Below are positions 1 to 64,000 of a stretch of 64,000 nucleotides of DNA, in pieces. Position numbers and translations under genes: made by a program. The first letter of the stretch is position 1. The number at the start of each line of letters is the position of its first letter. The stretch is taken from NCBI GenBank assembly GCA_038904395.1, contig JBCKKC010000002.1, forward strand, positions 14,285 through 78,284, in the 5' to 3' direction. The notes beneath the pieces are model-generated. The model had not been told where the DNA came from. It saw only the letters and a program-made list of their open reading frames with translations, and did not search any database. The stretch is from Acidimicrobiia bacterium. GTDB lineage: Bacteria; Actinomycetota; Acidimicrobiia; UBA2766.

Positions 1-7
1 TTGTCGT

Positions 8-1963
8 ATGGTAATGCCTACAAATTTCGGGGACAGATACAGAGTTGCGAGGTCGATAGCCCGGGGCGGCATGGCTGAGGTCTTTCTCGCTACCGACACG
101 CGCCTCGACCGGTCCATCGCGATCAAGGTTATGCACGAAGAACTGTCGAGTAACACTGCATTTCTCTCGAGGTTTGAACGTGAAGCAAGAGCTATGGCCG
201 GGCTGAATCACCCCAACATGGTGCAGGTATATGACTACGGAGTCGAGTCCGGTGCGCCTTATATCATTATGGAATTCGTCAAAGGCAAGACCCTGCGCGA
301 CCTGCTGCGCGACCAAGGTATTCCTCAGCCCCAACGCGCCGCTGAAGTTGTCGCCGACGTGGCCGGTGCCCTCCAATTCGCCCACGATCACGGCGTCGTA
401 CATCGTGACGTGAAACCGGCCAACATCATGGTCGACACGGAAGGCATCGTCAAGGTGACCGACTTCGGCATTGCTCAAGCTGGCGATGATGAAGCGCACC
501 TCACCCAGGTTGGCACAGTAGTGGGCACCGCCGCCTACTTCTCACCCGAACAAGCTCAAGGCAACATCGCAGATGCCCGATCAGACGTCTACTCAATGGG
601 CACAGTGTTGTACGAGTTGATCTGCGGAAAACCACCGTTCGAGGGCGAAACATCGTGGGCCATCGCCTACAAGCACGTAAATGAAGCACCCACACTGCCT
701 TCGCAAATACGCCCTGGCATCCCACATCCGCTAGAAGCCGTCGCCATGAGAGCAATGGCCAAAGACCCTGCCATGCGTTATCAATCAGCCGGAGACATGC
801 AGGCTGACCTGTTGCGCTTCAGAAGGGGTGAGGTGCCGCTGGCAACGGCTGCCCTCACACGAGTTGGGGCAGCAGGACTAGCAGGAGCCGCCGTGGCCGC
901 AGCTGGACTTACAGCGGTGTCGACGCCAGTGGGTGGAGCTACCGCCGTTGGCCCCAACGCAACCAAAACAGGCATGCCAGCCGTCACAAGCGGTCGTCGA
1001 CCCCCGTCGGGGCAACGCCCGATGCCTAACAAACGCAAGCGCTGGCCTGCGGTCCTAGGCACAATCGCAGCGCTGATCGCCGTTGGTTTCGGGCTTTTCT
1101 TCCTGGTCAAGACTCTCGCCGGCGGCGGAGGAACTACCGTTCCGGATGTAAGTGGACTCAGCGTCGAGAACGCCACGACGACATTGCAGCAAGCCGGCTT
1201 TCAGGTAACGAGAGATAATCAAGTATCTCAAGATGTCGCCAAAGACTCAGTGATCAGCACCGATCCTGCAGCAGGCGAAAGGGCTCCCGAGCACTCAACT
1301 ATCAAACTCGTCGTTTCAGCAGGCCCGAATGCAATAAAGGTCCCCAATGTAGTGGGCAAGTCACGTTCCGCCGCCGAAGCGATCCTCAAAGATGCCGGAC
1401 TGAAACCGATCGCCGATCTTCAAGAGTCTGATAAACCGGTAAATAATGTCATCGGCCAGGATCCAGACGCCGGAACTGAGGTAGCAGAAGGCGGTACCGT
1501 GACGATAACCATTTCGAGCGGGACAAAGCAAACAACGGTTCCAGACGTAACCGGATTATCTCAAGACGATGCCACCCAAAGCCTCGACAATGCCGGATTT
1601 GGCAACTCAGTAAAAAAGGTTGACTCCGACAAAGACGCAGGAACCGTAATCAGCCAGTCTCCAGGCGCACTTGAGAAAGCCAACCGTGGTGCGACTGTCA
1701 CCCTCACAGTGTCGAGTGGCCCCAAGCAAGTTAACATCCCCAACGTGACCGGCCAGAGCGCTAGCCAGGCTAGCAGCACTCTTGCCGCTGCGGGATTCAA
1801 AGTCTCAAGTCGCAATGTTCCCGCCGTCGGAGGCTGCACCGCTAACACAGTATGTAGCCAACAACCTGCCAGCGGAACAGCATCCAAGGGCAGCACCGTC
1901 ACCATCCTCGTTGGGGTGTCATCAACCACCACGACTACCACGACTACCACGACCGCCCCATAG
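8..1963 (+). CDS. pknB: Ser/Thr protein kinase PknB with transmembrane segment and four PASTA repeats
   Basis: N-terminal Hanks kinase motifs are present (VAIK-like IAIKV, HRDVKPAN, DFGIA, SPEQA). A TM helix (AVLGTIAALIAVGFGLFFLV) follows, then four repeats of the V-P-(D/N)-V-x-G type. The C-terminus is a poly-Thr run. Synteny with trpG and crgA matches mycobacterial pknB. Confidence 0.9.
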   Translation: MVMPTNFGDRYRVARSIARGGMAEVFLATDTRLDRSIAIKVMHEELSSNTAFLSRFEREARAMAGLNHPNMVQVYDYGVESGAPYIIMEFVKGKTLRDLLRDQGIPQPQRAAEVVADVAGALQFAHDHGVVHRDVKPANIMVDTEGIVKVTDFGIAQAGDDEAHLTQVGTVVGTAAYFSPEQAQGNIADARSDVYSMGTVLYELICGKPPFEGETSWAIAYKHVNEAPTLPSQIRPGIPHPLEAVAMRAMAKDPAMRYQSAGDMQADLLRFRRGEVPLATAALTRVGAAGLAGAAVAAAGLTAVSTPVGGATAVGPNATKTGMPAVTSGRRPPSGQRPMPNKRKRWPAVLGTIAALIAVGFGLFFLVKTLAGGGGTTVPDVSGLSVENATTTLQQAGFQVTRDNQVSQDVAKDSVISTDPAAGERAPEHSTIKLVVSAGPNAIKVPNVVGKSRSAAEAILKDAGLKPIADLQESDKPVNNVIGQDPDAGTEVAEGGTVTITISSGTKQTTVPDVTGLSQDDATQSLDNAGFGNSVKKVDSDKDAGTVISQSPGALEKANRGATVTLTVSSGPKQVNIPNVTGQSASQASSTLAAAGFKVSSRNVPAVGGCTANTVCSQQPASGTASKGSTVTILVGVSSTTTTTTTTTTAP

Positions 1964-1973
1964 GCGACATCAG

Positions 1974-2083
1974 CCGTCATTGCGAGCGCAACGTGGCAAC
2001 CTAGTCCGTGACTCACACCGCGGAAACGCAGGTCACGGACTAGGTTGCTTCGTCGCCCCAGAGCTGGCTCCTCGCAATGACGG
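1974..2083. repeat. Family-A palindromic element (GTCATTGCGAG ... CTCGCAATGAC termini, inner CAACCTAGTCCGTGAC hairpin)
   Basis: The 13-bp terminal inverted repeats are perfect: CCGTCATTGCGAG (1974-1986) and CTCGCAATGACGG (2071-2083). The inner inverted repeat is GCAACCTAGTCCGTGAC (1996-2012) against GTCACGGACTAGGTTGC (2032-2048). Related copies lie at 24065, 36660 and 59286. Confidence 0.8.
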
Positions 2084-2198
2084 GAAGACCCGCTCACAGC
2101 CCTCCTCTCCGGTGGGTTGACTGTGTACGCGAAATATGTGGGCTCCCTCGGCTCAGGTGCTGGACGGAAGGTAGACCAACGCAGGTTCATGAGCCCGG

Positions 2199-2834
2199 TC
2201 ATGAACCTTGTTCTGGTCCAGATGCTGCAACAAGGTCGACAAAGTTCTTGATGAGACGAGTACCTTCGGTGGTCAAAACTGATTCAGGGTGGAACTGAAC
2301 GCCGTATGTAGCGAGGGTCCGATGCCTCAACCCCATGATGGTGCCATCCTCGGAAGTTGCGGTCACTTGTAGATCGTCAGGCATCGTCGCTGGATCAATG
2401 GCGAGGCTATGGTAGCGAGTTGCTTCGAATGGATTACTAAGTCCGTCGAAAACGCCAGTTGAGTCATGGAAGACCTGCGATGTCTTCCCGTGGACGACTT
2501 GTTTGGCACTGCCAACACGGGCACCAAACACTTCGCCAATGCACTGATGTCCGAGACAAACACCTAACACGGGCAGACTCCGACCAAAGTGTTGTATGGC
2601 TGCCTTTGATATTCCAGCCGTAGCGGGTGGACCTGGTCCTGGCGACACAATAATTCCGTCGGGCTGGTAGTCGTGGATATCGTCCAATCCCACTTTGTCA
2701 CTTCGAGCCACACTGATTTCACAACCGAGCTCACCAAGTGCTTGCACAAGGTTGAAGGTGAAAGAGTCGTAATTATCAAGCACGAACATTCTCGGTAAGC
2801 GGCTGGACAATTGATCGGGGGAAGATTGGGGCAT
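2199..2834 (-). CDS. trpG: Glutamine amidotransferase, anthranilate/aminodeoxychorismate synthase component II
   Basis: Class I GATase motifs are present: FVLDNYDSFTFNLV, GIIVSPGPGPP, LGVCLGHQ and the catalytic HPES. The start at 2834 is chosen because its ATG overlaps the TGA of the upstream ORF (TGATG). An alternative ATG lies at 2789, and the 2951 start in the ORF track looks like an over-extension. Confidence 0.85.
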   Translation of the reverse strand: MPQSSPDQLSSRLPRMFVLDNYDSFTFNLVQALGELGCEISVARSDKVGLDDIHDYQPDGIIVSPGPGPPATAGISKAAIQHFGRSLPVLGVCLGHQCIGEVFGARVGSAKQVVHGKTSQVFHDSTGVFDGLSNPFEATRYHSLAIDPATMPDDLQVTATSEDGTIMGLRHRTLATYGVQFHPESVLTTEGTRLIKNFVDLVAASGPEQGS

Positions 2835-3118
2835 CAGAAGTTTGCAGGCAGTCGTTGCTGAATCCACGGAAAGACATAGAACCAGAGAACAAGGCCAACA
2901 GCGAGGACAGCCATCAGAACGATGACAAACCGCTGGCTTCGGGACAGCCACCGACTATCTACGGCGTCATCGTCAGGGTAGACCACCGCAGGTTCAAGAC
3001 CCCGGTCGTGACCCTCGTTCGTGACCGGGGGAGCCACTGACGTGGTCATTCCGCCGATTCCAGCAGGGTCAGATGATACATGTGCTAGGCTCACGTCGCT
3101 TTGATCGTCAGTTACCAT
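2834..3118 (-). CDS. Small membrane-anchored hypothetical protein, translationally coupled to trpG
   Basis: The 94-aa ORF has one C-terminal TM helix (FVIVLMAVLAVGLVLWFYVF). It occupies the position of the membrane protein between crgA and trpG in mycobacteria. No recognisable domain. Confidence 0.5.
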   Translation of the reverse strand: MVTDDQSDVSLAHVSSDPAGIGGMTTSVAPPVTNEGHDRGLEPAVVYPDDDAVDSRWLSRSQRFVIVLMAVLAVGLVLWFYVFPWIQQRLPANF

Positions 3119-3177
3119 TGCTCTCCAGTCCCTCTACCCGCCTATCGCGTCTTTTCACTATCTAACAGCTCTCTTGA

Positions 3178-4032
3178 TCAGCCAGCAGGCAACGTTTTAA
3201 TGGCAGTACCGGGCGGTGCATTTGGTTCCTCGTGTTGAGGTGCCTGTCTAGGCAGTCCTACCGAATCAATAAAGGGCCCCGATATCATGCTTGCCTGCAC
3301 GATCAATCGCTCACTACGTGAATATTTCGGGTTGCACGTCGTTAAGGTGATGCGATCATCCTGGGTCACCTTGGTTACTTCTTTCGCAGCTTCAATATCT
3401 TTCTCCCCAATCGGGAATACGTTGGTCACGTCATATACAGTGCGGCCGGCTATTGTCGTGATCACAATTTGCTCGCCCGGCTTAAGCTCGTCAGCCCGAT
3501 TGAATTCCGCTCCGTATGTTACTCTGTGTGCTGATATCACCGAGTTTCCCGGCCCACCTGGGAGGGCCGTCGCCGGCAGGGCACCAGGACCTCGCTGCAA
3601 GTCAAGTCTATCTACGCCGGCAACCACTGTGTTATCCACCCCGATCTTTGGAATCTCGATGCGGGCAATTGGGCCGTGGCTTTGCGAGGCACGCTCCCAT
3701 TCAGCAGCCAGCTGGTCATAAAGTTCTTGGCGTTGGCTGGCATGCAAGGTATTGAGTCGAGTCTTGAACTGCGCCTCAAGCTTCTTTTGCGCGGCAAGAC
3801 TTTCGAATCGTGTCCCCCAGAGCGTATAGACGACAAACAGTAGAAGCGCTGCACCCAGCGACATAAGAGCGTAACCAGCGTAGATGAAAAATCGGCGCCA
3901 CCCTCTAGGCCTGGGTTTGGAGCTACGTTTGGGACTGCCACGTGAGGGTTCTGGCCCCGAGGTTTGAATGTTTCCTCCGGAGAAAACCAACGTTGGTTCA
4001 CCAGTCATCGCGTAGTCCTGGGAAGTTCGCAT
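3178..4032 (-). CDS. Class E-like sortase (transpeptidase)
   Basis: An N-terminal TM helix is followed by sortase signatures: SVISAHRV (catalytic His region), ITLTTCNP (TLxTC catalytic Cys) and a downstream Arg (SERLIVQA). The start is set at an internal Met (4032, or 4008) because the full ORF would overlap crgA. Confidence 0.8.
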   Translation of the reverse strand: MRTSQDYAMTGEPTLVFSGGNIQTSGPEPSRGSPKRSSKPRPRGWRRFFIYAGYALMSLGAALLLFVVYTLWGTRFESLAAQKKLEAQFKTRLNTLHASQRQELYDQLAAEWERASQSHGPIARIEIPKIGVDNTVVAGVDRLDLQRGPGALPATALPGGPGNSVISAHRVTYGAEFNRADELKPGEQIVITTIAGRTVYDVTNVFPIGEKDIEAAKEVTKVTQDDRITLTTCNPKYSRSERLIVQASMISGPFIDSVGLPRQAPQHEEPNAPPGTAIKTLPAG

Positions 4033-4111
4033 ATGGTGTTGCAAAAGGCCAGCCCCCGACGGTTTAATACGCTCAGAGACCAGTATAATGCCTCGCCGGG
4101 CGTAGTGGCCA

Positions 4112-4357
4112 CTAGCGCAACCGCATCGCCAACACGAGACAGAGAAGGATAAGCACGAGACCAGCAAGCAGGTAAGTGTTGTTGGCGCCAGCTGCGGTTC
4201 CTGGCAACAACGAAAGGTAGTTGCCGACCAGGACAACAGCGCCAAGGATACCTAGCCCGAGGACAAGGATCCCATACCACCTTGGGCTGGGAGGCTTATT
4301 CTTCTGGGGTGGCGGCGTATATCTATTGCGTTTCGATTTTGACTCTGGCACGTTCAA
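4112..4357 (-). CDS. crgA: Cell division protein CrgA
   Basis: The 81-aa protein has a basic N-terminus (KSKRNRYTPPP..SPRWY) followed by two TM helices, the typical CrgA pattern. Its position next to the sortase, trpG and pknB is conserved. Confidence 0.8.
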   Translation of the reverse strand: MNVPESKSKRNRYTPPPQKNKPPSPRWYGILVLGLGILGAVVLVGNYLSLLPGTAAGANNTYLLAGLVLILLCLVLAMRLR

Positions 4358-4512
4358 AAGACTAGACGGTATTGCGTCGGTTCACGCGTCTTTTCACAGA
4401 AGTCTCGCCCACAATCGGCCAAGCGCATCCGCTCCGGCCCCCAGAATGGATCCCACATCCTGAGCTGCCCGACCTCACTCCAAACTACCTGCGATGAATT
4501 TCACGTGTGGAA

Positions 4513-4630
4513 TTACCCACAGGTTTGTCCACAGCTGTGGATAACTCTTGGAGTTGTCAACACGTTCCCACACAGCCACTCACAGACGATTTACACAAGC
4601 TGTCCACATGACATCCACCGGTTTTCCACA
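4513..4630. promoter_or_regulatory. Cluster of at least six DnaA-box 9-mers upstream of crgA
   Basis: Two boxes are perfect: TTGTCCACA (4525-4533) and TGTGGATAA (4536-4544, the reverse complement of TTATCCACA). Four boxes have one mismatch: TTACCCACA (4513-4521), TTGTCAACA (4554-4562), CTGTCCACA (4600-4608) and TTTTCCACA (4622-4630). Confidence 0.6.
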
Positions 4631-4696
4631 CCCCAGAGTCCACGGCAAGCGAAAAGAGAGCAGGCTCCAAATAAGATCGTCACCATGCAAGGGCTC

Positions 4697-5002
4697 TTAC
4701 GAAACTGTCTCAGGCGCTTCTACTACCAGCACCATCTCTTCACGACAGTGTTTGGGAGGAGCAAATCCCTCAAAATCATCTTCTTCGTCGTCGGCCACCC
4801 GCGTCAACTTCACCTCTGTCGCGCAAACAATGCACCGAAAACGGAGGTCAAAGTTTTCCACATTCATGGTTTGACCTGAAGGTCCGTCTTCGAATGTTGC
4901 CCCAAGCATTGACAGAGTCACAATGCCGATTTTCCACAGCAAGAAGACAATCGCAATCGCGAGAAAAACTAAGATGTAGGGATGATCGCCAAGCCACTTC
5001 AC
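4697..5002 (-). CDS. Hypothetical small membrane protein with CxxC...HC motif
   Basis: The 101-aa ORF has an N-terminal TM helix (ILVFLAIAIVFLLWKIGIV) and an acidic C-terminal half carrying CIVC and HC. No family recognised. Competing plus-strand ORFs look non-coding. Confidence 0.45.
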   Translation of the reverse strand: MKWLGDHPYILVFLAIAIVFLLWKIGIVTLSMLGATFEDGPSGQTMNVENFDLRFRCIVCATEVKLTRVADDEEDDFEGFAPPKHCREEMVLVVEAPETVS

Positions 5003-5066
5003 GCGATCAGTTTAAACCAACACGTGAAGAATGTCCCCCCGGAACACTCCGTCTTGACAGCGAACC

Positions 5067-6266
5067 TCAGGCGAGGCGCTCGATGATGGTCGCGTTGGCC
5101 ATGCCGCCGCCCTCGCACATGGTCTGTAGGCCAAAGCGGCCTTCGACACGCTCTAGCTCATTGAGCAAAGTGGCCATTAGTCGGGCACCAGAGGCGCCGA
5201 GTGGGTGCCCAACTGCGATAGCGCCACCATTGACGTTCACCTTAGACAAATCGGCTTTGTGTTCTTTTGCCCATGCCAATACAACTGGCGCAAACGCCTC
5301 GTTTACCTCGAAACGATCGATATCGCCCATGGACATCTTGACACTCTTGAGAACCTTGGTCGTGGCCGGAATAGGCGCGCTCAACATTATCACAGGGTCG
5401 ACTCCGGCCAAAGCGAACGCAATAACGCGAGCTCGAGGCCTTAGACCCAGCGATTCGGCCGTCTTGCGCTCCATAATGAGCACAGCAGCAGCGCCATCAG
5501 TGATCTGCGAAGAGTTACCGGCAGTAATCACGCCATCGGGCTGAAAAACAGTCTTGAGAGAGGCCAGCTTCTCGAGCGTGGTATCTACCCGAATCCCCTC
5601 ATCCCGCGTAAGAGTCTCACCACTGGCACCTTCACCAGTTCTAACTTCCACCGGAATAATCTCGTTCTTAAAACGACCCTCGTCAGCGGCAGCCGCGGCA
5701 CGCTTGTGCGATTGAAAGGAGAACTCGTCGACTTCCTGCCGGGAAATCTTCCACTTTTCGGCCACAATTTCGGCTGATATGCCCTGAGGAACTATTCCAC
5801 CGCGCCCATACAGATTGCGCTCTCGATACATCTCCATCATGCGCGCACCAAAGGGTGCCCCAAAACCTTGCTGCATGGTCGAGCCTAACGGCACCCGACT
5901 CATCGACTCGACACCCGCTGCCACGACTATGTCATATGCTCCAGCGATAACTCCTTGTGCCGCAAAATGAATCGACTGCTGAGATGAACCACACTGGCGA
6001 TCGATCGTGGTACCAGGAGTGGTTTCGGGGTAACCAGCCACCAAGGCCGCGTTGCGAGCAATGTTTAGCCCCTGATCACCAGTCTGGCTAACACACCCCA
6101 TGATCACGTCTTCGACGAGAGCTGGGTCAAGATGGTTCCGCTCAACGAGCGCACGTAGGGTCTCGGCAGCGAGGTCTACTGGATGCCAACCTGAGAGTGC
6201 GCCAACGTTTGGCTTGCCCTTGCCTAACGGCGTCCGTACTGCGTCAACGATGACTGCTTCGCGCAT
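5067..6266 (-). CDS. Acetyl-CoA C-acetyltransferase (thiolase II)
   Basis: The protein shows full-length thiolase similarity. Signatures include the active-site Cys region (IDRQCGSSQQS), NEAFA, GHPLGASG and the C-terminal CEGGGMANA. Confidence 0.9.
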   Translation of the reverse strand: MREAVIVDAVRTPLGKGKPNVGALSGWHPVDLAAETLRALVERNHLDPALVEDVIMGCVSQTGDQGLNIARNAALVAGYPETTPGTTIDRQCGSSQQSIHFAAQGVIAGAYDIVVAAGVESMSRVPLGSTMQQGFGAPFGARMMEMYRERNLYGRGGIVPQGISAEIVAEKWKISRQEVDEFSFQSHKRAAAAADEGRFKNEIIPVEVRTGEGASGETLTRDEGIRVDTTLEKLASLKTVFQPDGVITAGNSSQITDGAAAVLIMERKTAESLGLRPRARVIAFALAGVDPVIMLSAPIPATTKVLKSVKMSMGDIDRFEVNEAFAPVVLAWAKEHKADLSKVNVNGGAIAVGHPLGASGARLMATLLNELERVEGRFGLQTMCEGGGMANATIIERLA

Positions 6267-6302
6267 AGCAAACTCCTCTAGTGGTCTACATCTGTCATGC
6301 TA

Positions 6303-6456
6303 GGGCCCGCGATGAAATTAGTAGCGCGTTTACGGCGAGGAATGGGCGACTCTCGCAAGACGCGACGACGATGTGTACCGAGCTACACGAGGAGGAGGAA
6401 CGCAGCGAGGGGTGTCCAGGCCCGTTGTAAACGCCTAATAATTTCATCGCGGGCCC
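6303..6456. repeat. Family-B palindromic element (inverted orientation, variant termini)
   Basis: The terminal inverted repeats are GGGCCCGCGATGAAATTAGTAGCGCGTTTAC (6303-6333) and GTAAACGCCTAATAATTTCATCGCGGGCCC (6427-6456). The core is the reverse complement of the cores at 9340 and 61883, sharing CCCCTCGCTGCGTTCCTCCTCCTCG and ACATCGTCGTCGCG.CTTGCGAG. Confidence 0.75.
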
Positions 6457-6480
6457 TCGGCCCGCCGAGGAGCGTTGGGC

Positions 6481-7359
6481 CTAGCCGAATCCCAACTGAC
6501 TCGCTCGCACCACCAGAGCGGCTGCGCAGACCAGCATCACACCCCCCACCGTGAGTGCCCGCCAAAGCGTATTCTTGGTGATATCAATAGCAAAGCCAAT
6601 CCCAAATCCGGCAATGACTCCACCTAGATGCGCTTGCCAGGCAATACCGGGCAACAGGCTTATGACAATATTCAGGACGAGCAGCAAGAGAAGCTGGCGC
6701 AAAATGAGCGCACCTTGCGGTGTGCCCCTTTTCCGAATTACGACAACGAGGATGGCTCCGAATAGTCCTGCAATCCCACCCGAGGCACCCACCGCCGGCA
6801 CGTTTTGGGTGGCCATGAGCACAAAGACAACCCCGCCAGCGATGCCACAGGCCATATAGAGCAAGCCATACCAGACTCGGCCTATGAGCTGTTCAAGTTG
6901 AGATCCAAGGATCCACAACGCCACCATATTGAGCAAGATGTGGAACAATCCCGAATGAATAAATAGCGAGGTGACGAGCCGGTACCACTCGCCGTTTAAA
7001 ATTTGTGCCGGAAAAGCCGCCCCGAAAATAAGGATGCGCTCGTTCAGCTGGGGTGTAATTCCGGCCAGAAAGACAAGTACGTTGATGGCTATCAGGACCA
7101 ACGTGACTGGTGCACCCGTTGGTGTTTGTTGCCATCCTGAGCCAGAGCACGCCGACGATCCTGCGACTCCCTTGCGGGGTGCCCCCTGTTGAGCGCAATC
7201 GGGGCATTGGTAGCCAACATCGGCCGGAATCATGCAATCCGTGCAAATTGGACGTCGACAGCGGGAACACCACACTGCCATTTGGACATCAGGATGCCGA
7301 TAACAGGGCGGGTATTCCGTCTCTTCTGGGCTTACTGCCGACTCGGGCGTATCAGTCAT
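6481..7359 (-). CDS. Rhomboid family intramembrane serine protease with N-terminal zinc-ribbon
   Basis: The N-terminus carries Cys pairs (CYRHP..CSRCRRPIC..C..CPDC) ahead of several TM helices. Rhomboid motifs are present: GASGGIAGLFG (GxSG) and AHLGGVIAGFG (HxxGxxxG). Confidence 0.85.
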   Translation of the reverse strand: MTDTPESAVSPEETEYPPCYRHPDVQMAVWCSRCRRPICTDCMIPADVGYQCPDCAQQGAPRKGVAGSSACSGSGWQQTPTGAPVTLVLIAINVLVFLAGITPQLNERILIFGAAFPAQILNGEWYRLVTSLFIHSGLFHILLNMVALWILGSQLEQLIGRVWYGLLYMACGIAGGVVFVLMATQNVPAVGASGGIAGLFGAILVVVIRKRGTPQGALILRQLLLLLVLNIVISLLPGIAWQAHLGGVIAGFGIGFAIDITKNTLWRALTVGGVMLVCAAALVVRASQLGFG

Positions 7360-7381
7360 CGAAACAAATTTCCACAGTACA

Positions 7382-9247
7382 TCACATATATTCTGGACAC
7401 TCTACACCAAGGATGGCGAGGCCGTCTCGCACAGCGATAGCTGTTGCTGCGGCCAACTCGAGCCGAGCCTGTCGAAGGGCAGGATCTTCAGCAAGAACAC
7501 GCAGATCCGTTCGCTCACGTGCTCCCGCAGTTTGATAACTGGCCCAAGCATCGGTAATCGCCAATACTCCGTCTGCCAAGAAGGACGGGTCGTCTGACGC
7601 CAACGCTTGTCTGGCCGCAGTAGGCAACAATGCTATTGCTTTCACGACTCGATGCTCCAATGGATCGTCCAAGAGTGACCGAACTGGAGACCCTTCACCG
7701 CCGATGTCGGTACCCCCGTCGACCGTTAGGGCCGCTTCGATATCAACCCCCGCTTTTGCCAGGATCGAACAGATACGCGCAAACGTGTACTGAACCCGGG
7801 GCGCAGTTTCACCCTTAAACGAAACAGCTTCGTCCAGGTCGAAATCGAAGTCTGCCGTGCGCCGCATACGCACTTGACTGAACAGGACCGCTCCTATGCC
7901 GATCTGCTCTGCTGTCTGAGCCAGCTCTTGACCCTCCGTTGATACGCCTTCGCTAGAGGTCTCACCAGCGACTTTGGCATCCGCAGATTTTAACCGACCC
8001 TCAACCTCGTCCATGGCCCGCTGATGAGCCTCGTCAAGTACGTCGTCCAAGGCCACTGCATCGCCGCCACGGGTCTTTGCCTTGCGTCCACCCAAACGCA
8101 TTTGGCCAAATCCGACGTGCGACAGACCGGCAGCCCAGGCATAGCCGGCCCTTTGCATTGCGGCAAAGAATGACCTGAATCGCCCACCTTGACCCACGTC
8201 AGTTAGGTACACACAACGGTCGAAGGTGAAATCGTGATAGCGCTCAATTGCCGCAGCAATGTCACGGCCTTCGTAGGTAGAAATCCCTTGACTGTTGACA
8301 AGCACGATCGGCTGGAAGCCGTCTTCGGGAGGCACGAAAATTGAGCCATTTTCCGGGTCGACAGATGCCGTTCCCGTCGCTACTAGAGACCTCGCGACGC
8401 CAATTGCCTCATCAAAGTAACGGCTTTCTCCCCTGTACTCATCAAAATGAATGTCGAGTCTCGAGTAAGTCTTGTCTAAGGCCTCGGTGGTTGAGGTGAC
8501 AATCATTTGCCAACGTTGCTGAGCGATACGATCGTTGCTGCTGAGACGCTTGAGCCACCCCCTGGCTGCCGATTTCACCCGTTCCGGTTCCGCTTGTTCC
8601 TCAAGGTTTGCTTCAACGTAAAGCTCTTGTAGCTTCTGTGGAGATAACGCAGGCAACTGGTCGGTCGAGCTTGAATCAGGATCAAGCTCGCTCAGTTTGT
8701 ACAGCAGCAGAGCCATGTTGTGCCCATAATCACCAAGATGGTTTAGACGTACAACTTTGAACCCTCGAGCTTCATAGAGCCTTGCCAGCGCCGCTCCAAT
8801 TGCAGTGCCTCGAAGATGGTGGAAGGCAAGCTTGCGTGCCGCGTTCGGTGAAGAGAAATCGATGACAATTCTCCGGCCCCGGCCCTCTGCCCCAGCAACA
8901 AATCCGCCTGGCAGATCAGAATTAAACGACTGGCGAACTGCCCCAATAGTGTCAGAAGCCAAGCGGCCACGGTCCCAGAAAATATTCACAAATGGACCTT
9001 GCGCTTTGGCCTCGGCCACACATTCAGCCCGCATAGCGGCCTCACTGAACCGGCTAGCAAGCTCATTGGGGTTAACACCCATAGACTTCGCAAATCGATG
9101 ACAGGCAATAGCAACATCGCCTAAATCGTCACGTGGAGGAACAGACAATGACGAACGCAAGTCTTGGGCAGAAATCGCGCTCTCTTGCGCAAGCGCTACG
9201 ATCAGATCATCCTTGAATTGAGATATGGGATCCAAGCTGTCGGCCAT
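7382..9247 (-). CDS. argS: Arginine--tRNA ligase
   Basis: Class I ArgRS layout is visible: IDFSSPNAARKLAFHHLRG (HIGH region) and NHLGDYGHN. A C-terminal DALR-type anticodon-binding domain ends in the typical ..PEYM. Confidence 0.9.
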   Translation of the reverse strand: MADSLDPISQFKDDLIVALAQESAISAQDLRSSLSVPPRDDLGDVAIACHRFAKSMGVNPNELASRFSEAAMRAECVAEAKAQGPFVNIFWDRGRLASDTIGAVRQSFNSDLPGGFVAGAEGRGRRIVIDFSSPNAARKLAFHHLRGTAIGAALARLYEARGFKVVRLNHLGDYGHNMALLLYKLSELDPDSSSTDQLPALSPQKLQELYVEANLEEQAEPERVKSAARGWLKRLSSNDRIAQQRWQMIVTSTTEALDKTYSRLDIHFDEYRGESRYFDEAIGVARSLVATGTASVDPENGSIFVPPEDGFQPIVLVNSQGISTYEGRDIAAAIERYHDFTFDRCVYLTDVGQGGRFRSFFAAMQRAGYAWAAGLSHVGFGQMRLGGRKAKTRGGDAVALDDVLDEAHQRAMDEVEGRLKSADAKVAGETSSEGVSTEGQELAQTAEQIGIGAVLFSQVRMRRTADFDFDLDEAVSFKGETAPRVQYTFARICSILAKAGVDIEAALTVDGGTDIGGEGSPVRSLLDDPLEHRVVKAIALLPTAARQALASDDPSFLADGVLAITDAWASYQTAGARERTDLRVLAEDPALRQARLELAAATAIAVRDGLAILGVECPEYM

Positions 9248-9339
9248 TTCATTTGAACCATTTCGCTAGCGAGTGAATCCAACACTCAAAAAGTAAACTG
9301 CCAGGGCCAGAGGTGAAAGTCTAACCTCATCGAGGCTTA

Positions 9340-9495
9340 GGGCCTGTCGGAGAATTACTTAGTCGTTTGCAACGGCCCGGATCGCCCCTCGCTGCGTTCC
9401 TCCTCCTCGAGTAGGCCTGCTACACATCGTCGTCGCGCCTTGCGAGGGACACCCCGGCCTCGCCGCAAACGCGCTACTAATTCTCCGACAGGCCC
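9340..9495. repeat. Family-B palindromic element flanked by TTA on both sides
   Basis: The termini are GGGCCTGTCGGAGAATTACTTAGTCGTTTGC and GCAAACGCGCTACTAATTCTCCGACAGGCCC. TTA lies at 9337-9339 and again at 9496-9498. The copy is nearly identical to the one at 61883-62038 and sits immediately 3' of tRNA-Ala. Confidence 0.8.
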
Positions 9496-9501
9496 TTACC
9501 G

Positions 9502-9574
9502 TGGAGATGAGGGGATTCGAACCCCTGACCCCCGGCTTGCAAAGCCGGTGCTCTACCAACTGAGCTACATCCCC
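9502..9574 (-). tRNA. tRNA-Ala (anticodon UGC)
   Basis: The reverse complement reads GGGGATGTAGCTCAGTTGGTAGAGCACCGGCTTTGCAAGCCGGGGGTCAGGGGTTCGAATCCCCTCATCTCCA. It folds as a cloverleaf with anticodon loop TTTGCAA and the G3:U70 identity pair. CCA is not encoded. Confidence 0.9.
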
Positions 9575-9766
9575 AAATCAAACTGCCCGCATCGCTACGC
9601 TATTTCTTGCCACTGATTCGCTCTCGGTGGTCTTCGGCCTCGACACTGGGCCCTCAGTAGAATTACAGCGATGCCGACACAAACAAGCGCTCCCACCGCA
9701 ACACCAGCCCGTAGTAAGTACTTGCTCACATGCCACCAACTTGTTCTCATCGCAACGAGCAGCGCG

Positions 9767-9840
9767 TGGGGCTACCTGGATTCGAACCAGGGACCTCATC
9801 CTTATCAGGGATGCGCTCTAACCAACTGAGCTATAGCCCC
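9767..9840 (-). tRNA. tRNA-Ile (anticodon GAU)
   Basis: The reverse complement reads GGGGCTATAGCTCAGTTGGTTAGAGCGCATCCCTGATAAGGATGAGGTCCCTGGTTCGAATCCAGGTAGCCCCA. The anticodon loop is CTGATAA and the T-arm is GGTTCGAATCC. Confidence 0.9.
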
Positions 9841-9867
9841 GAGAGGACGTCCACGATACCACACCAT

Positions 9868-9901
9868 AATGGCCCGCTATGGAATAACATAGCGGGCCAT
9901 T
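9868..9901 (-). terminator. Perfect 14-bp stem hairpin downstream of the DUF3566 gene
   Basis: The hairpin is AATGGCCCGCTATG / loop GAATAA / CATAGCGGGCCATT. No clear U-tract follows on the minus strand, so terminator function is inferred from position only. Confidence 0.45.
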
Positions 9902-9956
9902 AGCCCGAACTCCCCCGAGATGTTGCGAGTAGAAGAGCCAAGAATCGCACTGGGCT

Positions 9957-10598
9957 TTAGCTGGTTTCCTTGAATTCAGTGGTGGCAATTTCGGCTGTAA
10001 TAGTTTCATTGGTCACAGCGCCGACACCGCTAGGATGGAGTTGATCACCGAGGGACGCCGAAGCACTACTCACGGAGGTCTCGGCATTTGTCACTGCAGG
10101 GGGCGGTACATCTGGCTTCAGCCGGGCGCCAATCTTTTGACCCGAGGTCTTAATCGCCCCTACAGTGCGTCTGGCAATCAACCTGCGCCCCTGGGGGGCC
10201 ACTGACAACACGGTGCCTGTCTCAAATGCGAACCCGCCCACCATATCGGCAATCAAATTGTAGAGCAGCGCCAGCAACGTAGATACGCCAGTCAAAGCAA
10301 CAATAAACAGAGCATCGGCAATGAGTGCCACCTTCAACATGGAACCGGGCCGAAGTTTAAACGAGCCTGACACGAAGCTACTTATCAGGCGCTCGAATTT
10401 AGCCATCCAACCCAACGCAGCCAAGAAATTCCAAAAGATGACCGCTGCGACTAGCCAGATCAGGCCGCAAATTAGAAAAAATACAAATGTGACTTTGACG
10501 ACTGACCAAAGGTCGATATGACGCACAACACGCTTGTTTGACACCTGTGTTCCCGACATCTCGGACGCACCCGGACCCTTCACGACGACATTAGTCAT
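9957..10598 (-). CDS. DUF3566-type transmembrane protein (Rv0007-like, conserved next to gyrA)
   Basis: The motif VRHIDLWSVVKVTFVFFLICGLIWLVAAVIFWNFL and two further TM helices are typical of the actinobacterial gene that follows gyrA, tRNA-Ile and tRNA-Ala. Confidence 0.75.
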   Translation of the reverse strand: MTNVVVKGPGASEMSGTQVSNKRVVRHIDLWSVVKVTFVFFLICGLIWLVAAVIFWNFLAALGWMAKFERLISSFVSGSFKLRPGSMLKVALIADALFIVALTGVSTLLALLYNLIADMVGGFAFETGTVLSVAPQGRRLIARRTVGAIKTSGQKIGARLKPDVPPPAVTNAETSVSSASASLGDQLHPSGVGAVTNETITAEIATTEFKETS

Positions 10599-10692
10599 AG
10601 TTTACTCCATGCCAAATCGACCATGTTCCACACCCAGTAGGCTAGTTTGGCACTAGCGGACCACACCGACGAAAAGGCAGACAACGTGTGTA

Positions 10693-11529
10693 GTGCATCC
10701 GGGGAGTAAATGCGTATTTCGCTTCGGAATCGCTGGCAAGTTAGGGGAACAAGCCGTGAAACGTGACCGAATCATCAGCCTCGTAGGTGTCGTTCTAATG
10801 GTGATAGCGCTCACTCCGTTGCTGTCATGGATAAAGAATGCTGCACAGGTGTTTCCTTCTGCTCCAGGCGATAGCTTGTGGACATTTCAGATCCCGAGCG
10901 GCTTTCTCTTGAGTGGCGCCAACTCCGGCAGTGGGAGCCAGCCTGCATTACTGGCCTTAGCCGCGATCATACCGATCGGGCTGCTCGTGTGGATGCTTCT
11001 GCCACCCTTGTGGCGGCGCATTCTATTCATTGCGTGGGGTGTTCTGGGACTAATACTGTGCCTCGACGTCTACCTGCAGATGGGATCGGCTATTAAGGCG
11101 GCTCACGTTTCATCCTCGGCCTTCCACTTCTTAGGCTACGGCTGGATGCTTTTTGCGCTCGGTTCAGTCGGTGCCGTTGTCGCCGGAATCTTAGTACCCG
11201 CGGAAAAGAAGGGGTCCGCCGCTGCGTTTGAGACTCCCACGGCCTCAGCACCCCCTAGCCCCGTTGTGCCATCCAAAGCAGCGCCACTCTCAGCCCCGCC
11301 TCCAACGGCTCCAGCCCCGCCTCCCTCTGCTCCAGCCCCGCCTCCCTCTGCACCAGCGCTGGTGCCTCCGGCGGCACCAGCGCCAGCTCCACCTTCACCG
11401 CAACCCTTCCAGCCTCCGCCTCAACCCGCTCCTCCACCACCTCCACCACCTCAGCCCCAGCCTGCACCACCTCCAACGCCGACCCCTCCGCCCGCACCAG
11501 GCAAGCACAAACACGATTGGCCCGGATAG
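10693..11529 (+). CDS. Hypothetical polytopic membrane protein with proline-rich C-terminal tail
   Basis: Several TM helices are followed by about 90 aa of PAPPP-type low complexity. The tail includes a perfect 21-bp tandem duplication. The true start is probably downstream of 10693. Confidence 0.55.
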   Translation: MHPGSKCVFRFGIAGKLGEQAVKRDRIISLVGVVLMVIALTPLLSWIKNAAQVFPSAPGDSLWTFQIPSGFLLSGANSGSGSQPALLALAAIIPIGLLVWMLLPPLWRRILFIAWGVLGLILCLDVYLQMGSAIKAAHVSSSAFHFLGYGWMLFALGSVGAVVAGILVPAEKKGSAAAFETPTASAPPSPVVPSKAAPLSAPPPTAPAPPPSAPAPPPSAPALVPPAAPAPAPPSPQPFQPPPQPAPPPPPPPQPQPAPPPTPTPPPAPGKHKHDWPG

Positions 11530-11567
11530 GTCTGCCGACCAACAGAAAAAGCAGCCTCGACAGCACA

Positions 11568-11611
11568 GAAGCCCCCTTTCTGATCAAGATTCTGATCAGA
11601 AAGGGGGCTTC
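11568..11611. terminator. Bidirectional hairpin terminator between the Pro-rich membrane gene and gyrA
   Basis: A 19-bp perfect stem pairs GAAGCCCCCTTTCTGATCA (11568-11586) with TGATCAGAAAGGGGGCTTC (11593-11611). It lies in a convergent intergenic region. Confidence 0.7.
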
Positions 11612-11691
11612 GTTAGGTCAGAGGGGATTCGGATAGAGCTGTCAAGGACCCCAGGAATTTCCCGGAAAATTCCGAAAAAAGAGGGCGGACG

Positions 11692-14199
11692 CTACTCTTC
11701 GATTTCTATTTCAATCTCGATTTCGACTGATTCACAGGCGACAGCAGTGATGTGTTCACCAGATGTCAGAGCTATCATCTTTACACCAGTTGCGGAGCGC
11801 CCTTGTCGACTAACACCACTAGAATCCTGGCGAATCATAACGCCTGAGCTGTTCATGAGAATGACTCTGTCACTTTCCTCAACAACAAGCGCTGCAACGA
11901 TTTGGCCCTTGTTCTGCGGCAATTTCATCGCTACCAGCCCGAGGCCGCCCCGCCCTTGAGGGCGAAAGTCGGTCACTGGTGTCCGCTTACCAAAGCCAAA
12001 GTCGGTCACCATCAGGACATCGAGACCATCTCTGGCCACTGCTGCCGACACGACCTCATCGCCGGTGCGCAGGGCTATGCCCCTCACTCCCCCAGCGCTG
12101 CGTCCCATCGCTCTCACATCAGACTCGGCGAAACGTATTCCCATGCCCTTGCGAGTCACGATCATTGCGTCTTCGTCACCAGACGTGGTTAGAACACTGA
12201 CTAACTCATCATCGTCCCGCAATCGAATGGCAATGATTCCATCACGTCGTGACGAATCATATTCCTGAAACTTTGTCTTCTTGACAACGCCAGCCTTCGT
12301 CACCATTACCAGATACCGCATGGTCTCGTAGTCACGGGCATCGATTATCGCTTGGATTCTCTCACCACTCGACACGGGCAAAAACTGACCGAGGGCAGCG
12401 CCTTTAGCCGTCCGATCCCGGATCGGAATTTCGTGCGCCTTGATCCGGTAGACCTTGCCCCGGTTCGAGAAGAACAGCAAATAGGAGTGGGCCGTGGTCG
12501 CAAGCACATGCTCGACGTAGTCGCCATCGCGCAACTTGCCGCCGGTCACGCCTCGACCGCCCCGACTCTGGGTCCGGACTGCTTCCTGGGCGACAGCCTT
12601 GATGAAGCCATTGCGAGTCAGTGTGACAACTACTTCTTCGTCGTCTATCAGATCTTCGATATCAAACTCACCAGCATCAGAGATGATCTCGCTACGACGA
12701 GCATCACCGAAACGCTCTTTGGCATCCGTCAGCTCATCTTTGACCACACCACGCAACTTTTCGGGATTGGCCAAAATCGATTCCAATTCAGCAATGGTCT
12801 CAGCCAATTGCGCTAACTCTTCACGGAGCTTGGTCATTTCCAGAGACGTGAGGCGCCGAAGCGGCATGTCAAGTATGTGATTGGCCTGAATTTCACTTAC
12901 GCCAATTTGTTCCATAAGTGACGTGCGGGCGGCATCAACATCGCTGGATGCTCGAATGATCGCAACCACTTCATCGATACGATCAAGAGCAATGAGCAGA
13001 CCCTCAACGATGTGCGCCCTCGCTTGAGCCTTCGCTAAGCGGAAATTGGTGCGGCGCTCGATAACCTCGATCTGGTGCGCAACATAGTGCGACACCAGCT
13101 CACCCAGCGACAGTGTTCGAGGGACACCGTCGACAAGCGCCACCACATTGGCACCGAAAGTGTCTTGAAGCTGCGTGTGCTTGTAGAGGTTGTTAAGCAC
13201 AACATGTGCATTTGCGTCACGTCGCAATTCGACGATCAAACGTGGACCATCTTTGTCAGAATGGTCCGCAACATTAGCGATCCCGTCAATCTTGCCGTCG
13301 CGTACAAGGTCTGCGATACGTTCAGCAGTTCGCTGCAGCGAAGCCTGGTAGGGCAGCTCTGTGGCGATAATTCGCTGACGACCGGACTTGAGCTCAACAA
13401 TCTCGGTCCGAGCCCGAACCTTAATCGAACCCCGACCTGTCATGTAAGCATCGCGAATACCGCTCCTACCCACGATCAATCCGCCTGTCGGAAAGTCGGG
13501 CCCCTTCACAAATCGCATCAAATCTTCTGATTGCGCCTCAGGGTTGTCGATCGCATAAATGACTGCATCAACGACTTCCGTTAGGTTGTGCGGAGGAATA
13601 TTCGTTGCCATACCAACGGCAATACCAGAAGATCCATTCACTAAAAGATTCGGAAACCTACTCGGAAGCACAACTGGCTCTTTGTGCTGGCCGTCATAGT
13701 TCTCAACGAAGTCAACAGTGTCTTCATCAATCCCTTCCAGCATCCGCATAGCGAGATCGTTGAGGCGGGCCTCTGTATAACGCATGGCAGCGGCAGGAAA
13801 GTCGATCGAACCCCAGTTTCCCTTTGGGTCTATGAGCGGATGACGCATGGCAAAATCTTGGGCCATACGAACCAAGGCATCATAAATGGCCGAGTCGCCG
13901 TGGGGGTGGTAGCGAGCCATAACGAGGCCAACAGCGTTCGCGCTCTTTTGCCTCTGACGATCCGGACGCATGCCGCTTTCGAACATCCCGTACAAAATGC
14001 GCCTGTGCACAGGCTTGAGTCCATCACGCACGTCAGGCAAAGCTCGAGACACGATCACCGACATGGAGTATTCCATGAAGGAGCTTTTCATCTCTTCTTC
14101 AATGTCGATAGGCACAATGCCTCTGGGTAGCTCTTGTGACTCCAGAGGAGGCGTAGGTGGAATGGGTGGTTGAGGGGGTGGTTGCATGGAATCTGTCAT
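11692..14199 (-). CDS. gyrA: DNA gyrase subunit A
   Basis: The protein shows full-length GyrA similarity, including RALPDVRDGLKPVHRRILY, the active-site AAMRYTE and C-terminal beta-pinwheel repeats. It ends in an (EI)n acidic tail, SVEIEIEIEIEE. Confidence 0.95.
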   Translation of the reverse strand: MTDSMQPPPQPPIPPTPPLESQELPRGIVPIDIEEEMKSSFMEYSMSVIVSRALPDVRDGLKPVHRRILYGMFESGMRPDRQRQKSANAVGLVMARYHPHGDSAIYDALVRMAQDFAMRHPLIDPKGNWGSIDFPAAAMRYTEARLNDLAMRMLEGIDEDTVDFVENYDGQHKEPVVLPSRFPNLLVNGSSGIAVGMATNIPPHNLTEVVDAVIYAIDNPEAQSEDLMRFVKGPDFPTGGLIVGRSGIRDAYMTGRGSIKVRARTEIVELKSGRQRIIATELPYQASLQRTAERIADLVRDGKIDGIANVADHSDKDGPRLIVELRRDANAHVVLNNLYKHTQLQDTFGANVVALVDGVPRTLSLGELVSHYVAHQIEVIERRTNFRLAKAQARAHIVEGLLIALDRIDEVVAIIRASSDVDAARTSLMEQIGVSEIQANHILDMPLRRLTSLEMTKLREELAQLAETIAELESILANPEKLRGVVKDELTDAKERFGDARRSEIISDAGEFDIEDLIDDEEVVVTLTRNGFIKAVAQEAVRTQSRGGRGVTGGKLRDGDYVEHVLATTAHSYLLFFSNRGKVYRIKAHEIPIRDRTAKGAALGQFLPVSSGERIQAIIDARDYETMRYLVMVTKAGVVKKTKFQEYDSSRRDGIIAIRLRDDDELVSVLTTSGDEDAMIVTRKGMGIRFAESDVRAMGRSAGGVRGIALRTGDEVVSAAVARDGLDVLMVTDFGFGKRTPVTDFRPQGRGGLGLVAMKLPQNKGQIVAALVVEESDRVILMNSSGVMIRQDSSGVSRQGRSATGVKMIALTSGEHITAVACESVEIEIEIEIEE

Positions 14200-14205
14200 A
14201 TCACA

Positions 14206-16236
14206 TCAAATATCCAAGAATCGGACGTCACTAGCGTTGGCACGAATGAACTCTTTTCTCACTTCAACATCGTCACCCATCAAGGTGGAGAAGATTTCGT
14301 CAGCGATTGCCGCATCATCAATCGTCACTTTTCGCAAAACCCTTGTTTCAGGATTCATAGTTGTCGACCACAGCTCTTCATAGTCCATCTCGCCCAGACC
14401 TTTGTATCGCTGAGCAGAAGGTAACTTCCTGTCAGCATGTTCGCCACGGAGCACCTCAAGCTCACGATCGCTGAAGAGATAGTGGATGTTGCGATCAATT
14501 CGTTGAGCAAACAGTGGCGGCTGGGCAGAATAAACGTAGCCAGCTTCAACAATTTGGGGCATGTAGCGGAAGAAAAATGTGAGTAAAAGTGTGCGGATGT
14601 GGGACCCGTCAACATCAGCATCGGCAAGGGTGATGATCTTGTGGTAGCGCACCTTGGACAAATCGAAGTCTTCGCCAATTCCAGCCCCGATCGCCGAGAT
14701 AAGCGACCGAACTTCGTTGTTGGCGAGGACCTTGTCGAGGCGTGATTTTTCGACGTTGAGAATCTTTCCCCTGATAGGCAAGATTGCCTGAATATCGCGC
14801 ACCCTTGCCTTGACTGCGGAACCACCCGCCGAATTACCCTCAACAATAAAAATTTCGCACTCATCAGCAACTGTCGATGTGCAATCAACCAGTTTACCCG
14901 GCAGCCCTCCGGCGTCCATAAGGCCCTTGCGGCGAGTAAGCTCACGTGCCTTACGGGCAGCTAGGCGACTTTGAGTCGCTAACTTACATTTCTCGATAAT
15001 GAGTTTTGCTTCACCCGGATGTGCTTCAAGCCAGTCCCCCAACAGTGAATTCATTGTGGTCTGGACAAAGCTTTTCATTTCGGTGTTGCCAAGCTTTGTC
15101 TTTGTCTGTCCCTCAAATTGTGGATTGGACAACTTCACGGACAAAATACCTGTCAAACCCTCTCGACAGTCTTCACCGGCAAAGTTCTCATCTTTAGGCT
15201 TCACCAAATTCGCTGCCTGAGAATATCGATTTATCGTGTTAGTCAGGGCCGCTCTGAAGCCCTCTTCATGCGTCCCACCCTCGTGCGTATTAATCGTGTT
15301 GGCGAAACTGAAAACTGACTCTTGATAAGTATGGTTCCACTGAAGCGCTATCTCGAGCTCTGCGATACCAGCACCGTCAAAGTCTTCCCGCTTGCCGGAA
15401 AGATAAATCATTGAAGATATGAGAGGCTCTTTTTTCGCATTTAGATGCTTAACAAAGTCTTGGATACCTCCTTCAAAATAGAAGTCGAAGACAGCTGGGG
15501 CTTCATCGTCAATTGTGGGACGCTCATCGACAAAGCGTAAACGAACGCCTCTGTTGAGGAAAGCAAGCTCACGTATTCGCCTTACCAAAATGTCGGAATC
15601 GTATTTCGTCGTCTCGAAGATTGTGTCATCAGGCCAGAATGTAACAGTCGTGCCGGTCAGATCAGTATCACCGACTCGTTGCAAAGGACCTGTCGAATGG
15701 CCACCATTTGCAAATTCCTGCCTAAACTCTCCACCATCACGAGCAACCTCTACCAGTAACCGTGATGACAAGGCATTGACAACTGAAACTCCCACACCAT
15801 GTAGTCCACCAGACACAGCATAGCTACCGCCACCAAACTTGCCACCCGCATGCAGAATCGTGAGAACTATCTCAACAGCACTGACACCGGGAAATTTCGG
15901 ATGCTCTTCTACAGGAATACCACGACCGTTGTCGCTGACTCGCACTCCACCATCGGCGAGAATCGTGACCTCAATCGTGTCGCAATATCCGGCCAACGCC
16001 TCGTCAATCGCGTTGTCGACGACCTCGTATACCAGGTGATGAAGCCCACGAGGGCCCGTGGATCCGATATACATGCCGGGCCGTTTGCGGACGGCTTCAA
16101 GACCCTCAATAACGTCAATATCGGAAGCTTCATAAAGGGATTTGTCGGGTGACTTTTCCGTGCCTTGTGCCTGCTTCGAGTTAGCCCCATCAGCGGCATC
16201 GGAGTCAGCTTCAGATCTTGTTTGAGAACCCGCCAT
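14206..16236 (-). CDS. gyrB: DNA gyrase subunit B
   Basis: GHKL ATPase, TOPRIM and tail motifs are present: GLEAVRKRPGMYIG, GLHGVG, EGDSAGG-like EGNSAGGS, and PLRGKILNVE-like PIRGKILNVE. The start is placed at the Met-24 ATG (16236). The ORF track start at 16305 is also possible. Confidence 0.93.
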   Translation of the reverse strand: MAGSQTRSEADSDAADGANSKQAQGTEKSPDKSLYEASDIDVIEGLEAVRKRPGMYIGSTGPRGLHHLVYEVVDNAIDEALAGYCDTIEVTILADGGVRVSDNGRGIPVEEHPKFPGVSAVEIVLTILHAGGKFGGGSYAVSGGLHGVGVSVVNALSSRLLVEVARDGGEFRQEFANGGHSTGPLQRVGDTDLTGTTVTFWPDDTIFETTKYDSDILVRRIRELAFLNRGVRLRFVDERPTIDDEAPAVFDFYFEGGIQDFVKHLNAKKEPLISSMIYLSGKREDFDGAGIAELEIALQWNHTYQESVFSFANTINTHEGGTHEEGFRAALTNTINRYSQAANLVKPKDENFAGEDCREGLTGILSVKLSNPQFEGQTKTKLGNTEMKSFVQTTMNSLLGDWLEAHPGEAKLIIEKCKLATQSRLAARKARELTRRKGLMDAGGLPGKLVDCTSTVADECEIFIVEGNSAGGSAVKARVRDIQAILPIRGKILNVEKSRLDKVLANNEVRSLISAIGAGIGEDFDLSKVRYHKIITLADADVDGSHIRTLLLTFFFRYMPQIVEAGYVYSAQPPLFAQRIDRNIHYLFSDRELEVLRGEHADRKLPSAQRYKGLGEMDYEELWSTTMNPETRVLRKVTIDDAAIADEIFSTLMGDDVEVRKEFIRANASDVRFLDI

Positions 16237-16440
16237 ATTTCTACTCACACCTAAAGTCTCTGGCGCCTTCAAAAAGGCACCCATGTTTGGCACCCGCCGC
16301 CCCAACCAAAAAAGAGTTAATCAAGCCCGCCATTGACAAGAAATTCGATTTAGTAGCCGCCGGCGAGATATCGCCTAGCGCCTCGATTACGTAAGGCTCA
16401 AGGATACCACAAGCACTCTAACGAAACGGGGCAAAACCCA

Positions 16441-16449
16441 TGTGGACAA
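16441..16449. promoter_or_regulatory. Isolated perfect DnaA box upstream of gyrB
   Basis: TGTGGACAA is the reverse complement of TTGTCCACA. It lies in the dciA-gyrB intergenic region. Confidence 0.35.
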
Positions 16450-16502
16450 AAGGAGAAGCCTCAACTCTTGTCAGCCACTAAGTGTGGGAAGCGGGCCCAT
16501 TC

Positions 16503-16823
16503 CTACAAGACCACAACGCCCTTGATGATGTCATCACCTAATGCCTCGTTGCATGTCAACCGAATCGCGTCGGTGGCATAGCGCAACCGAGTCGCACCTA
16601 CCGCATCAATGGCCCTGATCGTCAAGACACCGTCACGAATGCGGACAGGGGTACCCGAATCAGCAAGGTCTTTGCCAACCAGAGCCAGCCAAGGTTCTCT
16701 TGTGTCGAAACCGAGATCAAGAAAGACGTCAAAACCAGAGCTTCTTGTCCATCTTGTGATCAGGTCACCAAGAGCGACCAGGTCACGACGGCCCCGATAC
16801 GAATTCGAGCTCTCCTTAACCAC
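16503..16823 (-). CDS. dciA: DUF721 protein, DciA-type replicative helicase operator
   Basis: The 106-aa protein sits between recF and gyrB, as Rv0004 does. The DUF721-like pattern is W..LVG..LA..T.P..IRDGVLTI.A.....ATRLRY....I. Confidence 0.7.
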   Translation of the reverse strand: MVKESSNSYRGRRDLVALGDLITRWTRSSGFDVFLDLGFDTREPWLALVGKDLADSGTPVRIRDGVLTIRAIDAVGATRLRYATDAIRLTCNEALGDDIIKGVVVL

Positions 16824-16849
16824 TATCCCTCAGCTCCAAATGTAACTAT

Positions 16850-18046
16850 TCACTTACCACCGGCCTCGAGGCCAGGGGACCCGGGACTATCGTCAAATTG
16901 CATAGGGCCCGCGCCTCCCTCTGCCACAACAGATAGATCTCCAAACTCGCGTACGTGACTTACTAATAGCGCATCTTGCCCTGCTGTTCCAGTGGCTGAT
17001 ATCAAAGTTTGAGCTTTTGGGAGTCGTGATAGCAGAGCCATTCGTCGACTTTCATCTAGTTCAGACAAAACATCATCGAGTAAAAGAACGGGTTCCTCAC
17101 AAAGAATTCGCTCAAGAACTCGGAGTTGGGCCAGTTTAAGAGCGATAGCCAGCAAGCGCTGTTCGCCTTGAGATGCCCGTGTTCGAGCATCACGTTCGCC
17201 AATCGTAAGGTCAACATCGTCTCGGTGAACTCCTACAAGGGTCACACCACGGATCAGCTCGTCACTCAATCGCTGCTCCAAGGCATGTTTCAGTGCCGCC
17301 GACAAGTCGGGCTGGGAGATTTCTGGCGTTTCGGCCAGCATCGAATATTCAGAGCCTTCCCGAGATAGCCAGCTAGGCCAATAGCGCATAGAAACATCAT
17401 CGAGCGCAAGTTCTTTGGCGGCAAGTGTGAACTCGGGCGCAAGTAGTCTCACAGCTTGCATCCGCTCCATTGCCATCGACGTCGCCTTTTCAACCACTAG
17501 CTGCGTCCACGTGTCGAGAGCAGCTGACGCTCCAGTGGCACGACCCCGCAAAGAACGTAACAAGCTGTTGCGTTGGCGCAACACACGCTCCCATTCAGAA
17601 CGCACCTGCTGTGTTCGGGGGGCGAAAGACTGCATGGATTCGTCAATACAGTCTCTGCGTAAACCCGGTGCGCCTTTTATCAAATCAAGATCATCGGGCG
17701 AAAAAACGACTGTCCGGAGAAGGCCAAAGACGTCTTTACCCCTCTTGCGTTGCACACCATTGACTTCCATGAGACGACCGCCGCCGAGTGTCAGCGAAAT
17801 ACTAACATCACGATCCTGCCGGCTAAATTGCCCAGAAATCCGCGCTTTGTCTGACCCGAGCATCAACAGAGCATTGTCGTCGGACGCACGAAATGACCGA
17901 CCTGTGGAAAGCAAATATATTGCCTCTAGCAACGAAGTCTTACCGGCACCATTTGGCCCAGAAATTACAGTGACACCAGGGGCAAATTCAATCTCAGTCG
18001 AGCGATGATTGCGAAAGTTAATCAGCCCCAAACGCTTTATCTGCAC
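16850..18046 (-). CDS. recF: DNA replication and repair protein RecF
   Basis: RecF features include the N-terminal LINFRNH, Walker A GPNGAGKTSLLEA, the signature SQGEQR and Walker B LLLDDV. Confidence 0.93.
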   Translation of the reverse strand: MQIKRLGLINFRNHRSTEIEFAPGVTVISGPNGAGKTSLLEAIYLLSTGRSFRASDDNALLMLGSDKARISGQFSRQDRDVSISLTLGGGRLMEVNGVQRKRGKDVFGLLRTVVFSPDDLDLIKGAPGLRRDCIDESMQSFAPRTQQVRSEWERVLRQRNSLLRSLRGRATGASAALDTWTQLVVEKATSMAMERMQAVRLLAPEFTLAAKELALDDVSMRYWPSWLSREGSEYSMLAETPEISQPDLSAALKHALEQRLSDELIRGVTLVGVHRDDVDLTIGERDARTRASQGEQRLLAIALKLAQLRVLERILCEEPVLLLDDVLSELDESRRMALLSRLPKAQTLISATGTAGQDALLVSHVREFGDLSVVAEGGAGPMQFDDSPGSPGLEAGGK

Positions 18047-18057
18047 AGCTAGGGGCC

Positions 18058-19191
18058 CTATACCCGCACAGGCATCAACAAATACTGGTAAGAGTCTGAG
18101 TCCAGCTCACGGATCATTGCAGGCTTGAGAGGATCACTGGTCTCTATGAGAATGTGCTCACCTGAACAAGCTTCAATACCCTCACGCAGGTACGCAGGAT
18201 TGAAAGCTATCGTCATCGGCTCTCCCGAGTAGTCGCCCTCAATTTCCTCATCTGCTTCCCCACTCAATTCTGGATCGACGGCTAACAAGCGAATTTCACC
18301 GTCACTCAATGAGAGTCTGACAGGAGTCGAATCACGAGCGAGTAGAGCTACTCTGCGCAACGCATCCAACAAGACATCTCTTCCAACTTCGAGACGATTC
18401 GCAAAGTGCTCCGGAATTAGCTGGTTGTAGCTGGGGAAACTGCCATCAATGAGCAATGCAGTTATGGTCGTGTCACCAATGCGAAAGGCAATGCGCTTGT
18501 CGTCAATGCCAACACCCACAACAGGGTCAGTTTCATTTGGAGGAATCAATCGGGCCAGTTCCACTAAAGCTTTCGCCGGCAACAGTGCGGAATCGTTCGT
18601 TCCTAGAAACGAGTTAATCCCCATATCACGTAATGCCAAGCGGTAAGAATCGGTGGCAACGAATCGGATCCCGTCCTCTCCTGATGACAAGAGTACGCCG
18701 GTGAGGACAGGCCGCGTGCGATCAGAGGTCGCAGCGATAACCGTTTGATCTATCGCCTCAACTATTGCCCCGGGAACTAGATCAACAAATGGTGATTCCA
18801 CCACTGGAAGAGTTGGGAAATCATCTCGCGAATAGGTCCGCAATGAGAATCGACTCTTCCCAGTGGATATTCGAGCTAGCCCATCGTTATCCACAACGAT
18901 ATCCACAAGGCCAGAAGGCAACGAACGGACGATATCTCCGAACAACCGGTGCAAAACGGTTTCGCCAGGAGCCGACACTTCCGCCGTGAGAGAAGTCTCA
19001 ATAGCCAACTCACCATCGGTTGCACTAAGGATGACCTGGCCATCTGTCGTAGTTCTCAGCAAAACTCCCGATAGCGCCGCAAGAGTAGCTTTAGCTGGAG
19101 CTGCTCTGAATGCGATTGTTAGCTTGTCATTCAGCGTGTCCTTGTCACAACGAAAGGCCAACGCCGCCTCTGAGTGAGTTAAGATATCCAC
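18058..19191 (-). CDS. dnaN: DNA polymerase III beta sliding clamp
   Basis: The 377-aa protein is a three-domain beta clamp ending in YLLMPVRV. It uses a GTG start, and position and length are canonical. Confidence 0.93.
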   Translation of the reverse strand: MDILTHSEAALAFRCDKDTLNDKLTIAFRAAPAKATLAALSGVLLRTTTDGQVILSATDGELAIETSLTAEVSAPGETVLHRLFGDIVRSLPSGLVDIVVDNDGLARISTGKSRFSLRTYSRDDFPTLPVVESPFVDLVPGAIVEAIDQTVIAATSDRTRPVLTGVLLSSGEDGIRFVATDSYRLALRDMGINSFLGTNDSALLPAKALVELARLIPPNETDPVVGVGIDDKRIAFRIGDTTITALLIDGSFPSYNQLIPEHFANRLEVGRDVLLDALRRVALLARDSTPVRLSLSDGEIRLLAVDPELSGEADEEIEGDYSGEPMTIAFNPAYLREGIEACSGEHILIETSDPLKPAMIRELDSDSYQYLLMPVRV

Positions 19192-19339
19192 AGGTTTTCT
19201 CCCCTACTGATTTTTGTTTATATATAACTGGTGGTGGTAGTGGGGCCTGTTGATATGTGGATAACTTGCTGCCGTGCTGGCCCGGCCCCATTTATGATCT
19301 CTAAGATGTTCGCGCAGGCTGTGGACGAGTTGTGGACAC
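19184..19339. promoter_or_regulatory. Candidate oriC core in the dnaA-dnaN spacer
   Basis: Four DnaA boxes are present: ATATCCACA (19184-19192, over the dnaN GTG), TGTGGATAA (19256-19264, perfect), TGTGGACGA (19320-19328) and TGTGGACAC (19331-19339). An AT-rich stretch, ATTTTTGTTTATATATAA (19210-19227, 17 of 18 A/T), could be the unwinding element. Confidence 0.6.
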
Positions 19340-19346
19340 ATTGTGA

Positions 19347-20810
19347 CTAACCCAACTTGATCGTGTTTGCTAGTTCGTTGACCTGTTGAAGAAGCTGCCT
19401 ACGCTCGTGCATAAGTTGTTCAACCTTTCGTTGTGCGTGTAAAACGGTGGTGTGGTCGCGACCGCCAAAAATTTCACCGATACGAGGCAGCGACAGTTCC
19501 GTCAGCTCTCTGTGTAGGTACATAGCCACCTGCCGAGCATTGACGAGGGGGCGACGACGACTTGGGCCGAGTATGTCTTCAATCGAGATTTTGTAGTAGT
19601 CAGATGTCTCGTGCAGTATCAATTCCGATGTCACCTGCCGACGCCCGGCGTCACCAATGCCTGCGAGCAGATCTTCTGCCCGGCTAAGTGAAATTGGAAC
19701 GCCTTCCAACTTCGCGTAGGCAGCGATTCTGTTCAGAGCTCCCTCGAGAGCCCGAATGTTGTCAGAAATTCGAGTGGCGATGAATTCGATCACCTCGCCT
19801 GGTACAGACAAGAGCGATCTTTCCGCCTTATTTCGCAAGATTGCGATCCTCGTTTCGAGATCAGGTGGTTGGACATCTGTCATAAGGCCCATCTCAAAGC
19901 GAGAACGCAAGCGGTCCTCGAGAGCGGAAATTTCTTTTGGTGGGCGATCCGAAGCGATCACAATTTGGCGATTTGATTGGTGCAAACTGTTGAATGTGTG
20001 GAAAAACTCATTCTGAGTCTCAATCTTCCCGGCCAGAAACTGAATGTCGTCAATAAGTAAAATATCGGTGGCACGATACCGATCACGAAACGCAGTACGC
20101 CGATCAGCTCGAATCATTTCGATGAACTCGTTGGTGAACTGCTCGCTTGACGTATAGGTGGCACGCAGGTTAGATGTCGTCCATATATAGTTGACGATTG
20201 CATGCAGCATGTGGGTCTTGCCAAGACCCGTGCCGCCCCAGATAAAGAGGGGGTTATATCCGGTAGCTGGGCTCTCAGCTACAGCCAATGCTGCGGCGTG
20301 AGCGAATCGATTTGATTCACCAATGATGAAGTTATCGAAGGTATTCGTTGGGACAACCTTGGCTGCATTGCGACTATTCGGCGTGGCGCCGGTAGAAAGG
20401 GATTGTTGCATGTCTTGCTGTGAGGTGTTTAGTGTCGAGTTGTCCTTTTCGTGGTGTGCTGAGGCAGTGTTTGCAAACCCAAGTTGGTCAAGCGGTCCAG
20501 CATTGGGTCCTATTGGGTCCTCAGTTGGATCTGGCTGGGCCAAATCGCGCTCAGGAGTAGTGACAACTAACGAGAAGCTGAGTTGTCGTCCGGCAGCGTC
20601 TGAGATGGCAGAACCAACGTGTGGCCGGTAGCGACTTTCGATGCTTTGCTTGAACAAGTCCGCTGGGACAGAGAGAGCTAGATTGTCATCATTGATGTCC
20701 AAGGGTTCAACAGCAGAAAACCATGCCCTCCATGCTGGATCTCCGAGCTCAAGTCGGAGGGAATCTGATGCAGCATCCCAAACTGATCTTGCTGCCGCTG
20801 AGTCAACCAC
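19347..20810 (-). CDS. dnaA: Chromosomal replication initiator DnaA
   Basis: The AAA+ domain carries Walker A GGTGLGKTHML, Walker B LLIDDIQF and sensor motifs. The C-terminal domain IV HTH contains DHTTVLHA. Confidence 0.95.
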   Translation of the reverse strand: MVDSAAARSVWDAASDSLRLELGDPAWRAWFSAVEPLDINDDNLALSVPADLFKQSIESRYRPHVGSAISDAAGRQLSFSLVVTTPERDLAQPDPTEDPIGPNAGPLDQLGFANTASAHHEKDNSTLNTSQQDMQQSLSTGATPNSRNAAKVVPTNTFDNFIIGESNRFAHAAALAVAESPATGYNPLFIWGGTGLGKTHMLHAIVNYIWTTSNLRATYTSSEQFTNEFIEMIRADRRTAFRDRYRATDILLIDDIQFLAGKIETQNEFFHTFNSLHQSNRQIVIASDRPPKEISALEDRLRSRFEMGLMTDVQPPDLETRIAILRNKAERSLLSVPGEVIEFIATRISDNIRALEGALNRIAAYAKLEGVPISLSRAEDLLAGIGDAGRRQVTSELILHETSDYYKISIEDILGPSRRRPLVNARQVAMYLHRELTELSLPRIGEIFGGRDHTTVLHAQRKVEQLMHERRQLLQQVNELANTIKLG

Positions 20811-20872
20811 TGAGTTAGTTCCCCTCTTTTACCTAATAGTGTGAGGGCCTCTCACTTTGCACGTACACAGAA

Positions 20873-21108
20873 TTATCCACAGCTGTGGATAGCCTAGTGA
20901 CTCTGGGTTGAGAACACCTAGCCGGTAGCCGAGGATATCGCAAGTTACAGTGCCGAGTTGGATCAAAATAGCAGGATAGGCCACATCTGGCAATAGGCGG
21001 CCGGACAAATCCGTCCCCTGGTTGGTGAATCTGCTGCTAGTCGATGGTGCGGTCGAGGATGCACAGCTAAATTTCATAAAGGGATACGCTGTGAAGGCCT
21101 GTGGATAA
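20873..21108. promoter_or_regulatory. DnaA boxes in the rpmH-dnaA divergent promoter region
   Basis: A convergent box pair, TTATCCACAGCTGTGGATAG, spans 20873-20892. A perfect TGTGGATAA lies at 21100-21108. Confidence 0.55.
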
Positions 21109-21346
21109 CGATCCGGATTTATTTCTCTCCGAATGGAAAGTTGCCCTTTTCTGGCAACATTGCTTACCGGTACTGCTACTGTTTTTGGGATAGCTTGACT
21201 ACTACTGAGCACAATGGTCTAGCTCTTCGGTGGACTCGTAGGGGTTGGCCGGAATTGCTTTGGTGAGATCCTAACCTGGCCATGAAGTATTTTTGTGTGA
21301 CTGCTAGCGCTGGACTTTGCTGGCAGGTATCTTTGCGGAGAATTGT

Positions 21347-21481
21347 ATGAAAAGAACGTATCAACCCAACAACCGTCGGCGGCACAAGAAGCATGGCTTC
21401 CGCAAGCGGATGCAAACTCAATCTGGGCGAGCGGTGTTGGCCGAGCGTCGACGCAAAGGTCGTCACCGTTTGAGCGTATAG
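21347..21481 (+). CDS. rpmH: 50S ribosomal protein L34
   Basis: This gene is absent from the ORF track because it is under 60 aa. Hand translation gives [44 protein letters not shown], a canonical L34. Confidence 0.9.
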
Positions 21482-21530
21482 TCATTGGGTTTGGCTATTT
21501 CGGCTCAGGAATTGGCGTCTATCTTGCGCA

Positions 21531-21866
21531 GTGGGTCGGTACCTCTTGTACAGAGCAACGAGATCTCAGATTAGACAAGGTTTAAAAGGGGGCGCAAGAG
21601 TCCGCAAAGGGCAAATTAGTGTCATTCGGGGCCAAGGGTCACCTGGAGTAGCTTACGCGATAGGTCGAAATATTGGCAATGCGGTCGTCCGAAACAGACT
21701 GCGTCGGCGTATTCGAGCAATTTTGGTAGAGGACATAGGCTCTAACCGAGTCACGGTCACTCATCTCGTGATTGCACATCCCGGTGCGGAGAATCTAAGC
21801 TACCAAGAGATTTCGAAATTGATTTGTGGGTGTTTCGAGGAACTAGATGGTCGAGAGAAGAACTGA
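21531..21866 (+). CDS. rnpA: Ribonuclease P protein component
   Basis: The RNR motif region reads [16 protein letters not shown]. Position after rpmH is canonical. The start codon is uncertain (GTG at 21531). Confidence 0.85.
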
Positions 21867-22149
21867 ACATTCCAGCCACGTGAGCGGCACGGTTGAACGT
21901 ATAGCAGTAACCTGCATTCGTCTCTATCAAGCGATATCTGCGACTAGACCGCCGCATTGTCGATTCGATCCATCTTGTTCAGAGTTCACCCGCCAAGCTA
22001 TTGAGGTGCATGGATTTGGTCGAGGCGTCCTCTTAGGCATCGGGCGCATTCTCCGCTGTCATCCATGGGGTGGCCACGGTTACGATCCCGTTCCGGACCC
22101 AATTGAAATTGAATTTGAAAGGTACTCACAATTGCAGGGACTGATCTGA
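21847..22149 (+). CDS. yidD: Membrane protein insertion efficiency factor YidD
   Basis: The YidD signature is present: YQ.....P..CRF.PSCSEF...AI..HG...G..L...RI.RCHPW...GYDPVP. Confidence 0.85.
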
Positions 22150-22151
22150 CC

Positions 22152-23201
22152 ATGTTTTTTAGCAGCATTCTGGCGGCTTCAACGAATCCAATTGAAATTA
22201 TTTTTGGCGCAATTGAGCGGGGCCTTGGCTCGGCACTTGCTGGAATCTATGCGGTCATACCGTCATACGGTTTTGCCCTCATCCTCTTAACAATTGGAAT
22301 TCGCCTCGTACTTTTCCCCATCTATGCCAAGTCGACCAAATCGATGCGCAAGATGCAGCAACTTCAACCGCACATGAAGAAGCTGCAGGCTAAGTACAAG
22401 GACGATCGAGCTCGCCTTAGCCAAGAGCAGATGGCGCTTTTCAAGGCTAACAAGGTGAGTCCGATTTCGGGATGTTTGCCTCTCATCCTCCAGATGCCGA
22501 TCCTGTTTGCAATGTTTCGCGTGATTGGCGGACATGCCCAGAAGACAGCTAAAGGTGCTGTTTCTATCTCGTTCATTCCTTCTGGCTCCTCTCTGTATAA
22601 GGCTCTCATAGGGTCGACACTCGCTACGCCGACTGCGGCGGCAATATTTCTTGGCATGAACCTTGGAGCATCACCCCTGGACGCGATCACTTCTCCGGCA
22701 GTTCCCATCTACTTGAAGATTCCATACGTGCTAACGATTGCAGCAATTGTGGCCACTGGTTGGTATCAGCAGAAGCAGATCCAGGCAAAGAAGGTCCCGG
22801 GAGCTCCGGAAATGCCTCAGGCAATGCAATCTGTGACGAAGATCATGCCAATCTTCTTTGGCGTTCTGTCCCTAACTTTGCCTACCGGCGTGAATGTCTA
22901 CTTTCTCACTTCTAACTTGTTCCAAATTGGACAGCAATATCTCATGTTTCGGAACAGAGGCGGCGCCGACGATGTCGTTATTCCGACTGCTGAACAAAAG
23001 CAGCAAATAGCACAAAAGCGGATGTCTAGGACATCACCTGTCTCTAAAGATACCAATACCACCTCTGGTGCCAAGTCGGAGTCCAAGGGCGCTATTGATG
23101 GACCTAAAGCCCAAAACAGGAAGCGGGTGCCCCAGAAGGTGCAGCCTGGCAGCAAAACGGCCAAGCCAAAGCGTGATGATGAAAATGACCGCGGCAAGTG
23201 A
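22152..23201 (+). CDS. yidC: Membrane protein insertase YidC
   Basis: The polytopic protein carries conserved YidC/Oxa1 core motifs (MRKMQ.LQP....LQ.KYKDD, P..GCLP.L.Q.PI). A basic C-terminal tail follows. Confidence 0.9.
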   Translation: MFFSSILAASTNPIEIIFGAIERGLGSALAGIYAVIPSYGFALILLTIGIRLVLFPIYAKSTKSMRKMQQLQPHMKKLQAKYKDDRARLSQEQMALFKANKVSPISGCLPLILQMPILFAMFRVIGGHAQKTAKGAVSISFIPSGSSLYKALIGSTLATPTAAAIFLGMNLGASPLDAITSPAVPIYLKIPYVLTIAAIVATGWYQQKQIQAKKVPGAPEMPQAMQSVTKIMPIFFGVLSLTLPTGVNVYFLTSNLFQIGQQYLMFRNRGGADDVVIPTAEQKQQIAQKRMSRTSPVSKDTNTTSGAKSESKGAIDGPKAQNRKRVPQKVQPGSKTAKPKRDDENDRGK

Positions 23202-23355
23202 ATTACAATCGTCGGATACGACATGGCTGATTCTTGAGGGAAAATCGAATCCCGCAAGGATTGGCACGATGCCACTTGGTGAAATATCTAGGAGACCGAT
23301 GGTGGCCGCAATGTCTCCACAAGGTTTAGCACACGAGAAGTAAGAGGATAGACGA

Positions 23356-24042
23356 ATGACTGGATGGCAAGAAGTTCAAGGAACCGATCGCGAGGCTGCC
23401 CTGTCTGAGGCAGTTCGTATCTTAGGAGTTGCACAAGACGATCTCGAAATCGGCGATCTCCCCGCTGATGGCGAGGGCGTCAGGCTAATTGTCAGGCGAC
23501 GCGATGAGAGTGATGACGTATCGGCTGCAGATGAGGAAATCATCTTCGAAGATGGCTCCAGTGATGACAGTCCTGAGCTAGACCAGGCCTTGCTTGCGTC
23601 GCAGCAGGAAGTAGTCCTTGACTTTATTGAGGAATTGCTTGAGTCGTTCGACCTCGAGGGTGAGATTGCCGCGGAGTTCAACGACACGGTCCTCTATGTT
23701 GATATCAATGGGGACGATCTTGGATCTCTGATTGGTCGGCGTGGCAGCACCCTGGCTGCTCTGGCGGAAATTACTAAGACTGTTGTGCAACGCCGCACGG
23801 CAGCTCGGGTCAGATTGCACTTAGATGTACAGGGATACCGAGCCCGACGCCGTGAAGCACTTGAGAAGTATGCGATGAAGCTATCAAATGATGTATCTCG
23901 GACCGGAGTCGAAAAGGCTCTCGAGCCTATGCCCGCTTCTGAGCGCAAGATTGTTCACGATGCTGTCGCTCGTGTCGATGGAGTCCGTAGCTATTCCGAA
24001 GGCAACGAGCCTAAAAGAAATGTTGTCATCGGTCCCTCGTAA
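23356..24042 (+). CDS. jag: Jag/KhpB RNA-binding protein (KH + R3H domains)
   Basis: The KH-like segment reads GSLIGRRGSTLAAL. The R3H-like C-terminus reads PMPASERKIVHDAV...V.SYSEG.EP.R.VVI. Position after yidC is canonical. Confidence 0.85.
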   Translation: MTGWQEVQGTDREAALSEAVRILGVAQDDLEIGDLPADGEGVRLIVRRRDESDDVSAADEEIIFEDGSSDDSPELDQALLASQQEVVLDFIEELLESFDLEGEIAAEFNDTVLYVDINGDDLGSLIGRRGSTLAALAEITKTVVQRRTAARVRLHLDVQGYRARRREALEKYAMKLSNDVSRTGVEKALEPMPASERKIVHDAVARVDGVRSYSEGNEPKRNVVIGPS

Positions 24043-24064
24043 GGTAACCGGGTCACATCCCCAG

Positions 24065-24237
24065 CCGTCATTGCGAGGAAAGCGAGTAATCATTCACGTC
24101 CCCACGGGCCCGAGCGGTGCTGCCAGGCTATTCGTCATTGCGAGGAGCCGCTCTGGGCGACGAAGCAACCTAGTCCGTGACTTATGCCACGAAAACGCAA
24201 GTCGCCGATTAGCTGGCCTCGCTGCGCTCGCAATGAC
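24065..24237. repeat. Family-A palindromic element, composite copy with duplicated left terminus
   Basis: CCGTCATTGCGAG occurs at 24065 and CGTCATTGCGAG again at 24133. The inner arm AAGCAACCTAGTCCGTGAC is present, and the right terminus CTCGCAATGAC lies at 24227-24237. The second inner arm is degenerate. Confidence 0.75.
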
Positions 24238-24286
24238 AGGGTGGGGAACGTAAATGGTTACGTCGTTGTTGAAATTCGACGGTGAG

Positions 24287-24302
24287 TGTTTCACATGAAA
24301 CA
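24287..24302. promoter_or_regulatory. parS centromere-like site
   Basis: TGTTTCACATGAAACA matches the 16-bp parS consensus TGTTTCACGTGAAACA at 15 of 16 positions. It overlaps the rsmG start codon, about 0.7 kb upstream of parA. Confidence 0.7.
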
Positions 24303-24888
24303 TCTGACGCAGATCGCCGAATATGTGACGTTGCTGGATGAAGCCAATCAACGCATCAACTTGGTGTCCCGTAAGCTCACGAGCGAACAAATATTAGAGC
24401 TTGCCGCTACCTTCTCTGACGCTTTGGAAGTCGCTGACGTAGCCCCAGAGGGCCGATTGCTTGACGTTGGATCGGGGGGCGGACTGCCGGGTATACCCCT
24501 AGCGATTCGCTATCCAAAGCTGCGAGTCTTTCTCAATGAATCACGCAAGCTGCGCGTAATCGAATTGAGGCAGTTTGTCGCACAACTGGGACTCAAGAAT
24601 GCGCAAGTTTTAGAAGGGCGAATCGAGACTCTACACCAAGAAGCGCAATCGATTTCTCCGAATATTGTGACGGCATTTGGAGTTGCTAAAGCTGACGTTG
24701 TAATGGATATCGTGTGTCCGTTGCTGGCAGACAACGGGGTTGCGCTTCTGTCCATTCCTGCCGAGCCGACGAAGGAACAGATCGCTGTTTGGGTGTTGCG
24801 TGCGGCCATGCACGAGTGTTCAGCCAACATTGTCGAAAGAGAACTTGCGGGGGGACGGAAGCTGCTTCGCTTGCACAAGTCTGGCTAG
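24295..24888 (+). CDS. rsmG: 16S rRNA (guanine527-N7)-methyltransferase RsmG
   Basis: The SAM-binding motif is LLDVGSGGGLPGIPLAI. Position between jag and parA is canonical. The start is ATG at 24295, or GTG at 24286 as in the ORF track. Confidence 0.88.
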   Translation: MKHLTQIAEYVTLLDEANQRINLVSRKLTSEQILELAATFSDALEVADVAPEGRLLDVGSGGGLPGIPLAIRYPKLRVFLNESRKLRVIELRQFVAQLGLKNAQVLEGRIETLHQEAQSISPNIVTAFGVAKADVVMDIVCPLLADNGVALLSIPAEPTKEQIAVWVLRAAMHECSANIVERELAGGRKLLRLHKSG

Positions 24889-24988
24889 GTTAACTTGCTT
24901 TGATGTCTTGCAAAGTGGGGCTGTGGGGATACTATTGCGGCATCGTCCAGTCGTGTGATGCGTCAGGTGTGCAATAGGCGAGGTTGCG

Positions 24989-25804
24989 ATGGTGCTTGGA
25001 GGAGAAAGCTCTGCTACCCATGAGGACTTCGGTCTTTCACCAGGGTTAGGGCGGGTTATTGCAGTGGCCAACCAAAAGGGTGGGGTTGGCAAGACCACAA
25101 CTGTCGTGAATTTGGCTTGTGCGTTGGCGGCTCAAGGGGCCAAGACACTGGTGATTGATCTGGATCCTCAGGCGAACGCCACGACGGGTCTAGGTATCGA
25201 CAAGATGTCGCTGAGTAAAAGTAGTTATGATCTTGTTGCTTCAGGCGCCACGTTGGAGGACGTAATTTGCGAGACGTCGCTGGCGGGAATTCATGCGGTA
25301 GGGGCCACTTTTGATCTTGCTGGTGCTGAGGTTGAGCTGATGCCGATGCTGGCCCGCGAAACAGTGCTGCGTAAGGCTCTTGACAGGGCAACAGAGCGTT
25401 TTGATTATGTGTTCATTGATTGTCCTCCGAGCCTAGGTCTGCTCACAATCAACGCTCTGGTTGCGGCAGATTCCGTCCTAACGCCAATTCAATGCGAGTA
25501 CTACGCTCTCGAAGGGCTGAGCGCGCTGTTATCGAATATCGAGATCATTCGTGGAGCTCTCAATCCATCGCTGGGCATAGCCGGTTTTCTCTTGACAATG
25601 TTCGATGCCAGGACGAAACTGGCTGCACAGGTGGTGCACGAAGTTCGAGACCATTTTCCTGACCAGACTTTCCGGACGGTCATTCCCCGCAGCGTGCGCC
25701 TCTCAGAAGCTCCCAGTTACGGATTGCCGATAGAGGTGTATGCCCCTTTGTCATCCGGTGCTACCGCATACAGACTCCTGGCAGAGGAGATTAGTCATGA
25801 GTAG
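24989..25804 (+). CDS. parA: Chromosome partitioning ATPase ParA (Soj)
   Basis: The deviant Walker A is present as KGGVGKTT (within IAVANQKGGVGKTTT). Further matches are DLDPQANAT and IDCPPSLGLLT. Confidence 0.9.
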   Translation: MVLGGESSATHEDFGLSPGLGRVIAVANQKGGVGKTTTVVNLACALAAQGAKTLVIDLDPQANATTGLGIDKMSLSKSSYDLVASGATLEDVICETSLAGIHAVGATFDLAGAEVELMPMLARETVLRKALDRATERFDYVFIDCPPSLGLLTINALVAADSVLTPIQCEYYALEGLSALLSNIEIIRGALNPSLGIAGFLLTMFDARTKLAAQVVHEVRDHFPDQTFRTVIPRSVRLSEAPSYGLPIEVYAPLSSGATAYRLLAEEISHE

Positions 25805-26675
25805 TCCTCCGGTTGATTCTCCGGTTCGTTCGGGTGGCTTAGGGAGGGGCCTGTCTTCCTTGCTGGCTATTTCTCCGCAGGGTTTTTCTCAGATCAGTAT
25901 TGCAACAGTTAGACCAAACCCGCGCCAACCGCGTAAGACATTCGACCCCGAAAAGATTGAGATGTTGGCGGAATCCATCCGCCGGTTTGGGGTGTTACAA
26001 CCGGTTTTGGTGCGCAAAGACGGAGACCAGTTTGAACTGGTTGCAGGTGAACGGCGGCTTCGAGCTGCTCAAATTGCTGGCCTGACCACTATTCCGGCGG
26101 TTGTTAAGGAAGTGACAGACTCGGACAGTTTAGAGCAGGCGCTCATCGAGAACGTGCAGAGGCATGACCTCAACGCACTCGAAGAGGCAGCTGCGTTTAA
26201 CCAATTGATAGAAGATTTTGGTCTCACCCATGCAGAAGTTGGGCGGTCGGTGGGCAGAAGCCGCACAGCTGTAACCAATACTTTACGCCTGCTCGCTTTG
26301 CCGGTCAGGCTGCAGGAAATGTTGGTATCAGAGTCGATCACGGCAGGACACGCTCGAGCTCTAGTAGCGATTGAAGATCCAGACGAGCAAGTTGCCCTTG
26401 CCTTGCGAACCGTTTCCCAAGGCCTTAGTGTGCGCCAGGTTGAGGCGTTGGTGGCTCAAAGGAGTGGCGGAGAAGTCGATGACAGCGGGCGGTCGCCGGA
26501 TAGAAACAGTGCCCAGACGGCGCTGTTTGACATATCTGAAGTGTTGGGAGAGTATCTGAACACGTCCGTATTCATAAAAGCTGGACGTGGGTCGGGCAAA
26601 ATGATAGTTGAGTTTGCATCTTTGGATGACCTTGAGCGTATTGCGGAGATGATCATAAGGGCCCCCGGGCCTTAG
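25797..26675 (+). CDS. parB: Chromosome partitioning protein ParB (Spo0J)
   Basis: The ParB box GERRLRAA and an HTH (LTHAEVGRSVGRSRTAVTNTLRLL) are present. The start is set at the ATG overlapping the parA stop (ATGA at 25797-25804). Confidence 0.9.
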   Translation: MSSPPVDSPVRSGGLGRGLSSLLAISPQGFSQISIATVRPNPRQPRKTFDPEKIEMLAESIRRFGVLQPVLVRKDGDQFELVAGERRLRAAQIAGLTTIPAVVKEVTDSDSLEQALIENVQRHDLNALEEAAAFNQLIEDFGLTHAEVGRSVGRSRTAVTNTLRLLALPVRLQEMLVSESITAGHARALVAIEDPDEQVALALRTVSQGLSVRQVEALVAQRSGGEVDDSGRSPDRNSAQTALFDISEVLGEYLNTSVFIKAGRGSGKMIVEFASLDDLERIAEMIIRAPGP

Positions 26676-26727
26676 GGTCGGACACTGTGGACGACCAGTC
26701 CGTGGGGGCGAACGGGGTCCTTCCGTA

Positions 26728-27351
26728 TTGGGCGGGGCTGGATACGATCAAGACATCAGGTTGAGAGGACTGGTTCGGGTGAAGGCAGAGACGATCCGGC
26801 TAACTGCTGACATCATGGGGGACCTCCCGTTTGCCTTGCGGCCGAGTCCGTGGCGTGAAGGAGTGCCAGCTGGCCAGATGGTTGCACGGGTATTTAACGG
26901 GCCGGGCGGTATGGGGTTTGCCAAGAAAATTGACGGCGAATTCGTTGGCGCCGTTGTGGGAGGTGTGCTGACAAAGGGAGCCGAGAGTCGACCTAATCAG
27001 CGAATTGCATTGAAGCTGGTGTCTCTAACGACAGTAGATCTCGGTGCTTCCCAGCAGTTGATCGCCTCAGACTTGCTGCTAAGCCTTGTAGAAGGGGCCA
27101 GGGTAAAGAGATTCAAAGCAGTTGACGCTCTCGGCGATCGGCGCTCGACCCCTGAATCGGGGGCACTTCCCATGGAGTTTCTGCTCAAGCACGGATTCCG
27201 GCCGATTAGATGGCGTCCTCGGTACCCCACCTGTCGCCTTGACATTGGTTCCGTTGCCTTCGTTGAAGATATCATGCGACTCTTTGAGAAATTCCGAGCC
27301 AGCCTGCGTGAGCCCGAATTGAGGCCCGGATGGCCGATCTCTGGCAGATAG
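26728..27351 (+). CDS. Hypothetical protein, weak GNAT-like features
   Basis: The ORF has coding-like composition. The segment LLLSLVEGARVKRFKAVDALG......P.EFLLKHGFR loosely resembles a GNAT C-terminal half, but no firm motif is seen. The start is uncertain. Confidence 0.4.
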   Translation: MGGAGYDQDIRLRGLVRVKAETIRLTADIMGDLPFALRPSPWREGVPAGQMVARVFNGPGGMGFAKKIDGEFVGAVVGGVLTKGAESRPNQRIALKLVSLTTVDLGASQQLIASDLLLSLVEGARVKRFKAVDALGDRRSTPESGALPMEFLLKHGFRPIRWRPRYPTCRLDIGSVAFVEDIMRLFEKFRASLREPELRPGWPISGR

Positions 27352-27454
27352 TTCCTAGGTCTGGTTGTTCCTGATCCGGGGCAAACCACGCTTGCGCAAC
27401 AGCGGACTAGAGCTGACCCAGGTTAGCGAACGCCTGCAAGCTGGAAAAATGGGT

Positions 27455-27581
27455 ATGAACCGGGTTGGCAGACAGGTCGTGAACCGGCGGTGGTATGGGT
27501 GCTGTAGTGGCCGATGGTTGTTGGTGGATGGTGTGAGTCCGGTGGACTGGGTGCAGGACAGCTCGTGAACCGTCGGTGGAC
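27455..27581 (+). repeat. Upstream array of the RTGAACC / CGGYCGGTGRAC-like motif
   Basis: Three motif copies lie on the plus strand: ATGAACC (27455-27461), GTGAACC (27479-27485) and GTGAACC (27565-27571). The last two are extended as GTGAACCGGCGGTGG and GTGAACCGTCGGTGG. Confidence 0.5.
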
Positions 27582-27694
27582 CTGCTGGGCCGCAGGTGGG
27601 TGGGCATGGCGACTTTTCGTTTCGTCGCCGGATATATTGTCTCACTAAGGCGGCCATTGTCGCTGGACTGACAAAATGGCATGGGAGTATTTTT

Positions 27695-28372
27695 ATGACG
27701 ATGGAGTTACCGGCTCCTGGCGGTACAGTTCCGAGTCAGCGAATTCACCTCACGCGGGTACCTGACGCATCGGGCACGACTGTGACTTTGGCAGATGCTG
27801 CCGAGAAGTATGGGGTATCGCGCTCGACCCTGAAGCGTAGGCTTGCCGATGGAGAGATTCAGGGTGCGCATAAACTGCCGGGCCCCAGAGGTGACGAATG
27901 GCACCTGCCTGTGGCTGCTCTTGAAGCGCTGGGATACCGGCCCGGCCAAGAACTAGATGGGTCAGCGACGGATCATGAACCGGCCCAGGACCAGGATGAC
28001 TCGGGTCAGAGTCTGTTTGTGCTGGTAGATCTTGTGACAGATTTAACCCGTGACCTACGTCAGGAAAGAGAGACCAGACGGCTCGAGCTCATGGCCGCAA
28101 ATGAGGAACACTTCAAGACGGTTCGAGATCGAGAGAATACTCTTATTGACTTAACCCGAACTGAAGAGAGGCTCCATGTCGCTCTTTCACAAAAAGATGA
28201 GCTTGAAGCGAGGTTGCAATCCGAGACTGCTGAGCGTGAACGACTCCGGGTTGAGTCTGAATTGCTGGGCCAGCGAGTTGGTGATCTTACATCGCAACTT
28301 CAAACTCAATCCGGTTCATGGTGGCGGCGGAATCGTCGAATGGCAAAACCGCCGCTTTCGAAACCCGAATAG
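27695..28372 (+). CDS. Excisionase/MerR-type HTH DNA-binding protein with long C-terminal coiled coil
   Basis: The HTH-like segment is VTLADAAEKYGVSRSTLKRRLADGEI. About 100 aa of heptad-like, charged sequence follows (RQERETRRLELMAANEE...ELEARLQSETAERERLRVESELLGQRV). The ATG at 27695 has a GGGAG 7 nt upstream. Confidence 0.6.
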   Translation: MTMELPAPGGTVPSQRIHLTRVPDASGTTVTLADAAEKYGVSRSTLKRRLADGEIQGAHKLPGPRGDEWHLPVAALEALGYRPGQELDGSATDHEPAQDQDDSGQSLFVLVDLVTDLTRDLRQERETRRLELMAANEEHFKTVRDRENTLIDLTRTEERLHVALSQKDELEARLQSETAERERLRVESELLGQRVGDLTSQLQTQSGSWWRRNRRMAKPPLSKPE

Positions 28373-28448
28373 AAGGCGACAGACTCGAGTCGAGGACGTC
28401 GGGGCCTTTCTGGGGCTGGATCTGTAGTGGCCGGGATGACCTGGCTCA

Positions 28449-28713
28449 ATGAACCACCATGGTCCGGCGGTGAACCATGGTGAGAATTGCGCTCTGGATC
28501 TGGGGCAGTGCTGACCTGAGAAGTGCCGGGCAGTTCGGAGAAGTCGCTGTTGATAACCACTTTGTAGGTCTCGACAGTCTGTCCGGCATATCGGAGTCAT
28601 CCACGAAAGTTAGAACGATCCTGACTAACCAGTGAACCAGCGGGTAACCATCTTGAACGGTCGGTGAACCCGGCGAGAGCTACCAAGTAGCCACCTTGAA
28701 CGGTCGGTGAAAC
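28449..28713 (+). repeat. Downstream array of the RTGAACC / CGGYCGGTGRAC motif, including a 17-bp perfect direct repeat
   Basis: Motif copies are ATGAACC (28449), GTGAACC (28470, 28632, 28664) and GTGAAAC (28707). CTTGAACGGTCGGTGAA is repeated exactly at 28652-28668 and 28695-28711, a 43-bp period. Confidence 0.55.
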
Positions 28714-28728
28714 TAGGCGATGAGCCCT

Positions 28729-29832
28729 CTAGCTGGACCTTGGGCCGTCGTCAGACAATCCACGAAAAAACGTATCGAGGGCGCTGGCACAGGCAGATGA
28801 CATTAAACCAATGGCCTGGCGAAAATTGGTCTCATGCTGGCCATCGACTGAATTTAGGCCCAAACAGACGTCGAGAACTACCGCCACAGAGCGAGTTTCA
28901 CGCAGGATAGGTTGGGCAGCGGCTTCAATGGATTCTGTTTCCCACCCAATAGCGGAAGAACAATTCTGGCTAACTAGTGATGCGAGATCTTGCCCTGCGC
29001 TCGACTGATATCGAGGACGGCCGAAATACTTGCAGCGCAACCCAGTTCCTTCTTGAGCTTGGCTTATGGCGATACTCAAGACCACATCAGGAGCAAACCA
29101 ATTGGCGAGACCTGCACGCTCACTGTCAGACGGGTTTGTGTCAGCCGAACGTGAGAGCAGGGTGTTGACTCCCTTGTTTCGGAGTTGGCCTGCTAGGTCT
29201 AGGGCGAAGGCAAAGCTTAACCCTGCTGACTCGCTTGCGGGCTCAGGCAGCAAAACTGTGCTGATGCTTTGGCCACCACTGGGGTCAATGAAGATACGTC
29301 GACCACTTAAACCGGAAGGTCCAGACTCCAGCATTAAACGCTCTCGCATGGTCGGATTAGGCGGACCGGCAGGAGCTCGGTCGAAACGAGCAAGCATGGC
29401 GATCACATCAGTGCCGGCGATTCCATCGATGGGTAAACCGCAGTTACGTTGAAATTCGGACACTGCGCGTCGTGCGCTTGGGCCAAAAATGCCATCGACC
29501 TTGCCAAGATCGAAACCTAGGTTAGCGAGGCGTTCTTGCAGCTCGGCAATGTCATCGCCTCGCATCCATGGCAGTCGCTCATATAAGACCCGATCGCCTA
29601 GCTGCCAACCAGCCTCGGTAAGGGTATCCCAAGTCAACGAATCGATGATTCCATTTGGTGTTAGACTGCGACTCGCTTGGAAGGCCTTGACCGCGCCGAG
29701 TGTCGCTGCGCCAAAGCGTTCTGGAGGATCAGACGGGGAGGGAAAACCAATGGCGTGCAACCTGTCACGAATATCTACGACAGACAATCCGGAATCGCCT
29801 TCTCGAATGGGTGAGAAAATTGTCTGTGACAT
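28729..29832 (-). CDS. cwlM: CwlM-like N-acetylmuramoyl-L-alanine amidase with two peptidoglycan-binding domains
   Basis: Two PG_binding_1-like repeats are present (V.D....L...GF......FG..T..AVK.FQ). A C-terminal Amidase_3-like domain follows. Position next to trxA and trxB matches mycobacteria. Confidence 0.8.
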   Translation of the reverse strand: MSQTIFSPIREGDSGLSVVDIRDRLHAIGFPSPSDPPERFGAATLGAVKAFQASRSLTPNGIIDSLTWDTLTEAGWQLGDRVLYERLPWMRGDDIAELQERLANLGFDLGKVDGIFGPSARRAVSEFQRNCGLPIDGIAGTDVIAMLARFDRAPAGPPNPTMRERLMLESGPSGLSGRRIFIDPSGGQSISTVLLPEPASESAGLSFAFALDLAGQLRNKGVNTLLSRSADTNPSDSERAGLANWFAPDVVLSIAISQAQEGTGLRCKYFGRPRYQSSAGQDLASLVSQNCSSAIGWETESIEAAAQPILRETRSVAVVLDVCLGLNSVDGQHETNFRQAIGLMSSACASALDTFFRGLSDDGPRSS

Positions 29833-30001
29833 TTTTGGTATAGATCCAGAATCTCAGGCCGAGGCCCCTACGCGCCAAGACGAAACGCCACCTCAGTCCT
29901 GGCGTCTACGAGACACCAGGTACAAGCAAAGCAATATTTGAGACTACCAGCTCACTATGCAGATTGGTGGCGCTCTCAAGCGGTGCTGGGCCAAGAGGGC
30001 G

Positions 30002-30382
30002 CTAACTGGAGGCAACCTTTAGAGTCGTGTGCTGGCTAATGGCTGCCATGATGTCACCTATTGGACGCACTCCAACGAATCTAGTTGTAGGAATTCCGTC
30101 GACAAAAAGGATGATCGTGGGGACGCTCATTACCTGGTAACGGCTAGCGATTTCAGATTCTGCGTCTACATCGAGTTTGGCGACGGTCAGACTCTTGGCA
30201 TATTCACCGGCAAGCTGATCGATTATTGGCGCCATGACTTTGCAGGGGCCACACCAGGAAGCAGTAAAGTCGACCAGAGTTGGTTGGTCACCCGAGCTGA
30301 TGACTGAATCAAAATCAGTACTTGTTAAGAATCTTGCATTTCCCATGGTTTTTTCTCCTCTTGAATCGATTATGGATGTCAC
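30002..30382 (-). CDS. trxA: Thioredoxin
   Basis: The WCGPC active site and typical length are present. Confidence 0.9.
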   Translation of the reverse strand: MTSIIDSRGEKTMGNARFLTSTDFDSVISSGDQPTLVDFTASWCGPCKVMAPIIDQLAGEYAKSLTVAKLDVDAESEIASRYQVMSVPTIILFVDGIPTTRFVGVRPIGDIMAAISQHTTLKVASS

Positions 30383-30395
30383 AGTTTATTGATTT

Positions 30396-31361
30396 TTACC
30401 AATCAAGTCCTTCAAGTGGTTCTCTTCGGTTTAGTGTGTAGTCCTCGTGTTCTAGATAGCGCTCAGCATCCATAGCTGCCATACAGCCACTGCCGGCAGC
30501 TGTAACTGCCTGACGCCAGATTCGATCTTGCACGTCACCGCATGCCCACAGCCCTCGCACGCTGGACCGAACGGAGTTATGTGTGACAACGTAGCCGTGG
30601 TGATCAACGTCAACTTGGCCTTTGAGAACCTCTGTGTTGGGAGTGTGGCCGATGGCTACGAAGCATCCTTGAACTGGCAGAAGAGTCTCTTGGCCAGTTA
30701 CGAGGTTCTTAGTGCGGAGGCCTTGCAGCTTGTCGTCGCCGACCATCTCGGTGACGGTCGTGTTCCATGTGAAGGAAATCTTGTCGTTTGCTTCTGCCCT
30801 AGCCACCATAATTTTCGATGCGCGCAGGCTGTCCCGCCGGTGGATTACGTACACGTGAGTTGCGAAGCGAGTGAGAAAAAGGGCCTCCTCGATGGCAGAG
30901 TCACCACCACCCACGACGGCTACTTCAAGGTCACGGAAGAAGAAACCATCACAGGTAGCGCACGTTGACACACCCCTGCCGGCGAGGTTGGCTTCGTTGG
31001 GGACACCAAGCCACTTAGCGGAAGCTCCGGTAGCCATGATCACAGCTTGAGCTTTGATCGTTTCGTTTTCGTCGGAGGTCAAAGTGAAGGGGCGCTTGGA
31101 CAAATCGATCTGTGTAATGTTCGATGTCTGAAACTGTGCACCAAAGCGTTGGGTTTGTTTCCTCATTGCTTCCATGAGGTCGGGTCCCAAAATACTGTCC
31201 GGGAACCCGGGATAGTTTTCTACCTCTGTAGTGAGCATGAGCTGGCCACCCGCCTGAGACCCCTCGAAAACTAATGGTGCCAATTGTGCCCGGGCTGCGT
31301 AGAGCGCGGCCGTATAGCCGGCTGGGCCAGATCCTACGATGACGAGCTGTTTCTTAATCAT
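30396..31361 (-). CDS. trxB: Thioredoxin-disulfide reductase
   Basis: The FAD motif is GSGPAGYTAA, the redox-active site is CATCDG, and the NADPH motif is GGGDSA. Confidence 0.93.
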   Translation of the reverse strand: MIKKQLVIVGSGPAGYTAALYAARAQLAPLVFEGSQAGGQLMLTTEVENYPGFPDSILGPDLMEAMRKQTQRFGAQFQTSNITQIDLSKRPFTLTSDENETIKAQAVIMATGASAKWLGVPNEANLAGRGVSTCATCDGFFFRDLEVAVVGGGDSAIEEALFLTRFATHVYVIHRRDSLRASKIMVARAEANDKISFTWNTTVTEMVGDDKLQGLRTKNLVTGQETLLPVQGCFVAIGHTPNTEVLKGQVDVDHHGYVVTHNSVRSSVRGLWACGDVQDRIWRQAVTAAGSGCMAAMDAERYLEHEDYTLNRREPLEGLDW

Positions 31362-31490
31362 GCAGCCTCAATACTCCTATTTGAATTTGCTATAACTTGC
31401 AGTGTCAATTGGGTTAAGTCCGACCGGACCCGTGCCCTGCGTAAGCCGAAGATTTAGTGCGCTATCTAGTAAAGCTTGATACTGCTCAGA

Positions 31491-32159
31491 TCATTCCCTT
31501 GTTTGACTTGCCTTGTCGGGATTGTATTTGCGGAGGCGCCACAGAATCACACCAGTTACAGCGAAGATGGCAGAGATGATGAACTCGGCAATCCAAGCTT
31601 TCGTTGTAACTAGGGCCAAAAGGCGGACTCCAAAGATGGTGGCCACGGTAGCGAGAGCAATTCCAACAACTGCTGCCAGAAGCACGAGCCCGATAGTGCG
31701 GGCGATCCGCTCGGCCGGAATAATTGTCCGGTCACGGACGGTAGTTACGACCGACTCAACGGTTTCGCCAATTTTTGTTGCCAACGACGTTGTGAAGGTT
31801 GGCTCATCTGAAGCGGTCGTGTTGGAGGAGGCGGACGTTTCGTCTTCAGATGTTTGAGATGCAGTTGTGGAAGATGTCGGAAACTGGGATGTAGCTGAGG
31901 CCTTGGTGTCGCCAGGGGTTGAATCTGAGTCAACTGGGCTGGTGGAGTAGTTTCTGGTCTTTTGGGAATCGGCTCCCGTATTCGTCGCCGCCTCCGGTGA
32001 AGGACTCGGTCCGGATACAACCTCGACTGGTTCAGAACTGGGACGATCTGAAGAGGCGGGAGTCTCATCTTGGCTTGGGTTGGCCGAGTCATCACTGGGC
32101 GACTCAGAGCCAGTTGATCCTACGTCTCTGTCGTCAGAAGGTGGTTCCGGCGTTACCAT
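31491..32159 (-). CDS. Hypothetical membrane protein, disordered Ser/Thr/Asp-rich N-terminus and two C-terminal TM helices
   Basis: About 135 aa of low complexity is followed by two hydrophobic helices (IGLVLLAAVVGIALATVATIF and IISAIFAVTGVILW). No family assigned with confidence. Confidence 0.5.
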   Translation of the reverse strand: MVTPEPPSDDRDVGSTGSESPSDDSANPSQDETPASSDRPSSEPVEVVSGPSPSPEAATNTGADSQKTRNYSTSPVDSDSTPGDTKASATSQFPTSSTTASQTSEDETSASSNTTASDEPTFTTSLATKIGETVESVVTTVRDRTIIPAERIARTIGLVLLAAVVGIALATVATIFGVRLLALVTTKAWIAEFIISAIFAVTGVILWRLRKYNPDKASQTRE

Positions 32160-32267
32160 TTTGGACTAGTCCTTTCCTCAGGAACTTCCCGAGGTGTATT
32201 CGAGTTGCCGCATTCACTTGGAATGGCAGTGAGAATCGCTATTGGCTCCCTTGGAGGCCATGTGCCA

Positions 32268-32888
32268 TTAGGGATATTTCGCAATCAAGGTACATTCACC
32301 GGGTGCCAAGACAAATACGGTATCACTTTCGCCGGAGATTGTTGGACTCTTAGCTGGTGCAGAGGCGCTTGCTGCAACGATGAACCAAGCCGGGACACCT
32401 TGCCAGGTTCCCGCATCGACTCGAGTAGGAATGGCGCTCTCAGGGAGAGTCTGTAGGCACTGTGGCAGCGTCCGAAATTCGGGCAGCCCTGAGGCTGCTG
32501 ATGCTAGCTCGGCCACCGTCGCGTCTCGGTTTATCTTGGCAGCGGGTGCCTTGGCCATGAGAGTCTCAAGCTGGGCTTCATCGACTAATTCCAGGTGAGA
32601 GAGAAAGAGGGCTGGGCGGTCGGCTGACTGGCTCGTAATTTGGTTGGGGCGACTCTTTGGCACAGTTGGATGCAAGAGAGCGGAACTGGCCACAGCCAAT
32701 GTGACACAGAGGCCGATGGCAAGAACAGCTCCAACAGCGAAGTACGGTAGCGCCGGGTGCCCCTTTTTCCGAGGGCTTAGCCTCCTCACGCGACCGGCTA
32801 AACGGTTTCGACGCATGGGTTTGGAGGGCTTGATCTCAGTGTTTGCAGTGTCTGTGCCTTGGGGATTATGTCTTGCCAAATTTAACAT
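32268..32888 (-). CDS. Hypothetical single-pass membrane protein with extracytoplasmic domain
   Basis: A basic N-terminus is followed by the TM helix ALPYFAVGAVLAIGLCVTLAV and a domain of about 130 aa. The 5' end overlaps the kinase 3' end, so the start may be the Met at 32816. The gene occupies the sigM/anti-sigM position of mycobacteria, but no sigma factor gene is present. Confidence 0.5.
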   Translation of the reverse strand: MLNLARHNPQGTDTANTEIKPSKPMRRNRLAGRVRRLSPRKKGHPALPYFAVGAVLAIGLCVTLAVASSALLHPTVPKSRPNQITSQSADRPALFLSHLELVDEAQLETLMAKAPAAKINRDATVAELASAASGLPEFRTLPQCLQTLPESAIPTRVDAGTWQGVPAWFIVAASASAPAKSPTISGESDTVFVLAPGECTLIAKYP

Positions 32889-34785
32889 CGAAGATTCTTG
32901 AACGTCCGCGGCCGTCTTGATAGGGGGAGAGCGTGGTCAGCCAAACAAGCCAGTATCTCGCCGAAATTGACCCAGTGTCGACAACTGCCGTGACTTTCTT
33001 AGAGTCGCCACCCGGGTCGCTTCCTGAGTTCGGCGAATCGGGCGACCCAGGAACAGCATGCCATTGTGAAATGTCTTGGGTCGGTTGGTCGGCGTGACGC
33101 AGTTCCAGGCTTGTACCCGGGCTAACTGTAACACTGACCTTTCCGGGTTTGACGGCCGAGCCCATGTCGAAGACCAATCCAACCCCAGACTTTAGATTTC
33201 CGAATTTTTGTGTGTTGTAGATCTCGGTTGACCAGCTTGTTTCAGGGTCGTTGTCGGCCGCCAAGATGATGTCGTGCGGGTTTTCACCGTCGTTTCCCGC
33301 TGGATCAAAGTCATACATGCGCACGGGCGCAAAGCGTTGAGTCGGGCCAAGGCTGCCAGTATTGTTGCCCATTCGGTGTGGAAAGATAGCTACAAGCAAG
33401 ACGATTACAGCAGCAAGCGAAACCAGTGAAAGGAGCGACCAGAAGCGCCGATGTCGAGCGCGCGGACGGTTCGACTCGTTGCGGCGGCCTTGGGTGTCGT
33501 TCTTGGCGTTCTTATCGGGTGCTGGCGCAAGAATGGCCGTGTCGCCAGAGGGATCAACCGAGGCATTGCTCATGGTATTTCTGGGGTTACGGTCAAGCTG
33601 CCTTGATTTCAGCTGGGTACTGACAGTTGCGGCTGGTTGCGCTGGCTGACGTGGAGAAACGTGGTCAGGAGGCCTGGTCGAAACCACGCTAGTCCCCCAG
33701 CGTGAGGCCTGGGCACCGGCCGTTAGTCGAGTCGCCGTTTTGTTTGAGTCAATCTGTGGCTTTGATAGTTGGCCTGCTCTGGCCGACCCGCCGACAGCCG
33801 GCATGGGCCTTGGAGATGCCGGTGCTGGTGTATTCAGTTGAGAGTCCAGAGCGCTCCGGTCGAAGCTCAACGGACTCGATGGCACACCGTACAGCGCGGA
33901 GAGCATTTCTTGGGCATTCTGATGTCGTTGATCGGGGTTTCGCTCCAATGCCACTTCTATCGCTCCGATGAGTTGGGGCGGTGCTTGCGGACACAGTGGG
34001 CTCAGGGGAGCAGGGGGATGCGTCGTGCGAGCAAAGGCGACAGCAGCATCGGAGTCGGCGATCCAGGGCAAACGGCCAGTCAACATTTTGTAAGCCACGC
34101 AGGCTAACGAATATAAATCTGATCTGAAGTCGACCCTGCGCCCGGCAGCTTGTTCAGGTGCCAAATACGAGGCAGTGCCGATGATTGCCCCAGTTGCTGT
34201 CAGGTCTGAGTGTGCCAATGCCCTGGCAATACCGAAATCGCCGAGCTTGATTACCGACGGTCCATGCTCTTTGGACAGCAAGATATTGGCCGGTTTGATG
34301 TCACGATGGATTACCCCACGCCCATGTGCATATGACAGCCCTAACAGAATGGATCGCAGGAGAGTTGTGCACTCAGATGGGCTAAGAGTGCCGCTAGGGC
34401 CAACTAGCCGAGACAGACTCAAGCCCTCAACCAGTTCCATGACGATGTAGTGCGAGTCGGCTTCTTCGCCGGCGTCATAGACAGTAACAATATTCGGATG
34501 GTTAAACGAAGCTGCTGCCACAGCCTCACGTCGGAACCGTTCTCGGAAGTCTGCGTCGTCTCGGAAGCGGGCATGAAGAATTTTGATGGCAACGTAACGG
34601 TTTAATCGCAGATCGTTGGCGCGCCAAACTACAGCCATGCCGCCTCGGGCAATTGGCTCGTGTAGTTGGTATCGGTCACCAAGCACCTGCACAGTAACCT
34701 CTGCGATAGGCGAACTCCCGCTTCGGCATATCACCGAAGAATCTTTGTGGCGTTCATTTAGGCCACGTCCTACAAGCGTAGGCAA
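32866..34785 (-). CDS. Ser/Thr protein kinase with TM segment and C-terminal extracellular beta-sandwich-like domain
   Basis: The catalytic motifs are intact: VAIKILH, HRDIKPANILL, DFGIA and YLAPEQ. A Pro/Ser-rich linker, the TM helix (FWSLLSLVSLAAVIVLLVAIF) and an ectodomain of about 170 aa follow (DNDPETSWST..Y....FG.....GVGLVFD). Confidence 0.85.
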   Translation of the reverse strand: MPTLVGRGLNERHKDSSVICRSGSSPIAEVTVQVLGDRYQLHEPIARGGMAVVWRANDLRLNRYVAIKILHARFRDDADFRERFRREAVAAASFNHPNIVTVYDAGEEADSHYIVMELVEGLSLSRLVGPSGTLSPSECTTLLRSILLGLSYAHGRGVIHRDIKPANILLSKEHGPSVIKLGDFGIARALAHSDLTATGAIIGTASYLAPEQAAGRRVDFRSDLYSLACVAYKMLTGRLPWIADSDAAVAFARTTHPPAPLSPLCPQAPPQLIGAIEVALERNPDQRHQNAQEMLSALYGVPSSPLSFDRSALDSQLNTPAPASPRPMPAVGGSARAGQLSKPQIDSNKTATRLTAGAQASRWGTSVVSTRPPDHVSPRQPAQPAATVSTQLKSRQLDRNPRNTMSNASVDPSGDTAILAPAPDKNAKNDTQGRRNESNRPRARHRRFWSLLSLVSLAAVIVLLVAIFPHRMGNNTGSLGPTQRFAPVRMYDFDPAGNDGENPHDIILAADNDPETSWSTEIYNTQKFGNLKSGVGLVFDMGSAVKPGKVSVTVSPGTSLELRHADQPTQDISQWHAVPGSPDSPNSGSDPGGDSKKVTAVVDTGSISARYWLVWLTTLSPYQDGRGRSRIFDVKFGKT

Positions 34786-34844
34786 TGCAGACCACTAGGC
34801 GGTGTAACCACGGCGGATTTTCCCGTGGCGGGAGAGAGTGGTTA

Positions 34845-36620
34845 TTAGAGCTCGGAGATTTGGCTTGGCACAGATGATGCCGAGGCGGACTCGACCTCGT
34901 TGCCTATCGGGTAGTCAGTGTCAGAATCATGGTCGCTGCCCTTACCCCTGCCTCGTCCACCCGAGCGAAGGATCGTGCGTAGTTGGCCAAAGTATGGGGC
35001 CTTGATCGCGAATGCCACGACCAGGAAGACCACGGCTCCGATCGTGACCCCGCACGCGACGTCCAAGATGCTGGACACCTGACGAAGTGTTTCGGACAGG
35101 AAGATCCGGTAAAGCACGAGGACTAGTGCCAATGGCGCACAGGCCAATGCGATGTGTGCGAAGTCTCGAAGCAGCCGTTTGCCGCCAATACTCCCGACGC
35201 GCTTGGATAGCATGATCCAGCCAAGAATTGACGCCAGCACGTAAGAGAGCCCAAATCCGAGGGCGAGTCCGTTCACTCCCATGTGCGCAAAGATGGCGTA
35301 GTCAAAACTGATGGCAAAAGCCGTGGCAATGGCGTTTATCCAAAACGGTGTGCGTGTGTCTTTTAGAGCATAGAAACTCCGCAAGATCAGCATGAACATC
35401 GTGAAGGGAACTAAACCGATTGCCATGTAACGCAGCACCCCGGCCACCACCAGAGTATCTGCGTGGTGGAAGTTGCCCCGCTGCAGAAACAGGGTGATAA
35501 TTGGCTCGGCCAGCAGCACATATCCCAATACTGCTGGTATGACTAGCAGTGCGGTGAGACCTATCCCTTCGCGCAGGAGCTCTCGGAACCGCTGCATGTT
35601 TTTTTTCGACACCTGCTGTGCAAGCCCTGGCAGGAGAGCGGTCATCACACTCACAGCAATGATCCCGTTCGGCAGTTGAAAAAACATGAACGCGTAAGAC
35701 CAAGCTGAATATGCGCCCTTGGTGGTGCTCGACAGCCTCTGCACAACCAGGAGGCCCAGTTGATTTGTTGTTACATAGGCGATTATCCACATTGAAAGTC
35801 GCAACAGCTTGGCAATGATCGGCGACCTCAGCGTGAGTCGAGGACGTAAATTGCCGTGAAGCCGCATCAAGGCTGGGATGTGAACCAATCCCATGGCAGC
35901 GATCCCGGCTGTGGTGCCCCATCCCAACAAGGCGGCGAGTCCCGGTGACAGGTCGACCGTAGGGCCCGAAGTGAGCATGTAGCCAAAGAGAATGAAAACG
36001 CCGATCACGACGAGATTGTTTAATACCGGGGCATATGCCTGCATGGCAAAACGATGATGAGCATTGAGGATGGCGCCCGAGACTGCGGTCATGGCGTAGA
36101 AAAAGATCTGGGCGGCGAACATACGCATGAGGTTGACAGCCAGCGAGTGTGCGGCGTCGGGCAGGCCGGAGGCGGTCAGATCAACAATGTAGGGCGCAAG
36201 AATTGCCATCAAAACCGAAGCGATCGCCGCCAAAGCGAGCGTGCCCCAAAAAAGCGTTGAAATCTCTTTCCATGCCGTGTCGTGGTCTTTGTTTGAGAGT
36301 TCGTCGACTACGAGGGGTACTAGTACGGACGTAAGTATGCCGCCCAGCACTAGCTCGTAGATCTGGTTAGGGGCCGTATTGGCAAAGGTGTATGCATCTG
36401 CCAGGCGTGACGCGGTGAGGCCCATTACCGACGCCGCAACCATGAACTTGACGAGCCCGATTAGGCGAGATATTAGTGTGCCTGAAGCCAGAATTGCGCT
36501 CGAGCGGGCAAGTCGTGAAGGTCTTTGGCCACCGGGTGCTGACTTAGATGGGCTAGCTGCGCTTGACGGACTAGCAGATTGACTTTGAGTATCGACTGCA
36601 GTTGTGCGGGCCTTAGGCAT
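34845..36620 (-). CDS. murJ: Lipid II flippase MurJ (MviN)
   Basis: The protein is a polytopic MOP-superfamily member of about 14 TM helices with MurJ-like N-terminal motifs (SRLLGLVR-like SRLIGLVKF). The start is set at ATG 36620, preceded by GGGGAGGTGA. The ORF track start at 36665 lies inside a repeat element. Confidence 0.88.
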   Translation of the reverse strand: MPKARTTAVDTQSQSASPSSAASPSKSAPGGQRPSRLARSSAILASGTLISRLIGLVKFMVAASVMGLTASRLADAYTFANTAPNQIYELVLGGILTSVLVPLVVDELSNKDHDTAWKEISTLFWGTLALAAIASVLMAILAPYIVDLTASGLPDAAHSLAVNLMRMFAAQIFFYAMTAVSGAILNAHHRFAMQAYAPVLNNLVVIGVFILFGYMLTSGPTVDLSPGLAALLGWGTTAGIAAMGLVHIPALMRLHGNLRPRLTLRSPIIAKLLRLSMWIIAYVTTNQLGLLVVQRLSSTTKGAYSAWSYAFMFFQLPNGIIAVSVMTALLPGLAQQVSKKNMQRFRELLREGIGLTALLVIPAVLGYVLLAEPIITLFLQRGNFHHADTLVVAGVLRYMAIGLVPFTMFMLILRSFYALKDTRTPFWINAIATAFAISFDYAIFAHMGVNGLALGFGLSYVLASILGWIMLSKRVGSIGGKRLLRDFAHIALACAPLALVLVLYRIFLSETLRQVSSILDVACGVTIGAVVFLVVAFAIKAPYFGQLRTILRSGGRGRGKGSDHDSDTDYPIGNEVESASASSVPSQISEL

Positions 36621-36645
36621 GTTCACATTCACCTCCCCAGATCGG

Positions 36646-38925
36646 TCACGGCGTTTCTGCGTCATTGCGGTCCTTCGGGATGACCGGGGTCAACCTAGTC
36701 CCTGACTCAAGATTTGTAAGATACGAGTCACGGACTAGGTTGCTTCGCTGCGCTCGCAATGACGGAGGGGGTCCTGAACTATACGTCGGTGATTTCTTGA
36801 GTTTGCGGCGCCGCCGAGCGTGGACTATCCACCACACCCCTAAGAACGATATAGATCCGACGGTCAGAGCTATCGCCACGCCATTTGCTGCCGTGCTCTG
36901 GACTAGCACCCGGCCTTGTGTCAGCAGAATCTGATCGTCGGGCGATGTGACTCGGATCTTGATTGGATATGTGCCGGTGCTTGGGGTATCAATTGCAAAT
37001 TCGGTGGTTGCACTTTGAGATGACACCGTGAGTATCGTCTCGTTTCCGTTCGGAAAGGTGATGCCCGGAGAAGATAAAGTCACTTTGAGCCGTAGGGAGA
37101 GACCCGAATTGTTGTGAATTGAAACCGGCAACGTGGCATGTCGTGACGTGAGCGTCAGCTCCCTCTGATTGGGCAGTTGGATTGACTTGAATTTAGCAGT
37201 GGTGGCGTCGGTCACATGCCTAGAGTACGCAGCACTTGTGCCGTCAGTAATCAATGTTGAGTCCACCGATTCCAGAACTGTGGTGTTTAGGTCGGCTAGC
37301 TCTCGGTGCGCTGGACCGTCTGGGTCAGCTACTAGTTGTTCTAACTGTGACAGCTGACTGCTGGCCTGTATCGATTGGTTGTACATGGCCATTGCTGCAC
37401 TTGTAGGTACGGCGTTGGGTCGGGTCAGTGGGAGAGTGCGCAACTTGCCTTGTGAGCTGCGGGCGTCTGGAACCTCGTTCAGTAAATTCTCGGCCGAGAG
37501 AAGGCGAACATGCGGTGCGTTTGCCAGGCGTGAGAGCGAGGCACTCAAAGTTGATTCGGGTGCAGACCAATCCCATGGCGGCATCAGCACTGTCCCACGA
37601 ATTTGTGACGGCTCGTCCAGATAGATCATTGTCAGGTCTGCCAAGAGCTGCTGACTACTAGCAGTGGGGCCGCCCGCTGCTGTCAGGTCGTTTGGCAAGT
37701 TTGGATCAGCACGCAGAATTCGCATGTCGTTAAGTTTGTCGACGTGGAACGGTTGATTGACCGAGAAACTTCCCCGCGGCACTGTTACAGCACTCGGCTC
37801 GACAACTACTGCTTGGGCACCATGGGCCTCCATTGTTTGCAGAGCAGAGGTGGCAACATATGGTCCGGGAGCAACTTGGATTTTGGTGTCGAAGGTGCCA
37901 AATTCGGTCTTCATGACTTCTTCTGCACCTGCAAACTGTCGGTCTGCTTCTGTGGCAATAGCACTCCAGGCATCGCTGTCGACGTGGGAATACGAGCCAC
38001 TGTATACGGGGTGGGTTCGACTGGTGGTCACCAACGAATTGGCGACCGTGCTGGCTGCTGGATCATTCTGAGAGAGCTTGCGCACGCGGCTAAATGTATC
38101 GGGCACAACTAAAAGCGAGATAGGTGACGGGGTGGTCGAAGCGACTCTCGCCAACGTGGCAAGTCGCCCTTGAGATTGTTGATCTTGCGATAGGTCAGCT
38201 CGCAGCGACGTGTCTGGGCCCATTGGGGCCCGGGGTGGAGGTGAATACACCGGCCAAAGCCAAGTGAAACGGAGTGGTTCGTCAACGTTGGTTGAGAGCT
38301 TTATAGCGAAAGTCGTGAGCGTTGCCAAGGCGTCGGTACGGCCGGCATGACGCAATTGGATGTTGACGGGATAAACGCCATTGCGGCGCAGACTAATGCG
38401 ATTATTATCGCTGGTTCCCGATTCCGCTACGACGGGGCCAATCTGGGCAAGGAACGGATGATCGGATGTGGTGCTGGAGCCGGAGGGGGCATTTGTCAGT
38501 GGCGCTGTCAGTAACTGCAAGGTCGAGGTGTTTGCACCCTTAGTGGCTTGAATGAGATCAGCTCGAGACGACAGCGACGATCCAAAAATATAAGCAACCT
38601 CTAAATCGGTTGGGCTATCGGGCGCCTTTATAGCTACTGAAATGGACAGCTTGTCACCCGCGTGGACTACCGCAGGGATTTCAAGGAGGCTAATGTCATA
38701 CTCAGATTGTTGCGAGTTGACCTTGTCGCCGTGTGGCCGGTTAGTTTGCGCAGTTTGTGGATTTGGCCTTGGGGTTGGTGCGGCAAGGAGCTGGCCAGAT
38801 GTGACTGTGATGACGAAGAGGAGCGCTGTTACCGCCACCAGTGTGGGTCGCAGCGCCCAACTCATCAGAGTGGTATTTCGCTTCGCAGAGCGCTTCCTGG
38901 TTGGGTGTACTCTTTTGACAAACAT
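36646..38925 (-). CDS. Large secreted / C-terminally anchored protein (Rv3909-like position, DUF6049-like)
   Basis: The 759-aa protein has an N-terminal signal/TM and a C-terminal TM (IALTVGSISFLGVWWIV). Position upstream of murJ is conserved. The last ~38 codons are encoded by the family-A repeat. The family name comes from memory of synteny, not from a search. Confidence 0.75.
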   Translation of the reverse strand: MFVKRVHPTRKRSAKRNTTLMSWALRPTLVAVTALLFVITVTSGQLLAAPTPRPNPQTAQTNRPHGDKVNSQQSEYDISLLEIPAVVHAGDKLSISVAIKAPDSPTDLEVAYIFGSSLSSRADLIQATKGANTSTLQLLTAPLTNAPSGSSTTSDHPFLAQIGPVVAESGTSDNNRISLRRNGVYPVNIQLRHAGRTDALATLTTFAIKLSTNVDEPLRFTWLWPVYSPPPRAPMGPDTSLRADLSQDQQSQGRLATLARVASTTPSPISLLVVPDTFSRVRKLSQNDPAASTVANSLVTTSRTHPVYSGSYSHVDSDAWSAIATEADRQFAGAEEVMKTEFGTFDTKIQVAPGPYVATSALQTMEAHGAQAVVVEPSAVTVPRGSFSVNQPFHVDKLNDMRILRADPNLPNDLTAAGGPTASSQQLLADLTMIYLDEPSQIRGTVLMPPWDWSAPESTLSASLSRLANAPHVRLLSAENLLNEVPDARSSQGKLRTLPLTRPNAVPTSAAMAMYNQSIQASSQLSQLEQLVADPDGPAHRELADLNTTVLESVDSTLITDGTSAAYSRHVTDATTAKFKSIQLPNQRELTLTSRHATLPVSIHNNSGLSLRLKVTLSSPGITFPNGNETILTVSSQSATTEFAIDTPSTGTYPIKIRVTSPDDQILLTQGRVLVQSTAANGVAIALTVGSISFLGVWWIVHARRRRKLKKSPTYSSGPPPSLRAQRSNLVRDSYLTNLESGTRLTPVIPKDRNDAETP
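36660..36765. repeat. Family-A palindromic element between the Rv3909-like gene and murJ
   Basis: The termini are CGTCATTGCGG (36660-36670) and CTCGCAATGACGG (36753-36765). The inner hairpin pairs CAACCTAGTCCCTGACTC with GAGTCACGGACTAGGTTG. Confidence 0.8.
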
Positions 38926-38929
38926 TGAT

Positions 38930-39838
38930 TTAGTCTCGTGACTCGAGGCGAAGGCTCAGCACATGTAAGTTGGATGCTGATTGTTTGAACCCGCAGGTTT
39001 CATAAAGTTGCAACGCCTTTGCGTTGCTTTCTTGAGTATTGACAACGCACGACCGTACCCGCCATCTCTTCAACCATTCGAGGGCTTCTTTGAGAAAGAA
39101 TTTACCCAATCCGAGCTGTTGGCTGGCTGGATGAACGGCCAATCGCTGAAGGAATCCTTGGTGCTTACTGCGCCCTGTAATGCAATAGCCAACAACTGAT
39201 CCTAAGTGAATCTCGGGCAAATTCAGCGCTGGAATCGTGTCGAGCGAAGGGGTCAAGGAAACAGTCTTAGAATGCGCTCCTTCGCCTGAGTTGACATATT
39301 CCTGTGGATGTGCTCGGTCATCACCGGGGATTTTGTCAGGGACTACTTCAATTTCTCGGTTGAGTGTAGCTACCCGAAAGCGAGACTGAGGGGTTGCTAA
39401 TGTAGCTTCTCTCAACGAACCTTCATCCAGTCGCCAGAAGTCATCGAAGGTTAGTTCATCAACTCCTAATACCTGGGCAAGGTCGTAGTCGTGGGCCTTT
39501 CTAATTGAAATATCCTGTGCTAGTTGTGCAGGCATTATGTTGTGGAGGTCGTGTTCGAGGACAAGTAGTTGTTCTTTGTGGGCAAATCCTGCATTCAGAA
39601 ACGGCGCTAGCTCGTTGGGTTGCAAAGCGGGAGTGACGACGACCTCAAATCCTTCTTCGGCTAGGAATTCGCAAGCTTTCACGATGAAGTCCCTTCGCAG
39701 GGCGTGCGCCCCGGGGGATGGAGCAATGAAAGCTGTCCCGGCCAGATGCCGCCACGGCCCGATGTGAGCTTGCTGACCCTGCCACTTATACAATTGGGGA
39801 ACCACACTTGAAAAGATAGACAAAGTTAGAGGGCGCAA
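38930..39838 (-). CDS. GNAT family N-acetyltransferase (two-lobed)
   Basis: The C-terminal acetyl-CoA motif region reads LQRLAVHPASQQLGLGKFFLKEAL, followed by NAKALQLYETCGF. The N-terminal half is GNAT-like but degenerate. Confidence 0.75.
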   Translation of the reverse strand: MRPLTLSIFSSVVPQLYKWQGQQAHIGPWRHLAGTAFIAPSPGAHALRRDFIVKACEFLAEEGFEVVVTPALQPNELAPFLNAGFAHKEQLLVLEHDLHNIMPAQLAQDISIRKAHDYDLAQVLGVDELTFDDFWRLDEGSLREATLATPQSRFRVATLNREIEVVPDKIPGDDRAHPQEYVNSGEGAHSKTVSLTPSLDTIPALNLPEIHLGSVVGYCITGRSKHQGFLQRLAVHPASQQLGLGKFFLKEALEWLKRWRVRSCVVNTQESNAKALQLYETCGFKQSASNLHVLSLRLESRD

Positions 39839-39943
39839 GTCGGATTTGAGGGTTGGGAGAGAGTACTTCGAAGATCCGGTGTTGCGGCGCCTTCGACGAT
39901 CCCCGCAAAAAGTGGTCCGAATGTTGCCTACGATCGGCTTATT

Positions 39944-41320
39944 ATGCCGGATTCAGTAAGTCAAATAGTTAATAACGTGCAGGTAGTCGACTTGGCCGCA
40001 GCTTTTGATGCCCAAGGCTACGAGTTGCATCTTGTGGGTGGATGCGTAAGAGACGCTCTACTTAGCCGACCAATCGCTGACATCGACCTCACTACGGATG
40101 CGCCCCCTGACGCGATTGAACGGCTAGTCAGCCCGCGCGCGACTGCTCTGTGGACCATCGGTCGTGAATTTGGCACAGTCGGTGCTGAAATTGAAGGTCA
40201 CCTCTTTGAGATCACTACCTATCGCAGTGACGTATATACGCACACATCGCGCAAGCCGGAGGTCAGCTTCGGCGATTCGTTGTTGGAAGACTTGCGTCGA
40301 CGCGACTTTACGATCAATTCGATGGCGATCGAGGTGCCGAGTGGGAAGCTGATTGATCCATTCGGCGGCGTCCAAGATTTGGCCCGAAAGCGCTTGGCTA
40401 CACCCCGCTCAGCGAGCGATTCTTTCGCAGAGGATCCCTTGCGCATTATGCGGGCCGCCCGTTTTGCTGGCCGCCTCGGACTCAAACCAGACGAGTCGCT
40501 GGTTAGTGCGATGGAGTCAATGCGGCATCGGCTCCAGATTGTTTCCGCCGAGAGAGTCTGCGATGAGTTGGCAAAAATCCTCACGCTGGAGTCGGTTTCC
40601 GATGCCCTGTGGCTCTTGTATGACACGGGCGTGATGGCCGAAGTATTGCCAGAAGTAGCGGCACTGAGGCTCGAGCAGGACCCGATTCATCGGCACAAGG
40701 ATGTGCTCGCTCATTCGATCGCCGTTACCGAGAAGTCGTCGCCGAAGCTGGTTTTGCGCCTGGCGGCCTTGTTGCACGACATTGGTAAACCCGCGACCCG
40801 ATCCTTCTCAGAGAACGGTGTTGCGTTTCATCACCACGATGTAGTTGGCGCAAAAATGGCTCGCAAGCGGCTGCGTGCATTGAGGTATCCAAAGGATGTC
40901 ATTGAGGCAGTATCCAACCTGATCTTTCTTCATTTGCGGGTCCATACCTATCGTATGGGCTGGACTGATTCAGCTGTTCGCCGGTATGTGAGAGACGCCG
41001 GCGACCAACTTGAAGACCTAAATGAGCTGATCAGGTGTGACTGCACCACTCGCAACCCGGCTAAGGCCCGTCAGCTCCAAGATCGAATGGACGAACTCGA
41101 GGTTCGTATTTCTGAGGTGGCCGCAAAAGAAGAGCTCAACGCCATGAGGCCAGCGCTAGACGGCAGCGAGGTCATGGAGCGCCTGGGAGTATCTGCTGGT
41201 CCCACGGTAGGTAAGGCGCTCAAATTCCTCTTGCATGTTCGTCTTGAGGAAGGTGAGATTCCTAAGCAAGAAGCTTATGAGCGCCTCGACTCATGGTGGA
41301 GCGAGCAACCTGCTACTTGA
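39944..41320 (+). CDS. cca: CCA tRNA nucleotidyltransferase / poly(A) polymerase family with HD domain
   Basis: The PolyA_pol head motif is GGCVRD..L......DIDL. RRDFTINSMA and the HD region LLHDIGK are also present. Confidence 0.88.
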   Translation: MPDSVSQIVNNVQVVDLAAAFDAQGYELHLVGGCVRDALLSRPIADIDLTTDAPPDAIERLVSPRATALWTIGREFGTVGAEIEGHLFEITTYRSDVYTHTSRKPEVSFGDSLLEDLRRRDFTINSMAIEVPSGKLIDPFGGVQDLARKRLATPRSASDSFAEDPLRIMRAARFAGRLGLKPDESLVSAMESMRHRLQIVSAERVCDELAKILTLESVSDALWLLYDTGVMAEVLPEVAALRLEQDPIHRHKDVLAHSIAVTEKSSPKLVLRLAALLHDIGKPATRSFSENGVAFHHHDVVGAKMARKRLRALRYPKDVIEAVSNLIFLHLRVHTYRMGWTDSAVRRYVRDAGDQLEDLNELIRCDCTTRNPAKARQLQDRMDELEVRISEVAAKEELNAMRPALDGSEVMERLGVSAGPTVGKALKFLLHVRLEEGEIPKQEAYERLDSWWSEQPAT

Positions 41321-41356
41321 CAGCAACAGGTTGCCCTTAACCGTCAACCGGCATCC

Positions 41357-42526
41357 TTAGCCGTCTATGAATTTTTCTACTTCCAGATGGCAAATGTCGT
41401 CGGTGTATTGCACCGGCGGGCTCTTCATGAAGTAGGAGGACGGTCCAAGAATTGGTCCACCGAGGCCACGATCTGATGCCAGCTTGATGCATCGGACAGC
41501 GTCGATGACAACTCCGGCGGAGTTTGGGCTATCCCATACTTCAAGTTTCAACTCGACGTTGATGGGTGCGCCACCGAACTCAGTCCCCTCGATGCGGATG
41601 TATGCCCATTTCTGGTCTTCCAGCCACGGGACGTGATCGGAAGGGCCAATGTGGACTGCGCCAGCGCTGAGGCCATGTTCAATCTGTGACGTCACCGACT
41701 GTGTCTTAGAAACTTTTTTGGATGTGAGTCGCTTGCGCTCCAACATGTTGCGAAAGTCCTGGTTGCCGCCGAAATTGAGCTGGTAGGTGCGGTCGATTCG
41801 AGCACCGCGATCTTCGAACAGTCGAGACAGCACACGGTGGAGAATCGTTGCCCCGACCTGGCTCTTGATGTCGTCGCCGATTATCGGCACTCCGGCAGCA
41901 GTAAATTTCTCTGCCCAAGTTGGGTCACTGGCAATGAAAACAGGGATGCAGTTAACGAATCCGCAGCCAGCATCGAGAGCGGCTTGCGCATAGAAACGGG
42001 TGGCATCTTCGGCGCCGACTGGCAAGAAGTTAACCAGGACGTCGGCCTGGGTCTCTCGGAGCACTTTAGCGATCTCAACCGGGTCTTGCGGCGACTCGTC
42101 TATAACGTCACGGTAGTACTCACCAAGGCCATCAAGTGTTGGGCCCCTTTGAACGGTCACATCTTGATAGGGTACTTCGGCAAATTTCAGGGTGTTATTG
42201 AGTCCACCGTCAATTGCCTTTGAAAGGTCTTGGCCAACTTTGGACGCGTCCACGTCGAAGGCTGCCACAAACTTGATGTCCTTGACGTGATAGCCGCCCA
42301 GCTCGACATGCATGAGTCCTGGTACTGCTGTGTCAGGGTCGGCATCCCGATAGTGACTTACACCTTGGATCAAGCTAGAAGAGCAATTACCGACGCCGGC
42401 GATTGCGACCCGAACTTGTCCCGAAGCGCCAGAGTTCGGCCTTGCGTGGCTCTTGTCTCGACTTTGAGCCTTAGGGAGCGGACCTGGGTTCGGTGATTTT
42501 GGTTGTTGGGATGGGTTTTGGTTCAT
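41357..42526 (-). CDS. ino1: Inositol-3-phosphate synthase
   Basis: Bacterial Ino1 motifs are present: [24 protein letters not shown]-like [13 protein letters not shown], and KSQ.GAT. Pairing with a PadR gene matches Rv0046c/Rv0047c. Confidence 0.92.
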
Positions 42527-42532
42527 ATTTCT

Positions 42533-43309
42533 TTATCTCTTTCCTTCGGATGAAAATGGGGAGACCCCATTGCGTTCATTTGGCCCTGATGGGGGATGTC
42601 CAGTCGAAATTGTCGCCATTGAGAGTTCGTTGGAACGATCAAGGGCAACGATGTTGTTGAGAAAGTCCAATTCGCCCTGGATACGTGCCAGCTCATAGCC
42701 GATAACAAGGTTGCTGTGTGGATCTGCATCAGGGCTTGGCGATGACTCCAATTGCGTCTGCATTTCCAGCAGATGTTCCTTTCGTTTTTCTAGCAGCGTG
42801 TTGCGCTCCGAGGCAGTTACCGCTCCGGCGAAGGCAAGGCGCACTACAAAGCCATGCCCCTGACTCGCTTCGGGGTCGGCAAACATCTGCTGGAAAATCT
42901 CTCTCCCGGTCGCCGTAATGCGATAAGTCTTGCGTCGCCTGCCCGATGGGGTTGCAGGTTCTATTGCGCCGCCAACCGGAATGCTGGTTGTGCGCCGTAG
43001 GGTGCTACGACGCAAGGCGCGCATACCGGTGAGACTCGTCGCTGCCGCAGCCATGACAGCGCCAGTATTTTGATGCGCCCTGGTGGGACCGGCGATTGTC
43101 GCCTCTGGGATGGCGTCGGTTGAGACGATGCGCTTGGTCGGCACTTTCGAAATGGCGTTGCGGCGTTCTAAGTCGCGCAGAGCAGGATATATCGAACCGA
43201 AGGAGACGCTGCCCAGATGACCCAGGAGTTCGTCGACTTCCATTTTTAGCTGGTAACCGTGCATATCGTGCTTGATCAGGAGACCAAGAACTAGGAATTC
43301 TGCTTTCAT
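42533..43309 (-). CDS. PadR family transcriptional regulator with a large insertion in the wing
   Basis: The PadR winged HTH is present (LVLGLL....HGYQL.......L.....S.GSIYPAL..LE..). The wing motif RKTYRITATG appears only about 70 aa later. A C-terminal PadR_C-like helical domain follows. Confidence 0.8.
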   Translation of the reverse strand: MKAEFLVLGLLIKHDMHGYQLKMEVDELLGHLGSVSFGSIYPALRDLERRNAISKVPTKRIVSTDAIPEATIAGPTRAHQNTGAVMAAAATSLTGMRALRRSTLRRTTSIPVGGAIEPATPSGRRRKTYRITATGREIFQQMFADPEASQGHGFVVRLAFAGAVTASERNTLLEKRKEHLLEMQTQLESSPSPDADPHSNLVIGYELARIQGELDFLNNIVALDRSNELSMATISTGHPPSGPNERNGVSPFSSEGKR

Positions 43310-43371
43310 GTGATCCCGCTATTATATCGAGTTGATATAACAGTGTCGCACAAAGACGGATTGGTCAAGTA

Positions 43372-43890
43372 TTGTCTTTAAAACGAGACCTTTCCAGGGC
43401 TTGTCCTATGATTAGAGCCGTTATGCGAGACCTTCCGGCGATTGTTGATTACACGCTTGCTAGACGGGCAACGTTATCGGCCCTTAAGACAGGACTAGTG
43501 AGTCGTGATCAGCTGTGCGATGCACATCCAGACCTGATACGAAGCGCTCGGAATCAGGGTATTCCGGCTGGATTTGGCTGCCCAGTGTGTCAGGGACAGA
43601 ACGCGGTGCACGTCTGGTATGTATTCGGCAAGCGTCTCAATGCCCGTAATGGCAGACTTATCAAACCTGAAACCCTTGAGACCTACATTGCTCTCGAGGG
43701 CGTTACTTGTTATGTAGTGGAAGTATGTGTTGACTGCGCATGGAACCACATTTCGAGATCGTATGTGGGAAGAGCAGTGGTGCAAAGACAAAGACGGACA
43801 AAAGCCGGCCCTGCGGGTGCTGGCTCACAACAGGTGGAATTGAACCCCCTGGAAAGCGAAAACACCCCAGCTGGTGGACCAAAGATCTGA
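43372..43890 (+). CDS. Conserved hypothetical protein (DUF5318-like, Rv0049 position)
   Basis: Cys pairs are present (CPVC ... CVDC). The gene lies between the PadR gene and ponA as in mycobacteria. The start codon is uncertain (43372, 43405 or 43423). Confidence 0.55.
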   Translation: MSLKRDLSRACPMIRAVMRDLPAIVDYTLARRATLSALKTGLVSRDQLCDAHPDLIRSARNQGIPAGFGCPVCQGQNAVHVWYVFGKRLNARNGRLIKPETLETYIALEGVTCYVVEVCVDCAWNHISRSYVGRAVVQRQRRTKAGPAGAGSQQVELNPLESENTPAGGPKI

Positions 43891-43971
43891 CTGGAATTGA
43901 TTCAGTCGCTGCCCTCGAGCGGGCTACTCAGTCCACCAGGCCTACTGAGAAAGAATTGAACGGGAGAAGGA

Positions 43972-46413
43972 ATGAGCCCACCCAGGCAAACGCCGGGTCA
44001 AGAGCACGGCGCTTTGGTGGCCAAGGTCCGCTCATGGCCTGAGAATGATGCCGATCTCACAGGGCAAGGCGGCGGTGGAAAGCGTGGTAGGCATCGGCCC
44101 ACTGAATCGTCACGGACAAAGGGATCAGCGGCGAGCAAGAGCAAATCCAAGAGCAAATCCAACAGATCACCCCGTTCTGGGCATTCGTCGCAGGGTAGCG
44201 GCGCAAACCTGAACCGACAAGCTACCCGTAAGCGGATCCGGCGGCGTCGCCTTCTCTGGGCGGGTGGCATCAGCTTGTTTCTGCTGATTGCTGCCGCTGG
44301 GGCACTTGTGTACTACATGGTAAAGATCCCCCTGCCTGATGCTCCACCACTGGCTCAAACTACATTTGTGCACGCCTCGAACGGCGACCTCTTAGCGGAA
44401 TTGCATGCTGATCAATACCGGATCGATATTCCATTCGAAGGCACGGAATACAATTACCGGAGTTTGCCACCGCACCTAATCTCAGCCGTCGTGGCTCGAG
44501 AAGACAGGACCTTTTTCTCTCATCGTGGAGTCGACTTCTGGGCCATCGTGCGTGCTGCCTGGGCTGATCTCCGCAACAAGCCCAAGCAAGGCGGCTCAAC
44601 CATTCCTCAGCAATACGTCAAGAATGTGTTCCTCAGCAATGAACGAACGATGTTGCGCAAACTCAAAGAGATACCAATAGCGGTCAAACTTACCCGCCGC
44701 TACTCCAAAGACGAGATAATGTCGATGTATCTCAACGTTGTCTACTTTGGTCGTGGTGCCTATGGGATAGAGGCTGCCGCAAAGAAATACTTCGCCAAAG
44801 GCGCTCGAGACCTGACTGTGGGAGAATCGGCCTACTTGGCAGGCTTGATCAGTCGCCCAAGCGGAGCGAGTCCGCAGCAGAATCCGGAAGAAGCTATGCG
44901 CCGAAGGGACGCTACGCTCGACGCAATGGTCCAGGTCGGATCGCTTATTTCCGACCAAGCTGCTGCCGAAAAGAATTCTGTCGATGATGAGGGACACCAG
45001 ATCCGAAGGCCCATTCTCACTGTAGAGACTCCCACAAAGTCGATTGCCTCGAACGGAGGGTCGGCATATTTCACGGACTACGTGCGCAGCGAGCTGGTCA
45101 GGCGGTATGGCAAGGATGCGGTATTTCGCGGTGGACTCACGGTGCAAACTACGCTAGATCCCCGAATTCAGGAGTCTGCCGAATCAGCTGTCCGCCAGGT
45201 GTTAAATCGTCAGGGCGATCCTGACGTTGCGATCGTCACTCTCGATGACGATGGTCGAGTTGTGGCCATGGTAGGGGGCCAAGATTTCGATACGTACCAA
45301 ACGAATTTGGCTGTCGGTAAACAGGGAGGCGGGACTGGCCGCCAGTTTGGTTCAGCTTTCAAGCCCATCGTGCTGGCAGCTGCCTTGCGCGATGGTATTT
45401 CGCCCGAAACGACATTCTCGTCTGCGAGCCCAGGTTTCTTCAAGATTCCTGGCGGAAAGACGTGGAGAGTCAGAAATGCTGGCGATTCGCAAGGGGGCGG
45501 GGGCAAGCATGATCTCGTGTCGTCAATGATCAGCTCTTACAACACCGTCTATGCGCAACTTGGCCTTCAAGTCGGCACCGAGAACATGATTGAGACAGCT
45601 AAAGCGTTGGGCATAGATACCCGCCTACCAGCCACGCCGTCGATCGCGCTTGGCGCCGGAGAAGTCAGTGCGCTCGAGATGGCCCGGGCGTACAGTACGT
45701 TTGCAAACCGAGGGCTTTGTCCTGACGTGGACGTGATTCAGAGAGTTACGAATTCCCAAGGCCGAGTTTTGTACGAGTTCCAGCCGAATAAAACTCGAGT
45801 TCTTACTGACGAGCAAGCAGATACGATCACTTATGCCTTGCATGGGGTTGTGACGAGCGGTACTGGGAAACGGGCCAACATTTCGGGAGTGTCAGTAGCG
45901 GGTAAGACTGGAACGACAAACGACCACACAGACGCTTCGTTCGTTGGCTACACCGCAAAGTATTCGACTTCCGTTTGGATCGGATATCGCGAGGGCACCA
46001 AGCACAAGCTAAACAGCGTTCATGGGTCGGCTGTGTGGGGGGGGACTCTTCCTGCGGAGATTTTCAGAAGACACATGGAACAGATTAGTTATGGCGATGG
46101 CCCTGGGGAATTGCCCGGGTTGGCGCAATATCGAGGCCCGAAAAGGTCTGGTGCTGGCGGTGCTCAGTCGCCGACCCCAGGTGCTTTCATTAGTTCCAAG
46201 GCCGCCAGACAAAGTAGGCAGAAACAAGAAAATTCCAGCCAGCCCCCAACATCGGCACCCATTGATGCAGACGGTAATCCGGTAGCAGCAGCCGGCAACG
46301 TTAGAAAGTCCCGTCGGTCTGGATCAAGTCCGAAGGGCTCGAGCGGCTCTGATGGCTCGAGCTCTTCAACGACAGGTCCTGCGGCTGTTGTAACTGCCGG
46401 CGGCGGTGGTTGA
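43972..46413 (+). CDS. ponA: Class A penicillin-binding protein (transglycosylase + transpeptidase)
   Basis: GT51 motifs are present (EDRTFFSHRGVD, GGSTIPQQYVKN, RK..E). Transpeptidase motifs are SAFKP, SYN and KTGTT. The N- and C-termini are low-complexity. Confidence 0.9.
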   Translation: MSPPRQTPGQEHGALVAKVRSWPENDADLTGQGGGGKRGRHRPTESSRTKGSAASKSKSKSKSNRSPRSGHSSQGSGANLNRQATRKRIRRRRLLWAGGISLFLLIAAAGALVYYMVKIPLPDAPPLAQTTFVHASNGDLLAELHADQYRIDIPFEGTEYNYRSLPPHLISAVVAREDRTFFSHRGVDFWAIVRAAWADLRNKPKQGGSTIPQQYVKNVFLSNERTMLRKLKEIPIAVKLTRRYSKDEIMSMYLNVVYFGRGAYGIEAAAKKYFAKGARDLTVGESAYLAGLISRPSGASPQQNPEEAMRRRDATLDAMVQVGSLISDQAAAEKNSVDDEGHQIRRPILTVETPTKSIASNGGSAYFTDYVRSELVRRYGKDAVFRGGLTVQTTLDPRIQESAESAVRQVLNRQGDPDVAIVTLDDDGRVVAMVGGQDFDTYQTNLAVGKQGGGTGRQFGSAFKPIVLAAALRDGISPETTFSSASPGFFKIPGGKTWRVRNAGDSQGGGGKHDLVSSMISSYNTVYAQLGLQVGTENMIETAKALGIDTRLPATPSIALGAGEVSALEMARAYSTFANRGLCPDVDVIQRVTNSQGRVLYEFQPNKTRVLTDEQADTITYALHGVVTSGTGKRANISGVSVAGKTGTTNDHTDASFVGYTAKYSTSVWIGYREGTKHKLNSVHGSAVWGGTLPAEIFRRHMEQISYGDGPGELPGLAQYRGPKRSGAGGAQSPTPGAFISSKAARQSRQKQENSSQPPTSAPIDADGNPVAAAGNVRKSRRSGSSPKGSSGSDGSSSSTTGPAAVVTAGGGG

Positions 46414-46446
46414 CGATAGGCGCCGAATGGTAAACGATGAGCGATA

Positions 46447-47337
46447 TTGAGCGAAGGTAGCATCGTAATGACACACGAGAGCGGAAAGTCACTTAGGCCC
46501 CAGGTTACTGTGCCCCAAATCATGAACTCAAAAATGCCAGGCGGAGGCGGGGAACCTCTCGTTGTGGTGACTGCGTATGACGCCCCGACAGCCCGAATTG
46601 CTGAGGCGGCCGGCGTCGATATCATCCTCGTCGGCGATAGCCTCGGTATGGTGGTGCTGGGTGCCGATGACACACTGCACGTGACCGTCGATGTCATGGT
46701 TCATCATTGCGCCGCAGTGACGAGCCAAAAGCCGTCTGCCCTCGTGGTAGCCGATCTGCCGTTTCTCTCATATCACATCTCCAAAGAAGACACAGTGCGC
46801 AATGCCGGGCGCCTCATTCGTGACGGGGGCGCTCAAGCAGTAAAGCTTGAAGGTGGCATCAAGCGACTCGAGATGGTGCACGCAATCCTCGACAGCGAAA
46901 TCCCCGTCATGGGACATATCGGCCTTACTCCCCAAAGCATGCACGCCATGGGTGGTTTTCGGGTGCAAGGAAAAGAGCTTGAGCAAGCACAGGCTTTGCT
47001 TGACGACGCCAAGGCCCTCGACGCAGCCGGTGTTTTTGCCATTGTCCTCGAGGGGATACCGGCCCAGCTCGCCACCCTTATTACCCAGCGCGTTTCGGTG
47101 CCCACGATCGGGATCGGGGCCGGCGTCAATTGTGACGGACAAGTATTGGTAATCCACGATTTGCTAGGGCTGGCTACAGGTCACGTGCCCAAGTTTGTTC
47201 GCCGCTATGCCAGTGTCCTTGACGACTCAGTTGATGCAGTGGCCCGCTATGCTACTGATGTCAAGAAGCGAGAATTTCCAGGCCCCGACGAAACATATAA
47301 CATGAGTCCTTCAATCGCCGACCAACTGATTGGTTAA
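46447..47337 (+). CDS. panB: 3-methyl-2-oxobutanoate hydroxymethyltransferase
   Basis: PanB motifs are present: VTAYD...A......GVD.ILVGDSLGMV, KLEGG and GH.GLTPQS. Confidence 0.9.
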   Translation: MSEGSIVMTHESGKSLRPQVTVPQIMNSKMPGGGGEPLVVVTAYDAPTARIAEAAGVDIILVGDSLGMVVLGADDTLHVTVDVMVHHCAAVTSQKPSALVVADLPFLSYHISKEDTVRNAGRLIRDGGAQAVKLEGGIKRLEMVHAILDSEIPVMGHIGLTPQSMHAMGGFRVQGKELEQAQALLDDAKALDAAGVFAIVLEGIPAQLATLITQRVSVPTIGIGAGVNCDGQVLVIHDLLGLATGHVPKFVRRYASVLDDSVDAVARYATDVKKREFPGPDETYNMSPSIADQLIG

Positions 47338-47381
47338 GCGGCGGGCAGCCTGACTTCGCAGAGTATCCATCCGGCATCCCG

Positions 47382-47418
47382 CCCGTCATCCTGAGGGAGC
47401 GCAGCGACCGTGAGGATC
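47382..47418. repeat. Solo half of the family-A variant (CGTCATCCTGAGGGAG...)
   Basis: CCGTCATCCTGAGGGAGCGCAGCGACCGTGAGGATCC matches the reverse complement of the right half of the element at 59286-59399 (GGATCCTCACGGTCGG...CCCTCAGGATGACGAGG). Confidence 0.5.
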
Positions 47419-48075
47419 CAGGAATCCGAATTTTTGCGAGCGCAGCGGGCAATTCCAAAATGGCTTCGCCATTTATTGCGACTAGTTGTATTGTGCTGCT
47501 TAAGTGTCGCCATTTCCGGGTGTGCATTTACCAGTGGCGGTCGTGCTCGGACCACACCTTCCGCCAGTCAGGGTCGTGGCCCTGAACAACAATTAACTAC
47601 AACGAGAGACATTGCCAAGATGCAACAGGAATGCGCTGTGAAAGTGGCCGAGGCGAATCCCAGCAAGATCGATCTGGCCCCCTTTGGGCCTCCAGTTGTC
47701 GGGCGGCTAACACAGGGGAGTGTGTTCAAGGATTTGTGTCTGCAAAAGGCCGACAGCCAGGCCGAGTTGGCTCAAGGACTGATGGGTCGTGCCCAGATTG
47801 CCCCATACGACGGAATGATTTTCATCTTCGCAGGACCGGACAATTGGCAATTCTGGATGAAAGACACACTCATCCCGTTGAAGTTATTGCCCATCGCCGA
47901 CGACGGCAAAGTGATCGGTGCCATCTCGATGAGTCCCTGCACTAGTGACCCTTGTCAACAGTATTCGCCCGGTCAGCCCTATGCCCAAGCCCTTGAACTA
48001 CCCGACGATGTGTTTGCAGGCCTTGAGGCGACTTTCAATATGAAAGAGCAGTTGAGTTTCGCGTTGATTGGCTGA
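47410..48075 (+). CDS. DUF192 domain protein with N-terminal signal/lipoprotein-like sequence
   Basis: The DUF192 core reads GLMGR......DGMIF.F......FWMK.T.IPL. The N-terminal hydrophobic segment ends in ISGC. The 5' end overlaps a repeat fragment, so the true start may be downstream. Confidence 0.65.
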   Translation: MRIQESEFLRAQRAIPKWLRHLLRLVVLCCLSVAISGCAFTSGGRARTTPSASQGRGPEQQLTTTRDIAKMQQECAVKVAEANPSKIDLAPFGPPVVGRLTQGSVFKDLCLQKADSQAELAQGLMGRAQIAPYDGMIFIFAGPDNWQFWMKDTLIPLKLLPIADDGKVIGAISMSPCTSDPCQQYSPGQPYAQALELPDDVFAGLEATFNMKEQLSFALIG

Positions 48076-48211
48076 CTTGTCAAGACCATTTCAAGACCGA
48101 GGCCGAGTTTTTCCTGCTAACGTTGGTTTTTGTAACACGCACCCTGCTCCTCACCAGATTGGGAGGAGCCTTGGCGACATTCAGTCGTTGAGTCCGGAGG
48201 GAGGACAAAAA

Positions 48212-48529
48212 TTGCGTATCTATGAAACGATGATCATCTTTGACACCGAGGTCGAAGAGACAGACATCAAGGCCTTTATCCAACGGATAAAGGATCTCCT
48301 TGAAGCCCAGGGTGGCAAACTAACCGACACCGACATCTGGGGTCGACGCCAATTAGCTTATGAGATCAAACACAAGCGCGATGGCTACTATGTTGTTCTG
48401 ACTGCCGACGCTGAGCCCGATGCGGTCGCCGAGGTGGGGCGAGTCCTCACACTTTCGGATTCGGTCCTTCGCTACAAGACAATGCGATTGCCCGATAAAG
48501 TAGCTCAGCCAGCAGAAGCATCCAAGTAG
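48212..48529 (+). CDS. rpsF: 30S ribosomal protein S6
   Basis: The start is a TTG at 48212, preceded by GGAGGGAGG. Translation gives (M)RIYETMIIFD...WGRRQLAYEI, a canonical S6. The ORF track N-terminal extension is discarded. Confidence 0.88.
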   Translation: MRIYETMIIFDTEVEETDIKAFIQRIKDLLEAQGGKLTDTDIWGRRQLAYEIKHKRDGYYVVLTADAEPDAVAEVGRVLTLSDSVLRYKTMRLPDKVAQPAEASK

Positions 48530-48540
48530 AAGGAACAGCC

Positions 48541-48990
48541 ATGGCAAGCGAAAACACTGTTACCGTAGTCGGTAATATCACCTCTGACCCAGAGTTGCGT
48601 TTTACCGCAGGTGGTCAGGCAATGGCCAAATTTGGTCTTGCTGTCAACCGTCGTTGGCAGAACCGTTCCACCCAACAATGGGAAGAAGACACTTCCTTCT
48701 TCAACATCACCACTTGGCGTGAGCAAGCAGAGAACGCTGCTAACTGTCTGCGCAAAGGGGCCCGCGTGATTGTCACGGGTCGTCTGCAGCAGCGCTCATG
48801 GGAAACCCCCGAAGGCCAGAAGCGCTCCATTGTTGAGATCCAAGCGGACGAAATTGGGCCAAGTTTGCGGTGGGCGACTGTGGACGTAACGCGTACGCCA
48901 CGCCGTGAGAGTGACCAAGCAAGCGCAGCCCCAGCGATCGACACCCCATTAGCCGAAGAACCGGCTTGGGATGAAGAGCCGGCTTTCTAG
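48541..48990 (+). CDS. ssb: Single-stranded DNA-binding protein
   Basis: An OB fold is present (NTVTVVGNITSDPELRFT..G...A.F.LAVNRR). The acidic C-terminal tip reads PAWDEEPAF. Confidence 0.92.
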   Translation: MASENTVTVVGNITSDPELRFTAGGQAMAKFGLAVNRRWQNRSTQQWEEDTSFFNITTWREQAENAANCLRKGARVIVTGRLQQRSWETPEGQKRSIVEIQADEIGPSLRWATVDVTRTPRRESDQASAAPAIDTPLAEEPAWDEEPAF

Positions 48991-49009
48991 AAAATTTTGA
49001 GGAAAACAT

Positions 49010-49273
49010 ATGGCAAAGACAAAGAAGCGTCCTAGCAGAAGAACCGAAGAGCGGCCCGAGCGTAAGGCACGCAAGCGGCCTCGTGTTCCTGGTATCGAAC
49101 TGCTCGAGTACATTGACTACAAGGACGTAGCGATGTTGCGCGAGTTCATGTCAGAGCGAGCCAAGGTTCGCGCACGTAGAGTGACCGGCTTGTCACAGCG
49201 TCGCCAACGTGAAATTGCAACGGCAATCAAGAACGCTCGCGAGATGGCACTGTTGCCATACACCAACAGGTAG
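49010..49273 (+). CDS. rpsR: 30S ribosomal protein S18
   Basis: S18 motifs are present: IDYKDV..L..F......I..RR.TG......R.I..AIK.AR..ALLPY. Confidence 0.92.
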
Positions 49274-49281
49274 GCGCCAAT

Positions 49282-49746
49282 ATGAGAGTGATCTTACGAA
49301 AAGACGTTGACAAATTAGGCACCAAAGGTGACGTTCTAAAAGTCTCCGATGGTTTCGCCCGAAACTACCTAGTGCCCAAGGGCTTCGCAATTGGAGCGAC
49401 AGCCGGAGCACTTAAGCAAGCTTCAGACATGCAGAGAGCTCGCCAACAACGTGACGAGCGTGAGCGTGAAGCTGCAGAGCTCTTGTCTCGCAAGCTGTCC
49501 GCAGCTCGATTGCGTGTCAAGGCACATGCTGGCATCGACGGAAAGCTATTCGGCTCGATTACTGCGGCAGATGTTGCCAAAGCGGCCGAGAAGCAAGCCA
49601 ATGAAGTGATTGACAAGCGTCGGATCCATATTCCCGACACGATTCGGTCAGTCGGTTTGCACGAAGTCACCGTTCGGCCGCATCCTGAGGTGGAATTTAA
49701 ACTAACCATCGAAGTGGTTCAGGACACGAGTGCTCGCGCAAGCTGA
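49282..49746 (+). CDS. rplI: 50S ribosomal protein L9
   Basis: The protein begins MRVILRKDVDKLGTKGDVLKVSDGFARNYLVPKG, a canonical L9 N-terminus. Confidence 0.92.
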   Translation: MRVILRKDVDKLGTKGDVLKVSDGFARNYLVPKGFAIGATAGALKQASDMQRARQQRDEREREAAELLSRKLSAARLRVKAHAGIDGKLFGSITAADVAKAAEKQANEVIDKRRIHIPDTIRSVGLHEVTVRPHPEVEFKLTIEVVQDTSARAS

Positions 49747-49749
49747 AAA

Positions 49750-50907
49750 CTAGCTAATTGGACCTTTGGGCAGGGAGAAACTAAAAGTTGATCCCTGCCC
49801 AAAAGTGGATTCAACCCAGATTTTGCCGCCGTGAAGTTCTACGATCTTTTGGCATAGTGCCAACCCGATTCCGGTGCCGGGATACTCGTGGCGCGGATGC
49901 AAACGTTGAAAAATCTCAAACACACGCTGCTGATCCTTGGCCTCAATGCCTATGCCGTTGTCGGTGACAGATACTATCCAATCTGAAGCAGTATCTTGAG
50001 CGTGTACTTGTATTTGGGGCGTATGGCCATCTCGGTATTTCAGGGCGTTGCCAATGAGGTTTTGCATCAACTGCTGCAGCTGAACAGAGTCGCCGTTTAC
50101 CGTCGGGAGAGGGTCTCGCGTGACGACAGCACGGGTTTCCGAAATCGGCACGGCCAGGGCATCGAGGGCATGATTTAGCGCCTCATCTAGATTGACCTGG
50201 CTCACAGAAATCCCCGCGCCTACTTCTGAGAAGGCCAAGAGGTCAGTGATGAGCTGTTGCATCCTCTCTGCCGAGTCGCCCAGATATGACACGAGTTCGT
50301 TAGCCTTTGGATTTTCACTTTGAGGGAACATTCGAGCCAGCATTGAGTCAAAGGCGACTATCTTGCGGAGCGGTTCTTGCAGGTCGTGTGACACTGCCGA
50401 GGCAAAGTCGCTCAGATTGCGATTTGAACGGGCCAGGTCCGAAACTGTGGAGCGGAGCTTGCTTTGGGCTTCTTTGCGGCTCGTGATATCCGAAATCACT
50501 CCCAGGTAGCCGCGGAATCCGCCATGTTCGTTCTTAAGTGCGATGGCATGATCGGACACCCACCGTTGCTCTCCGTCAGGTAGCTCGAGGCGATACTCCT
50601 GATAAATTTCGTGGCCGGTATCGGCGACATCTGCCCACTGGTGTAGGTAGCCCTGTCGGTCGTCAGGGCAAACATGCTTGGACCAGTCATGGTCAACAAT
50701 TTCCTTGATCCCTCTGTCTGCCAGTTTCGCTAGATAGGGATTGGCATAGATGATGGCGGTGCCTACGGCCTCATAGATGCCGACGGGGATGTTCTCAGCT
50801 ATTGATTCGAGTTTCTTATCGCCGGGCATGTCCATACTGGGCCATCTCTGTGCGATGAGCGCCACGGCTTTCAACCCAAACCCGGCGCCTTGTGTGTTCG
50901 CAGACAA
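49750..50907 (-). CDS. PAS-domain sensor histidine kinase (no adjacent response regulator)
   Basis: A PAS region is followed by the HisKA H-box FASAVSHDLQEPL. The HATPase_c N, G1 and G2 boxes are present (NLIGNALKY, DNGIGI, GTGIGL). Confidence 0.85.
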   Translation of the reverse strand: MSANTQGAGFGLKAVALIAQRWPSMDMPGDKKLESIAENIPVGIYEAVGTAIIYANPYLAKLADRGIKEIVDHDWSKHVCPDDRQGYLHQWADVADTGHEIYQEYRLELPDGEQRWVSDHAIALKNEHGGFRGYLGVISDITSRKEAQSKLRSTVSDLARSNRNLSDFASAVSHDLQEPLRKIVAFDSMLARMFPQSENPKANELVSYLGDSAERMQQLITDLLAFSEVGAGISVSQVNLDEALNHALDALAVPISETRAVVTRDPLPTVNGDSVQLQQLMQNLIGNALKYRDGHTPQIQVHAQDTASDWIVSVTDNGIGIEAKDQQRVFEIFQRLHPRHEYPGTGIGLALCQKIVELHGGKIWVESTFGQGSTFSFSLPKGPIS

Positions 50908-50963
50908 TACTACTTCAACGCCAGAGGGGCCCTGCCGGTGGCTTGCTCCGTCAACCCGTCTGG

Positions 50964-52766
50964 CTAGGCGGGTTGACGGGTCGTGAAGTCTTCAAACTTG
51001 GATAGGTGCTCCAAGAAGGCGAGGCGAATCGTGTCGGTAGGCCCATTACGATGCTTGGCGATGATCAGCTCGGCTTCACCCCGCTCAGTGCTCTCAGCAC
51101 CGTGGTAGTAATCGTCTCGGTATAAGAACGCCACAATATCGGCATCTTGCTCAATCGAATTGTGAGCGATCACCCCATTGGCAACGAAATTGTGCGTCCC
51201 CTCAACGGTGGCATCGAATGTTGGCATCGGGCCTAGTGACTCAATCTCCTTTACCTCATCCCAGTGGACATCAGACGTAGCCAGATCAACCATGGCTGGA
51301 TCATCGATTGAGGCGATTGCATCGCCAACATTTAGTTCGTCGAGGCGGGTCCAGCCGTCGAGCCTTCTGAACGGGTGGTTGGCTGTTGCCTCGACTTCGT
51401 AGCCAGAGGCGAGGCGCAGTCGAAAAACGGGCTTGATGCCGGATGGGAAGGTCCGCACCAGTCGACGTGGCACTATCCGCCACCTTTCATCGAGCGACCA
51501 CACAAGGGGTTGCTCCTGGCTGAGGACTAGCTCGCCAAGGGTAACTTCCTTGCCGTTGTCAGCTCGCAAGAGGCGAGTATTGGCCGGCATGCAACCGGAC
51601 TCTCTTAAGTCGCCGAGCATGGGGCGTTTGTCGGAACGGGACTCGGGGGAACGGTTGAGCTGGCAGGCGGCGATTATGGGGGTGGATAGCTCTCTGGCGA
51701 GAGTCTTGAGGTTTCGAGAGATTTCGGCGATTTCGACTTGGCGGCTTTCGGGGCGGCCGGAACCGTGCATCAGCTGCAAGTAGTCAACAATGATTAGGCC
51801 TAGCGGCTGCGATGCGGCGAGTCGGCGACACTTTGCCCTGATGTCGAGTACGGATGTGTAAGCAGAATCGTCAATGTAGAGAGGCGCATTTGAGAGGACT
51901 CCGACCGTGTGGGCGATACGTGACCAGTCTTGATCGCCCAGTGCTCCCGTCTTAATCTTTTGCGCCTCAACTTTGGATTCTGCACATAGGAGGCGATTGA
52001 CGATCTCCATCTTGGACATTTCGAGGGTAAAAAAAGCGACGGCCTTGTGTTGCTCGAGCGCGGCGTGAGTGGCAATGTTGGCAATAAAACACGACTTGCC
52101 CATGCCAGGGCGAGCAGCGACAATCATTAGGTTTGACGGCTGCAAGCCAGCAGTGAGGCGATCAAAGTCACGAAAGCCAGTCGACAAACCGGTGATCTCG
52201 GTGCCGCGTAGCTGCATTTGCTCCAAAGACCGCAAGCTATCGTCGAGCAGCTCACGCAAGTGTGAGAACTGGGACGAGCGGCGTTCCTGGCTGATATTGA
52301 AGACGAGTCCTTCAGCATCGTCGAGAACCTCGGAGGGGTCGACTCCTGGCTGGTAAGCCTTCTCGGAAATCTCGGATGAAACTTCGATGAGTCGGCGCAT
52401 CATTGCGCACTGGCGAACGATTTCGGCGTAGTAACCGGCATTAGAAGTCGACGGCGTATCGGCAGTTAGGGCCCGCAGATATGAGAGGCCGCCCAGTTGT
52501 TCAAGCGAATTTGATTTACGCAGCTCTTCGGAGAGCGTGACAGCATCGACCGGTTCGCCCTTGCCATACAAGTTGATGATCGCTTCGAAGATGCGACCGT
52601 GCAAGCCCCGATAGAAATCGTCAGCAGTAACCTCTTCGATGGCCATACCAATGGCATCTTTGGACAGCAACATGGCGCCAAGCAATGACTGCTCGGCTTC
52701 GAGATTTTGTGGAGGCACGCGGCCGTGCGTATTCAGTTGCTCTAACGAATGCACGGTTTGTGCCAT
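50964..52766 (-). CDS. dnaB: Replicative DNA helicase DnaB, interrupted by a mini-intein
   Basis: The N-terminus reads PPQNLEAEQSLLGAML. Walker A is ARPGMGKS and Walker B is IIVDYLQLM. The arginine finger region is split by an insertion between RESG and SIEQDAD. Confidence 0.93.
   Translation of the reverse strand: MAQTVHSLEQLNTHGRVPPQNLEAEQSLLGAMLLSKDAIGMAIEEVTADDFYRGLHGRIFEAIINLYGKGEPVDAVTLSEELRKSNSLEQLGGLSYLRALTADTPSTSNAGYYAEIVRQCAMMRRLIEVSSEISEKAYQPGVDPSEVLDDAEGLVFNISQERRSSQFSHLRELLDDSLRSLEQMQLRGTEITGLSTGFRDFDRLTAGLQPSNLMIVAARPGMGKSCFIANIATHAALEQHKAVAFFTLEMSKMEIVNRLLCAESKVEAQKIKTGALGDQDWSRIAHTVGVLSNAPLYIDDSAYTSVLDIRAKCRRLAASQPLGLIIVDYLQLMHGSGRPESRQVEIAEISRNLKTLARELSTPIIAACQLNRSPESRSDKRPMLGDLRESGCMPANTRLLRADNGKEVTLGELVLSQEQPLVWSLDERWRIVPRRLVRTFPSGIKPVFRLRLASGYEVEATANHPFRRLDGWTRLDELNVGDAIASIDDPAMVDLATSDVHWDEVKEIESLGPMPTFDATVEGTHNFVANGVIAHNSIEQDADIVAFLYRDDYYHGAESTERGEAELIIAKHRNGPTDTIRLAFLEHLSKFEDFTTRQPA
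51159..51593 (-). mobile_element. DnaB mini-intein (145 aa, no homing endonuclease domain)
   Basis: The insert begins with Cys (CMPANTRLL, block A), has the TxxH block B (EATANHPF), and ends VIAHN followed by Ser +1. Removing it restores the contiguous DnaB motif LRESG/SIEQDADIV. Confidence 0.85.
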
Positions 52767-52831
52767 TGCCCCCCTATTACCTAGTTCTAGCGTCTTACGA
52801 AATCAACTTGGCCTAAGCATGGCACGGCACC

Positions 52832-52864
52832 CCTGTGGACAACCTGTGTAGATCCTGTGGATTT
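52832..52864. promoter_or_regulatory. Three CCTGTGKA motifs in 11-bp phase upstream of dnaB, including one perfect DnaA box
   Basis: The motifs are CCTGTGGA (52832), CCTGTGTA (52843) and CCTGTGGA (52854). TGTGGACAA at 52834-52842 is the reverse complement of TTGTCCACA. The array lies 66-98 bp upstream of the dnaB start. Confidence 0.4.
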
Positions 52865-53051
52865 CCTTGGGATATCGCGATTGGGCCCGAACAAGCTGCT
52901 CAGGGTAGTTGTCTTTTTACAGCGTGCGTTTGATGGAAGCGACGTTGGGGCCTAGTATAGACGAACGTATGTTTGCTCGGTGACCAGTTGGGTGATCTCA
53001 GCGCGCAGAGAACGGTCTTCAGGCGAGATAGGCGCGTAAGTTCAATACCTG

Positions 53052-53357
53052 ATGTTTTTCGCCGTGAATTTTCTTATTCAAGTTGTGCAGCAATTGATGT
53101 TGGCGTTGGGAGTAGCGCTGGCGGGAGCCAACCTGTTCGCGCTCGTACGCAGCTGGTGGCTGCAACGAAAATACAAGGTCGAATTGGCGGGGTGGCAAGT
53201 GGGTCGAGAAGGCCAGCAGCAGAGCGTTGGGTCGACTGTACGATCCAAGCCGCAAGCTCCGGCCACGTTGCGCAAAGCCCCATCCGTCGTGAACGTGGTG
53301 ATCGGCATGGCTATCGCTTTGGTCGCCTTAGCCAGCCTCACCTACGGGTGGCTTTGA
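53052..53357 (+). CDS. Possible small membrane protein
   Basis: Hydrophobic helices lie at both ends of the 101-aa ORF. Several overlapping ORFs compete and no homology is recognised. Confidence 0.3.
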   Translation: MFFAVNFLIQVVQQLMLALGVALAGANLFALVRSWWLQRKYKVELAGWQVGREGQQQSVGSTVRSKPQAPATLRKAPSVVNVVIGMAIALVALASLTYGWL

Positions 53358-53409
53358 GTCCGTGCATTGAGCGACCGACACACGCCCGCGTACCCTCTAG
53401 AATGCGGTC

Positions 53410-53856
53410 GTGACTAAGTTTCAGAAGTTTCTCAAGGTGTTCATTCCGATCGTTGGTGTTGGGGTGATCCTCTTTGGTATCAGCCTCAGTATCGTGCTCA
53501 AATCCAGTCTGACGATCAAAGCAGGCTGGAATTTTGCTTGGGGCAGTTTCGATATTTTTTTCGGCCTCGTTGTGCTCGCCACGTGGTGGGCGGCTCATGC
53601 CCGCAAGTGGTGGGCGATCGCGTTAGCGGGAGCGGTAAATGCCGTTCAGGTCATCGATGTACTGTTTACCCTGACTGTCTACTTTGATGTCAGCGAGCGG
53701 CCCGGCATCCTCTTTTGGGCCCTCATTATTCAACCGGTTTTCGGATATCTGATTTGGCACTATGTGCTGGCTCATGTCCGTCCCAGTGTGATCCACGGAG
53801 TCACAGCCACAGGGCGGACCCGTTCTGAGCCAGTCCATGATCCAGGCCAGTCATAG
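53410..53856 (+). CDS. Hypothetical four-TM membrane protein
   Basis: Four clear hydrophobic helices and a GTG start are present. No family recognised. Confidence 0.5.
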   Translation: MTKFQKFLKVFIPIVGVGVILFGISLSIVLKSSLTIKAGWNFAWGSFDIFFGLVVLATWWAAHARKWWAIALAGAVNAVQVIDVLFTLTVYFDVSERPGILFWALIIQPVFGYLIWHYVLAHVRPSVIHGVTATGRTRSEPVHDPGQS

Positions 53857-53916
53857 GAGGCGAACGTTTGGAATCTGACGCCCTGCCGGATTTTCTGGCG
53901 CATTCTCGCTACAGTC

Positions 53917-54543
53917 TTGGGCATGCTGCGATTAGCTGTTCTAGTTTCAGGCCGAGGCACGAATCTCCAAGCGATTATGCAGGCCTGCGAAGAGCCCAAT
54001 TACCCAGCTCGGGTGGTCGTTGTTGCATCAGATCGAGAAGATGCTCCCGCGCTGGAGTCGGCTCGCACTAGTGGAATCCCAGTAGAGGTTGTGGCCTGGG
54101 ACGACTACAGGGCTGACCGGAGGGCGTTCACCCGGGCCATCGTGAAGGTGCTGGAGGCGCACGCGGTTGATCTGGTTGTCTTGGCCGGCTTCATGCGTAT
54201 TCTTTCGATCGAGGCTGTCGAGGCATTCCCAAATGCAATCCTCAACACGCACCCGGCGCTACTCCCGTCATTCCGGGGTGCTCATGCGGTTCGAGAAGCG
54301 CTTGAGGCAGGCGTTAAGATCACAGGAGCCACCGTGCATGTCGTTTCAGAAGATGTGGATGCGGGGCCAATCGTCGCTCAAGAGGCTGTGCCGGTCCTCG
54401 ACGGCGACGGCGAAGCCAGCTTGCACGAGCGCATTCTTGAGGTTGAGCACCGTCTTTTGCCCGAGGTAATAGCTCATTGGGCTCAGGGTTTTTACAAAAT
54501 CGACAACGGAATTGTCCGCGAACAGGGGAACGAAAAACCATGA
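53917..54543 (+). CDS. purN: Phosphoribosylglycinamide formyltransferase
   Basis: PurN motifs are present: LAVLVSGRGTNLQAI, NTHPALLP.F.G and the active-site HVV.E.VD.GPI. The start could be the Met at 53923. Confidence 0.9.
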   Translation: MGMLRLAVLVSGRGTNLQAIMQACEEPNYPARVVVVASDREDAPALESARTSGIPVEVVAWDDYRADRRAFTRAIVKVLEAHAVDLVVLAGFMRILSIEAVEAFPNAILNTHPALLPSFRGAHAVREALEAGVKITGATVHVVSEDVDAGPIVAQEAVPVLDGDGEASLHERILEVEHRLLPEVIAHWAQGFYKIDNGIVREQGNEKP

Positions 54544-56147
54544 GGAATGAACCAATTGCGGTTCGCCGTGCTCTCATTAGCGTCTATGACAAGGTGGGAG
54601 TTGTTGATTTTGCGCGAGGACTATCGAAGCTTGACATTGCGATTATCAGTTCCGGCGGCACGGCGAGGGCCCTGCGAGATGCAGGAGTGCCCGTCACCGA
54701 GGTCGAATCTGTGACGGGAGCACCCGAAATGTTGGGGGGCCGAGTGAAGACGTTGCACCCGAATATTCACGGCGGTATTTTGGCGTTGCGCTCTAGTCCA
54801 GATCACATGGCTGAGCTGGCCGCCCACAGCATTGACCCGATCGATTTGGTTGTGACGAATCTCTATCCTTTCCACGATGTGGCCAGCCGGGCGGAGTCTT
54901 CTGAGGATGAAATTATTGAGATGATTGATGTTGGCGGCCCAACCATGATCCGGGCGGCAGCCAAGAACTACTCCGACGTTTGTGTCGTTACCGATTCGGC
55001 AGAGTATCCAGAAATTCTTGCTGAACTCGAGGAAAACAACACAACAATCTCGTACGCGACTCGCAAGGATTGTGCCCTGCGAGCCTTCGATGTGACCTTG
55101 CGCTACGAGGTGGGCATAAGCGCTTGGATGCACCGCGATGAAGACTTTCCCGACCCGCTCGTTTGGGTACTAGATCGAGACAGCACGTTGCGCTATGGCG
55201 AGAATCCTCATCAGGCCGGTGCCCTCTATTTTGACGCCGTCTCGCCCACCGGATCTCAACTCCAGAGCGCTCCCGACCTGGCGGATTCCAAGGCCCAGGT
55301 AACCTCTTGGCTGAAGCAGGCGACTCGCCACGGAGGCAAAGAGCTTTCATTCAATAACATTTGGGATGCCGAAGCAGCGTGGCGCCTTGTCGGGGAGTTT
55401 GCCGAGAACTTGGGCGATGCCGCCGTAGTCATAGTCAAACATGCAATACCGTGCGGAGTTGCACTGGCCGACTCACCGCAAGCTGCCTACGAGAGGGCCC
55501 TGGCGGGCGATCCAACATCGGCTTTTGGCGGAGTGATCGCCTTCAACACACCCCTGGACGAAGCAACAGCGAAAGCGGTGAACAAGACTTTTTTTGAAGT
55601 AGTCATTGCTCCTGGTTTCACCGATGCCGCTCTGCGCGAATTTGGCACAAAGGAGAACTTGCGTGTGCTTGAGGCTCCTCAGAAGTGGATCGCTGGTAAA
55701 TGGGATGCCAAGCGGCTCGCCCGGGGTTTTATCGTGCAGAACATGGATAACGTTTCTGTTGAAGACTGGGAAGTCGCTGGAATAGTGACGCCAACCGACG
55801 CCCAGTGGCAGGACTTGCAATTTGCCTGGCGGATTTGTGCGCATGTCCGTTCTAACGCGATAGTGATTGCTAAAGACGGTCAGGCTCTGGGCATCGGGAG
55901 CGGACAGCAGAGTCGCGTAGATGCGGCCGATATCGCTGTCACCAAGGCCGATGGTCGGGCAGCCGGCGGTGGGGCAGCGAGTGACGCCTTCTTTCCGTTC
56001 GCTGACGGGCTCGAGGCTATCGCTAAGGCGGGTGTTGGGGCTGTGGTGGCCCCACGTGGTTCCAAGCGTGACTCAGAGGTAGCCCAAGCGGCTGATGGCC
56101 TGGGAATCGCTCTGGTCTGGACTAAAGAGCGTCACTTCAGACATTGA
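54540..56147 (+). CDS. purH: Bifunctional AICAR transformylase / IMP cyclohydrolase
   Basis: PurH motifs are present: RALISVYDK.G, GGRVKTLHP.IHGGIL and the C-terminal FRH. The start is the ATG overlapping the purN stop (ATGA at 54540). Confidence 0.93.
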   Translation: MRNEPIAVRRALISVYDKVGVVDFARGLSKLDIAIISSGGTARALRDAGVPVTEVESVTGAPEMLGGRVKTLHPNIHGGILALRSSPDHMAELAAHSIDPIDLVVTNLYPFHDVASRAESSEDEIIEMIDVGGPTMIRAAAKNYSDVCVVTDSAEYPEILAELEENNTTISYATRKDCALRAFDVTLRYEVGISAWMHRDEDFPDPLVWVLDRDSTLRYGENPHQAGALYFDAVSPTGSQLQSAPDLADSKAQVTSWLKQATRHGGKELSFNNIWDAEAAWRLVGEFAENLGDAAVVIVKHAIPCGVALADSPQAAYERALAGDPTSAFGGVIAFNTPLDEATAKAVNKTFFEVVIAPGFTDAALREFGTKENLRVLEAPQKWIAGKWDAKRLARGFIVQNMDNVSVEDWEVAGIVTPTDAQWQDLQFAWRICAHVRSNAIVIAKDGQALGIGSGQQSRVDAADIAVTKADGRAAGGGAASDAFFPFADGLEAIAKAGVGAVVAPRGSKRDSEVAQAADGLGIALVWTKERHFRH

Positions 56148-56186
56148 GGTCGGGTCGCTTAAGCCGCCGGAGAAAGGACGGGCCAG

Positions 56187-57023
56187 TTGACTGCACAGAT
56201 TTTGGATGGCAAGCGAGTAGCCGGGGAAATCCGGGCCACGATAGCGTCAGAAGTGAAGGCCCTGCCAAGACAACCTGGATTGGCAACCGTGCTGGTTGGC
56301 GAGGATGCCGGGTCAGAGATCTACGTTCGCAACAAGCACTTGGCGTGTGAGGAGGTGGGATTTTTCTCGAGCGACTGGCGCCTACCAGCCGAAAGCTCGC
56401 AGGCCGACGTCCTTGATACCGTTTCAGAACTCAACGCAGACCCCAATATCGATGCGTTCCTAGTACAGCTACCGTTGCCTGACGGGGTGGATGAACGTGT
56501 CATCTTGGAAGCGATAGATCCAGCTAAAGATGCTGATGGGTTGCACCCCGAGAACCTGGGCCAGCTCGTGTTGGGCCATCCACGACTGTTGCCTTGCACC
56601 CCTAACGGGATTATTACCCTTGGCGAACGCTTCGGCGTGAGTTGGGCCGGTGCCAATGTAGTGATCGTGGGTCGTGGAGTCACGGTTGGTCGTCCTCTGG
56701 CGATCATGCTCAGCGCCAAGGGACGAGACTCCACTGTTACTGTGTGTCACAGCCGAACGCCCGAGATTGGCCGATACACGTCGAATGCCGATATTATTGT
56801 CGCTGCCACTGGTCGGGCGGGACTAATAAAGCCTGACATGGTCAAACCAGGTGCGATAGTTTTTGATGTCGGAATTTCTCGAGGCGAAAAGGGCCTAGTG
56901 GGGGATGTGGCTCCGGAAGTGCGGGAAGTGGCCGGCTGGCTAGCACCCATGCCTGGTGGGGTGGGGCCGATGACAATTGCCATGCTATTGGGGAACACGT
57001 TGATAGCAGCGCAGCGCCGGTAA
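56187..57023 (+). CDS. folD: Methylenetetrahydrofolate dehydrogenase / methenyl-THF cyclohydrolase
   Basis: FolD motifs are present: [28 protein letters not shown] and PGGVGPMT. Confidence 0.92.
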
Positions 57024-57055
57024 GACTAGGCCGGGGCTCACGGGGGAATCCAAGA

Positions 57056-58306
57056 TTGCAAGCGAACAATATGAAAGGGCGGGCTGGACCGATGCCCCAA
57101 TTGATCACGATGTCAGTTTCCGGGTTGCAAGTGCCTGAAGAGCCGATTGTTCCATATATCGAAGGTGACGGAATAGGCCCTGACATCTGGCGAGCCGCCG
57201 TCCAAGTCTTTGATGCCGCAGTCAAGGTTGCCTATGATGGTCGACGTCGTATTGCTTGGAAAGAAGTGCTTGCCGGCCAGAAGGCGTTTGATGCGACCGG
57301 CGAATGGCTTCCCGAGGCCACTGTGGCCGCTTTCCAAGGGCATCTTGTCGGTATCAAGGGTCCGCTCACGACTCCGATTGGTGGTGGATTCCGTTCACTC
57401 AACGTCACTCTGCGTCAGCTCTTAGATCTCTACGTTTGCCTGCGCCCGATCCGCTGGTTTCAGGGCGTGCCTTCCCCGGTTCGTCACCCTGAACGTGTAG
57501 ACATGGTGATTTTCCGTGAGAATACCGAGGATGTTTATGCCGGCATGGAGCTTGAAGCCGGAACTCCCGAAGCGATCAAGCTAGTTAACTTTGTCCGTTC
57601 GGAATTCGGTTGGCAGCTCAAAGACGATGAACATGCCGGAATTGGCCTCAAGCCCATCTCTCAAGCAGGCTCCAAACGGCTCGTGAGAGCGGCCATGGAA
57701 TATGCACGTCAGCATGGTCGCAAGTCGGTCACTTTGGTGCACAAGGGCAACATTATGAAATACACCGAGGGTGCATTTCGTAATTGGGGCTACGAGCTGG
57801 TTCGCGACGAGTTCAATGACATCGCTGTTGGGTGGGATGATTGCGACGGCGATCCGGGCGATCGTATCCTCGTCAAAGATGTCATCGCCGATATTTTCTT
57901 ACAGCAGGTTCTCACGAGGCCACAAGAATTTGACGTTATCGCCACCACGAATCTAAACGGCGACTATGCCTCCGATGCCCTCGCCGCTCAAGTGGGCGGG
58001 ATTGGCATCGCCCCCGGCGGCAATATTAACTACACAACTGGCCATGCAATTTTCGAAGCAACCCATGGCACAGCGCCCAAGTACGCTAATTTGGACAAGG
58101 TCAATCCCGGGTCATTGATACTTTCAGGCGTCTTGATGTTCGAATATCTTGGCTGGCAAGAGGCCGCAGACTTGATTGTTTCCTCGCTCGAGTCGACCAT
58201 CGGTGAAAAGATTGTCACCTATGATTTTGCCCGATTGATGCAAGGCGCCCATGAAGTGAAAACTTCGGAATTCGCGAGCGCCGTCATTGCCCACATGGGC
58301 TCCTAA
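57056..58306 (+). CDS. icd: Isocitrate dehydrogenase (NADP, homodimeric type)
   Basis: Motifs include [14 protein letters not shown], the Ser phosphorylation-loop region GGGFRSLNV, and [10 protein letters not shown]. Confidence 0.92.
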
Positions 58307-58324
58307 TACGTGAGAAGGAAAGAA

Positions 58325-59266
58325 ATGCGAAAGGTAACTGTCGTTGGCGCGGGAAAGTATGGTTCTACCACTGCGCAGCGGATTGCGGAAATGGACCTGG
58401 TCGACCATGTTGTGTTGACAGACATCGTGGACGGTCTACCCGAGGGGCTCGCTCTCGATATCAATCATTCTGCCGCGATCGAAGGTTTTGCGACTCATGT
58501 CATAGGCCAGTCCCAAGGTTACGACCAGACGGCCGACTCTGACGTGGTGGTAATAACAGCCGGGCTGCCCCGTAAGCCAGGTATGAGCCGCATGGATCTG
58601 CTCGAGACTAACGCCAAGATTGTTGCAGATGTAACCAGCAATATCAAGCAGTACTCTCCGGAAGCGATTCTTATTGTCGTATCGAATCCGCTCGACGAAA
58701 TGACCTATCTAGCCCAGCAAGTGAGCGGCTTCGAACATCACCGGGTGATGGGCCAGGCCGGCATGCTTGATTCGGCTCGATTCCGAATCAACATCGCCCG
58801 AGAATTCGGTGTAGGGCATCACCAGATCAAAGCGCTAACCCTGGGTAGTCACGGTGACACCATGGTGCCCATACACTCGCAAACGTTTGTAGATGGCAAG
58901 CCACTCTCAAGTATCGCCACAGCCGAGCAACTCGAGAGGCTGGCCAAGCAAACCGCCGAGGGTGGAGCGGAAGTAGTCGCTCTCTTGAAGACCGGGTCAG
59001 CTTATTTTGCGCCGTCATCGGCAGCAGCGGCCATGGTCAGGGCAATCGTCACTGATTCCAACGAAGTAATGCCTGTGTGCGCCTGGGTCAACGGCGAATA
59101 CGGCGTCCACGGCGTGTATCTGGGCGTGCCAGCCGTTTTAGGCAAAGGTGGCGTGAAAGAGATCGTCGAGCTAGAGCTAACCGAAGACGAGCGCCAGGCT
59201 CTGGTCAATGCATCTGAAGCCGTCAGAGCCAAACAAGGCGATGTCGCCGAATTCGTAGGTGTCTGA
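58325..59266 (+). CDS. mdh: Malate dehydrogenase (LDH-like family)
   Basis: The protein begins MRKVTVVGAGKYGSTTA, which contains the Rossmann GxGxxG. GLPRKPGMSR and the catalytic LGSHGD are also present. The ATG at 58325 follows GAAGGAAAG. Confidence 0.92.
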   Translation: MRKVTVVGAGKYGSTTAQRIAEMDLVDHVVLTDIVDGLPEGLALDINHSAAIEGFATHVIGQSQGYDQTADSDVVVITAGLPRKPGMSRMDLLETNAKIVADVTSNIKQYSPEAILIVVSNPLDEMTYLAQQVSGFEHHRVMGQAGMLDSARFRINIAREFGVGHHQIKALTLGSHGDTMVPIHSQTFVDGKPLSSIATAEQLERLAKQTAEGGAEVVALLKTGSAYFAPSSAAAAMVRAIVTDSNEVMPVCAWVNGEYGVHGVYLGVPAVLGKGGVKEIVELELTEDERQALVNASEAVRAKQGDVAEFVGV

Positions 59267-59285
59267 AGCCTTCACGTGTTCCACC

Positions 59286-59399
59286 CCGTCATTACGAGCG
59301 AAGCGAGCAATTCAATTGGGTCGAATCTGTAGGTGGATCTGCGGCTTCGCCGCAGGTGGATCCTCACGGTCGGCTGGCGCCTCCCTCAGGATGACGAGG
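59286..59399. repeat. Family-A related element with hybrid termini (CCGTCATTACGAG ... CCTCAGGATGACGAGG)
   Basis: The left terminus resembles the family-A GTCATTGCGAG. The right terminus is the CCTCAGGATGACG variant also seen inverted at 47382. The inner hairpin is CTGCGGC TTC GCCGCAG. Confidence 0.6.
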
Positions 59400-59429
59400 G
59401 ACGTGAATGGTTACCCTGAAGCTTTGATT

Positions 59430-59458
59430 ATCAGCCCCCTCCGTGAGAGGGGGCTGAT
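59430..59458. terminator. Bidirectional hairpin terminator between mdh and the SCP2 gene
   Basis: A 12-bp perfect stem pairs ATCAGCCCCCTC with GAGGGGGCTGAT around the 5-nt loop CGTGA. It lies in a convergent intergenic region. Confidence 0.6.
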
Positions 59459-59466
59459 TGGAGTGG

Positions 59467-59862
59467 TTAAGCGTTGGGGTAGTCGACTTCGACTGTTTTG
59501 AGGGCTGATTCCAGAGCTTGCAACTGTGGCTGGTATTGCATGGCGACCGCCAGGTTGCCAGTGATGCGGACCTTGCCCTGCATGAAAGCGGACTGTAGGT
59601 TCAAGTCGCCTTTAGAGAGCGCTACTCCGGTGGCGTAGTCTTCGGTTACACCAAGGTCTGGGTTGTCTGCTGCGCCCAGTTCCATTGTGCATTGTCCATC
59701 TTTGATGGCGATATAGTACGTAACCTCGCCCGATGGCGCTCCGGTTACAGTCTGCTGGATGGTGATTTGGATGCTGCCAGCAGACGCCTTGAAATTAGCG
59801 TCGCTGTTGACAGCATCTGAGACTGCCTTGCACCATTCGGCTGATAGAAATTCAACTGCCAT
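59467..59862 (-). CDS. SCP2 sterol-binding domain protein
   Basis: The 131-aa protein has an N-terminal F.S.EW motif. The C-terminal pattern A...G.L....AFM.GK..I.G....AM is typical of SCP2-fold proteins. Confidence 0.7.
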   Translation of the reverse strand: MAVEFLSAEWCKAVSDAVNSDANFKASAGSIQITIQQTVTGAPSGEVTYYIAIKDGQCTMELGAADNPDLGVTEDYATGVALSKGDLNLQSAFMQGKVRITGNLAVAMQYQPQLQALESALKTVEVDYPNA

Positions 59863-60011
59863 GTGTGGATCCTCTATTCAACGGATGCCGTGGAGGAACC
59901 AACTAGTTGATTCCCTATTTGCCACGGATGGGGGAAGAACCCCGTTGGCAGCTTACTCGCCGTTTGGCGAAAATCCTCTGTCCAAGCGACCAGGACTGAT
60001 AGTCTCGACCA

Positions 60012-61439
60012 ATGCAAAGCGCCCTTGAACTAGGGAGCTCTCTTGACGAATCGTCGGCTAACGAGCTCTATAGCACTCGATTGAGGACAAGGGCAGCAGC
60101 GATTGCGACAGTTGCCTTGTTCGTTGGGTCCTTCCTTGTCTATTTGGCGAGTCCTGCCCGCCAGCTTGGGGCTGATACTCGTCCGAATGTAGACATTGCT
60201 TTTAACATTATCAAGCACGGAACTACGACACTAGACAGCCATAGGTCGGAAGTTGCATATGCGGATTACCTCGTGGAACGGGTTCGCGGTCACACTTACG
60301 GCTATTTCCCGATTGGTACACCACTGCTAATGGTGCCTGCGGTTGCAGCGCTTGAGGGTCCAATTAAGGTTGCCAGTAGATTCAAGCCGTTGCGTAATGT
60401 CTTGACAAGTATTGGTACGTACCCTAATCAAGATCGACCTCTTGATGCTTGGAAGACTCCAAACGTGCTTGAGGCGACTATTGCAGCCTTGTACATGGCG
60501 TTACTTGTGGCGCTCTTCTTGCGGATCGTGACTCGAGCCTTAGATCTGAAGCGAGCAGTCTTTCTGGCCGTCGTGTTCGCTTTCTGTACTTCGGTCTATT
60601 CGACGGCATCGCGGGCAACCTGGCAGCCGGGTATGGCGATGCTTGTTGCCTGCGTGGCGATTCTCTTTTTCTTGCGGGCGATGGAACATCGTCAACAGCC
60701 ACTGAGCCTCTTCTTGGCTGGGCTTGCTACCGCGTATCTGATCGTGATTAGGCCAACGACGCTTGTATTCGTTGTCGCGCTTAGTGTTTTTGCGTTAGTG
60801 AGATGGCGCCTTAAGTCGTGGTCCTATTGCGCTGGCACCGCAATGGTGGCGGTTCTGTTTTTGGCATACAACTTGGTTGTCTATCACGGCCTGCAACCGT
60901 ATTACCAGTCCTCAAGGTTCCAATTGGCTGCCAAATCATGGGAAGCTGCTGCGGGTTCCCTAGTTAGCCCAAGTCGTGGCCTTTTCATATTCTCGCCCGT
61001 TTTGTTGTTCGCTTTCTACGGCATCTATTTGAAGCTGAAAGAGCGTAAGTTAAACGGATTGGATGCGGCACTCTTACTGTACGCTTTGACAATTTGGGTC
61101 TCTGTGATTGGGTTTCCAATCGGATGGTGGGGTGGCTACTCAGTCGGTCCGCGACTAATGACAGAGACAACTCTCGTTGCGGTATGGTTCCTGGTCCCTG
61201 TGGTGGGTGGGCTAGTGCCGACATCTATTGGGGCTTTACGCAAAATGAAGATTGGCACCAAGGGAGCCTTTTCTGTTTTTGTGGTCTGTGTTGCGCTGAG
61301 CTGCTTTATCAATGCTCGGTCTGCGATTGATGAGCGCATCAATAGATGGAACGTGTGTCCCGTTGAGGTCAATAATCATACGGAACGCCTGTGGGATTGG
61401 TCGCAGGCTCAATGGTTGTTCATACAAACATGTCATTAG
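60012..61439 (+). CDS. Polytopic membrane protein, GT-C-like glycosyltransferase architecture
   Basis: There are at least ten TM helices, with an early loop containing acidic residues (ADTRPNVDIAF). This is typical of GT-C / DUF2029-like enzymes, but no firm family assignment is made. Confidence 0.5.
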   Translation: MQSALELGSSLDESSANELYSTRLRTRAAAIATVALFVGSFLVYLASPARQLGADTRPNVDIAFNIIKHGTTTLDSHRSEVAYADYLVERVRGHTYGYFPIGTPLLMVPAVAALEGPIKVASRFKPLRNVLTSIGTYPNQDRPLDAWKTPNVLEATIAALYMALLVALFLRIVTRALDLKRAVFLAVVFAFCTSVYSTASRATWQPGMAMLVACVAILFFLRAMEHRQQPLSLFLAGLATAYLIVIRPTTLVFVVALSVFALVRWRLKSWSYCAGTAMVAVLFLAYNLVVYHGLQPYYQSSRFQLAAKSWEAAAGSLVSPSRGLFIFSPVLLFAFYGIYLKLKERKLNGLDAALLLYALTIWVSVIGFPIGWWGGYSVGPRLMTETTLVAVWFLVPVVGGLVPTSIGALRKMKIGTKGAFSVFVVCVALSCFINARSAIDERINRWNVCPVEVNNHTERLWDWSQAQWLFIQTCH

Positions 61440-61509
61440 GGCGAGGGGCGAAATTAGTGTTAGAGACGGTTACGGGCTTTAGAGACTGAGCGTTTGAAGA
61501 GTTTAGAAG

Positions 61510-61875
61510 GTGACGGCCATGGGAATGCGAAGCGATTGTCGGCACTATTTTGTTCGCACCCTGCCGAATGGGGAACGCCAAGAAGGCTGTGCCATAAATG
61601 CGGCTCCCGAGGCGCCTTTGCGGTGTCCAGTCGATTGTCCGTATTTTGAGAAGCGTGGATTGTCTAAGGCCGGGTTCGTGTACGGGTCTCTAGTGCCCAA
61701 GGGTGTAGAGCCCCAAGAGTCCCAGACCAGCACAGATCCTGACGACGAGTCGGCTCTGGAGGAGTTGCGTAGCCTGATGGACGACATTGGTCCGCAAGTT
61801 GTTAGCGAAGAGGCCGCACGGGCCGATCGGCAGCAGCCACGTCACAAGCGTCGGTGGCGCAAGCGAAAAAACTAG
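61510..61875 (+). CDS. Hypothetical four-Cys protein with basic C-terminus
   Basis: The Cys pattern is C-x17-C-x12-C-x3-C (CRHYF...GCAINAAPEAPLRCPVDCPYF), suggesting a metal or Fe-S site. The tail is acidic then basic (RQQPRHKRRWRKRKN). Confidence 0.45.
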   Translation: MTAMGMRSDCRHYFVRTLPNGERQEGCAINAAPEAPLRCPVDCPYFEKRGLSKAGFVYGSLVPKGVEPQESQTSTDPDDESALEELRSLMDDIGPQVVSEEAARADRQQPRHKRRWRKRKN

Positions 61876-61882
61876 GCCGTTA

Positions 61883-62038
61883 GGGCCTGTCGGAGAATAA
61901 CTTAGTCGTTTGCAACGGCCCGGACCGCCCCTCGCTGCGTTCCTCCTCCTCGAGTAGGCCTGCTACGCATTGTCGTCGCGCCTTGCGAGAGTCGGCCCAG
62001 TCTCGCCGCAAACGCACTACTTATTCTCCGACAGGCCC
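61883..62038. repeat. Family-B palindromic element flanked by TTA on both sides, abutting the sdhB stop codon
   Basis: The termini are GGGCCTGTCGGAGAATAACTTAGTCGTTTGC and GCAAACGCACTACTTATTCTCCGACAGGCCC. TTA lies at 61880-61882 and at 62039-62041. The right TTA is the complement of the sdhB TAA stop. Confidence 0.8.
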
Positions 62039-62743
62039 TTAGTTTGATTCGCGCAGTATCTCTCGTTTGACCTCTTGAATAGCGGCTGTGACCTTGATTC
62101 CGCGGGGGCAGGCCTCAGTGCAGTTGAAAGCCGTTTTGCACCGGAACACGCCGGATTTCTCGGCCAAAATGTTGAGACGTTCTGGCCCAGCGTCGTCACG
62201 GGAATCGAAAATAAATCGATGCGCAGTGACGATTGCCGCCGGGCCTACGTAGGAGCCAGAACCCCAATAGATTGGACACGAAGTAGTGCAAGCGGCGCAC
62301 AAGATGCACTTGGACGTATCGTCGAATCGCTCTCGTTGCTCAGGCGATTGCAGCCGTTCGCCCTCCGAAGATGATTGGTCGTTGATCAGGTAAGGCAAAA
62401 CCGACTTGTAGCCGTCAAAGAAGGGCTCCATGTCCAGGATTAGGTCTCGCAACAACGGCAAGCCTCTGAGCGGTTCCACACGGATTGGTTTGTCGGGGTT
62501 TGCGTCCCGAATCAGGAGTTGGCAAGCCAGCTTATTGGAACCGTTGATCATCATGGCGTCTGACCCGCAAACTCCGTGGGCACATGAGCGACGAAAACCG
62601 AGGGTGCCATCGGTATTGCGCTTCACAGATATGAGCGCATCAAGGACACGATCCATCGGATCGACCTCAACCGAATAGTTTTCCCAGTGCGGCTTTGAGT
62701 CCTGCTCTGGGATATATCGCAAAATACTTAAGGTGATTTGCAT
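62039..62743 (-). CDS. sdhB: Succinate dehydrogenase / fumarate reductase iron-sulfur subunit
   Basis: Three Fe-S cluster motifs are present: CAHGVCGSD for 2Fe-2S, CILCAACTTSCP for 4Fe-4S, and CKTAFNCTEACP for 3Fe-4S. Confidence 0.92.
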   Translation of the reverse strand: MQITLSILRYIPEQDSKPHWENYSVEVDPMDRVLDALISVKRNTDGTLGFRRSCAHGVCGSDAMMINGSNKLACQLLIRDANPDKPIRVEPLRGLPLLRDLILDMEPFFDGYKSVLPYLINDQSSSEGERLQSPEQRERFDDTSKCILCAACTTSCPIYWGSGSYVGPAAIVTAHRFIFDSRDDAGPERLNILAEKSGVFRCKTAFNCTEACPRGIKVTAAIQEVKREILRESN

Positions 62744-62756
62744 AGTTGGAATCCTA

Positions 62757-62915
62757 GCGCTGCAATCCGGAAATGCCGGGCATGTACGACGGCCCCCGAC
62801 GCCCCTCGCTTCGTTGCTCGTCGGTTATGAACGTCCGGTTCACGCCCTCCTCGGCGCCTTGCAAGGAACGCCGGATGGCTCGCCGTACACGCGCCGTACT
62901 TCCGAATCGCAGCAC
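62757..62915. repeat. Divergent family-B element filling the sdhA-sdhB intergenic spacer
   Basis: The terminal inverted repeats are GCGCTGCAATCCGGAAATGCCGGGCATGTACGAC and GCCGTACACGCGCCGTACTTCCGAATCGCAGCAC. The core shares GCCCCTCGCT.CGTT and CGCCTTGCAAG / GGCTCGCC with the other copies. TA flanks both ends. Confidence 0.6.
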
Positions 62916-64000
62916 TAGTATTTTCGTTCCATGGGAGCGTGGCGGCCGCCAATAACAGGCTTGTATTCGAGTCGTGGAACGTATCCTGTCGAGGGCTTGT
63001 AGGCCAGCGAATGCTTCATCCAGTTTTCGTCGTCACGGTCTCTGTAGTCGTCTCGAGCGTGTGCCCCACGTGATTCGCGCCGTGCGAGAGCGGATGCGAC
63101 GACGCAGTCTGCTAGGTCGATAAGAAAGCCCAATTCGAGGCATTCCATCAGGTCTGAGTTCCAGGCGCTGCCATGGTCGTCAATCACAACCTGATCGTAA
63201 CGTTCATGCAGTTGTGTGAGCTCTGCTTGCATTTCTGTAAGCAGAGCCTCGTCACGGAACACGCCGGCCTTTTCCATCATTTGACTCTGCAGGTCGGACC
63301 GGATATCGCCGTATCGTTCGCCGTCTTTTCGGGTCATGATTTTCGACAGCATTTCGGTGACAAAGCTGTCTGCGTCGGCCGGCAGGGGGGCGAGTTCATT
63401 TGATTGGGCGAATCCGCGGGCAGCGGCTCCGGCTCGACGGCCAAACACGACTATGTCGAGGAGAGAGTTGGTGCCTAAACGGTTGGCGCCGTGCACCGAT
63501 ACGCACGCGCATTCGCCTGCCGCATACAACCCGGGTATCACTGTCGCTTGTGGACCCGTGACTACTTCGCCGATGGCGTTTGTGGGGATACCGCCCATCG
63601 CATAGTGCGCTGTCGGTTGGATCGGTATCAGGTCGGTCTTGGGTTCAATACCCAGGTAGGTGCGCACGAAGTCGGTAATGTCGGGCAGCTTTGCGTCGAT
63701 TTGTTCAGGCGGCAGATGAGTCAGGTCAAGATGCACATAGTCGCCGCCGTCAATCCCTCGACCCTCTCGTAGTTCCATAAAGATTGCCCGGCTCACCATA
63801 TCGCGAGGGGCGAGGTCTTTGATGGTCGGGGCGTAACGCTCCATAAAGCGTTCCCCCTCACTGTTGCGCAAGATGCCGCCCTCACCCCGGGCCGCTTCAG
63901 ACAGCAAGATGCCAATTTTGTAGATGCCTGTGGGGTGAAATTGGAAGAACTCCATGTCTTCCAATGGAATGCCGCGCCGATAGAGGGCGCCAGGCCCGTC
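62915..64000 (-). CDS. sdhA: Succinate dehydrogenase / fumarate reductase flavoprotein subunit (C-terminal part, 5' end outside window)
   Basis: Motifs include FHPTG, the active-site [22 protein letters not shown] and RESRGAH. The reading frame stays open to the window edge. Confidence 0.92.

Follow-up and report, generated by a model that had tools for sequence, protein, structure and literature searches.

The DnaA boxes clustered beside crgA in the chromosome of an Acidimicrobiia bacterium comprise the right-hand part of a conserved 51-bp module and three to four lineage-specific extra boxes. We consider it likely that this cluster is the Acidimicrobiia orthologue of an actinobacterial DnaA-binding site that flanks crgA, and that it acts on DnaA itself rather than on crgA or as an origin of replication. 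The preliminary description of this DNA knew of no such arrangement at crgA, and a search of the literature for DnaA boxes at crgA, under that gene name, returned nothing relevant; however, the arrangement has been described in mycobacteria under the locus name Rv0011c, and the site was published as Rv0010c-Rv0011c (PMC7738170). The element is of an already discovered kind, and what the present analysis adds is its conservation, its 51-bp architecture and an analogy to the DARS elements.

The DnaA-box cluster and its genomic setting

The window (the whole stretch of 64 kb that was analysed) covers the origin region of the Acidimicrobiia chromosome in reversed reading. Starting from dnaA, the map runs through dnaN, recF, gyrB, gyrA, a DUF3566 gene, argS, a rhomboid gene, a thiolase gene and a 101-codon open reading frame (orf101), beyond which follow a spacer of 339 bp, crgA, a sortase gene, pabA/trpG and pknB, the last of these on the plus strand. 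The features referred to in the text are the following:

4112-4351, minus strand: crgA; the mechanical ORF extends to a TTG at 4357
4359-4364, minus strand: -10-like element TAGTCT, 7 nt before the GTG of crgA
4496-4546, plus strand: 51-bp DnaA-box module, made up of a left palindrome and a three-box core (two boxes facing one)
4496-4514, no strand assigned: left palindrome, GAATTTCAC and GTGTGGAATT, a facing pair of weak box-like half-sites
4513-4521, plus strand: box a, TTACCCACA, one mismatch, in tandem with box b across a 3-bp spacer
4525-4533, plus strand: box b, TTGTCCACA, perfect actinobacterial consensus
4536-4544, minus strand: box c, TTATCCACA, perfect, facing box b across a 2-bp spacer
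4554-4562, plus strand: extra box, TTGTCAACA
4564-4572, plus strand: extra box-like sequence, GTTCCCACA, two mismatches
4600-4608, plus strand: extra box, CTGTCCACA
4622-4630, plus strand: extra box, TTTTCCACA
4697-5002, minus strand: orf101, a small conserved gene with its 3' end towards the cluster
11692-16305, minus strand: gyrB and gyrA
19192-19346, no strand assigned: dnaA-dnaN spacer (155 bp), the oriC reference, with 3-4 boxes and an AT-rich stretch
19347-20810, minus strand: dnaA
20873-20892, no strand assigned: head-to-head box pair TTATCCACAgcTGTGGATAG in the region upstream of dnaA, with the architecture of boxes b and c

The identity of crgA, proposed earlier from the sequence alone, is borne out by a match to the Pfam family CrgA (1.5e-9). 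The CrgA protein of this genome is a divergent one, with approximately 52-61% identity to the best public homologues, and the initial homologue search returned three short contigs. Homologues align from residue 3, and we place the start at the GTG at 4351, not at the TTG at 4357. The cluster had been correctly located in the 5' flank of crgA, but its distance of 156-273 bp becomes 162-279 bp when counted from GTG 4351. On the other side of the spacer, orf101 matches no Pfam family. Two plus-strand ORFs (4505-4879 and 4548-4874) run antisense to orf101 and were treated as spurious; the first of them likewise has no Pfam family.

All six 9-mers with at most one mismatch to TTGTCCACA or TTATCCACA that had been reported for positions 4513-4630, two of them perfect, were found in place. 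When both consensus forms are counted, the densest 150-bp interval of the 64 kb ends at 4630 and holds six boxes, while the second-densest is the dnaA-dnaN spacer with three. The cluster also holds more boxes than either of the spacers flanking dnaA, as had been claimed (6 versus 3-4 in the dnaA-dnaN spacer and 3 in the rpmH-dnaA spacer). Comparison with randomised DNA of the window puts this density far above chance: matches to TTGTCCACA with at most one mismatch occur 29 times across the 64 kb versus 15.0 +/- 3.6 times in shuffled sequence, 200 Markov-1 randomisations of the whole stretch never exceeded three boxes per 118 bp, and not one of 5000 randomisations of the crgA-orf101 spacer held more than three.

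Boxes b and c together form a 10+10 palindrome (TTGTCCACAG and CTGTGGATAA; inverted repeat I5). Because TTGTCCACA is the consensus of the high-affinity DnaA box in both M. tuberculosis and S. coelicolor (PMC4285127), DnaA can safely be expected to bind boxes b and c. The extra boxes between 4554 and 4630 share one orientation and are specific to the lineage; to the right of box c, a comparison of consensus sequences found no sequence conservation in the Acidimicrobiia relatives, which carry one to four boxes each and among which this genome stands at the top of the range. While the boxes of the cluster lie where the preliminary description had placed them, the conserved module reaches 17 bp further to the left than the cluster had been drawn, to 4496.

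A conserved 51-bp module beside crgA in Actinobacteria

The module has the consensus GAATssCA-n4-TGTrATTcCCCACAGag-TTnTCCACA-GnC-TGTGGAnAAc and as such offers a precise target for mutation. Its left palindrome (family consensus GAATssCA-n4-TGTrATTC) consists of half-sites that are poor DnaA boxes. A nhmmer profile built from 58 Acidimicrobiia modules, from which the copy of this genome had been excluded, matched positions 4496-4546 on the plus strand with E = 1.6e-11 (42.4 bits, model positions 4-55). This was the sole strong match within the 64 kb; a weak second one (E = 0.0036) fell on the head-to-head pair upstream of dnaA at 20873-20892.

The relatives were collected in two sets. Species-representative genomes, scanned with an alignment of CrgA sequences, yielded 80 loci, almost all of them labelled as Acidimicrobiia or as Actinomycetota MAGs. 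A metagenome scan with an alignment of Streptomyces and Mycobacterium CrgA sequences yielded 80 more, here termed the Actinomycetes loci, which are 36-93% identical to the S. coelicolor-like CrgA query. A two-sequence profile of M. tuberculosis and Streptomyces CrgA listed mycobacteria only, and a CrgA profile aimed at other classes returned mostly the thiolase-linked lineage again. In these collections the cluster proved to be kept: the module adjoins crgA in approximately 150 loci, which represent Acidimicrobiia, Streptomyces-like and other Actinomycetes, and Mycobacterium. It is situated downstream of crgA in nearly all of them, usually between convergent genes, and in approximately 135 of the 150 relatives the cluster occupies the space between the 3' ends of such a pair.

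Every Acidimicrobiia locus with matchable flanks has the order pknB (plus), pabA (minus), crgA (plus), boxes, orf101 (minus), thiolase gene (minus), so that crgA and orf101 converge on the boxes between their 3' ends. In most of the 80 relatives orf101 was recovered by tblastn at the same position and on the same strand, with 26-53% identity. A convergent pair of boxes is found in 62 of 82 Acidimicrobiia loci, with a spacer of 3 bp in 58 of these 62; a third, weaker box stands in tandem 3 bp before the facing pair, and the equivalent of box a (TTCCCCACA or TTACCCACA) is kept in relatives. Two short soil contigs with CrgA homologues read ATTCCCCACAGACTTGTCCACAGGCTGTGGACAAC where the present genome has ATTACCCACAGGTTTGTCCACAGCTGTGGATAAC, a near-identical core that there lies downstream of crgA. 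The crgA gene of this genome is inverted relative to every relative examined, and the location of the cluster upstream of crgA is a by-product of this local inversion. A search for inverted repeats flanking crgA as a scar of the event gave just weak matches of 10-19 nt, which are unconvincing.

The concentration of boxes behind crgA is pronounced in both sets. Box density reaches 5.0 per kb in the 300 bp after crgA in Acidimicrobiia, compared with 0.13 per kb in the 300 bp upstream and 0.07 per kb in the remainder; the corresponding values for Actinomycetes are 11.0, 0.36 and 0.25 per kb. At least one box follows crgA in 65 of 78 Acidimicrobiia and in all 70 Actinomycetes loci (those with enough downstream sequence), and 46 of the latter have at least three boxes within 300 bp. 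A packed three-box array that includes a convergent pair was present in 65 of 80 Acidimicrobiia loci and 69 of 71 Actinomycetes loci but in none of 139 control regions; a divergent arrangement was not encountered in the three-box arrays of the 80 Acidimicrobiia and 71 Actinomycetes loci. Two loci (L136 and L150) have 9-12 boxes each. Such numbers, like the extra boxes of the present genome, are as compatible with a sink as with a catalytic core.

Among the Actinomycetes, the spacer that separates the convergent crgA and rhomboid genes of Streptomyces-like loci contains four to six boxes; it reads TTACCCACAgcgTTATCCACAggTGGGGGAAA, with more boxes behind this sequence. The Acidimicrobiia module profile finds these loci at the crgA flank with E ~1e-7. 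The crgA-rhomboid cluster may correspond to the Streptomyces "H69" cluster of Smulczyk-Krawczyszyn et al. 2006. Downstream of the module the neighbor is a convergent rhomboid gene (minus) in 55 Actinomycetes loci, but a co-directional Rv0010c-like gene (plus) in 13 loci of the mycobacterial type, two Mycobacterium references included. Most Actinomycetes loci have 1-3 bp between the facing boxes, and the present genome has 2 bp. The flanking genes change, but the module retains its place, its box order, its orientation and its spacing of 1-3 bp, and this conservation in spite of changing neighbors argues for an ancient function that resides in the complex of DNA and DnaA itself.

With CrgA profiles, Mycobacterium sp. 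DL592 was also reached, as was a contig encoding a CrgA with 99% identity to the M. tuberculosis protein. Both loci read caATCACAcgcaTGTGATTCatCCCCACtgttgatagcgtcTGTGGATAAC downstream of crgA, at the place and in the orientation of the module. The relationship of the cluster to the Rv0010c-Rv0011c site is apparent from the shared oriC-proximal flank of crgA, from the synteny pknB-pabA-crgA...gyrA-gyrB-dnaN-dnaA at a distance of 12-15 kb from oriC, from an identical orientation, and from a related sequence in which a palindrome of box-like half-sites precedes a CCCCAC element and a perfect TGTGGATAA. The left palindrome at 4496-4514 corresponds to the M. tuberculosis palindrome AATCACAnnnnTGTGATT. 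Sequence homology extends across lineages, although the match of the Acidimicrobiia profile to the mycobacterial site, while correct in position and strand, is weak (E = 0.4). The two sites differ in that the middle box is perfect here and degenerate in M. tuberculosis, in the three to four extra boxes found here, in the inversion of crgA, which puts the site 5' of this gene, and in the neighbor, which is orf101 here and the Rv0010c-like bPH_6 gene there.

Binding and phenotype are documented for the mycobacterial counterpart, in M. tuberculosis and M. smegmatis, whereas the identity and the conservation of the module come from the comparisons above. The spacer between Rv0010c and Rv0011c, the latter being crgA, ranks among the top five regions in IDAP-seq with purified M. 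tuberculosis DnaA; EMSA confirms the binding, DnaA alone binds a fragment of 110-141 bp from the mycobacterial spacer, and the homologous region of M. smegmatis is a ChIP-seq peak of myc-DnaA (PMC7738170). Clinical SNPs and 22 independent IS6110 insertions strike the small palindrome, GAATC of AATCACAnnnnTGTGATT, and SNPs engineered into the site cause longer cells and a higher tolerance to isoniazid, as do dnaA mutations (PMC7738170). The increase in isoniazid tolerance makes the working of the mycobacterial site a clinically weighty question. Hicks et al. proposed that the site regulates DnaA via titration or nucleotide exchange, and they saw no obvious counterpart in other bacteria (PMC7738170); the conservation across distant actinobacterial lineages reported here goes beyond that study.

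Alternative roles of the cluster

A passive sink, or a site of inactivation resembling datA, is a rather unlikely explanation, though the most probable of these alternatives. High-affinity boxes near oriC would duplicate early, soak up DnaA or stimulate the hydrolysis of DnaA-ATP, and thereby block re-initiation. Two perfect and four near-perfect boxes 15 kb from oriC would suit such a role, as would the lineages that reach 12 boxes, and titration is among the options considered by Hicks et al. (PMC7738170). Precedents are E. coli datA, the DnaA-box clusters of B. subtilis and Streptomyces D78 (cited in PMC3479198). A sink, however, needs number and affinity of boxes, not a strictly conserved orientation and a spacing of 1-3 bp; since both are maintained across distant lineages, they point to a specific DnaA-DnaA complex rather than to a simple sink. 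Moreover, M. tuberculosis mutants of the site resemble hypomorphic dnaA alleles rather than the over-initiation expected from the loss of a sink.

The preliminary description had also suggested that DnaA directly controls crgA and in this way links initiation to division. We regard a role of DnaA as a transcription factor for crgA, or for a neighboring gene, as improbable. DnaA does serve as a transcription factor in model bacteria (PMC7738170), the present genome has the cluster on the 5' side of crgA, and its mycobacterial equivalent lies upstream of Rv0010c. Yet the cluster is found mostly between convergent 3' ends, which is why its conserved function cannot be promoter control, and the suggestion is not supported as an account of its purpose, given that the boxes are downstream of crgA in 80 Acidimicrobiia and approximately 70 other loci. 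At a DnaA-regulated promoter one would expect the boxes to be at the promoter in a conserved arrangement, whereas most relatives have them in a 3'-3' spacer. The crgA gene of this genome has a -10-like element of its own (TAGTCT, 4359-4364), probably a promoter of the leaderless type, and a TAnnnT motif stands 7-8 nt before the crgA start in most relatives inspected (e.g., loci L003, L010, L013, L054 and L078); the module is more than 130 bp away from this element. The flipped crgA gene seems to have taken its own promoter along. In addition, expression of Rv0010c and Rv0011c is unchanged in dnaA mutants of M. tuberculosis (PMC7738170).

It is very improbable that the conserved ligand of the left palindrome is another protein, for instance a HigA2-like HTH protein or MtrA. 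HigA2 is a component of a toxin-antitoxin system, and such systems are not known to be conserved across the phylum, whereas the left palindrome is. The half-sites of the palindrome are poor DnaA boxes, and in vitro the Rv0010c palindrome is bound by M. tuberculosis HigA2 at micromolar concentrations, with Rv0010c levels rising in a higA2 mutant (PMC11205783). Against this, DnaA alone suffices to bind the mycobacterial spacer fragment, and mutations in the mycobacterial palindrome phenocopy those in dnaA (PMC7738170); both MtrA and HigA2 are unlikely as the conserved ligand.

That the palindromes act as RNA hairpins, e.g., as a bidirectional intrinsic terminator, is hardly credible. The module does lie between convergent genes in most lineages, and both palindromes fold well (z-scores of -2.3 to -4.6). 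Yet what is conserved is the sequence of the DnaA boxes and not the pairing: in the alignment of 58 sequences, covariation amounted to 0.096 versus 0.094 after shuffling, a value reached by 182 of 500 shuffles, and at the single stem position that varies freely, 35 of the 58 sequences lack pairing. A T-run is absent, a scan for promoters and terminators found no site at the module, an Rfam scan of positions 3900-5300 at E <= 1 gave no match, and neither box a nor the boxes at 4554-4630 are palindromic. An intrinsic terminator or structured RNA was rejected in view of the missing compensatory changes, U-tract and known RNA family.

A second or cryptic replication origin can for practical purposes be set aside: the cluster has more DnaA boxes than oriC, but, in line with the preliminary description, the spacer lacks an AT-rich unwinding element (its GC content in 40-bp intervals is at least 0.45 throughout, versus 0.30 at dnaA-dnaN), GC skew is negative from 4 to 19 kb with its cumulative minimum at 18-20 kb and switches just at dnaA-dnaN, the actual oriC approximately 14.7 kb from the cluster, the genes between 2 and 21 kb are co-oriented away from dnaA with no switch of orientation at the site, and its mycobacterial homologue does not serve as an origin.

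A proposed action on DnaA and its relation to known systems

Of the roles suggested in the preliminary description, that of a datA- or DARS-like locus acting on DnaA is the best-supported one, in the form of a homologue of the Rv0010c-Rv0011c site (PMC7738170). In the mechanism that we infer, domain IV of DnaA would bind a fixed array composed of a weak palindrome followed by three tightly spaced boxes, two of which face each other. The bound module would then act on DnaA itself, by changing either its availability or its nucleotide state, and this effect could couple replication to growth and division. The link between the site and the control of initiation must be regarded as indirect because Hicks et al. 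2020 observed no altered rate of initiation in dnaA mutants (PMC7738170).

As to the sign of this effect, we lean towards a head-to-head assembly of DnaA that, like DARS, would support DnaA activity, rather than towards a sink or inactivator of the datA or D78 type. This preference is tentative and falls a little short of an even chance; it derives from the pattern of the facing pair and from the resemblance of mycobacterial site mutants to hypomorphs. The more specific proposal, that the module is the actinobacterial counterpart of DARS, in which face-to-face contact of DnaA molecules leads to the exchange of ADP for ATP, is one we put forward with greater doubt. If true, it would place a DARS counterpart at a distance of 12-30 kb from oriC that lets its dosage track initiation, it would constitute the first DnaA-recharging element outside the Proteobacteria, and it would account for the likeness of clinical M. 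tuberculosis site mutations to weak dnaA alleles. The resemblance to the DARS core makes the choice between titration and nucleotide exchange directly accessible to a biochemical test.

This resemblance becomes evident when the cores are aligned. That of E. coli DARS1, read from the K-12 genome, is TTATCCACT-5-TGTGGATAA-3-TGTGTATTA, while the core of the module in this genome reads, after reverse complementation, TTATCCACA-2-TGTGGACAA-3-TGTGGGTAA. Both consist of three packed boxes with a facing pair and a weaker third box in tandem 3 bp away, and the module shares with DARS1 and DARS2 a location that is intergenic and outside the origin. At DARS, the release of ADP is driven by the oppositely oriented pair of boxes (PMC6868365). 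The facing boxes of the module are separated by 1-3 bp (2 bp here, 3 bp in 58 of 62 Acidimicrobiia loci) instead of the 5 bp between boxes I and II of DARS, the module has a left palindrome in addition, and no equivalent of the IHF/Fis regulatory region of DARS is known for it. Gln208 of E. coli DnaA, which serves in the head-to-head contact of the AAA+ domains and is required for DARS action, aligns with an Asn here, a different residue with a similar side chain. The shorter facing spacer, this substitution and the surplus boxes of this genome and of L136 and L150 weigh against a DARS-like role. The likeness to DARS is one of possible working and is not evidence of membership.

With datA, the B. 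subtilis clusters and the S. coelicolor clusters D78, H69 and H24, the module shares a position that is proximal to oriC, not an origin and outside promoters, and the presence of several high-affinity boxes is likewise in keeping with the datA type. These systems act negatively, through titration or the hydrolysis of DnaA-ATP, whereas the phenotype of the mycobacterial mutants points in the opposite direction, and datA depends on an IHF site. What sets the actinobacterial module apart from datA, the B. subtilis clusters and D78 is the tight conservation of its orientation and spacing.

Orientation and promoter of crgA

4112-4364, crgA with its −10-like element

In all 80 of the Acidimicrobiia relatives used for the synteny comparison, crgA is divergent from pabA, whereas the crgA gene of the window is flipped with respect to every one of them. 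A −10-like element, TAGTCT, is positioned 7 nt 5′ of its GTG start codon at position 4351, and this arrangement (TAnnnT, 7-8 nt, start codon) is that of most of the relatives inspected. Since this layout is common to the window and most of these relatives, the sequence suggests a leaderless-type crgA promoter that was carried along when the gene was inverted. A search for inverted repeats flanking crgA in the window revealed no convincing inversion scar.

DnaA boxes at crgA in other Actinomycetes and elsewhere in the window

Two metagenomic Actinomycetes loci, L136 (1560-2180) and L150 (3260-3600), carry 9-12 DnaA boxes within about 450 bp after crgA; these arrays are strong expansions of the same crgA-flanking cluster.

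20873-20892, head-to-head DnaA-box pair TTATCCACAgcTGTGGATAG in the dnaA upstream region
16441-16449 and 52834-52842, perfect TTGTCCACA boxes standing alone, with no cluster around either

The TTATCCACAgcTGTGGATAG pair has a spacing of 2 bp, equal to that of the facing boxes b and c in the conserved array adjoining crgA, and is matched weakly (E = 0.0036) by the nhmmer profile built from 58 Acidimicrobiia arrays of this type; it is probably a dnaA autoregulation site. Within 18887-19346, the spacer between dnaA and dnaN accounts for only 155 bp, and two more boxes, at 18887 and 18899, lie in the 5′ coding sequence of the dnaN open reading frame, so that either an oriC reaching into dnaN or a wrongly assigned dnaN start is possible. 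The TTGTCCACA box at 16441-16449 is located a short distance upstream of gyrB.

Neighboring and CrgA-like proteins

4697-5002, minus strand, orf101, encoding a small protein

The orf101 product, which matched no Pfam family, contains a hydrophobic segment at its N-terminus and a CxxC...HC pattern. Its gene is conserved as a neighbor of the thiolase gene in the majority of the 80 Acidimicrobiia relatives (26-53% identity). Fifteen separate stretches of the 1378-residue protein P0004 match the 81-residue CrgA query (E = 2e-25). P0004 may be a CrgA-like membrane protein of repetitive make-up; otherwise, the matches are an artefact of hydrophobic repeats. The C-terminus of PknB (1919-1960) is a ten-threonine run (…SSTTTTTTTTTTAP) that follows the PASTA-type repeats of this protein.

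Comparison with M. tuberculosis and E. coli

4354-4375 of L089 (M. tuberculosis-type locus), palindrome upstream of Rv0010c
19347-20810, DnaA

According to a published study (PMC11205783), the antitoxin HigA2 of M. tuberculosis binds the palindrome upstream of Rv0010c that DnaA also binds, and Rv0010c is up-regulated in a higA2 mutant; HigA2 could thus compete with DnaA in this species. When the DnaA protein of the window is aligned with that of E. coli, Gln208, a residue needed in ADP release dependent on the DnaA-reactivating sequence DARS, is replaced by Asn, and both Val211 and Leu214 are replaced by Ile.

Follow-up and report, generated by a model that had tools for sequence, protein, structure and literature searches.

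A family of long hairpin repeats with a conserved core at gene ends in an Acidimicrobiia genome: a probable MITE-like DNA transposon

The 64-kb stretch of DNA analysed here (the window) contains four copies of a repeat family, designated B, each approximately 156–159 bp in length. All four, which the initial annotation had already located, were recovered by nhmmer (E 1e-43 to 1e-53), and a covariance model of the core, run over the window with filters off, returned exactly these copies, on one strand each (E ~1e-23), the next-best match having an E value of ~1. The core pattern matches four times in the window, where 0.08 matches are expected by chance. The copies, hereafter called by their first coordinate, and the parts of the second are as follows.

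6303-6456, sense strand +: copy 1, inverted; antisense to the rhomboid gene (6481-7359) and the thiolase gene (5067-6266)
9337-9498, strand -: copy 2 including the TTA on either side, which reads UAA on the sense strand; the element proper is 9340-9495
9496-9498, unstranded: target-site duplication, TTA as read on the + strand, 2-3 nt downstream of the tRNA-Ala 3′ end
9442-9495, strand -: 5′ arm of the sense-strand hairpin of copy 2, GGGCCUGUCGGAGAAUUAG...GUGUCCCUCGC; its sequence differs from one subfamily to the next, changing in step with the 3′ arm
9393-9441, strand -: non-palindromic central module of copy 2, in three parts
9424-9441, strand -: 5′ loop strand of the central module, AAGGCGCGACGACG..
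9411-9423, strand -: small variable apical hairpin of the central module, GUAGCAGGCCUAC
9393-9410, strand -: highly conserved 3′ loop strand of the central module, ..GAGGAGGAGGAACGCA
9340-9392, strand -: 3′ arm of copy 2, which opens with the invariant GCGAGGGG; its C/U-variable partners pair through G.U wobbles
9337-9339, unstranded: target-site duplication, second TTA
61883-62038, strand -: copy 3, with TTA flanks at 61880-61882 and 62039-62041
62757-62915, strand -: copy 4, a diverged subtype with termini GUGCUGCG.../...UGCAGCGC

The copies lie at the ends of genes, as had been noted earlier (tRNA-Ala, rhomboid, two convergent stops, and the sdhA-sdhB junction). Copy 9340 is on the same strand (-) as tRNA-Ala (9501-9574) and argS (7382-9247); it starts 2-3 nt past the 3′ end of the former and is upstream of the latter. 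Copy 6303 is found between the rhomboid stop and the thiolase start. Copy 61883 abuts the sdhB stop, with a convergent stop 7 nt away, and its TTA at 62039-62041 is the sdhB stop codon itself (TAA on the - strand). Copy 62757, in sense orientation between sdhA and sdhB, shares bases with the sdhA stop, and 13 nt separate its end from the sdhB ATG; the stop TAG (62915-62917) is composed of the TA repeat and the first base of the copy. The elements possess a GC content of 62–69%, against 54.5% for the window.

Pairwise identity is 92% between copies 9340 and 61883, ~81% between copy 6303 and either of these, and ~64% between copy 62757 and the others. The core that all four copies were initially said to share is exact in three of them, which carry the quoted strings unchanged, whereas copy 62757 has the variant CCCCTCGCTTCGTTGCTCGTC...GCGCCTTGCAAGG. 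A coding or translational-coupling role was rejected, no frame being consistently open and start codons not being conserved; one frame of the core translates as EEQRSEGR, and copy 62757 has a GTG..TAG open reading frame across the core. The motif GGAGGAG was likewise rejected as a Shine-Dalgarno sequence, as it is lost in copy 62757 and in the gammaproteobacterial copy L027 (GACGAG) and no start codon is suitably spaced.

On one strand the element folds into a basal stem of ~55 bp, an asymmetric internal loop and a small variable apical hairpin. The internal loop is conserved, with AAGGCG..CGACG opposite GANGAGNAACGNAGCGAGGGG. Shuffle-controlled folding of window copies 9340 and 62757 gave z-scores of -7.5/-8.2 on the two strands of the first and -3.2/-10.9 on those of the second. 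Copy 62757 folds at -107.8 kcal/mol on the mRNA strand, with 11 G.U pairs, versus -68.5 on the other, and the sense strand was the better folder in every folded comparison (~22 elements). Full-length elements measure 156–177 bp, and their ends differ by subtype, reading either GGGCC(C/T)GNCG... or GTGGTGTGTCG...; the GGGCC ends go with a TWA duplication and the GTG ends with CTAG.

From copy to copy the outer arms change but still pair, as the initial annotation had observed: 96.2% of cells in the alignment pair, compared with 78% in shuffles and 40–55% when the partners are slid, and double changes occur at 23 of the 36 arm pairs. A single genome, OZ242339, illustrates this with the compensated differences CGTGGG/CCCACG, CTTGGG/CCCAAG and CGCAGG/CCTGCG in copies L020, L024 and L026. 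Because complementarity is kept while the letters change, what is conserved in the arms is the hairpin and not the arm sequence. The mismatches are one-sided as well. A type-agnostic arm-versus-arm alignment gave 122 G.U cells against 7 A.C cells on one strand, a tandem U.G is conserved in 19–20 of 22 copies, and the invariant GCGAGGGG faces partners toggling between C and U (CGUUCCUCGC, GUCCCUCGC, CGUUUUUGGU and CUUUUCUCGC). This G.U bias implies selection on a strand-specific single-stranded hairpin. Among subfamily representatives, identity is 81–86% for the 3′ strand of the core and 68–86% for the centre overall, against 36–51% for the arms. What seems to matter for persistence or propagation is the single-stranded hairpin formed by one particular strand, as RNA or ssDNA, together with the core sequence, and not the sequence of the termini.

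A core far more conserved than the termini and a G.U bias on one strand are the two unusual traits of the family. The initial annotation had mentioned neither the sequence conservation of the non-palindromic core, well above that of the termini, nor the strand asymmetry of the hairpin.

The flanks reported initially (TTA on both sides of two copies, TA at a third) are present: copies 9340 and 61883 have TTA on both sides, and copy 62757 has TA repeats at 62755-62756 and 62916-62917, each within CTAG, which constitutes a TA duplication. At copy 6303 the two flanks, CTA and TCG, show no recognisable duplication. Taken together, the window and SDBV subtype shows TAA..TAA three times, TTA..TTA twice and two further pairs with one mismatch, and the middle base of these TWA flanks is identical in direct orientation in all seven. 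This argues for target duplication, since extension of the palindrome would give complementary bases. The flanks of the other subtypes take the form C-TA|G...C|TA-G; Pori-type copies, copy 62757 and L027 fit TA within CTAG, whereas a 3-bp TWA fits the window and SDBV subtype better.

From these flanks, insertion can be pictured as follows. A transposase encoded elsewhere would cut a TA-centred target with a stagger (TWA for the window subtype, (C)TA(G) for the others), paste in the element and duplicate the target. Such targets, in these genomes of 55–70% GC, would largely be stop codons and short intergenic spacers (TA makes up 3.2% of dinucleotides in the window), and an insertion would land flush at a gene end and regenerate the stop codon. 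The duplicated TAA or TAG is the stop codon of the flanking gene at ~8 sites overall, sdhB and sdhA included. Removal of the element and one repeat from the sdhA-sdhB junction leaves ...TAC TAG GATTCCAACT ATG, a spacer of 10 nt that resembles the 11 nt found in the relative L050. The position of the elements at gene ends is explained by insertion at TA/TAA/TAG targets, which reuses stop codons, and is no indication of recruitment for a function.

Outside the window, 19 further full-length copies were recovered at unrelated loci, most of them from MAGs with names pointing to sponge-associated Acidimicrobiia and one from a gammaproteobacterial chromosome. The core also occurs with unrelated arms and other flank types in Acidimicrobiia, on a gammaproteobacterial chromosome (L027, 63 bits) and in a CPR MAG (L018, 76 bits), the phylum assignment of the last two resting on MAG taxonomy; L018 carries a short version of the element and a second, diverged copy. 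Complete genomes of 3.6–4.0 Mb contain at least 2–3 exact-core copies each, an undercount as the scan demanded the exact core. The genome and metagenome scans gave ~27 further exact-pattern matches, which lack the hairpin and were dismissed as chance, and no match to the core pattern or the element was found in viral contigs, plasmids or phages. Orthologous copies are 98.8% identical, compared with 84–94% for the flanking genes, and this near-absence of change across a genome divergence of ~9% points to a function or to gene conversion more than to selfish junk.

The search for further copies and for empty sites in relatives, proposed in the initial annotation, also revealed syntenic sites that lack the element, although the exact pre-insertion TA is unreadable in these relatives since they are 71–85% identical at the DNA level. 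In L050-L055 the sdhA-sdhB spacer without the element is 11–37 nt and the spacer downstream of sdhB 20–54 nt, and the GH1/AAA_5 junction, occupied in L020, is a spacer of just 31 nt in L056 and L057. P0001, the top SdhB match, was rejected as a near-identical relative; it is a duplicated-domain protein on an unrelated contig.

These repeats are probably a non-autonomous, MITE-like DNA transposon family of ~156–177 bp, mobilised in trans. Compared with the characters of bacterial MITEs (Delihas 2008), they are small, non-coding and dispersed, with inverted arms of ~55 nt, a long stem-loop, and TA termini with duplication; at 62–69% GC they are not A+T-rich. Several features count against this assignment. 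Termini are what a classic MITE conserves, whereas here they vary most and it is the centre that is kept across phyla; the few exact-core copies per genome are not a burst; the strand-biased G.U pattern is unexpected for double-stranded cut-and-paste; and copy 6303 has no duplication. A literature search by sequence string and keywords returned no specific earlier description, and as far as found the family has not been described before.

As initially stated, the window contains no transposase: none of its 58 long ORFs matched a transposase, reverse transcriptase or recombinase in Pfam, and neither the window nor loci L001-L055 yielded a parent IS, a solo terminus or a longer relative. Transposition by a DDE-type enzyme, and any identity assigned to that enzyme, are inferred. 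A 3-bp TWA duplication is a hallmark of the IS5-family (IS427/IS1031) and PIF/Harbinger transposases rather than of IS630, and Tourist-like and IS5-family MITEs show either 3-bp TWA (TAA/TTA) duplications or duplications of 2–4 bp centred on TA/CTAG. The elements share the TWA duplication with the Tourist-like MITEs of PIF/Harbinger and with the IS5-family (IS427/IS1031), and by analogy would fit enzymes of the IS5/Harbinger type better than IS630; membership is no more than a lead. Of the TA duplication of IS630 type suggested initially, what stands is the behaviour of the flanks as target-site duplications. In the window subtype, however, these are 3 bp long (TWA), and IS630 ancestry is unproven because the parent IS was not found.

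The use as terminators or RNA-processing sites proposed initially, with hairpins selected by the host at gene ends, could draw on the very stable stems, on their position, and on one small terminator-like hairpin with a U-run formed partly from the end of copy 61883; moreover, in Neisseria and Yersinia the RNAs of MITEs are known substrates of RNase III or RNase E (PMC2229807). In general, nevertheless, the elements are not followed by a U-tract, the flanks being TAA, TAG or similar with no T-run, and beyond that one small hairpin a terminator scan of the four window copies and L005 gave nothing specific to the elements. Termination by copy 62757, which is in sense orientation within the sdhA-sdhB junction, would be harmful. 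The elements are oriented at random with respect to their neighbouring genes (4 antisense versus 3–4 sense in co-directional contexts), many copies are in divergent or convergent spacers, and ~6 sites are in divergent promoter spacers, 11–36 nt from start codons. Relatives have no element at the same junctions, and the TA/TAA/TAG target accounts for the placement. We regard host-selected terminators or processing sites as highly improbable. Any effect on the host is likely incidental, in that a very stable stem-loop in co-transcribed RNA could alter its stability or processing.

A different possibility is that the arms are a mere vehicle for the conserved core, which would itself function as a structured RNA or as a module of ssDNA specific to one strand. 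The element would then be a small mobile non-coding RNA or regulator, such as a guide-like or protein-binding RNA, selected for its own activity and not for transposition alone. A loop conserved in sequence on stems conserved in pairing alone is a classic RNA signature, to which may be added the 122 to 7 ratio of G.U to A.C, the C/U-toggling partners of GCGAGGGG, the match of the covariance model to one strand, the near-identity of orthologous copies beside more divergent flanks, and the occurrence of the same core on unrelated arms and flank types in Acidimicrobiia, L027 and L018, although the assignment of the last two depends on MAG taxonomy. Random orientation means, however, that the sense strand is often not transcribed by the host; nor is there a bias relative to replication, judged from copy strands and the position of the dnaA/dnaN origin. 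A scan of the four window copies and L005, with their immediate surroundings, for sigma-70-like promoters gave none specific to the elements, and there is no conserved neighbouring gene. With Rfam 15, at gathering and permissive thresholds, just tRNAs reach threshold in the window, and the best sub-threshold matches on the element are to plant miRNA-precursor models (20 bits versus 142–168 required). The core was also rejected as a mimic or complement of rRNA or tRNA, matches to the E. coli rrn operon being chance ones of 11 nt or less. On balance a core selected for its own activity is unlikely. It is quite doubtful, too, that the core (AAGGCG..CGACG, the apical hairpin, GANGAGNAACGNAGCGAGGGG and the G.U-closed stem) is a functional single-stranded module that was carried on arms of different transposase specificities and spread across phyla. 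If it were, the element would be a structured nucleic acid that moves and has an activity of its own, not an IS deletion derivative, and might serve as a regulator, or as a cofactor or guide for the enzyme that mobilises it; any role given to the hairpin and core is a surmise.

The arm covariation could also be a mutational by-product, in which template switching during replication of the quasi-palindrome copies changes from arm to arm. Template switching is an established mechanism in bacterial quasi-palindromes, and the near-perfect arms that diverge fast between subfamilies, even within one genome, are what it would produce. It would, however, erase all types of mismatch; it leaves the tandem U.G and the 122:7 bias unexplained, and the conserved internal loop as well, and we consider it improbable as the source of the covariation. 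Nor does mobilisation as ssDNA by an HUH/Y1 enzyme (RAYT or IS200/IS605-type) reading the folded strand, or a REPIN-like nature, fit well, and either is very unlikely. The strand-asymmetric hairpin, the low copy number and the long persistence at orthologous sites would agree with it. The flanking repeats vary with the locus (TAA or TTA), as expected of a staggered-cut duplication, which Y1 transposition is not known to produce; neither a Y1_Tnp/RAYT gene in the 64-kb window nor a GTAG head motif was found. REPINs do show compensatory changes (PMC3116915), but conservation in the element is the opposite of theirs, the ends being 36–51% and the centre 68–86% identical.

The MITE-like reading is preferred, and can be set against known systems. 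Bacterial MITEs are intergenic, non-coding elements of 100–200 bp with inverted arms and TA termini with target duplication, whose transcripts, often joined to those of neighbouring genes, are predicted to form long stem-loops (PMC2229807). Correia/NEMIS (Neisseria), ERIC/IRU (enterobacteria) and RUP (S. pneumoniae) share with the element its size, dispersal, inverted arms and TA termini; no sequence relationship to them is known. Unlike these AT-rich repeats, the element is GC-rich (62–69%), its arms are much longer (~55 bp) and form its least conserved part, and it has a cross-phylum non-palindromic core, a TWA duplication (window subtype) and strand-biased wobbles. RUP matches IS630-Spn1, whereas the window and L001-L055 yielded no parent IS for the element.

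REPINs resemble the element in forming a long hairpin in ssDNA or RNA, in their compensatory changes, and in being little active and persisting for long times at orthologous sites; in them a variable spacer is framed by two conserved 16-mers (PMC3116915); the element reverses this arrangement, with variable ends and a conserved centre, and differs further in its locus-dependent flanking duplications and in the absence of a RAYT from the window. Integron attC sites are similar in that one folded strand is functional, structure counts for more than sequence, and apical length varies. Identity with attC was rejected, as the ends lack GTTRRRY and the neighbours are housekeeping genes; the R″/R′ boxes (RYYYAAC/GTTRRRY) are missing, there is no cassette array and no integrase nearby, and the conserved part is central in the element and basal in attC.

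The combination of structure-preserving change, a conserved core and a strand bias is not predicted by simple cut-and-paste of double-stranded DNA and hints at a single-stranded step or an RNA role. The same core recurs in several phyla, for the most part in MAGs with names suggestive of sponge association, and could mark horizontal exchange within that community. A hairpin with a 55-bp stem in the sdhA-sdhB junction and another ~3 nt past tRNA-Ala must be handled by the RNA machinery of the cell and offer natural test cases for expression. Hairpins flush against stops, starts and the 3′ end of a tRNA can also mislead gene calling and operon models in Acidimicrobiia MAGs; in the window they create spurious ORFs such as 6297-6554 and 62728-62952.

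The window spans the surroundings of the replication origin in an actinobacterial chromosome, with pknB, a sortase gene, gyrA/B, dciA, recF, dnaN, dnaA, rnpA, yidC, rsmG, and parB, as well as dnaB, purH, folD, icd, mdh, and sdhAB; the closest named SdhB relatives (76% identity) belong to the Acidimicrobiia. The dnaB helicase gene (50964–52766, minus strand) contains an intein (Pfam Intein_splicing, residues 402–536). Four copies of the family-B hairpin element, named by their start positions, are found where the initial annotation had placed them:

6303–6456 (inverted): in the spacer separating the rhomboid stop from the thiolase start, antisense to both genes
9340–9495: 2–3 nt past the 3′-end of tRNA-Ala on the same strand, upstream of argS
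61883–62038: adjoining the sdhB stop, with a convergent stop 7 nt away
62757–62915: overlapping the sdhA stop and ending 13 nt ahead of the sdhB ATG

A profile built from these copies detects each at E values of 1e-43 to 1e-53, and the core pattern matches four times in the window, where 0.08 matches are expected by chance. An unfiltered search of the whole window with a covariance model of the core returns exactly these four, on one strand each (E ~1e-23); the next match, at E ~1, gives no fifth copy. Identity is 92% between copies 9340 and 61883, ~81% between either of these and 6303, and only ~64% for 62757. Two copies were folded against shuffle controls, and each forms a single long hairpin: 9340 at −79.9 and −96.6 kcal/mol on its two strands (z −7.5 and −8.2) and 62757 at −68.5 and −107.8 kcal/mol (z −3.2 and −10.9). 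RNAfold pairing runs 5–7 bp past the element into the flanks at 9335–9510, 61868–62050, and 62744–62935 (CCUCAUC/GAUGAGG, GCGAA/UUCGC, UGGAA/UUCCA), which may be chance.

Alignment of the elements on their better-folding ("sense") strand reveals three parts: a basal stem of ~55 bp with a small internal loop, a non-palindromic central module of ~50 nt, and a closing stem in which CGUUCCUCGC pairs with GCGAGGGGCG. The 5′ strand of the module reads AAGGCGC(AC)CGACG.. and is followed by a short apical hairpin, variable in length (13–45 nt) and sequence; the 3′ strand is GANGAGNAACGNAGC. Textbook MITEs possess conserved termini, whereas here the arms are the least conserved region and the core the most.

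Regional identity among six subfamily representatives
Arms: 36–51%
Apical hairpin: 42%
Core 5′ strand: 68–70%
Core 3′ strand: 81–86%

Searches with a degenerate core against one genome per species and the JGI metagenomes, and profile and covariance-model searches for further elements, revealed 19 additional full-length copies outside the window. Five of the 19, with arms GGGCCCGCCGCAG, come from one metagenome project (SDBV01) and are nearest to the window type. The Pori-type group (arms GTGGTGTGTCG) occurs in Ca. Poriferisocius, other Acidimicrobiales, Ca. Spongiisociaceae (an eroded copy), Sva0996, and an Ircinia-derived bin, names which point to sponge-associated Acidimicrobiia. One copy resides in a complete gammaproteobacterial chromosome (locus L027), and a Ca. 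Azambacteria (CPR) contig, L018, carries a 105-nt short form and a second, diverged copy. The two short core modules of L018 (4471–4574, plus strand; 4648–4753, minus strand) are convergent and 73 nt apart, the diverged one reading AAGGAGTGACGACG ... AAGGAGGAGTGACGCCG. The ~27 remaining core-pattern matches form no hairpin and are attributed to chance. No match was found in viral contigs, plasmids, or phages, and a literature search by keyword and by sequence turned up no prior description.

The central observation of the initial annotation, that both arms change together and keep their pairing, is correct. Over the 36 pairs of the RNAalifold consensus, 96.2% of cells hold standard pairs, versus 78% in column shuffles and 40–55% with partners slid; both sides have changed in 23 of the 36 pairs, and the covariation score is 0.549 versus 0.219, values attained by none of 500 shuffles. 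Compensation is evident even within one genome, OZ242339, whose copies carry the arms CGTGGG/CCCACG (L020), CTTGGG/CCCAAG (L024), and CGCAGG/CCTGCG (L026). When each 5′ arm was aligned to the reverse complement of its 3′ arm, mismatch type being ignored, the sense strand showed 835 Watson-Crick cells and 122 of G.U type but just 7 of A.C type; on the opposite strand the latter two counts are exchanged (7 vs 122). Tandem U.G pairs face an invariant GGGG in 19–20 of 22 copies, and the partner of GCGAGGGG switches between C and U among lineages, L027 and L018 included. A rough count of independent events gives at least 25 for G.U versus at most 7 for A.C, the latter mainly singletons, and the sense strand folds better in all folded comparisons (~22 elements). 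Since copies occur in both orientations, this ratio cannot come from a mild mutational bias tied to replication or transcription. Template switching within the quasi-palindrome may be partly responsible for the arms evolving in concert, but does not account for the retained G.U pairs. We infer that selection acts on the hairpin of one specific strand, as RNA or ssDNA.

With the hairpin ends taken as element boundaries, and in sense-strand notation, the flanks are TAA..TAA at 9340, 61883, and L032, and TTA..TTA at L039 and L040, with one mismatch in the repeats at L037 and L031. In the window/SDBV subtype the two middle bases, read in direct orientation, agree in 7/7 cases and are not complementary as an extended palindrome would give, which marks the repeat as a TWA duplication of 3 bp. 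The pattern C-TA|G...C|TA-G is seen at copy 62757, in the Pori-type, and at L027, and copy 6303 has no flanking duplication. TA makes up 3.2% of window dinucleotides. Of the TA duplication of IS630/mariner type proposed initially, the duplicated TA-centred flanks stand; the 3-bp repeat of the window subtype fits it less well. When the element and one of its flanking repeats are taken out of the sdhA-sdhB junction, TAC TAG GATTCCAACT ATG remains, with a 10-nt spacer. In relatives L050 and L053 the element is absent both there (spacers of 11 and 37 nt) and downstream of sdhB (20 and 54 nt), and the GH1/AAA_5 convergent junction occupied in L020 is merely a 31-nt spacer in L056/L057; at 71–85% identity these relatives are too distant for the exact empty-site TA to be read. 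At the junction filled in L020, the spacer of a further relative, L060 (4261–4384), is 124 nt long, GC-rich, and palindromic (CTAGCCCCGATAGGGCGG...GGGGCTAGG...) but does not belong to family B. Locus L049 (1079–2290) encodes a 403-residue SdhB-like protein, P0001, with Fer2_3 listed twice, which in the protein search scored higher than the SdhB of the window itself; its contig shares 67% identity with the window, confined to sdhA.

The copies do lie at gene ends, a placement initially read as terminator or processing use. At ~8 sites the flanking TAA/TAG doubles as the neighboring gene's stop codon, so that target choice explains the position. Terminator use finds no support: no U-tract follows the elements, copy 62757 lies within an operon junction, about six sites are in divergent promoter spacers with start codons 11–36 nt away, and orientation to neighboring genes is random (sense at 9340, 62757, L027, and perhaps L037; antisense at 6303, L039, L007, and L010). 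The element is very unlikely to be a REPIN, since REPINs have the reverse conservation pattern and family-B duplications depend on the locus. The element is not an integron attC site and matches no Rfam family; comparison with the E. coli rrn operon shows it to be no rRNA mimic or complement, and a protein-coding element was also ruled out.

The evidence best supports a new family of transposable hairpins that are MITE-like and non-autonomous and would insert at targets centred on TA, either TWA or (C)TA(G). The initial interpretation holds in part: its hairpin, covariation, and TA-type flanks are retained, but judging by the duplication lengths, IS5-family (IS427/IS1031) or Harbinger-like enzymes are candidates no weaker than IS630. 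As noted initially, the window has no transposase gene (no transposase, reverse transcriptase, recombinase, or Y1 enzyme among 58 long ORFs), and no parent IS was found in it or in loci L001–L055. Two orthologous pairs from genomes ~9% diverged are 98.8% identical (160/162 positions) and their flanking coding DNA 84–94%, suggesting that the elements are not just tolerated but held unchanged by selection or gene conversion. Known MITEs do not explain the strand-biased wobbles, or an asymmetric core that is conserved while the arms evolve fast and covary. These features leave room for an unlikely alternative, in which the core would be a single-stranded module with a function of its own that has spread between phyla on different vehicles.

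The tRNA-Ile(GAU) and tRNA-Ala(UGC) genes (9501–9840, minus strand) stand alone downstream of gyrA and a DUF3566 gene, the window having no rRNA genes; tRNA-Ala has no encoded CCA, and the element's duplication begins 2–3 nt past its 3′-end. ARAGORN predicts a 96-nt tRNA-Leu(tag) at 63568–63663 (plus strand) within the sdhA ORF (62915–63964, minus strand), probably a false positive as Rfam gives no support. A perfect 19-bp palindrome, GAAGCCCCCTTTCTGATCA/TGATCAGAAAGGGGGCTTC with a 6-nt loop, lies directly downstream of gyrA (11692–14199, minus strand) at 11568–11611 and is unrelated to family B. A second hairpin repeat family ("family A") occurs at 1977–2083, 36660–36765, and 24067–24240, with outer arms CGTCATTGCGAG...CTCGCAATGACG and inner arms GCAACCTAGTCCGTGAC/GTCACGGACTAGGTTGC; the short motif CCTCGCAA/TTGCGAGG is common to it and the family-B core.

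Follow-up and report, generated by a model that had tools for sequence, protein, structure and literature searches.

Gene order and spacers downstream of parB

The window, as the whole 64-kb stretch of DNA analyzed is called here, carries parB (P0154, 292 aa) on the plus strand at 25797-26675. Directly after its stop codon begins a block that comprises an open reading frame (ORF207), the gene for a 225-aa HTH protein, and the repeat arrays on either side of that gene. ORF207 (26728-27351, plus strand) has coding-like codon usage (score 0.104) and no match to any Pfam, NCBIfam or PHROG family. The HTH gene (27695-28372, plus strand) is intact and is also coding-like in its codon usage. By eye, GGGAG at 27684-27688 (plus strand), 6 nt before its ATG, may serve as a ribosome-binding site, and TATATT at 27633-27638 (plus strand) is a candidate -10 element, around which a scan with the sigma-70 consensus returned no strong promoter. 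Convergent with the HTH gene lies a cwlM-like gene (28729-29832, minus strand) with PG_binding_1 and Amidase_3 domains. The locus lies 0.7 kb beyond parB; the only parS-like site is 3.2 kb away, and dnaA ~7 kb.

Two spacers flank the HTH gene: an upstream spacer of 343 nt (27352-27694) and a downstream spacer of 356 nt (28373-28728), the latter abutting the 3′ end of the cwlM-like gene. The first-pass annotation had described both as unusually long non-coding regions, and codon-usage scoring agrees, as no ORF in either spacer is coding-like; hidden genes were rejected because each ORF there scores as non-coding. A structured RNA or riboswitch was rejected as well, given RNA fold z-scores (-0.48 for the upstream spacer; -1.38 and -0.83 for the downstream spacer) that span only -0.5 to -1.4 and the lack of any Rfam match.

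Clustered, helically phased repeats on both sides of the HTH gene

The heptamer RTGAACC occurs on the plus strand at 27455, 27479, 27565, 28449, 28470, 28632, and 28664, and a GTGAAAC is found at 28707. The motif extends to a 12-mer at 27570, 28464, and 28658, and CTTGAACGGTCGGTGAA is present at 28652 and again 43 bp away at 28695. All of these positions had been listed in the first-pass annotation, and every one was recovered in the sequence. Counted across all 64 kb, RTGAACC shows no enrichment (21 copies vs. 17 ± 3.8 expected); its copies are clustered, with 8 of the 14 on the plus strand falling within 27455-28670, where 0.27 would be expected. In the 699 nt of both spacers taken together, TGAACC occurs seven times against an expectation of 0.15 (Poisson p ~3e-10), always on the plus strand, and GTGAACC occurs five times against 0.025.

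GTGAAC-like words recur with a best period of 10.7-10.8 bp. The period is 10.7 bp in the downstream spacer, where the observed power was reached in none of 500 shuffles, and 10.8 bp in the upstream spacer, where it was reached in 14 of 500. The upstream array (27455-27582, plus strand, period 10.8 bp) is built from ATGAACC (27455), GTGAACC (27479), GTGGTAT (27490), GTGGAT (27524), GTGGAC (27542), GTGAACC (27565), and GTGGACC (27576), and it includes two plus-strand copies of a 23-nt repeat, GACAGsTCGTGAACCGkCGGTGG (27471-27493 and 27557-27579). The downstream array falls into two blocks, both on the plus strand. The first (28449-28476) contains ATGAACC, the divergent unit (ATGGTCC), and GTGAACC at 10-11 nt spacing. 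In the second (28632-28713), seven of eight consecutive slots of ~10.7 nt are filled, by GTGAACC (28632), GTAACC (28644), TTGAAC (28653), and GTGAACC (28664) and then, past the one empty slot, by GTAGCC (28687), TTGAAC (28696), and GTGAAAC (28707). This second block carries a 25-nt plus-strand repeat (28644-28668 and 28687-28711) whose copies are 92% identical and 43 bp apart.

Pairs of units make up 17-mers with the pattern TGAAC-n6-TGRAC, and the units also build longer repeats (23-25 nt). At one mismatch or fewer, the 17-mer has only two matches in 64 kb, one in each of the two spacer regions. Repeat copies are exact over 17 nt and remain 91% and 92% conserved over 23 and 25 nt, respectively. 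Sharing one strand, spaced at about one helical turn, and grouped in blocks on both sides of the gene, these repeats are laid out as a protein-binding array would be.

Two further copies of the motif, which were overlooked by the first-pass annotation, as was the helical phasing, lie inside the HTH gene. One, TCATGAACCGG (27973-27983, plus strand, motif at 27975), belongs to a weaker third copy of the 23-nt repeat (27967-27989), and the other, CCGGTTCATG (28311-28320, minus strand, motif at 28313), is the perfect inverse of 27974-27983. The gene is also bracketed by an exact 12-nt direct repeat, CTGTAGTGGCCG (27502-27513 and 28422-28433, plus strand), which is of borderline significance, as an estimated ~0.01 such matches are expected between the spacers. 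That local duplication took place is shown by the 23-25 nt repeats. Duplication of one spacer from the other was rejected, since the best local alignment between them is just a 20-mer whose score was reached by 11 of 300 shuffles.

Several known motifs were compared with the arrays and rejected. The 16-bp parS palindrome tGTTTCACGTGAAACa has a single near-consensus site, at 24288-24301, and none in the arrays, which bears out the earlier statement that the repeats are not a known parS. As for ParB half-sites, the arrays hold just one half-site-like word, GTGAAAC, without an inverted partner. The GTGGAC/GTGGAT units fit the DnaA box at just 5-6 of its 9 positions, and no match with one mismatch or fewer occurs in the arrays; real DnaA-box clusters are present at 4520-4640 and 19256-19339. 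For the ECF-sigma -35 arrangement (GGAAC-n16/17-CGT), inspection by eye found one of the seven TGAACC copies with a CGT at the right distance. In the MtrA box, GTGACC-n5-GTkAC (PMC5650626), the half-site length is off by one base.

The enclosed winged-HTH protein and its homologues

According to its AlphaFold model, the 225-aa protein consists of (i) an N-terminal arm with the conserved pattern ELPxxGxT...R; (ii) a winged HTH domain (residues 29-78); (iii) a disordered linker; (iv) a single helix of ~114 residues (103-216), predicted with pLDDT >95; and (v) a basic-aromatic tail, SWWRRNRR (WWRRNRR within it). The arm and the tail, the latter with the consensus RRRWWxR, are conserved across the family. 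This predicted architecture agrees with the excisionase-type HTH and ~100 aa of coiled coil that had been read from the sequence earlier. The match to Pfam HTH_17 (PF12728) is weak (23.4 bits, below the 27-bit cut-off), while the homologues L087 and L108 score above the cut-off (30.3 and 30.1 bits). In the model, residues 29-78 have the beta-alpha-alpha-wing-alpha fold of winged HTH domains and superpose on BldC bound to DNA (6amk_B; probability 1.00, TM 0.70, rmsd 2.7 Å) and on the Xis of mycobacteriophage Pukovnik (4j2n_C; probability 0.99, TM 0.71, 31% identity), with Foldseek E-values of just 0.05-0.1 because the domain is small. RacA (5i44) is a weaker structural match (probability 0.84, TM 0.52). 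PHROG excisionase families match the protein at E ~1e-4. No Rep family of the iteron-type initiators matches it; one homologue, P0004, has a weak NCBIfam match to rep_pAB02_ORF2 (E = 0.004), far under the cut-off.

Homologues were gathered by exhaustive HMMER search, as word-index searches found almost nothing for this protein, and 33 homologous loci, with proteins just 35-47% identical, were compared. At ~18 of the 33, a tyrosine recombinase gene lies directly upstream, and one further locus (L092) has a serine recombinase; some homologues reside on terminally redundant contigs of 4.7-4.95 kb that are probably circles. The family is common in aquatic Actinobacteria and their small integrative elements. 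The adjacent recombinase that, along with att sites, is expected for a recombination directionality factor is thus seen at ~18 of 33 homologous loci and not in the window, where tblastn found no recombinase or integrase remnant in 64 kb. The relatives also lack the repeats: GTTCAC-type arrays, i.e., the motif read on the minus strand, are absent from all 33 loci, so that the proposed co-occurrence of the gene with flanking arrays did not hold among these 35-47% identical homologues, and neither long spacers nor repeat arrays like those of the window were seen in the flanks checked (those of the closest full-length homologues, L087 and L088, and of L091). Although the whole family conserves the recognition helix VSxxTLRRRL, the DNA flanking the homologues has no common motif, which counts against cognate binding. 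In one group of loci (L102, L107, L108, and L111), GTGACCA repeats were observed; they lie within a probable N-terminal coding extension with repeated S/G-DQPA, and for that reason were not counted as a shared upstream motif.

The genomic position of the block is equally variable. A scan of genome contigs with the window ParB returned only relatives of ≤45% identity, and the nearest relative of this ParB is itself only 55% identical. In relatives, parB directly abuts cwlM or trxB, or else other, unrelated cargo occupies the junction, and ORF207 and the HTH gene are absent, which makes the ORF207-HTH-array block an insert specific to this lineage. A phage or plasmid origin of the block was rejected, since tblastn found no relatives in 50,697 phage and 72,556 plasmid records and none were found in IMG/VR. 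The 16-mer TTGAACGGTCGGTGAA has ten single matches in these collections, which by a rough estimate is about chance level.

Candidate binders of the arrays

Most likely, the arrays are where a protein docks and aligns along the DNA. BldC, Xis, and RdfS polymerize head-to-tail on same-strand repeats one turn apart, and by this analogy the enclosed HTH protein is the likeliest candidate binder, a tentative assignment whose chances we put somewhat below even. Proteins of this fold class bind direct repeats head-to-tail, their protomers set one DNA turn apart (PMC5859096, PMC11963761). Direct-repeat blocks split around the promoter or gene of their own binder are known from parC, tubC, and the KfrA operator (PMC5016525, PMC7783346). 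On this pattern, winged HTH monomers would load head-to-tail onto the same-strand GTGAAC/TGRAC units, each turn of the DNA helix taking one, while the 114-residue helix would pair or bundle protomers. Filaments on 27455-27582, 28449-28476, and 28632-28713 could then be held together, and the bridged filaments would loop out and repress the protein's own gene within one compact nucleoprotein complex. We infer array binding by the enclosed protein rather than by another, and likewise looping and autoregulation; as small monomers, BldC and Xis have no coiled coil, and the enclosed protein may therefore bind differently. The module is read as being of mobile-element ancestry: its protein is related to recombinase-associated proteins of the recombination-directionality-factor type, and the block was inserted at a variable parB/cwlM junction and is not a conserved ParABS component.

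A rather unlikely alternative is that the arrays are operators of an OmpR/PhoB-family regulator of the PhoP/PolR type, bound head-to-tail on 11-nt minus-strand units with the sequence GTTCACC, which would control the HTH gene or else produce leftward transcripts, either antisense or small RNA. The identity of the minus-strand motif with the PhoP/PolR box, GTTCAC-n5-GTTCAC, had escaped the first-pass annotation; PHO boxes share the core hexamer, its spacing, and the tandem 11-nt arrangement (PMC4415409, PMC6754071). The Streptomyces PhoP consensus is an 11-nt unit with the core GTTCACC (PMC4415409), and that of Microlunatus PolR is GTTCACnnnnnGTTCaC (PMC6754071). The minus-strand sequence is GTCCACcgacgGTTCAC at 27565-27581 and GTTCACcgaccGTTCAA at 28653-28669; each is one mismatch from GTTCACnnnnnGTTCAC, no other such match occurs in 64 kb, and 10 of the 58 matches at three or fewer mismatches fall in the array region, all on the minus strand. 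Two or more direct 11-nt units with the core GTTCAC(C) are thus present (the two one-mismatch dimers and several at two to three mismatches), and the 10-11 nt unit spacing agrees. However, neither a response regulator nor any pho/pst, other phosphate, or Pho-regulon gene is present in the 64-kb window. Downstream of the arrays, no minus-strand ORF is coding-like, and one array sits between convergent genes. With at least 15 units in two spacers on either side of a single small gene, the operator would be unusually large, and its placement around the gene of another direct-repeat binder would have to be coincidental. The consensus of Streptomyces and Microlunatus may not be that of the host, which belongs to a deep lineage (ParB 55% identical to the nearest relative).

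Three other explanations are less probable still. It is improbable that the block is a decaying small integrative element with no present function, in which the repeats are former recombinase arm-type or directionality-factor sites at old attachment sites and the 12-nt CTGTAGTGGCCG pair marks the old junctions. The recombinase linkage of the homologues (~18 of 33 tyrosine; L092 serine), the probable circles, the differing cargo at the parB/cwlM junction among relatives, and the exact 12-nt repeat around the gene would all be accounted for, but tblastn revealed no trace of a recombinase anywhere in the window, the HTH gene is intact with normal codon usage, and most units lie outside the 12-nt repeats. 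Moreover, the repeat copies keep their phase and are well conserved, pointing to either selection or a very recent origin. It is very improbable that the module truly acts as a centromere-like device or tether of the origin region, the protein on the arrays linking this DNA through its coiled coil and tail to ParB/ParA, a polar factor, or the membrane. RacA (B. subtilis), pSK1 Par, and RocS (S. pneumoniae) are DNA-positioning proteins built from a MerR-type winged HTH, a coiled coil, and a C-terminal tail (PMC11500499), and centromeres composed of split direct-repeat blocks are well known (PMC5016525). The modeled protein has the same three-part domain order, and its gene lies at an origin-proximal site beside parAB, near the parS-like site and dnaA. 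In pSK1 par, the repeated sites adjoin the gene of the protein itself. On the other hand, the protein has no detectable sequence relationship to these three and lacks a DUF536 or MinD-like amphipathic helix as in pSK1 Par and RocS (Pfam, E ≤ 0.01), and RacA is a symmetric dimer that binds GC-rich palindromes instead of direct repeats (PMC5859096). None of the relatives examined has the gene conserved at the parB/cwlM position, the family members are mostly on mobile elements, and with only one cluster in 64 kb there is no dispersed set of sites. Hardly probable at all is that the repeats are bound by nothing specific, having arisen by local duplication or slippage, or that they act as RNA in the UTRs of the HTH mRNA. 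The 23-25 nt repeats do reflect local duplication, and long UTRs would place every copy on the HTH transcript; duplication alone, however, leaves unexplained both the 10.7-10.8 bp phase over >250 bp and the divergent flanks around a constant core, and the spacers fold no better than shuffled sequences (z = -0.5, -1.4, -0.8), with no Rfam match.

Relation to known systems and implications

Xis and RdfS are small single-domain proteins. In contrast, the enclosed protein has 225 aa, a 114-residue helix, and a basic-aromatic tail, and is not of single-domain build; BldC has 68 residues (PMC5859096). The enclosed protein resembles this class in its predicted fold, its PHROG excisionase matches, its recombinase-linked homologues, and the same-strand one-turn repeats beside it, which are the substrate of the class (PMC5859096, PMC11963761). 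The window differs in having no recombinase, and BldC favors AT-rich sites, whereas the window repeats are GC-rich GTGAAC units. PHO boxes differ in setting, as the arrays here lie around the gene of a DNA-binding protein, one of them between convergent genes, and contain unusually many units.

In the layout of short direct-repeat blocks split around the promoter or gene of the binder, the locus resembles parC (R1, pSK41), tubC, and the KfrA operator, whose binders coat their blocks cooperatively and autoregulate (PMC5016525, PMC7783346), and KfrA likewise has an HTH followed by a very long helix. Unlike parC and tubC, the window has no gene for an actin- or tubulin-like motor (ParM or TubZ), and its neighboring ParA pairs with ParB. 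ParR is a ribbon-helix-helix protein, TubR has a different winged HTH, and the present locus is chromosomal. Plasmid iterons of 17-22 bp are accompanied by a Rep-family initiator and an AT-rich unwinding region; here no Rep family matches the enclosed protein, and no marked AT-rich stretch is visible. The earlier proposal of an iteron- or centromere-like array for a structural DNA-binding protein is supported by the array geometry, the BldC/Xis-class fold, and the RacA/Par/RocS-like build. The accessory segregation or nucleoid-organizing role proposed alongside it was drawn solely from adjacency to parAB and is not sustained, given that the gene is absent from that position in relatives and the homologues are mostly mobile-element genes. 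It is improbable that a recombinase-accessory, Xis-like winged HTH, domesticated and lengthened by a coiled coil and an Arg/Trp tail, has become a single-protein, NTPase-independent origin tether or organizer that coats two phased blocks beside parAB. Such a protein would be the actinobacterial counterpart of RacA, pSK1 Par, and RocS, and its family would also maintain small circular int-bearing elements.

None of these readings overturns a known mechanism. Should PhoP bind the arrays instead, they would form an unusually large phosphate-controlled operator beside partition genes. If the enclosed protein is the binder, head-to-tail binding with one protomer per turn, as in Xis and BldC, would also apply to a larger, coiled-coil protein, and recombination directionality factors would be linked to DNA-organizing proteins of the RacA/Par/RocS/KfrA type. 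Binding would also define a family of ~300 sequence clusters that is unnamed in Pfam, NCBIfam, and the literature searched.

Same-strand repeat arrays around the HTH gene

Two non-coding spacers, one upstream (27352-27694, 343 nt) and one downstream (28373-28728, 356 nt), flank the HTH gene (27695-28372). Over the whole window, RTGAACC is not enriched (21 observed vs. 17 expected); it is sharply clustered, as 8 of its 14 plus-strand copies lie within 27455-28670, and all the coordinates quoted in the first-pass annotation were correct on re-checking. Together the spacers span 699 nt, in which TGAACC occurs 7 times (0.15 expected) and GTGAACC 5 times (0.025 expected). No ORF in either spacer has the coding-like codon usage displayed by both the HTH gene and ORF207, the reading frame that precedes the upstream spacer. 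Pairs of short units make up 17-mers, TGAAC-n6-TGRAC, at 27566-27582, 28654-28670, and 28697-28713; looser versions are found at 27480-27496 and 28450-28476. The units also add up to longer repeats in each spacer: a 23-mer at 27471 and 27557 (91% identical, 86 bp apart) and a 25-mer at 28644 and 28687 (92% identical, 43 bp apart). Outside the units, comparison of the spacers indicates that they are not duplicates of one another.

GTGAAC-like words recur with a period of 10.7-10.8 bp, a periodic power reached by 0 of 500 shuffles of the downstream spacer and 14 of 500 of the upstream spacer; between 28632 and 28713, seven of eight consecutive slots are occupied. Neither spacer folds as RNA better than shuffled sequence, and neither has a match in Rfam. 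Because the units are phased and on the same strand, with no RNA structure or Rfam match, the arrays are read as a DNA-level feature: one short word in many copies on one strand and one face of the helix.

Two more copies of the motif lie within the HTH gene, on the plus strand at 27975 and on the minus strand at 28313, and form a perfect 10-nt inverted pair, CATGAACCGG (27974-27983) and CCGGTTCATG (28311-28320). There is also 92% pairing between the second arm (28307-28319) and the first of the upstream units (27455-27467). In addition, an exact 12-nt direct repeat, CTGTAGTGGCCG, is found on either side of the gene, 920 bp apart (27502-27513 and 28422-28433); it may be a former insertion junction, but its significance is borderline.

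The enclosed protein and its homologous loci

In the AlphaFold model, residues 29-78 of the enclosed protein form a winged HTH, and a disordered linker leads to a single unbroken helix (residues 103-216, pLDDT above 95). Ranked on probability and TM-score, the top structural matches of the domain alone are DNA-bound BldC (probability 1.00, TM 0.70) and the Xis of mycobacteriophage Pukovnik (probability 0.99, TM 0.71, 31% identity); the full model also matches RacA (probability 0.84). Word-index searches returned only the protein itself, while an exhaustive HMMER search recovered 296 clusters at E ≤ 1e-3, 59 of them at E ≤ 1e-10. In the family alignment, the N-terminal arm is conserved (ELPxxGxT...R.PDxSGT) and the HTH has a long wing (VSxxTLRRRL...GAHKxPGPKGEEWRIP); the linker that follows is variable, the helix opens with a conserved L..L...L..ER..L.AAE, and the C-terminal tail is of the RRRWWxR type. 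PHROG excisionase families match weakly, and there are no significant sequence matches in the PDB, NCBIfam, phages, plasmids, or IMG/VR. The family appears to be unnamed, as it was not found in the family libraries or literature searched.

In about 18 of 33 homologous metagenome loci, a tyrosine recombinase gene lies directly upstream on the same strand; in another (L092), a serine recombinase gene is immediately upstream. Several loci (L104, L098, L111, and L108) are contigs of 4.7-4.95 kb with matching, terminally redundant ends, and are probably circles. Besides the HTH homologue and a tyrosine recombinase, they encode a pentapeptide-repeat protein and a winged-HTH protein that is weakly Rep-like, and look like a small undescribed element type of high-GC aquatic Actinobacteria. 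Other loci have Prim-Pol or AAA_25 genes. L087 (47%) and L088, the nearest homologues of full length, stand by themselves amid ordinary genes; their flanks are short and contain no repeat arrays, and no ORF207 homologue lies beside them. No GTTCAC-type dimers lie near the gene in any homologous locus, and no motif common to the upstream regions of the homologues was deemed trustworthy.

For the homologue whose HTH domain is closest (57-60% identity), the int-HTH spacer (L091 4120-4216 and L089 420-516) contains an 18-nt direct repeat with its copies 42 bp from each other, and two GGGGTAT copies, 12 bp apart, right before the start codon; the sequence is not that of the repeats in the window, but the layout is similar. 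In a distant homologue, L096 (~1800-1820), the translation-initiation region gggaggaatattttt resembles gggagtatttttATG of the window gene (27680-27697).

Candidate binders of the arrays

On repeats of the same strand, BldC, lambda Xis, and RdfS form head-to-tail oligomers, each protomer one DNA turn from the next (PMC5859096, PMC11963761); exactly this geometry was measured in the arrays. In parC, tubC, and the KfrA operator, split direct-repeat blocks surround the promoter or gene of their own binder, which coats the blocks and autoregulates (PMC5016525, PMC7783346). The favoured explanation, to which we give somewhat less than an even chance, is that the enclosed protein coats both arrays. 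The long helix would then join protomers or the two filaments, and the complex would control the protein's own gene. In how it would work, the module most resembles the BldC/Xis/RdfS class, and in architecture the protein most resembles RacA, Par, RocS, and KfrA (PMC11500499), but it departs from each group in defining features. Unlike BldC, Xis, and RdfS, the protein is neither small nor single-domain, and unlike the situation of excisionases, no recombinase adjoins its gene in the window. It lacks the DUF536 of Par/RocS and their MinD-like helix, the array sites are not palindromic as for RacA, and there is no motor gene as in parC/tubC.

On the other hand, the minus-strand reading of the units, GTTCAC-n5-GTTCAC, is the published PhoP/PolR box (PMC4415409, PMC6754071). 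With at most one mismatch it has only two matches in 64 kb, both in the spacers, and OmpR-family regulators likewise bind head-to-tail with an 11-nt spacing. However, the window has neither a phosphate gene nor a response regulator, the minus strand has no coding ORF downstream of the arrays, and one array sits between convergent genes. Sites for a PhoP/PolR-type regulator, the main rival reading, are considered rather unlikely. Further, less probable readings are that the module is an att-site relic or a true centromere or tether, and that the repeats are a neutral duplication or act at the RNA level.

The origin region and the junction after parB

The window spans a chromosomal origin region of the actinobacterial type. 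The genes gyrA, gyrB, recF, dnaN, and dnaA (11692-20810) are on the minus strand, yidC, jag/khpB, rsmG, parA, and parB (22152-26675) are on the plus strand, and the cumulative GC-skew of the window reaches its minimum near 18-19 kb. Candidates for oriC are the dnaA-dnaN gap (19192-19346), only 155 bp long with three DnaA boxes, of which two lie 11 nt from each other, or the gap upstream of dnaA on the rpmH side (20811-21530), of about 720 bp with two boxes. Approximately 15 kb from dnaA, an 820-bp gene-free gap with sortase and thiolase genes on either side holds a dense DnaA-box-like cluster (4520-4940), which may be a secondary DnaA-binding cluster; five of its seven sites with at most one mismatch to TTGTCCACA fall inside 110 bp. 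The sole near-consensus parS of the window, GTTTCACATGAAAC, is at the 5' end of rsmG (24288-24301), and dnaB (50964-52766) contains an intein (Intein_splicing domain, residues 402-536).

After parB come ORF207 (26728-27351), which has no family match in Pfam, NCBIfam, or PHROGs, and the HTH gene; beyond 28372, a cwlM-like gene, trxA, trxB, a Ser/Thr kinase gene, murJ, and a DUF6049 gene are convergent to it. Among 5.8 billion proteins, the closest ParB, from Acidimicrobiia-labelled MAGs, is only 55% identical, so no close relative was available for alignment of intergenic DNA. In Acidimicrobiia-type relatives (L114-L117), trxB directly follows parB. Elsewhere, a gene-free gap of 1.3 kb with a perfect parS palindrome comes after parB (L118; parS at 9717-9736), parB abuts cwlM-trxA-trxB (L130), or a PD40 protein (L132) or three unrelated genes (L131) intervene. 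The junction is therefore variable: in the comparison of 26676-28728 with L114-L119 and L130-L132, the cargo differed in every relative, which suggests a hot spot for insertions by the origin. The role in segregation suggested in the first-pass annotation, for which position beside parAB is the sole support, is quite improbable. The stretch 26676-28728, with ORF207, the HTH gene, and the arrays, is a lineage-specific insert rather than a conserved partner of ParAB.
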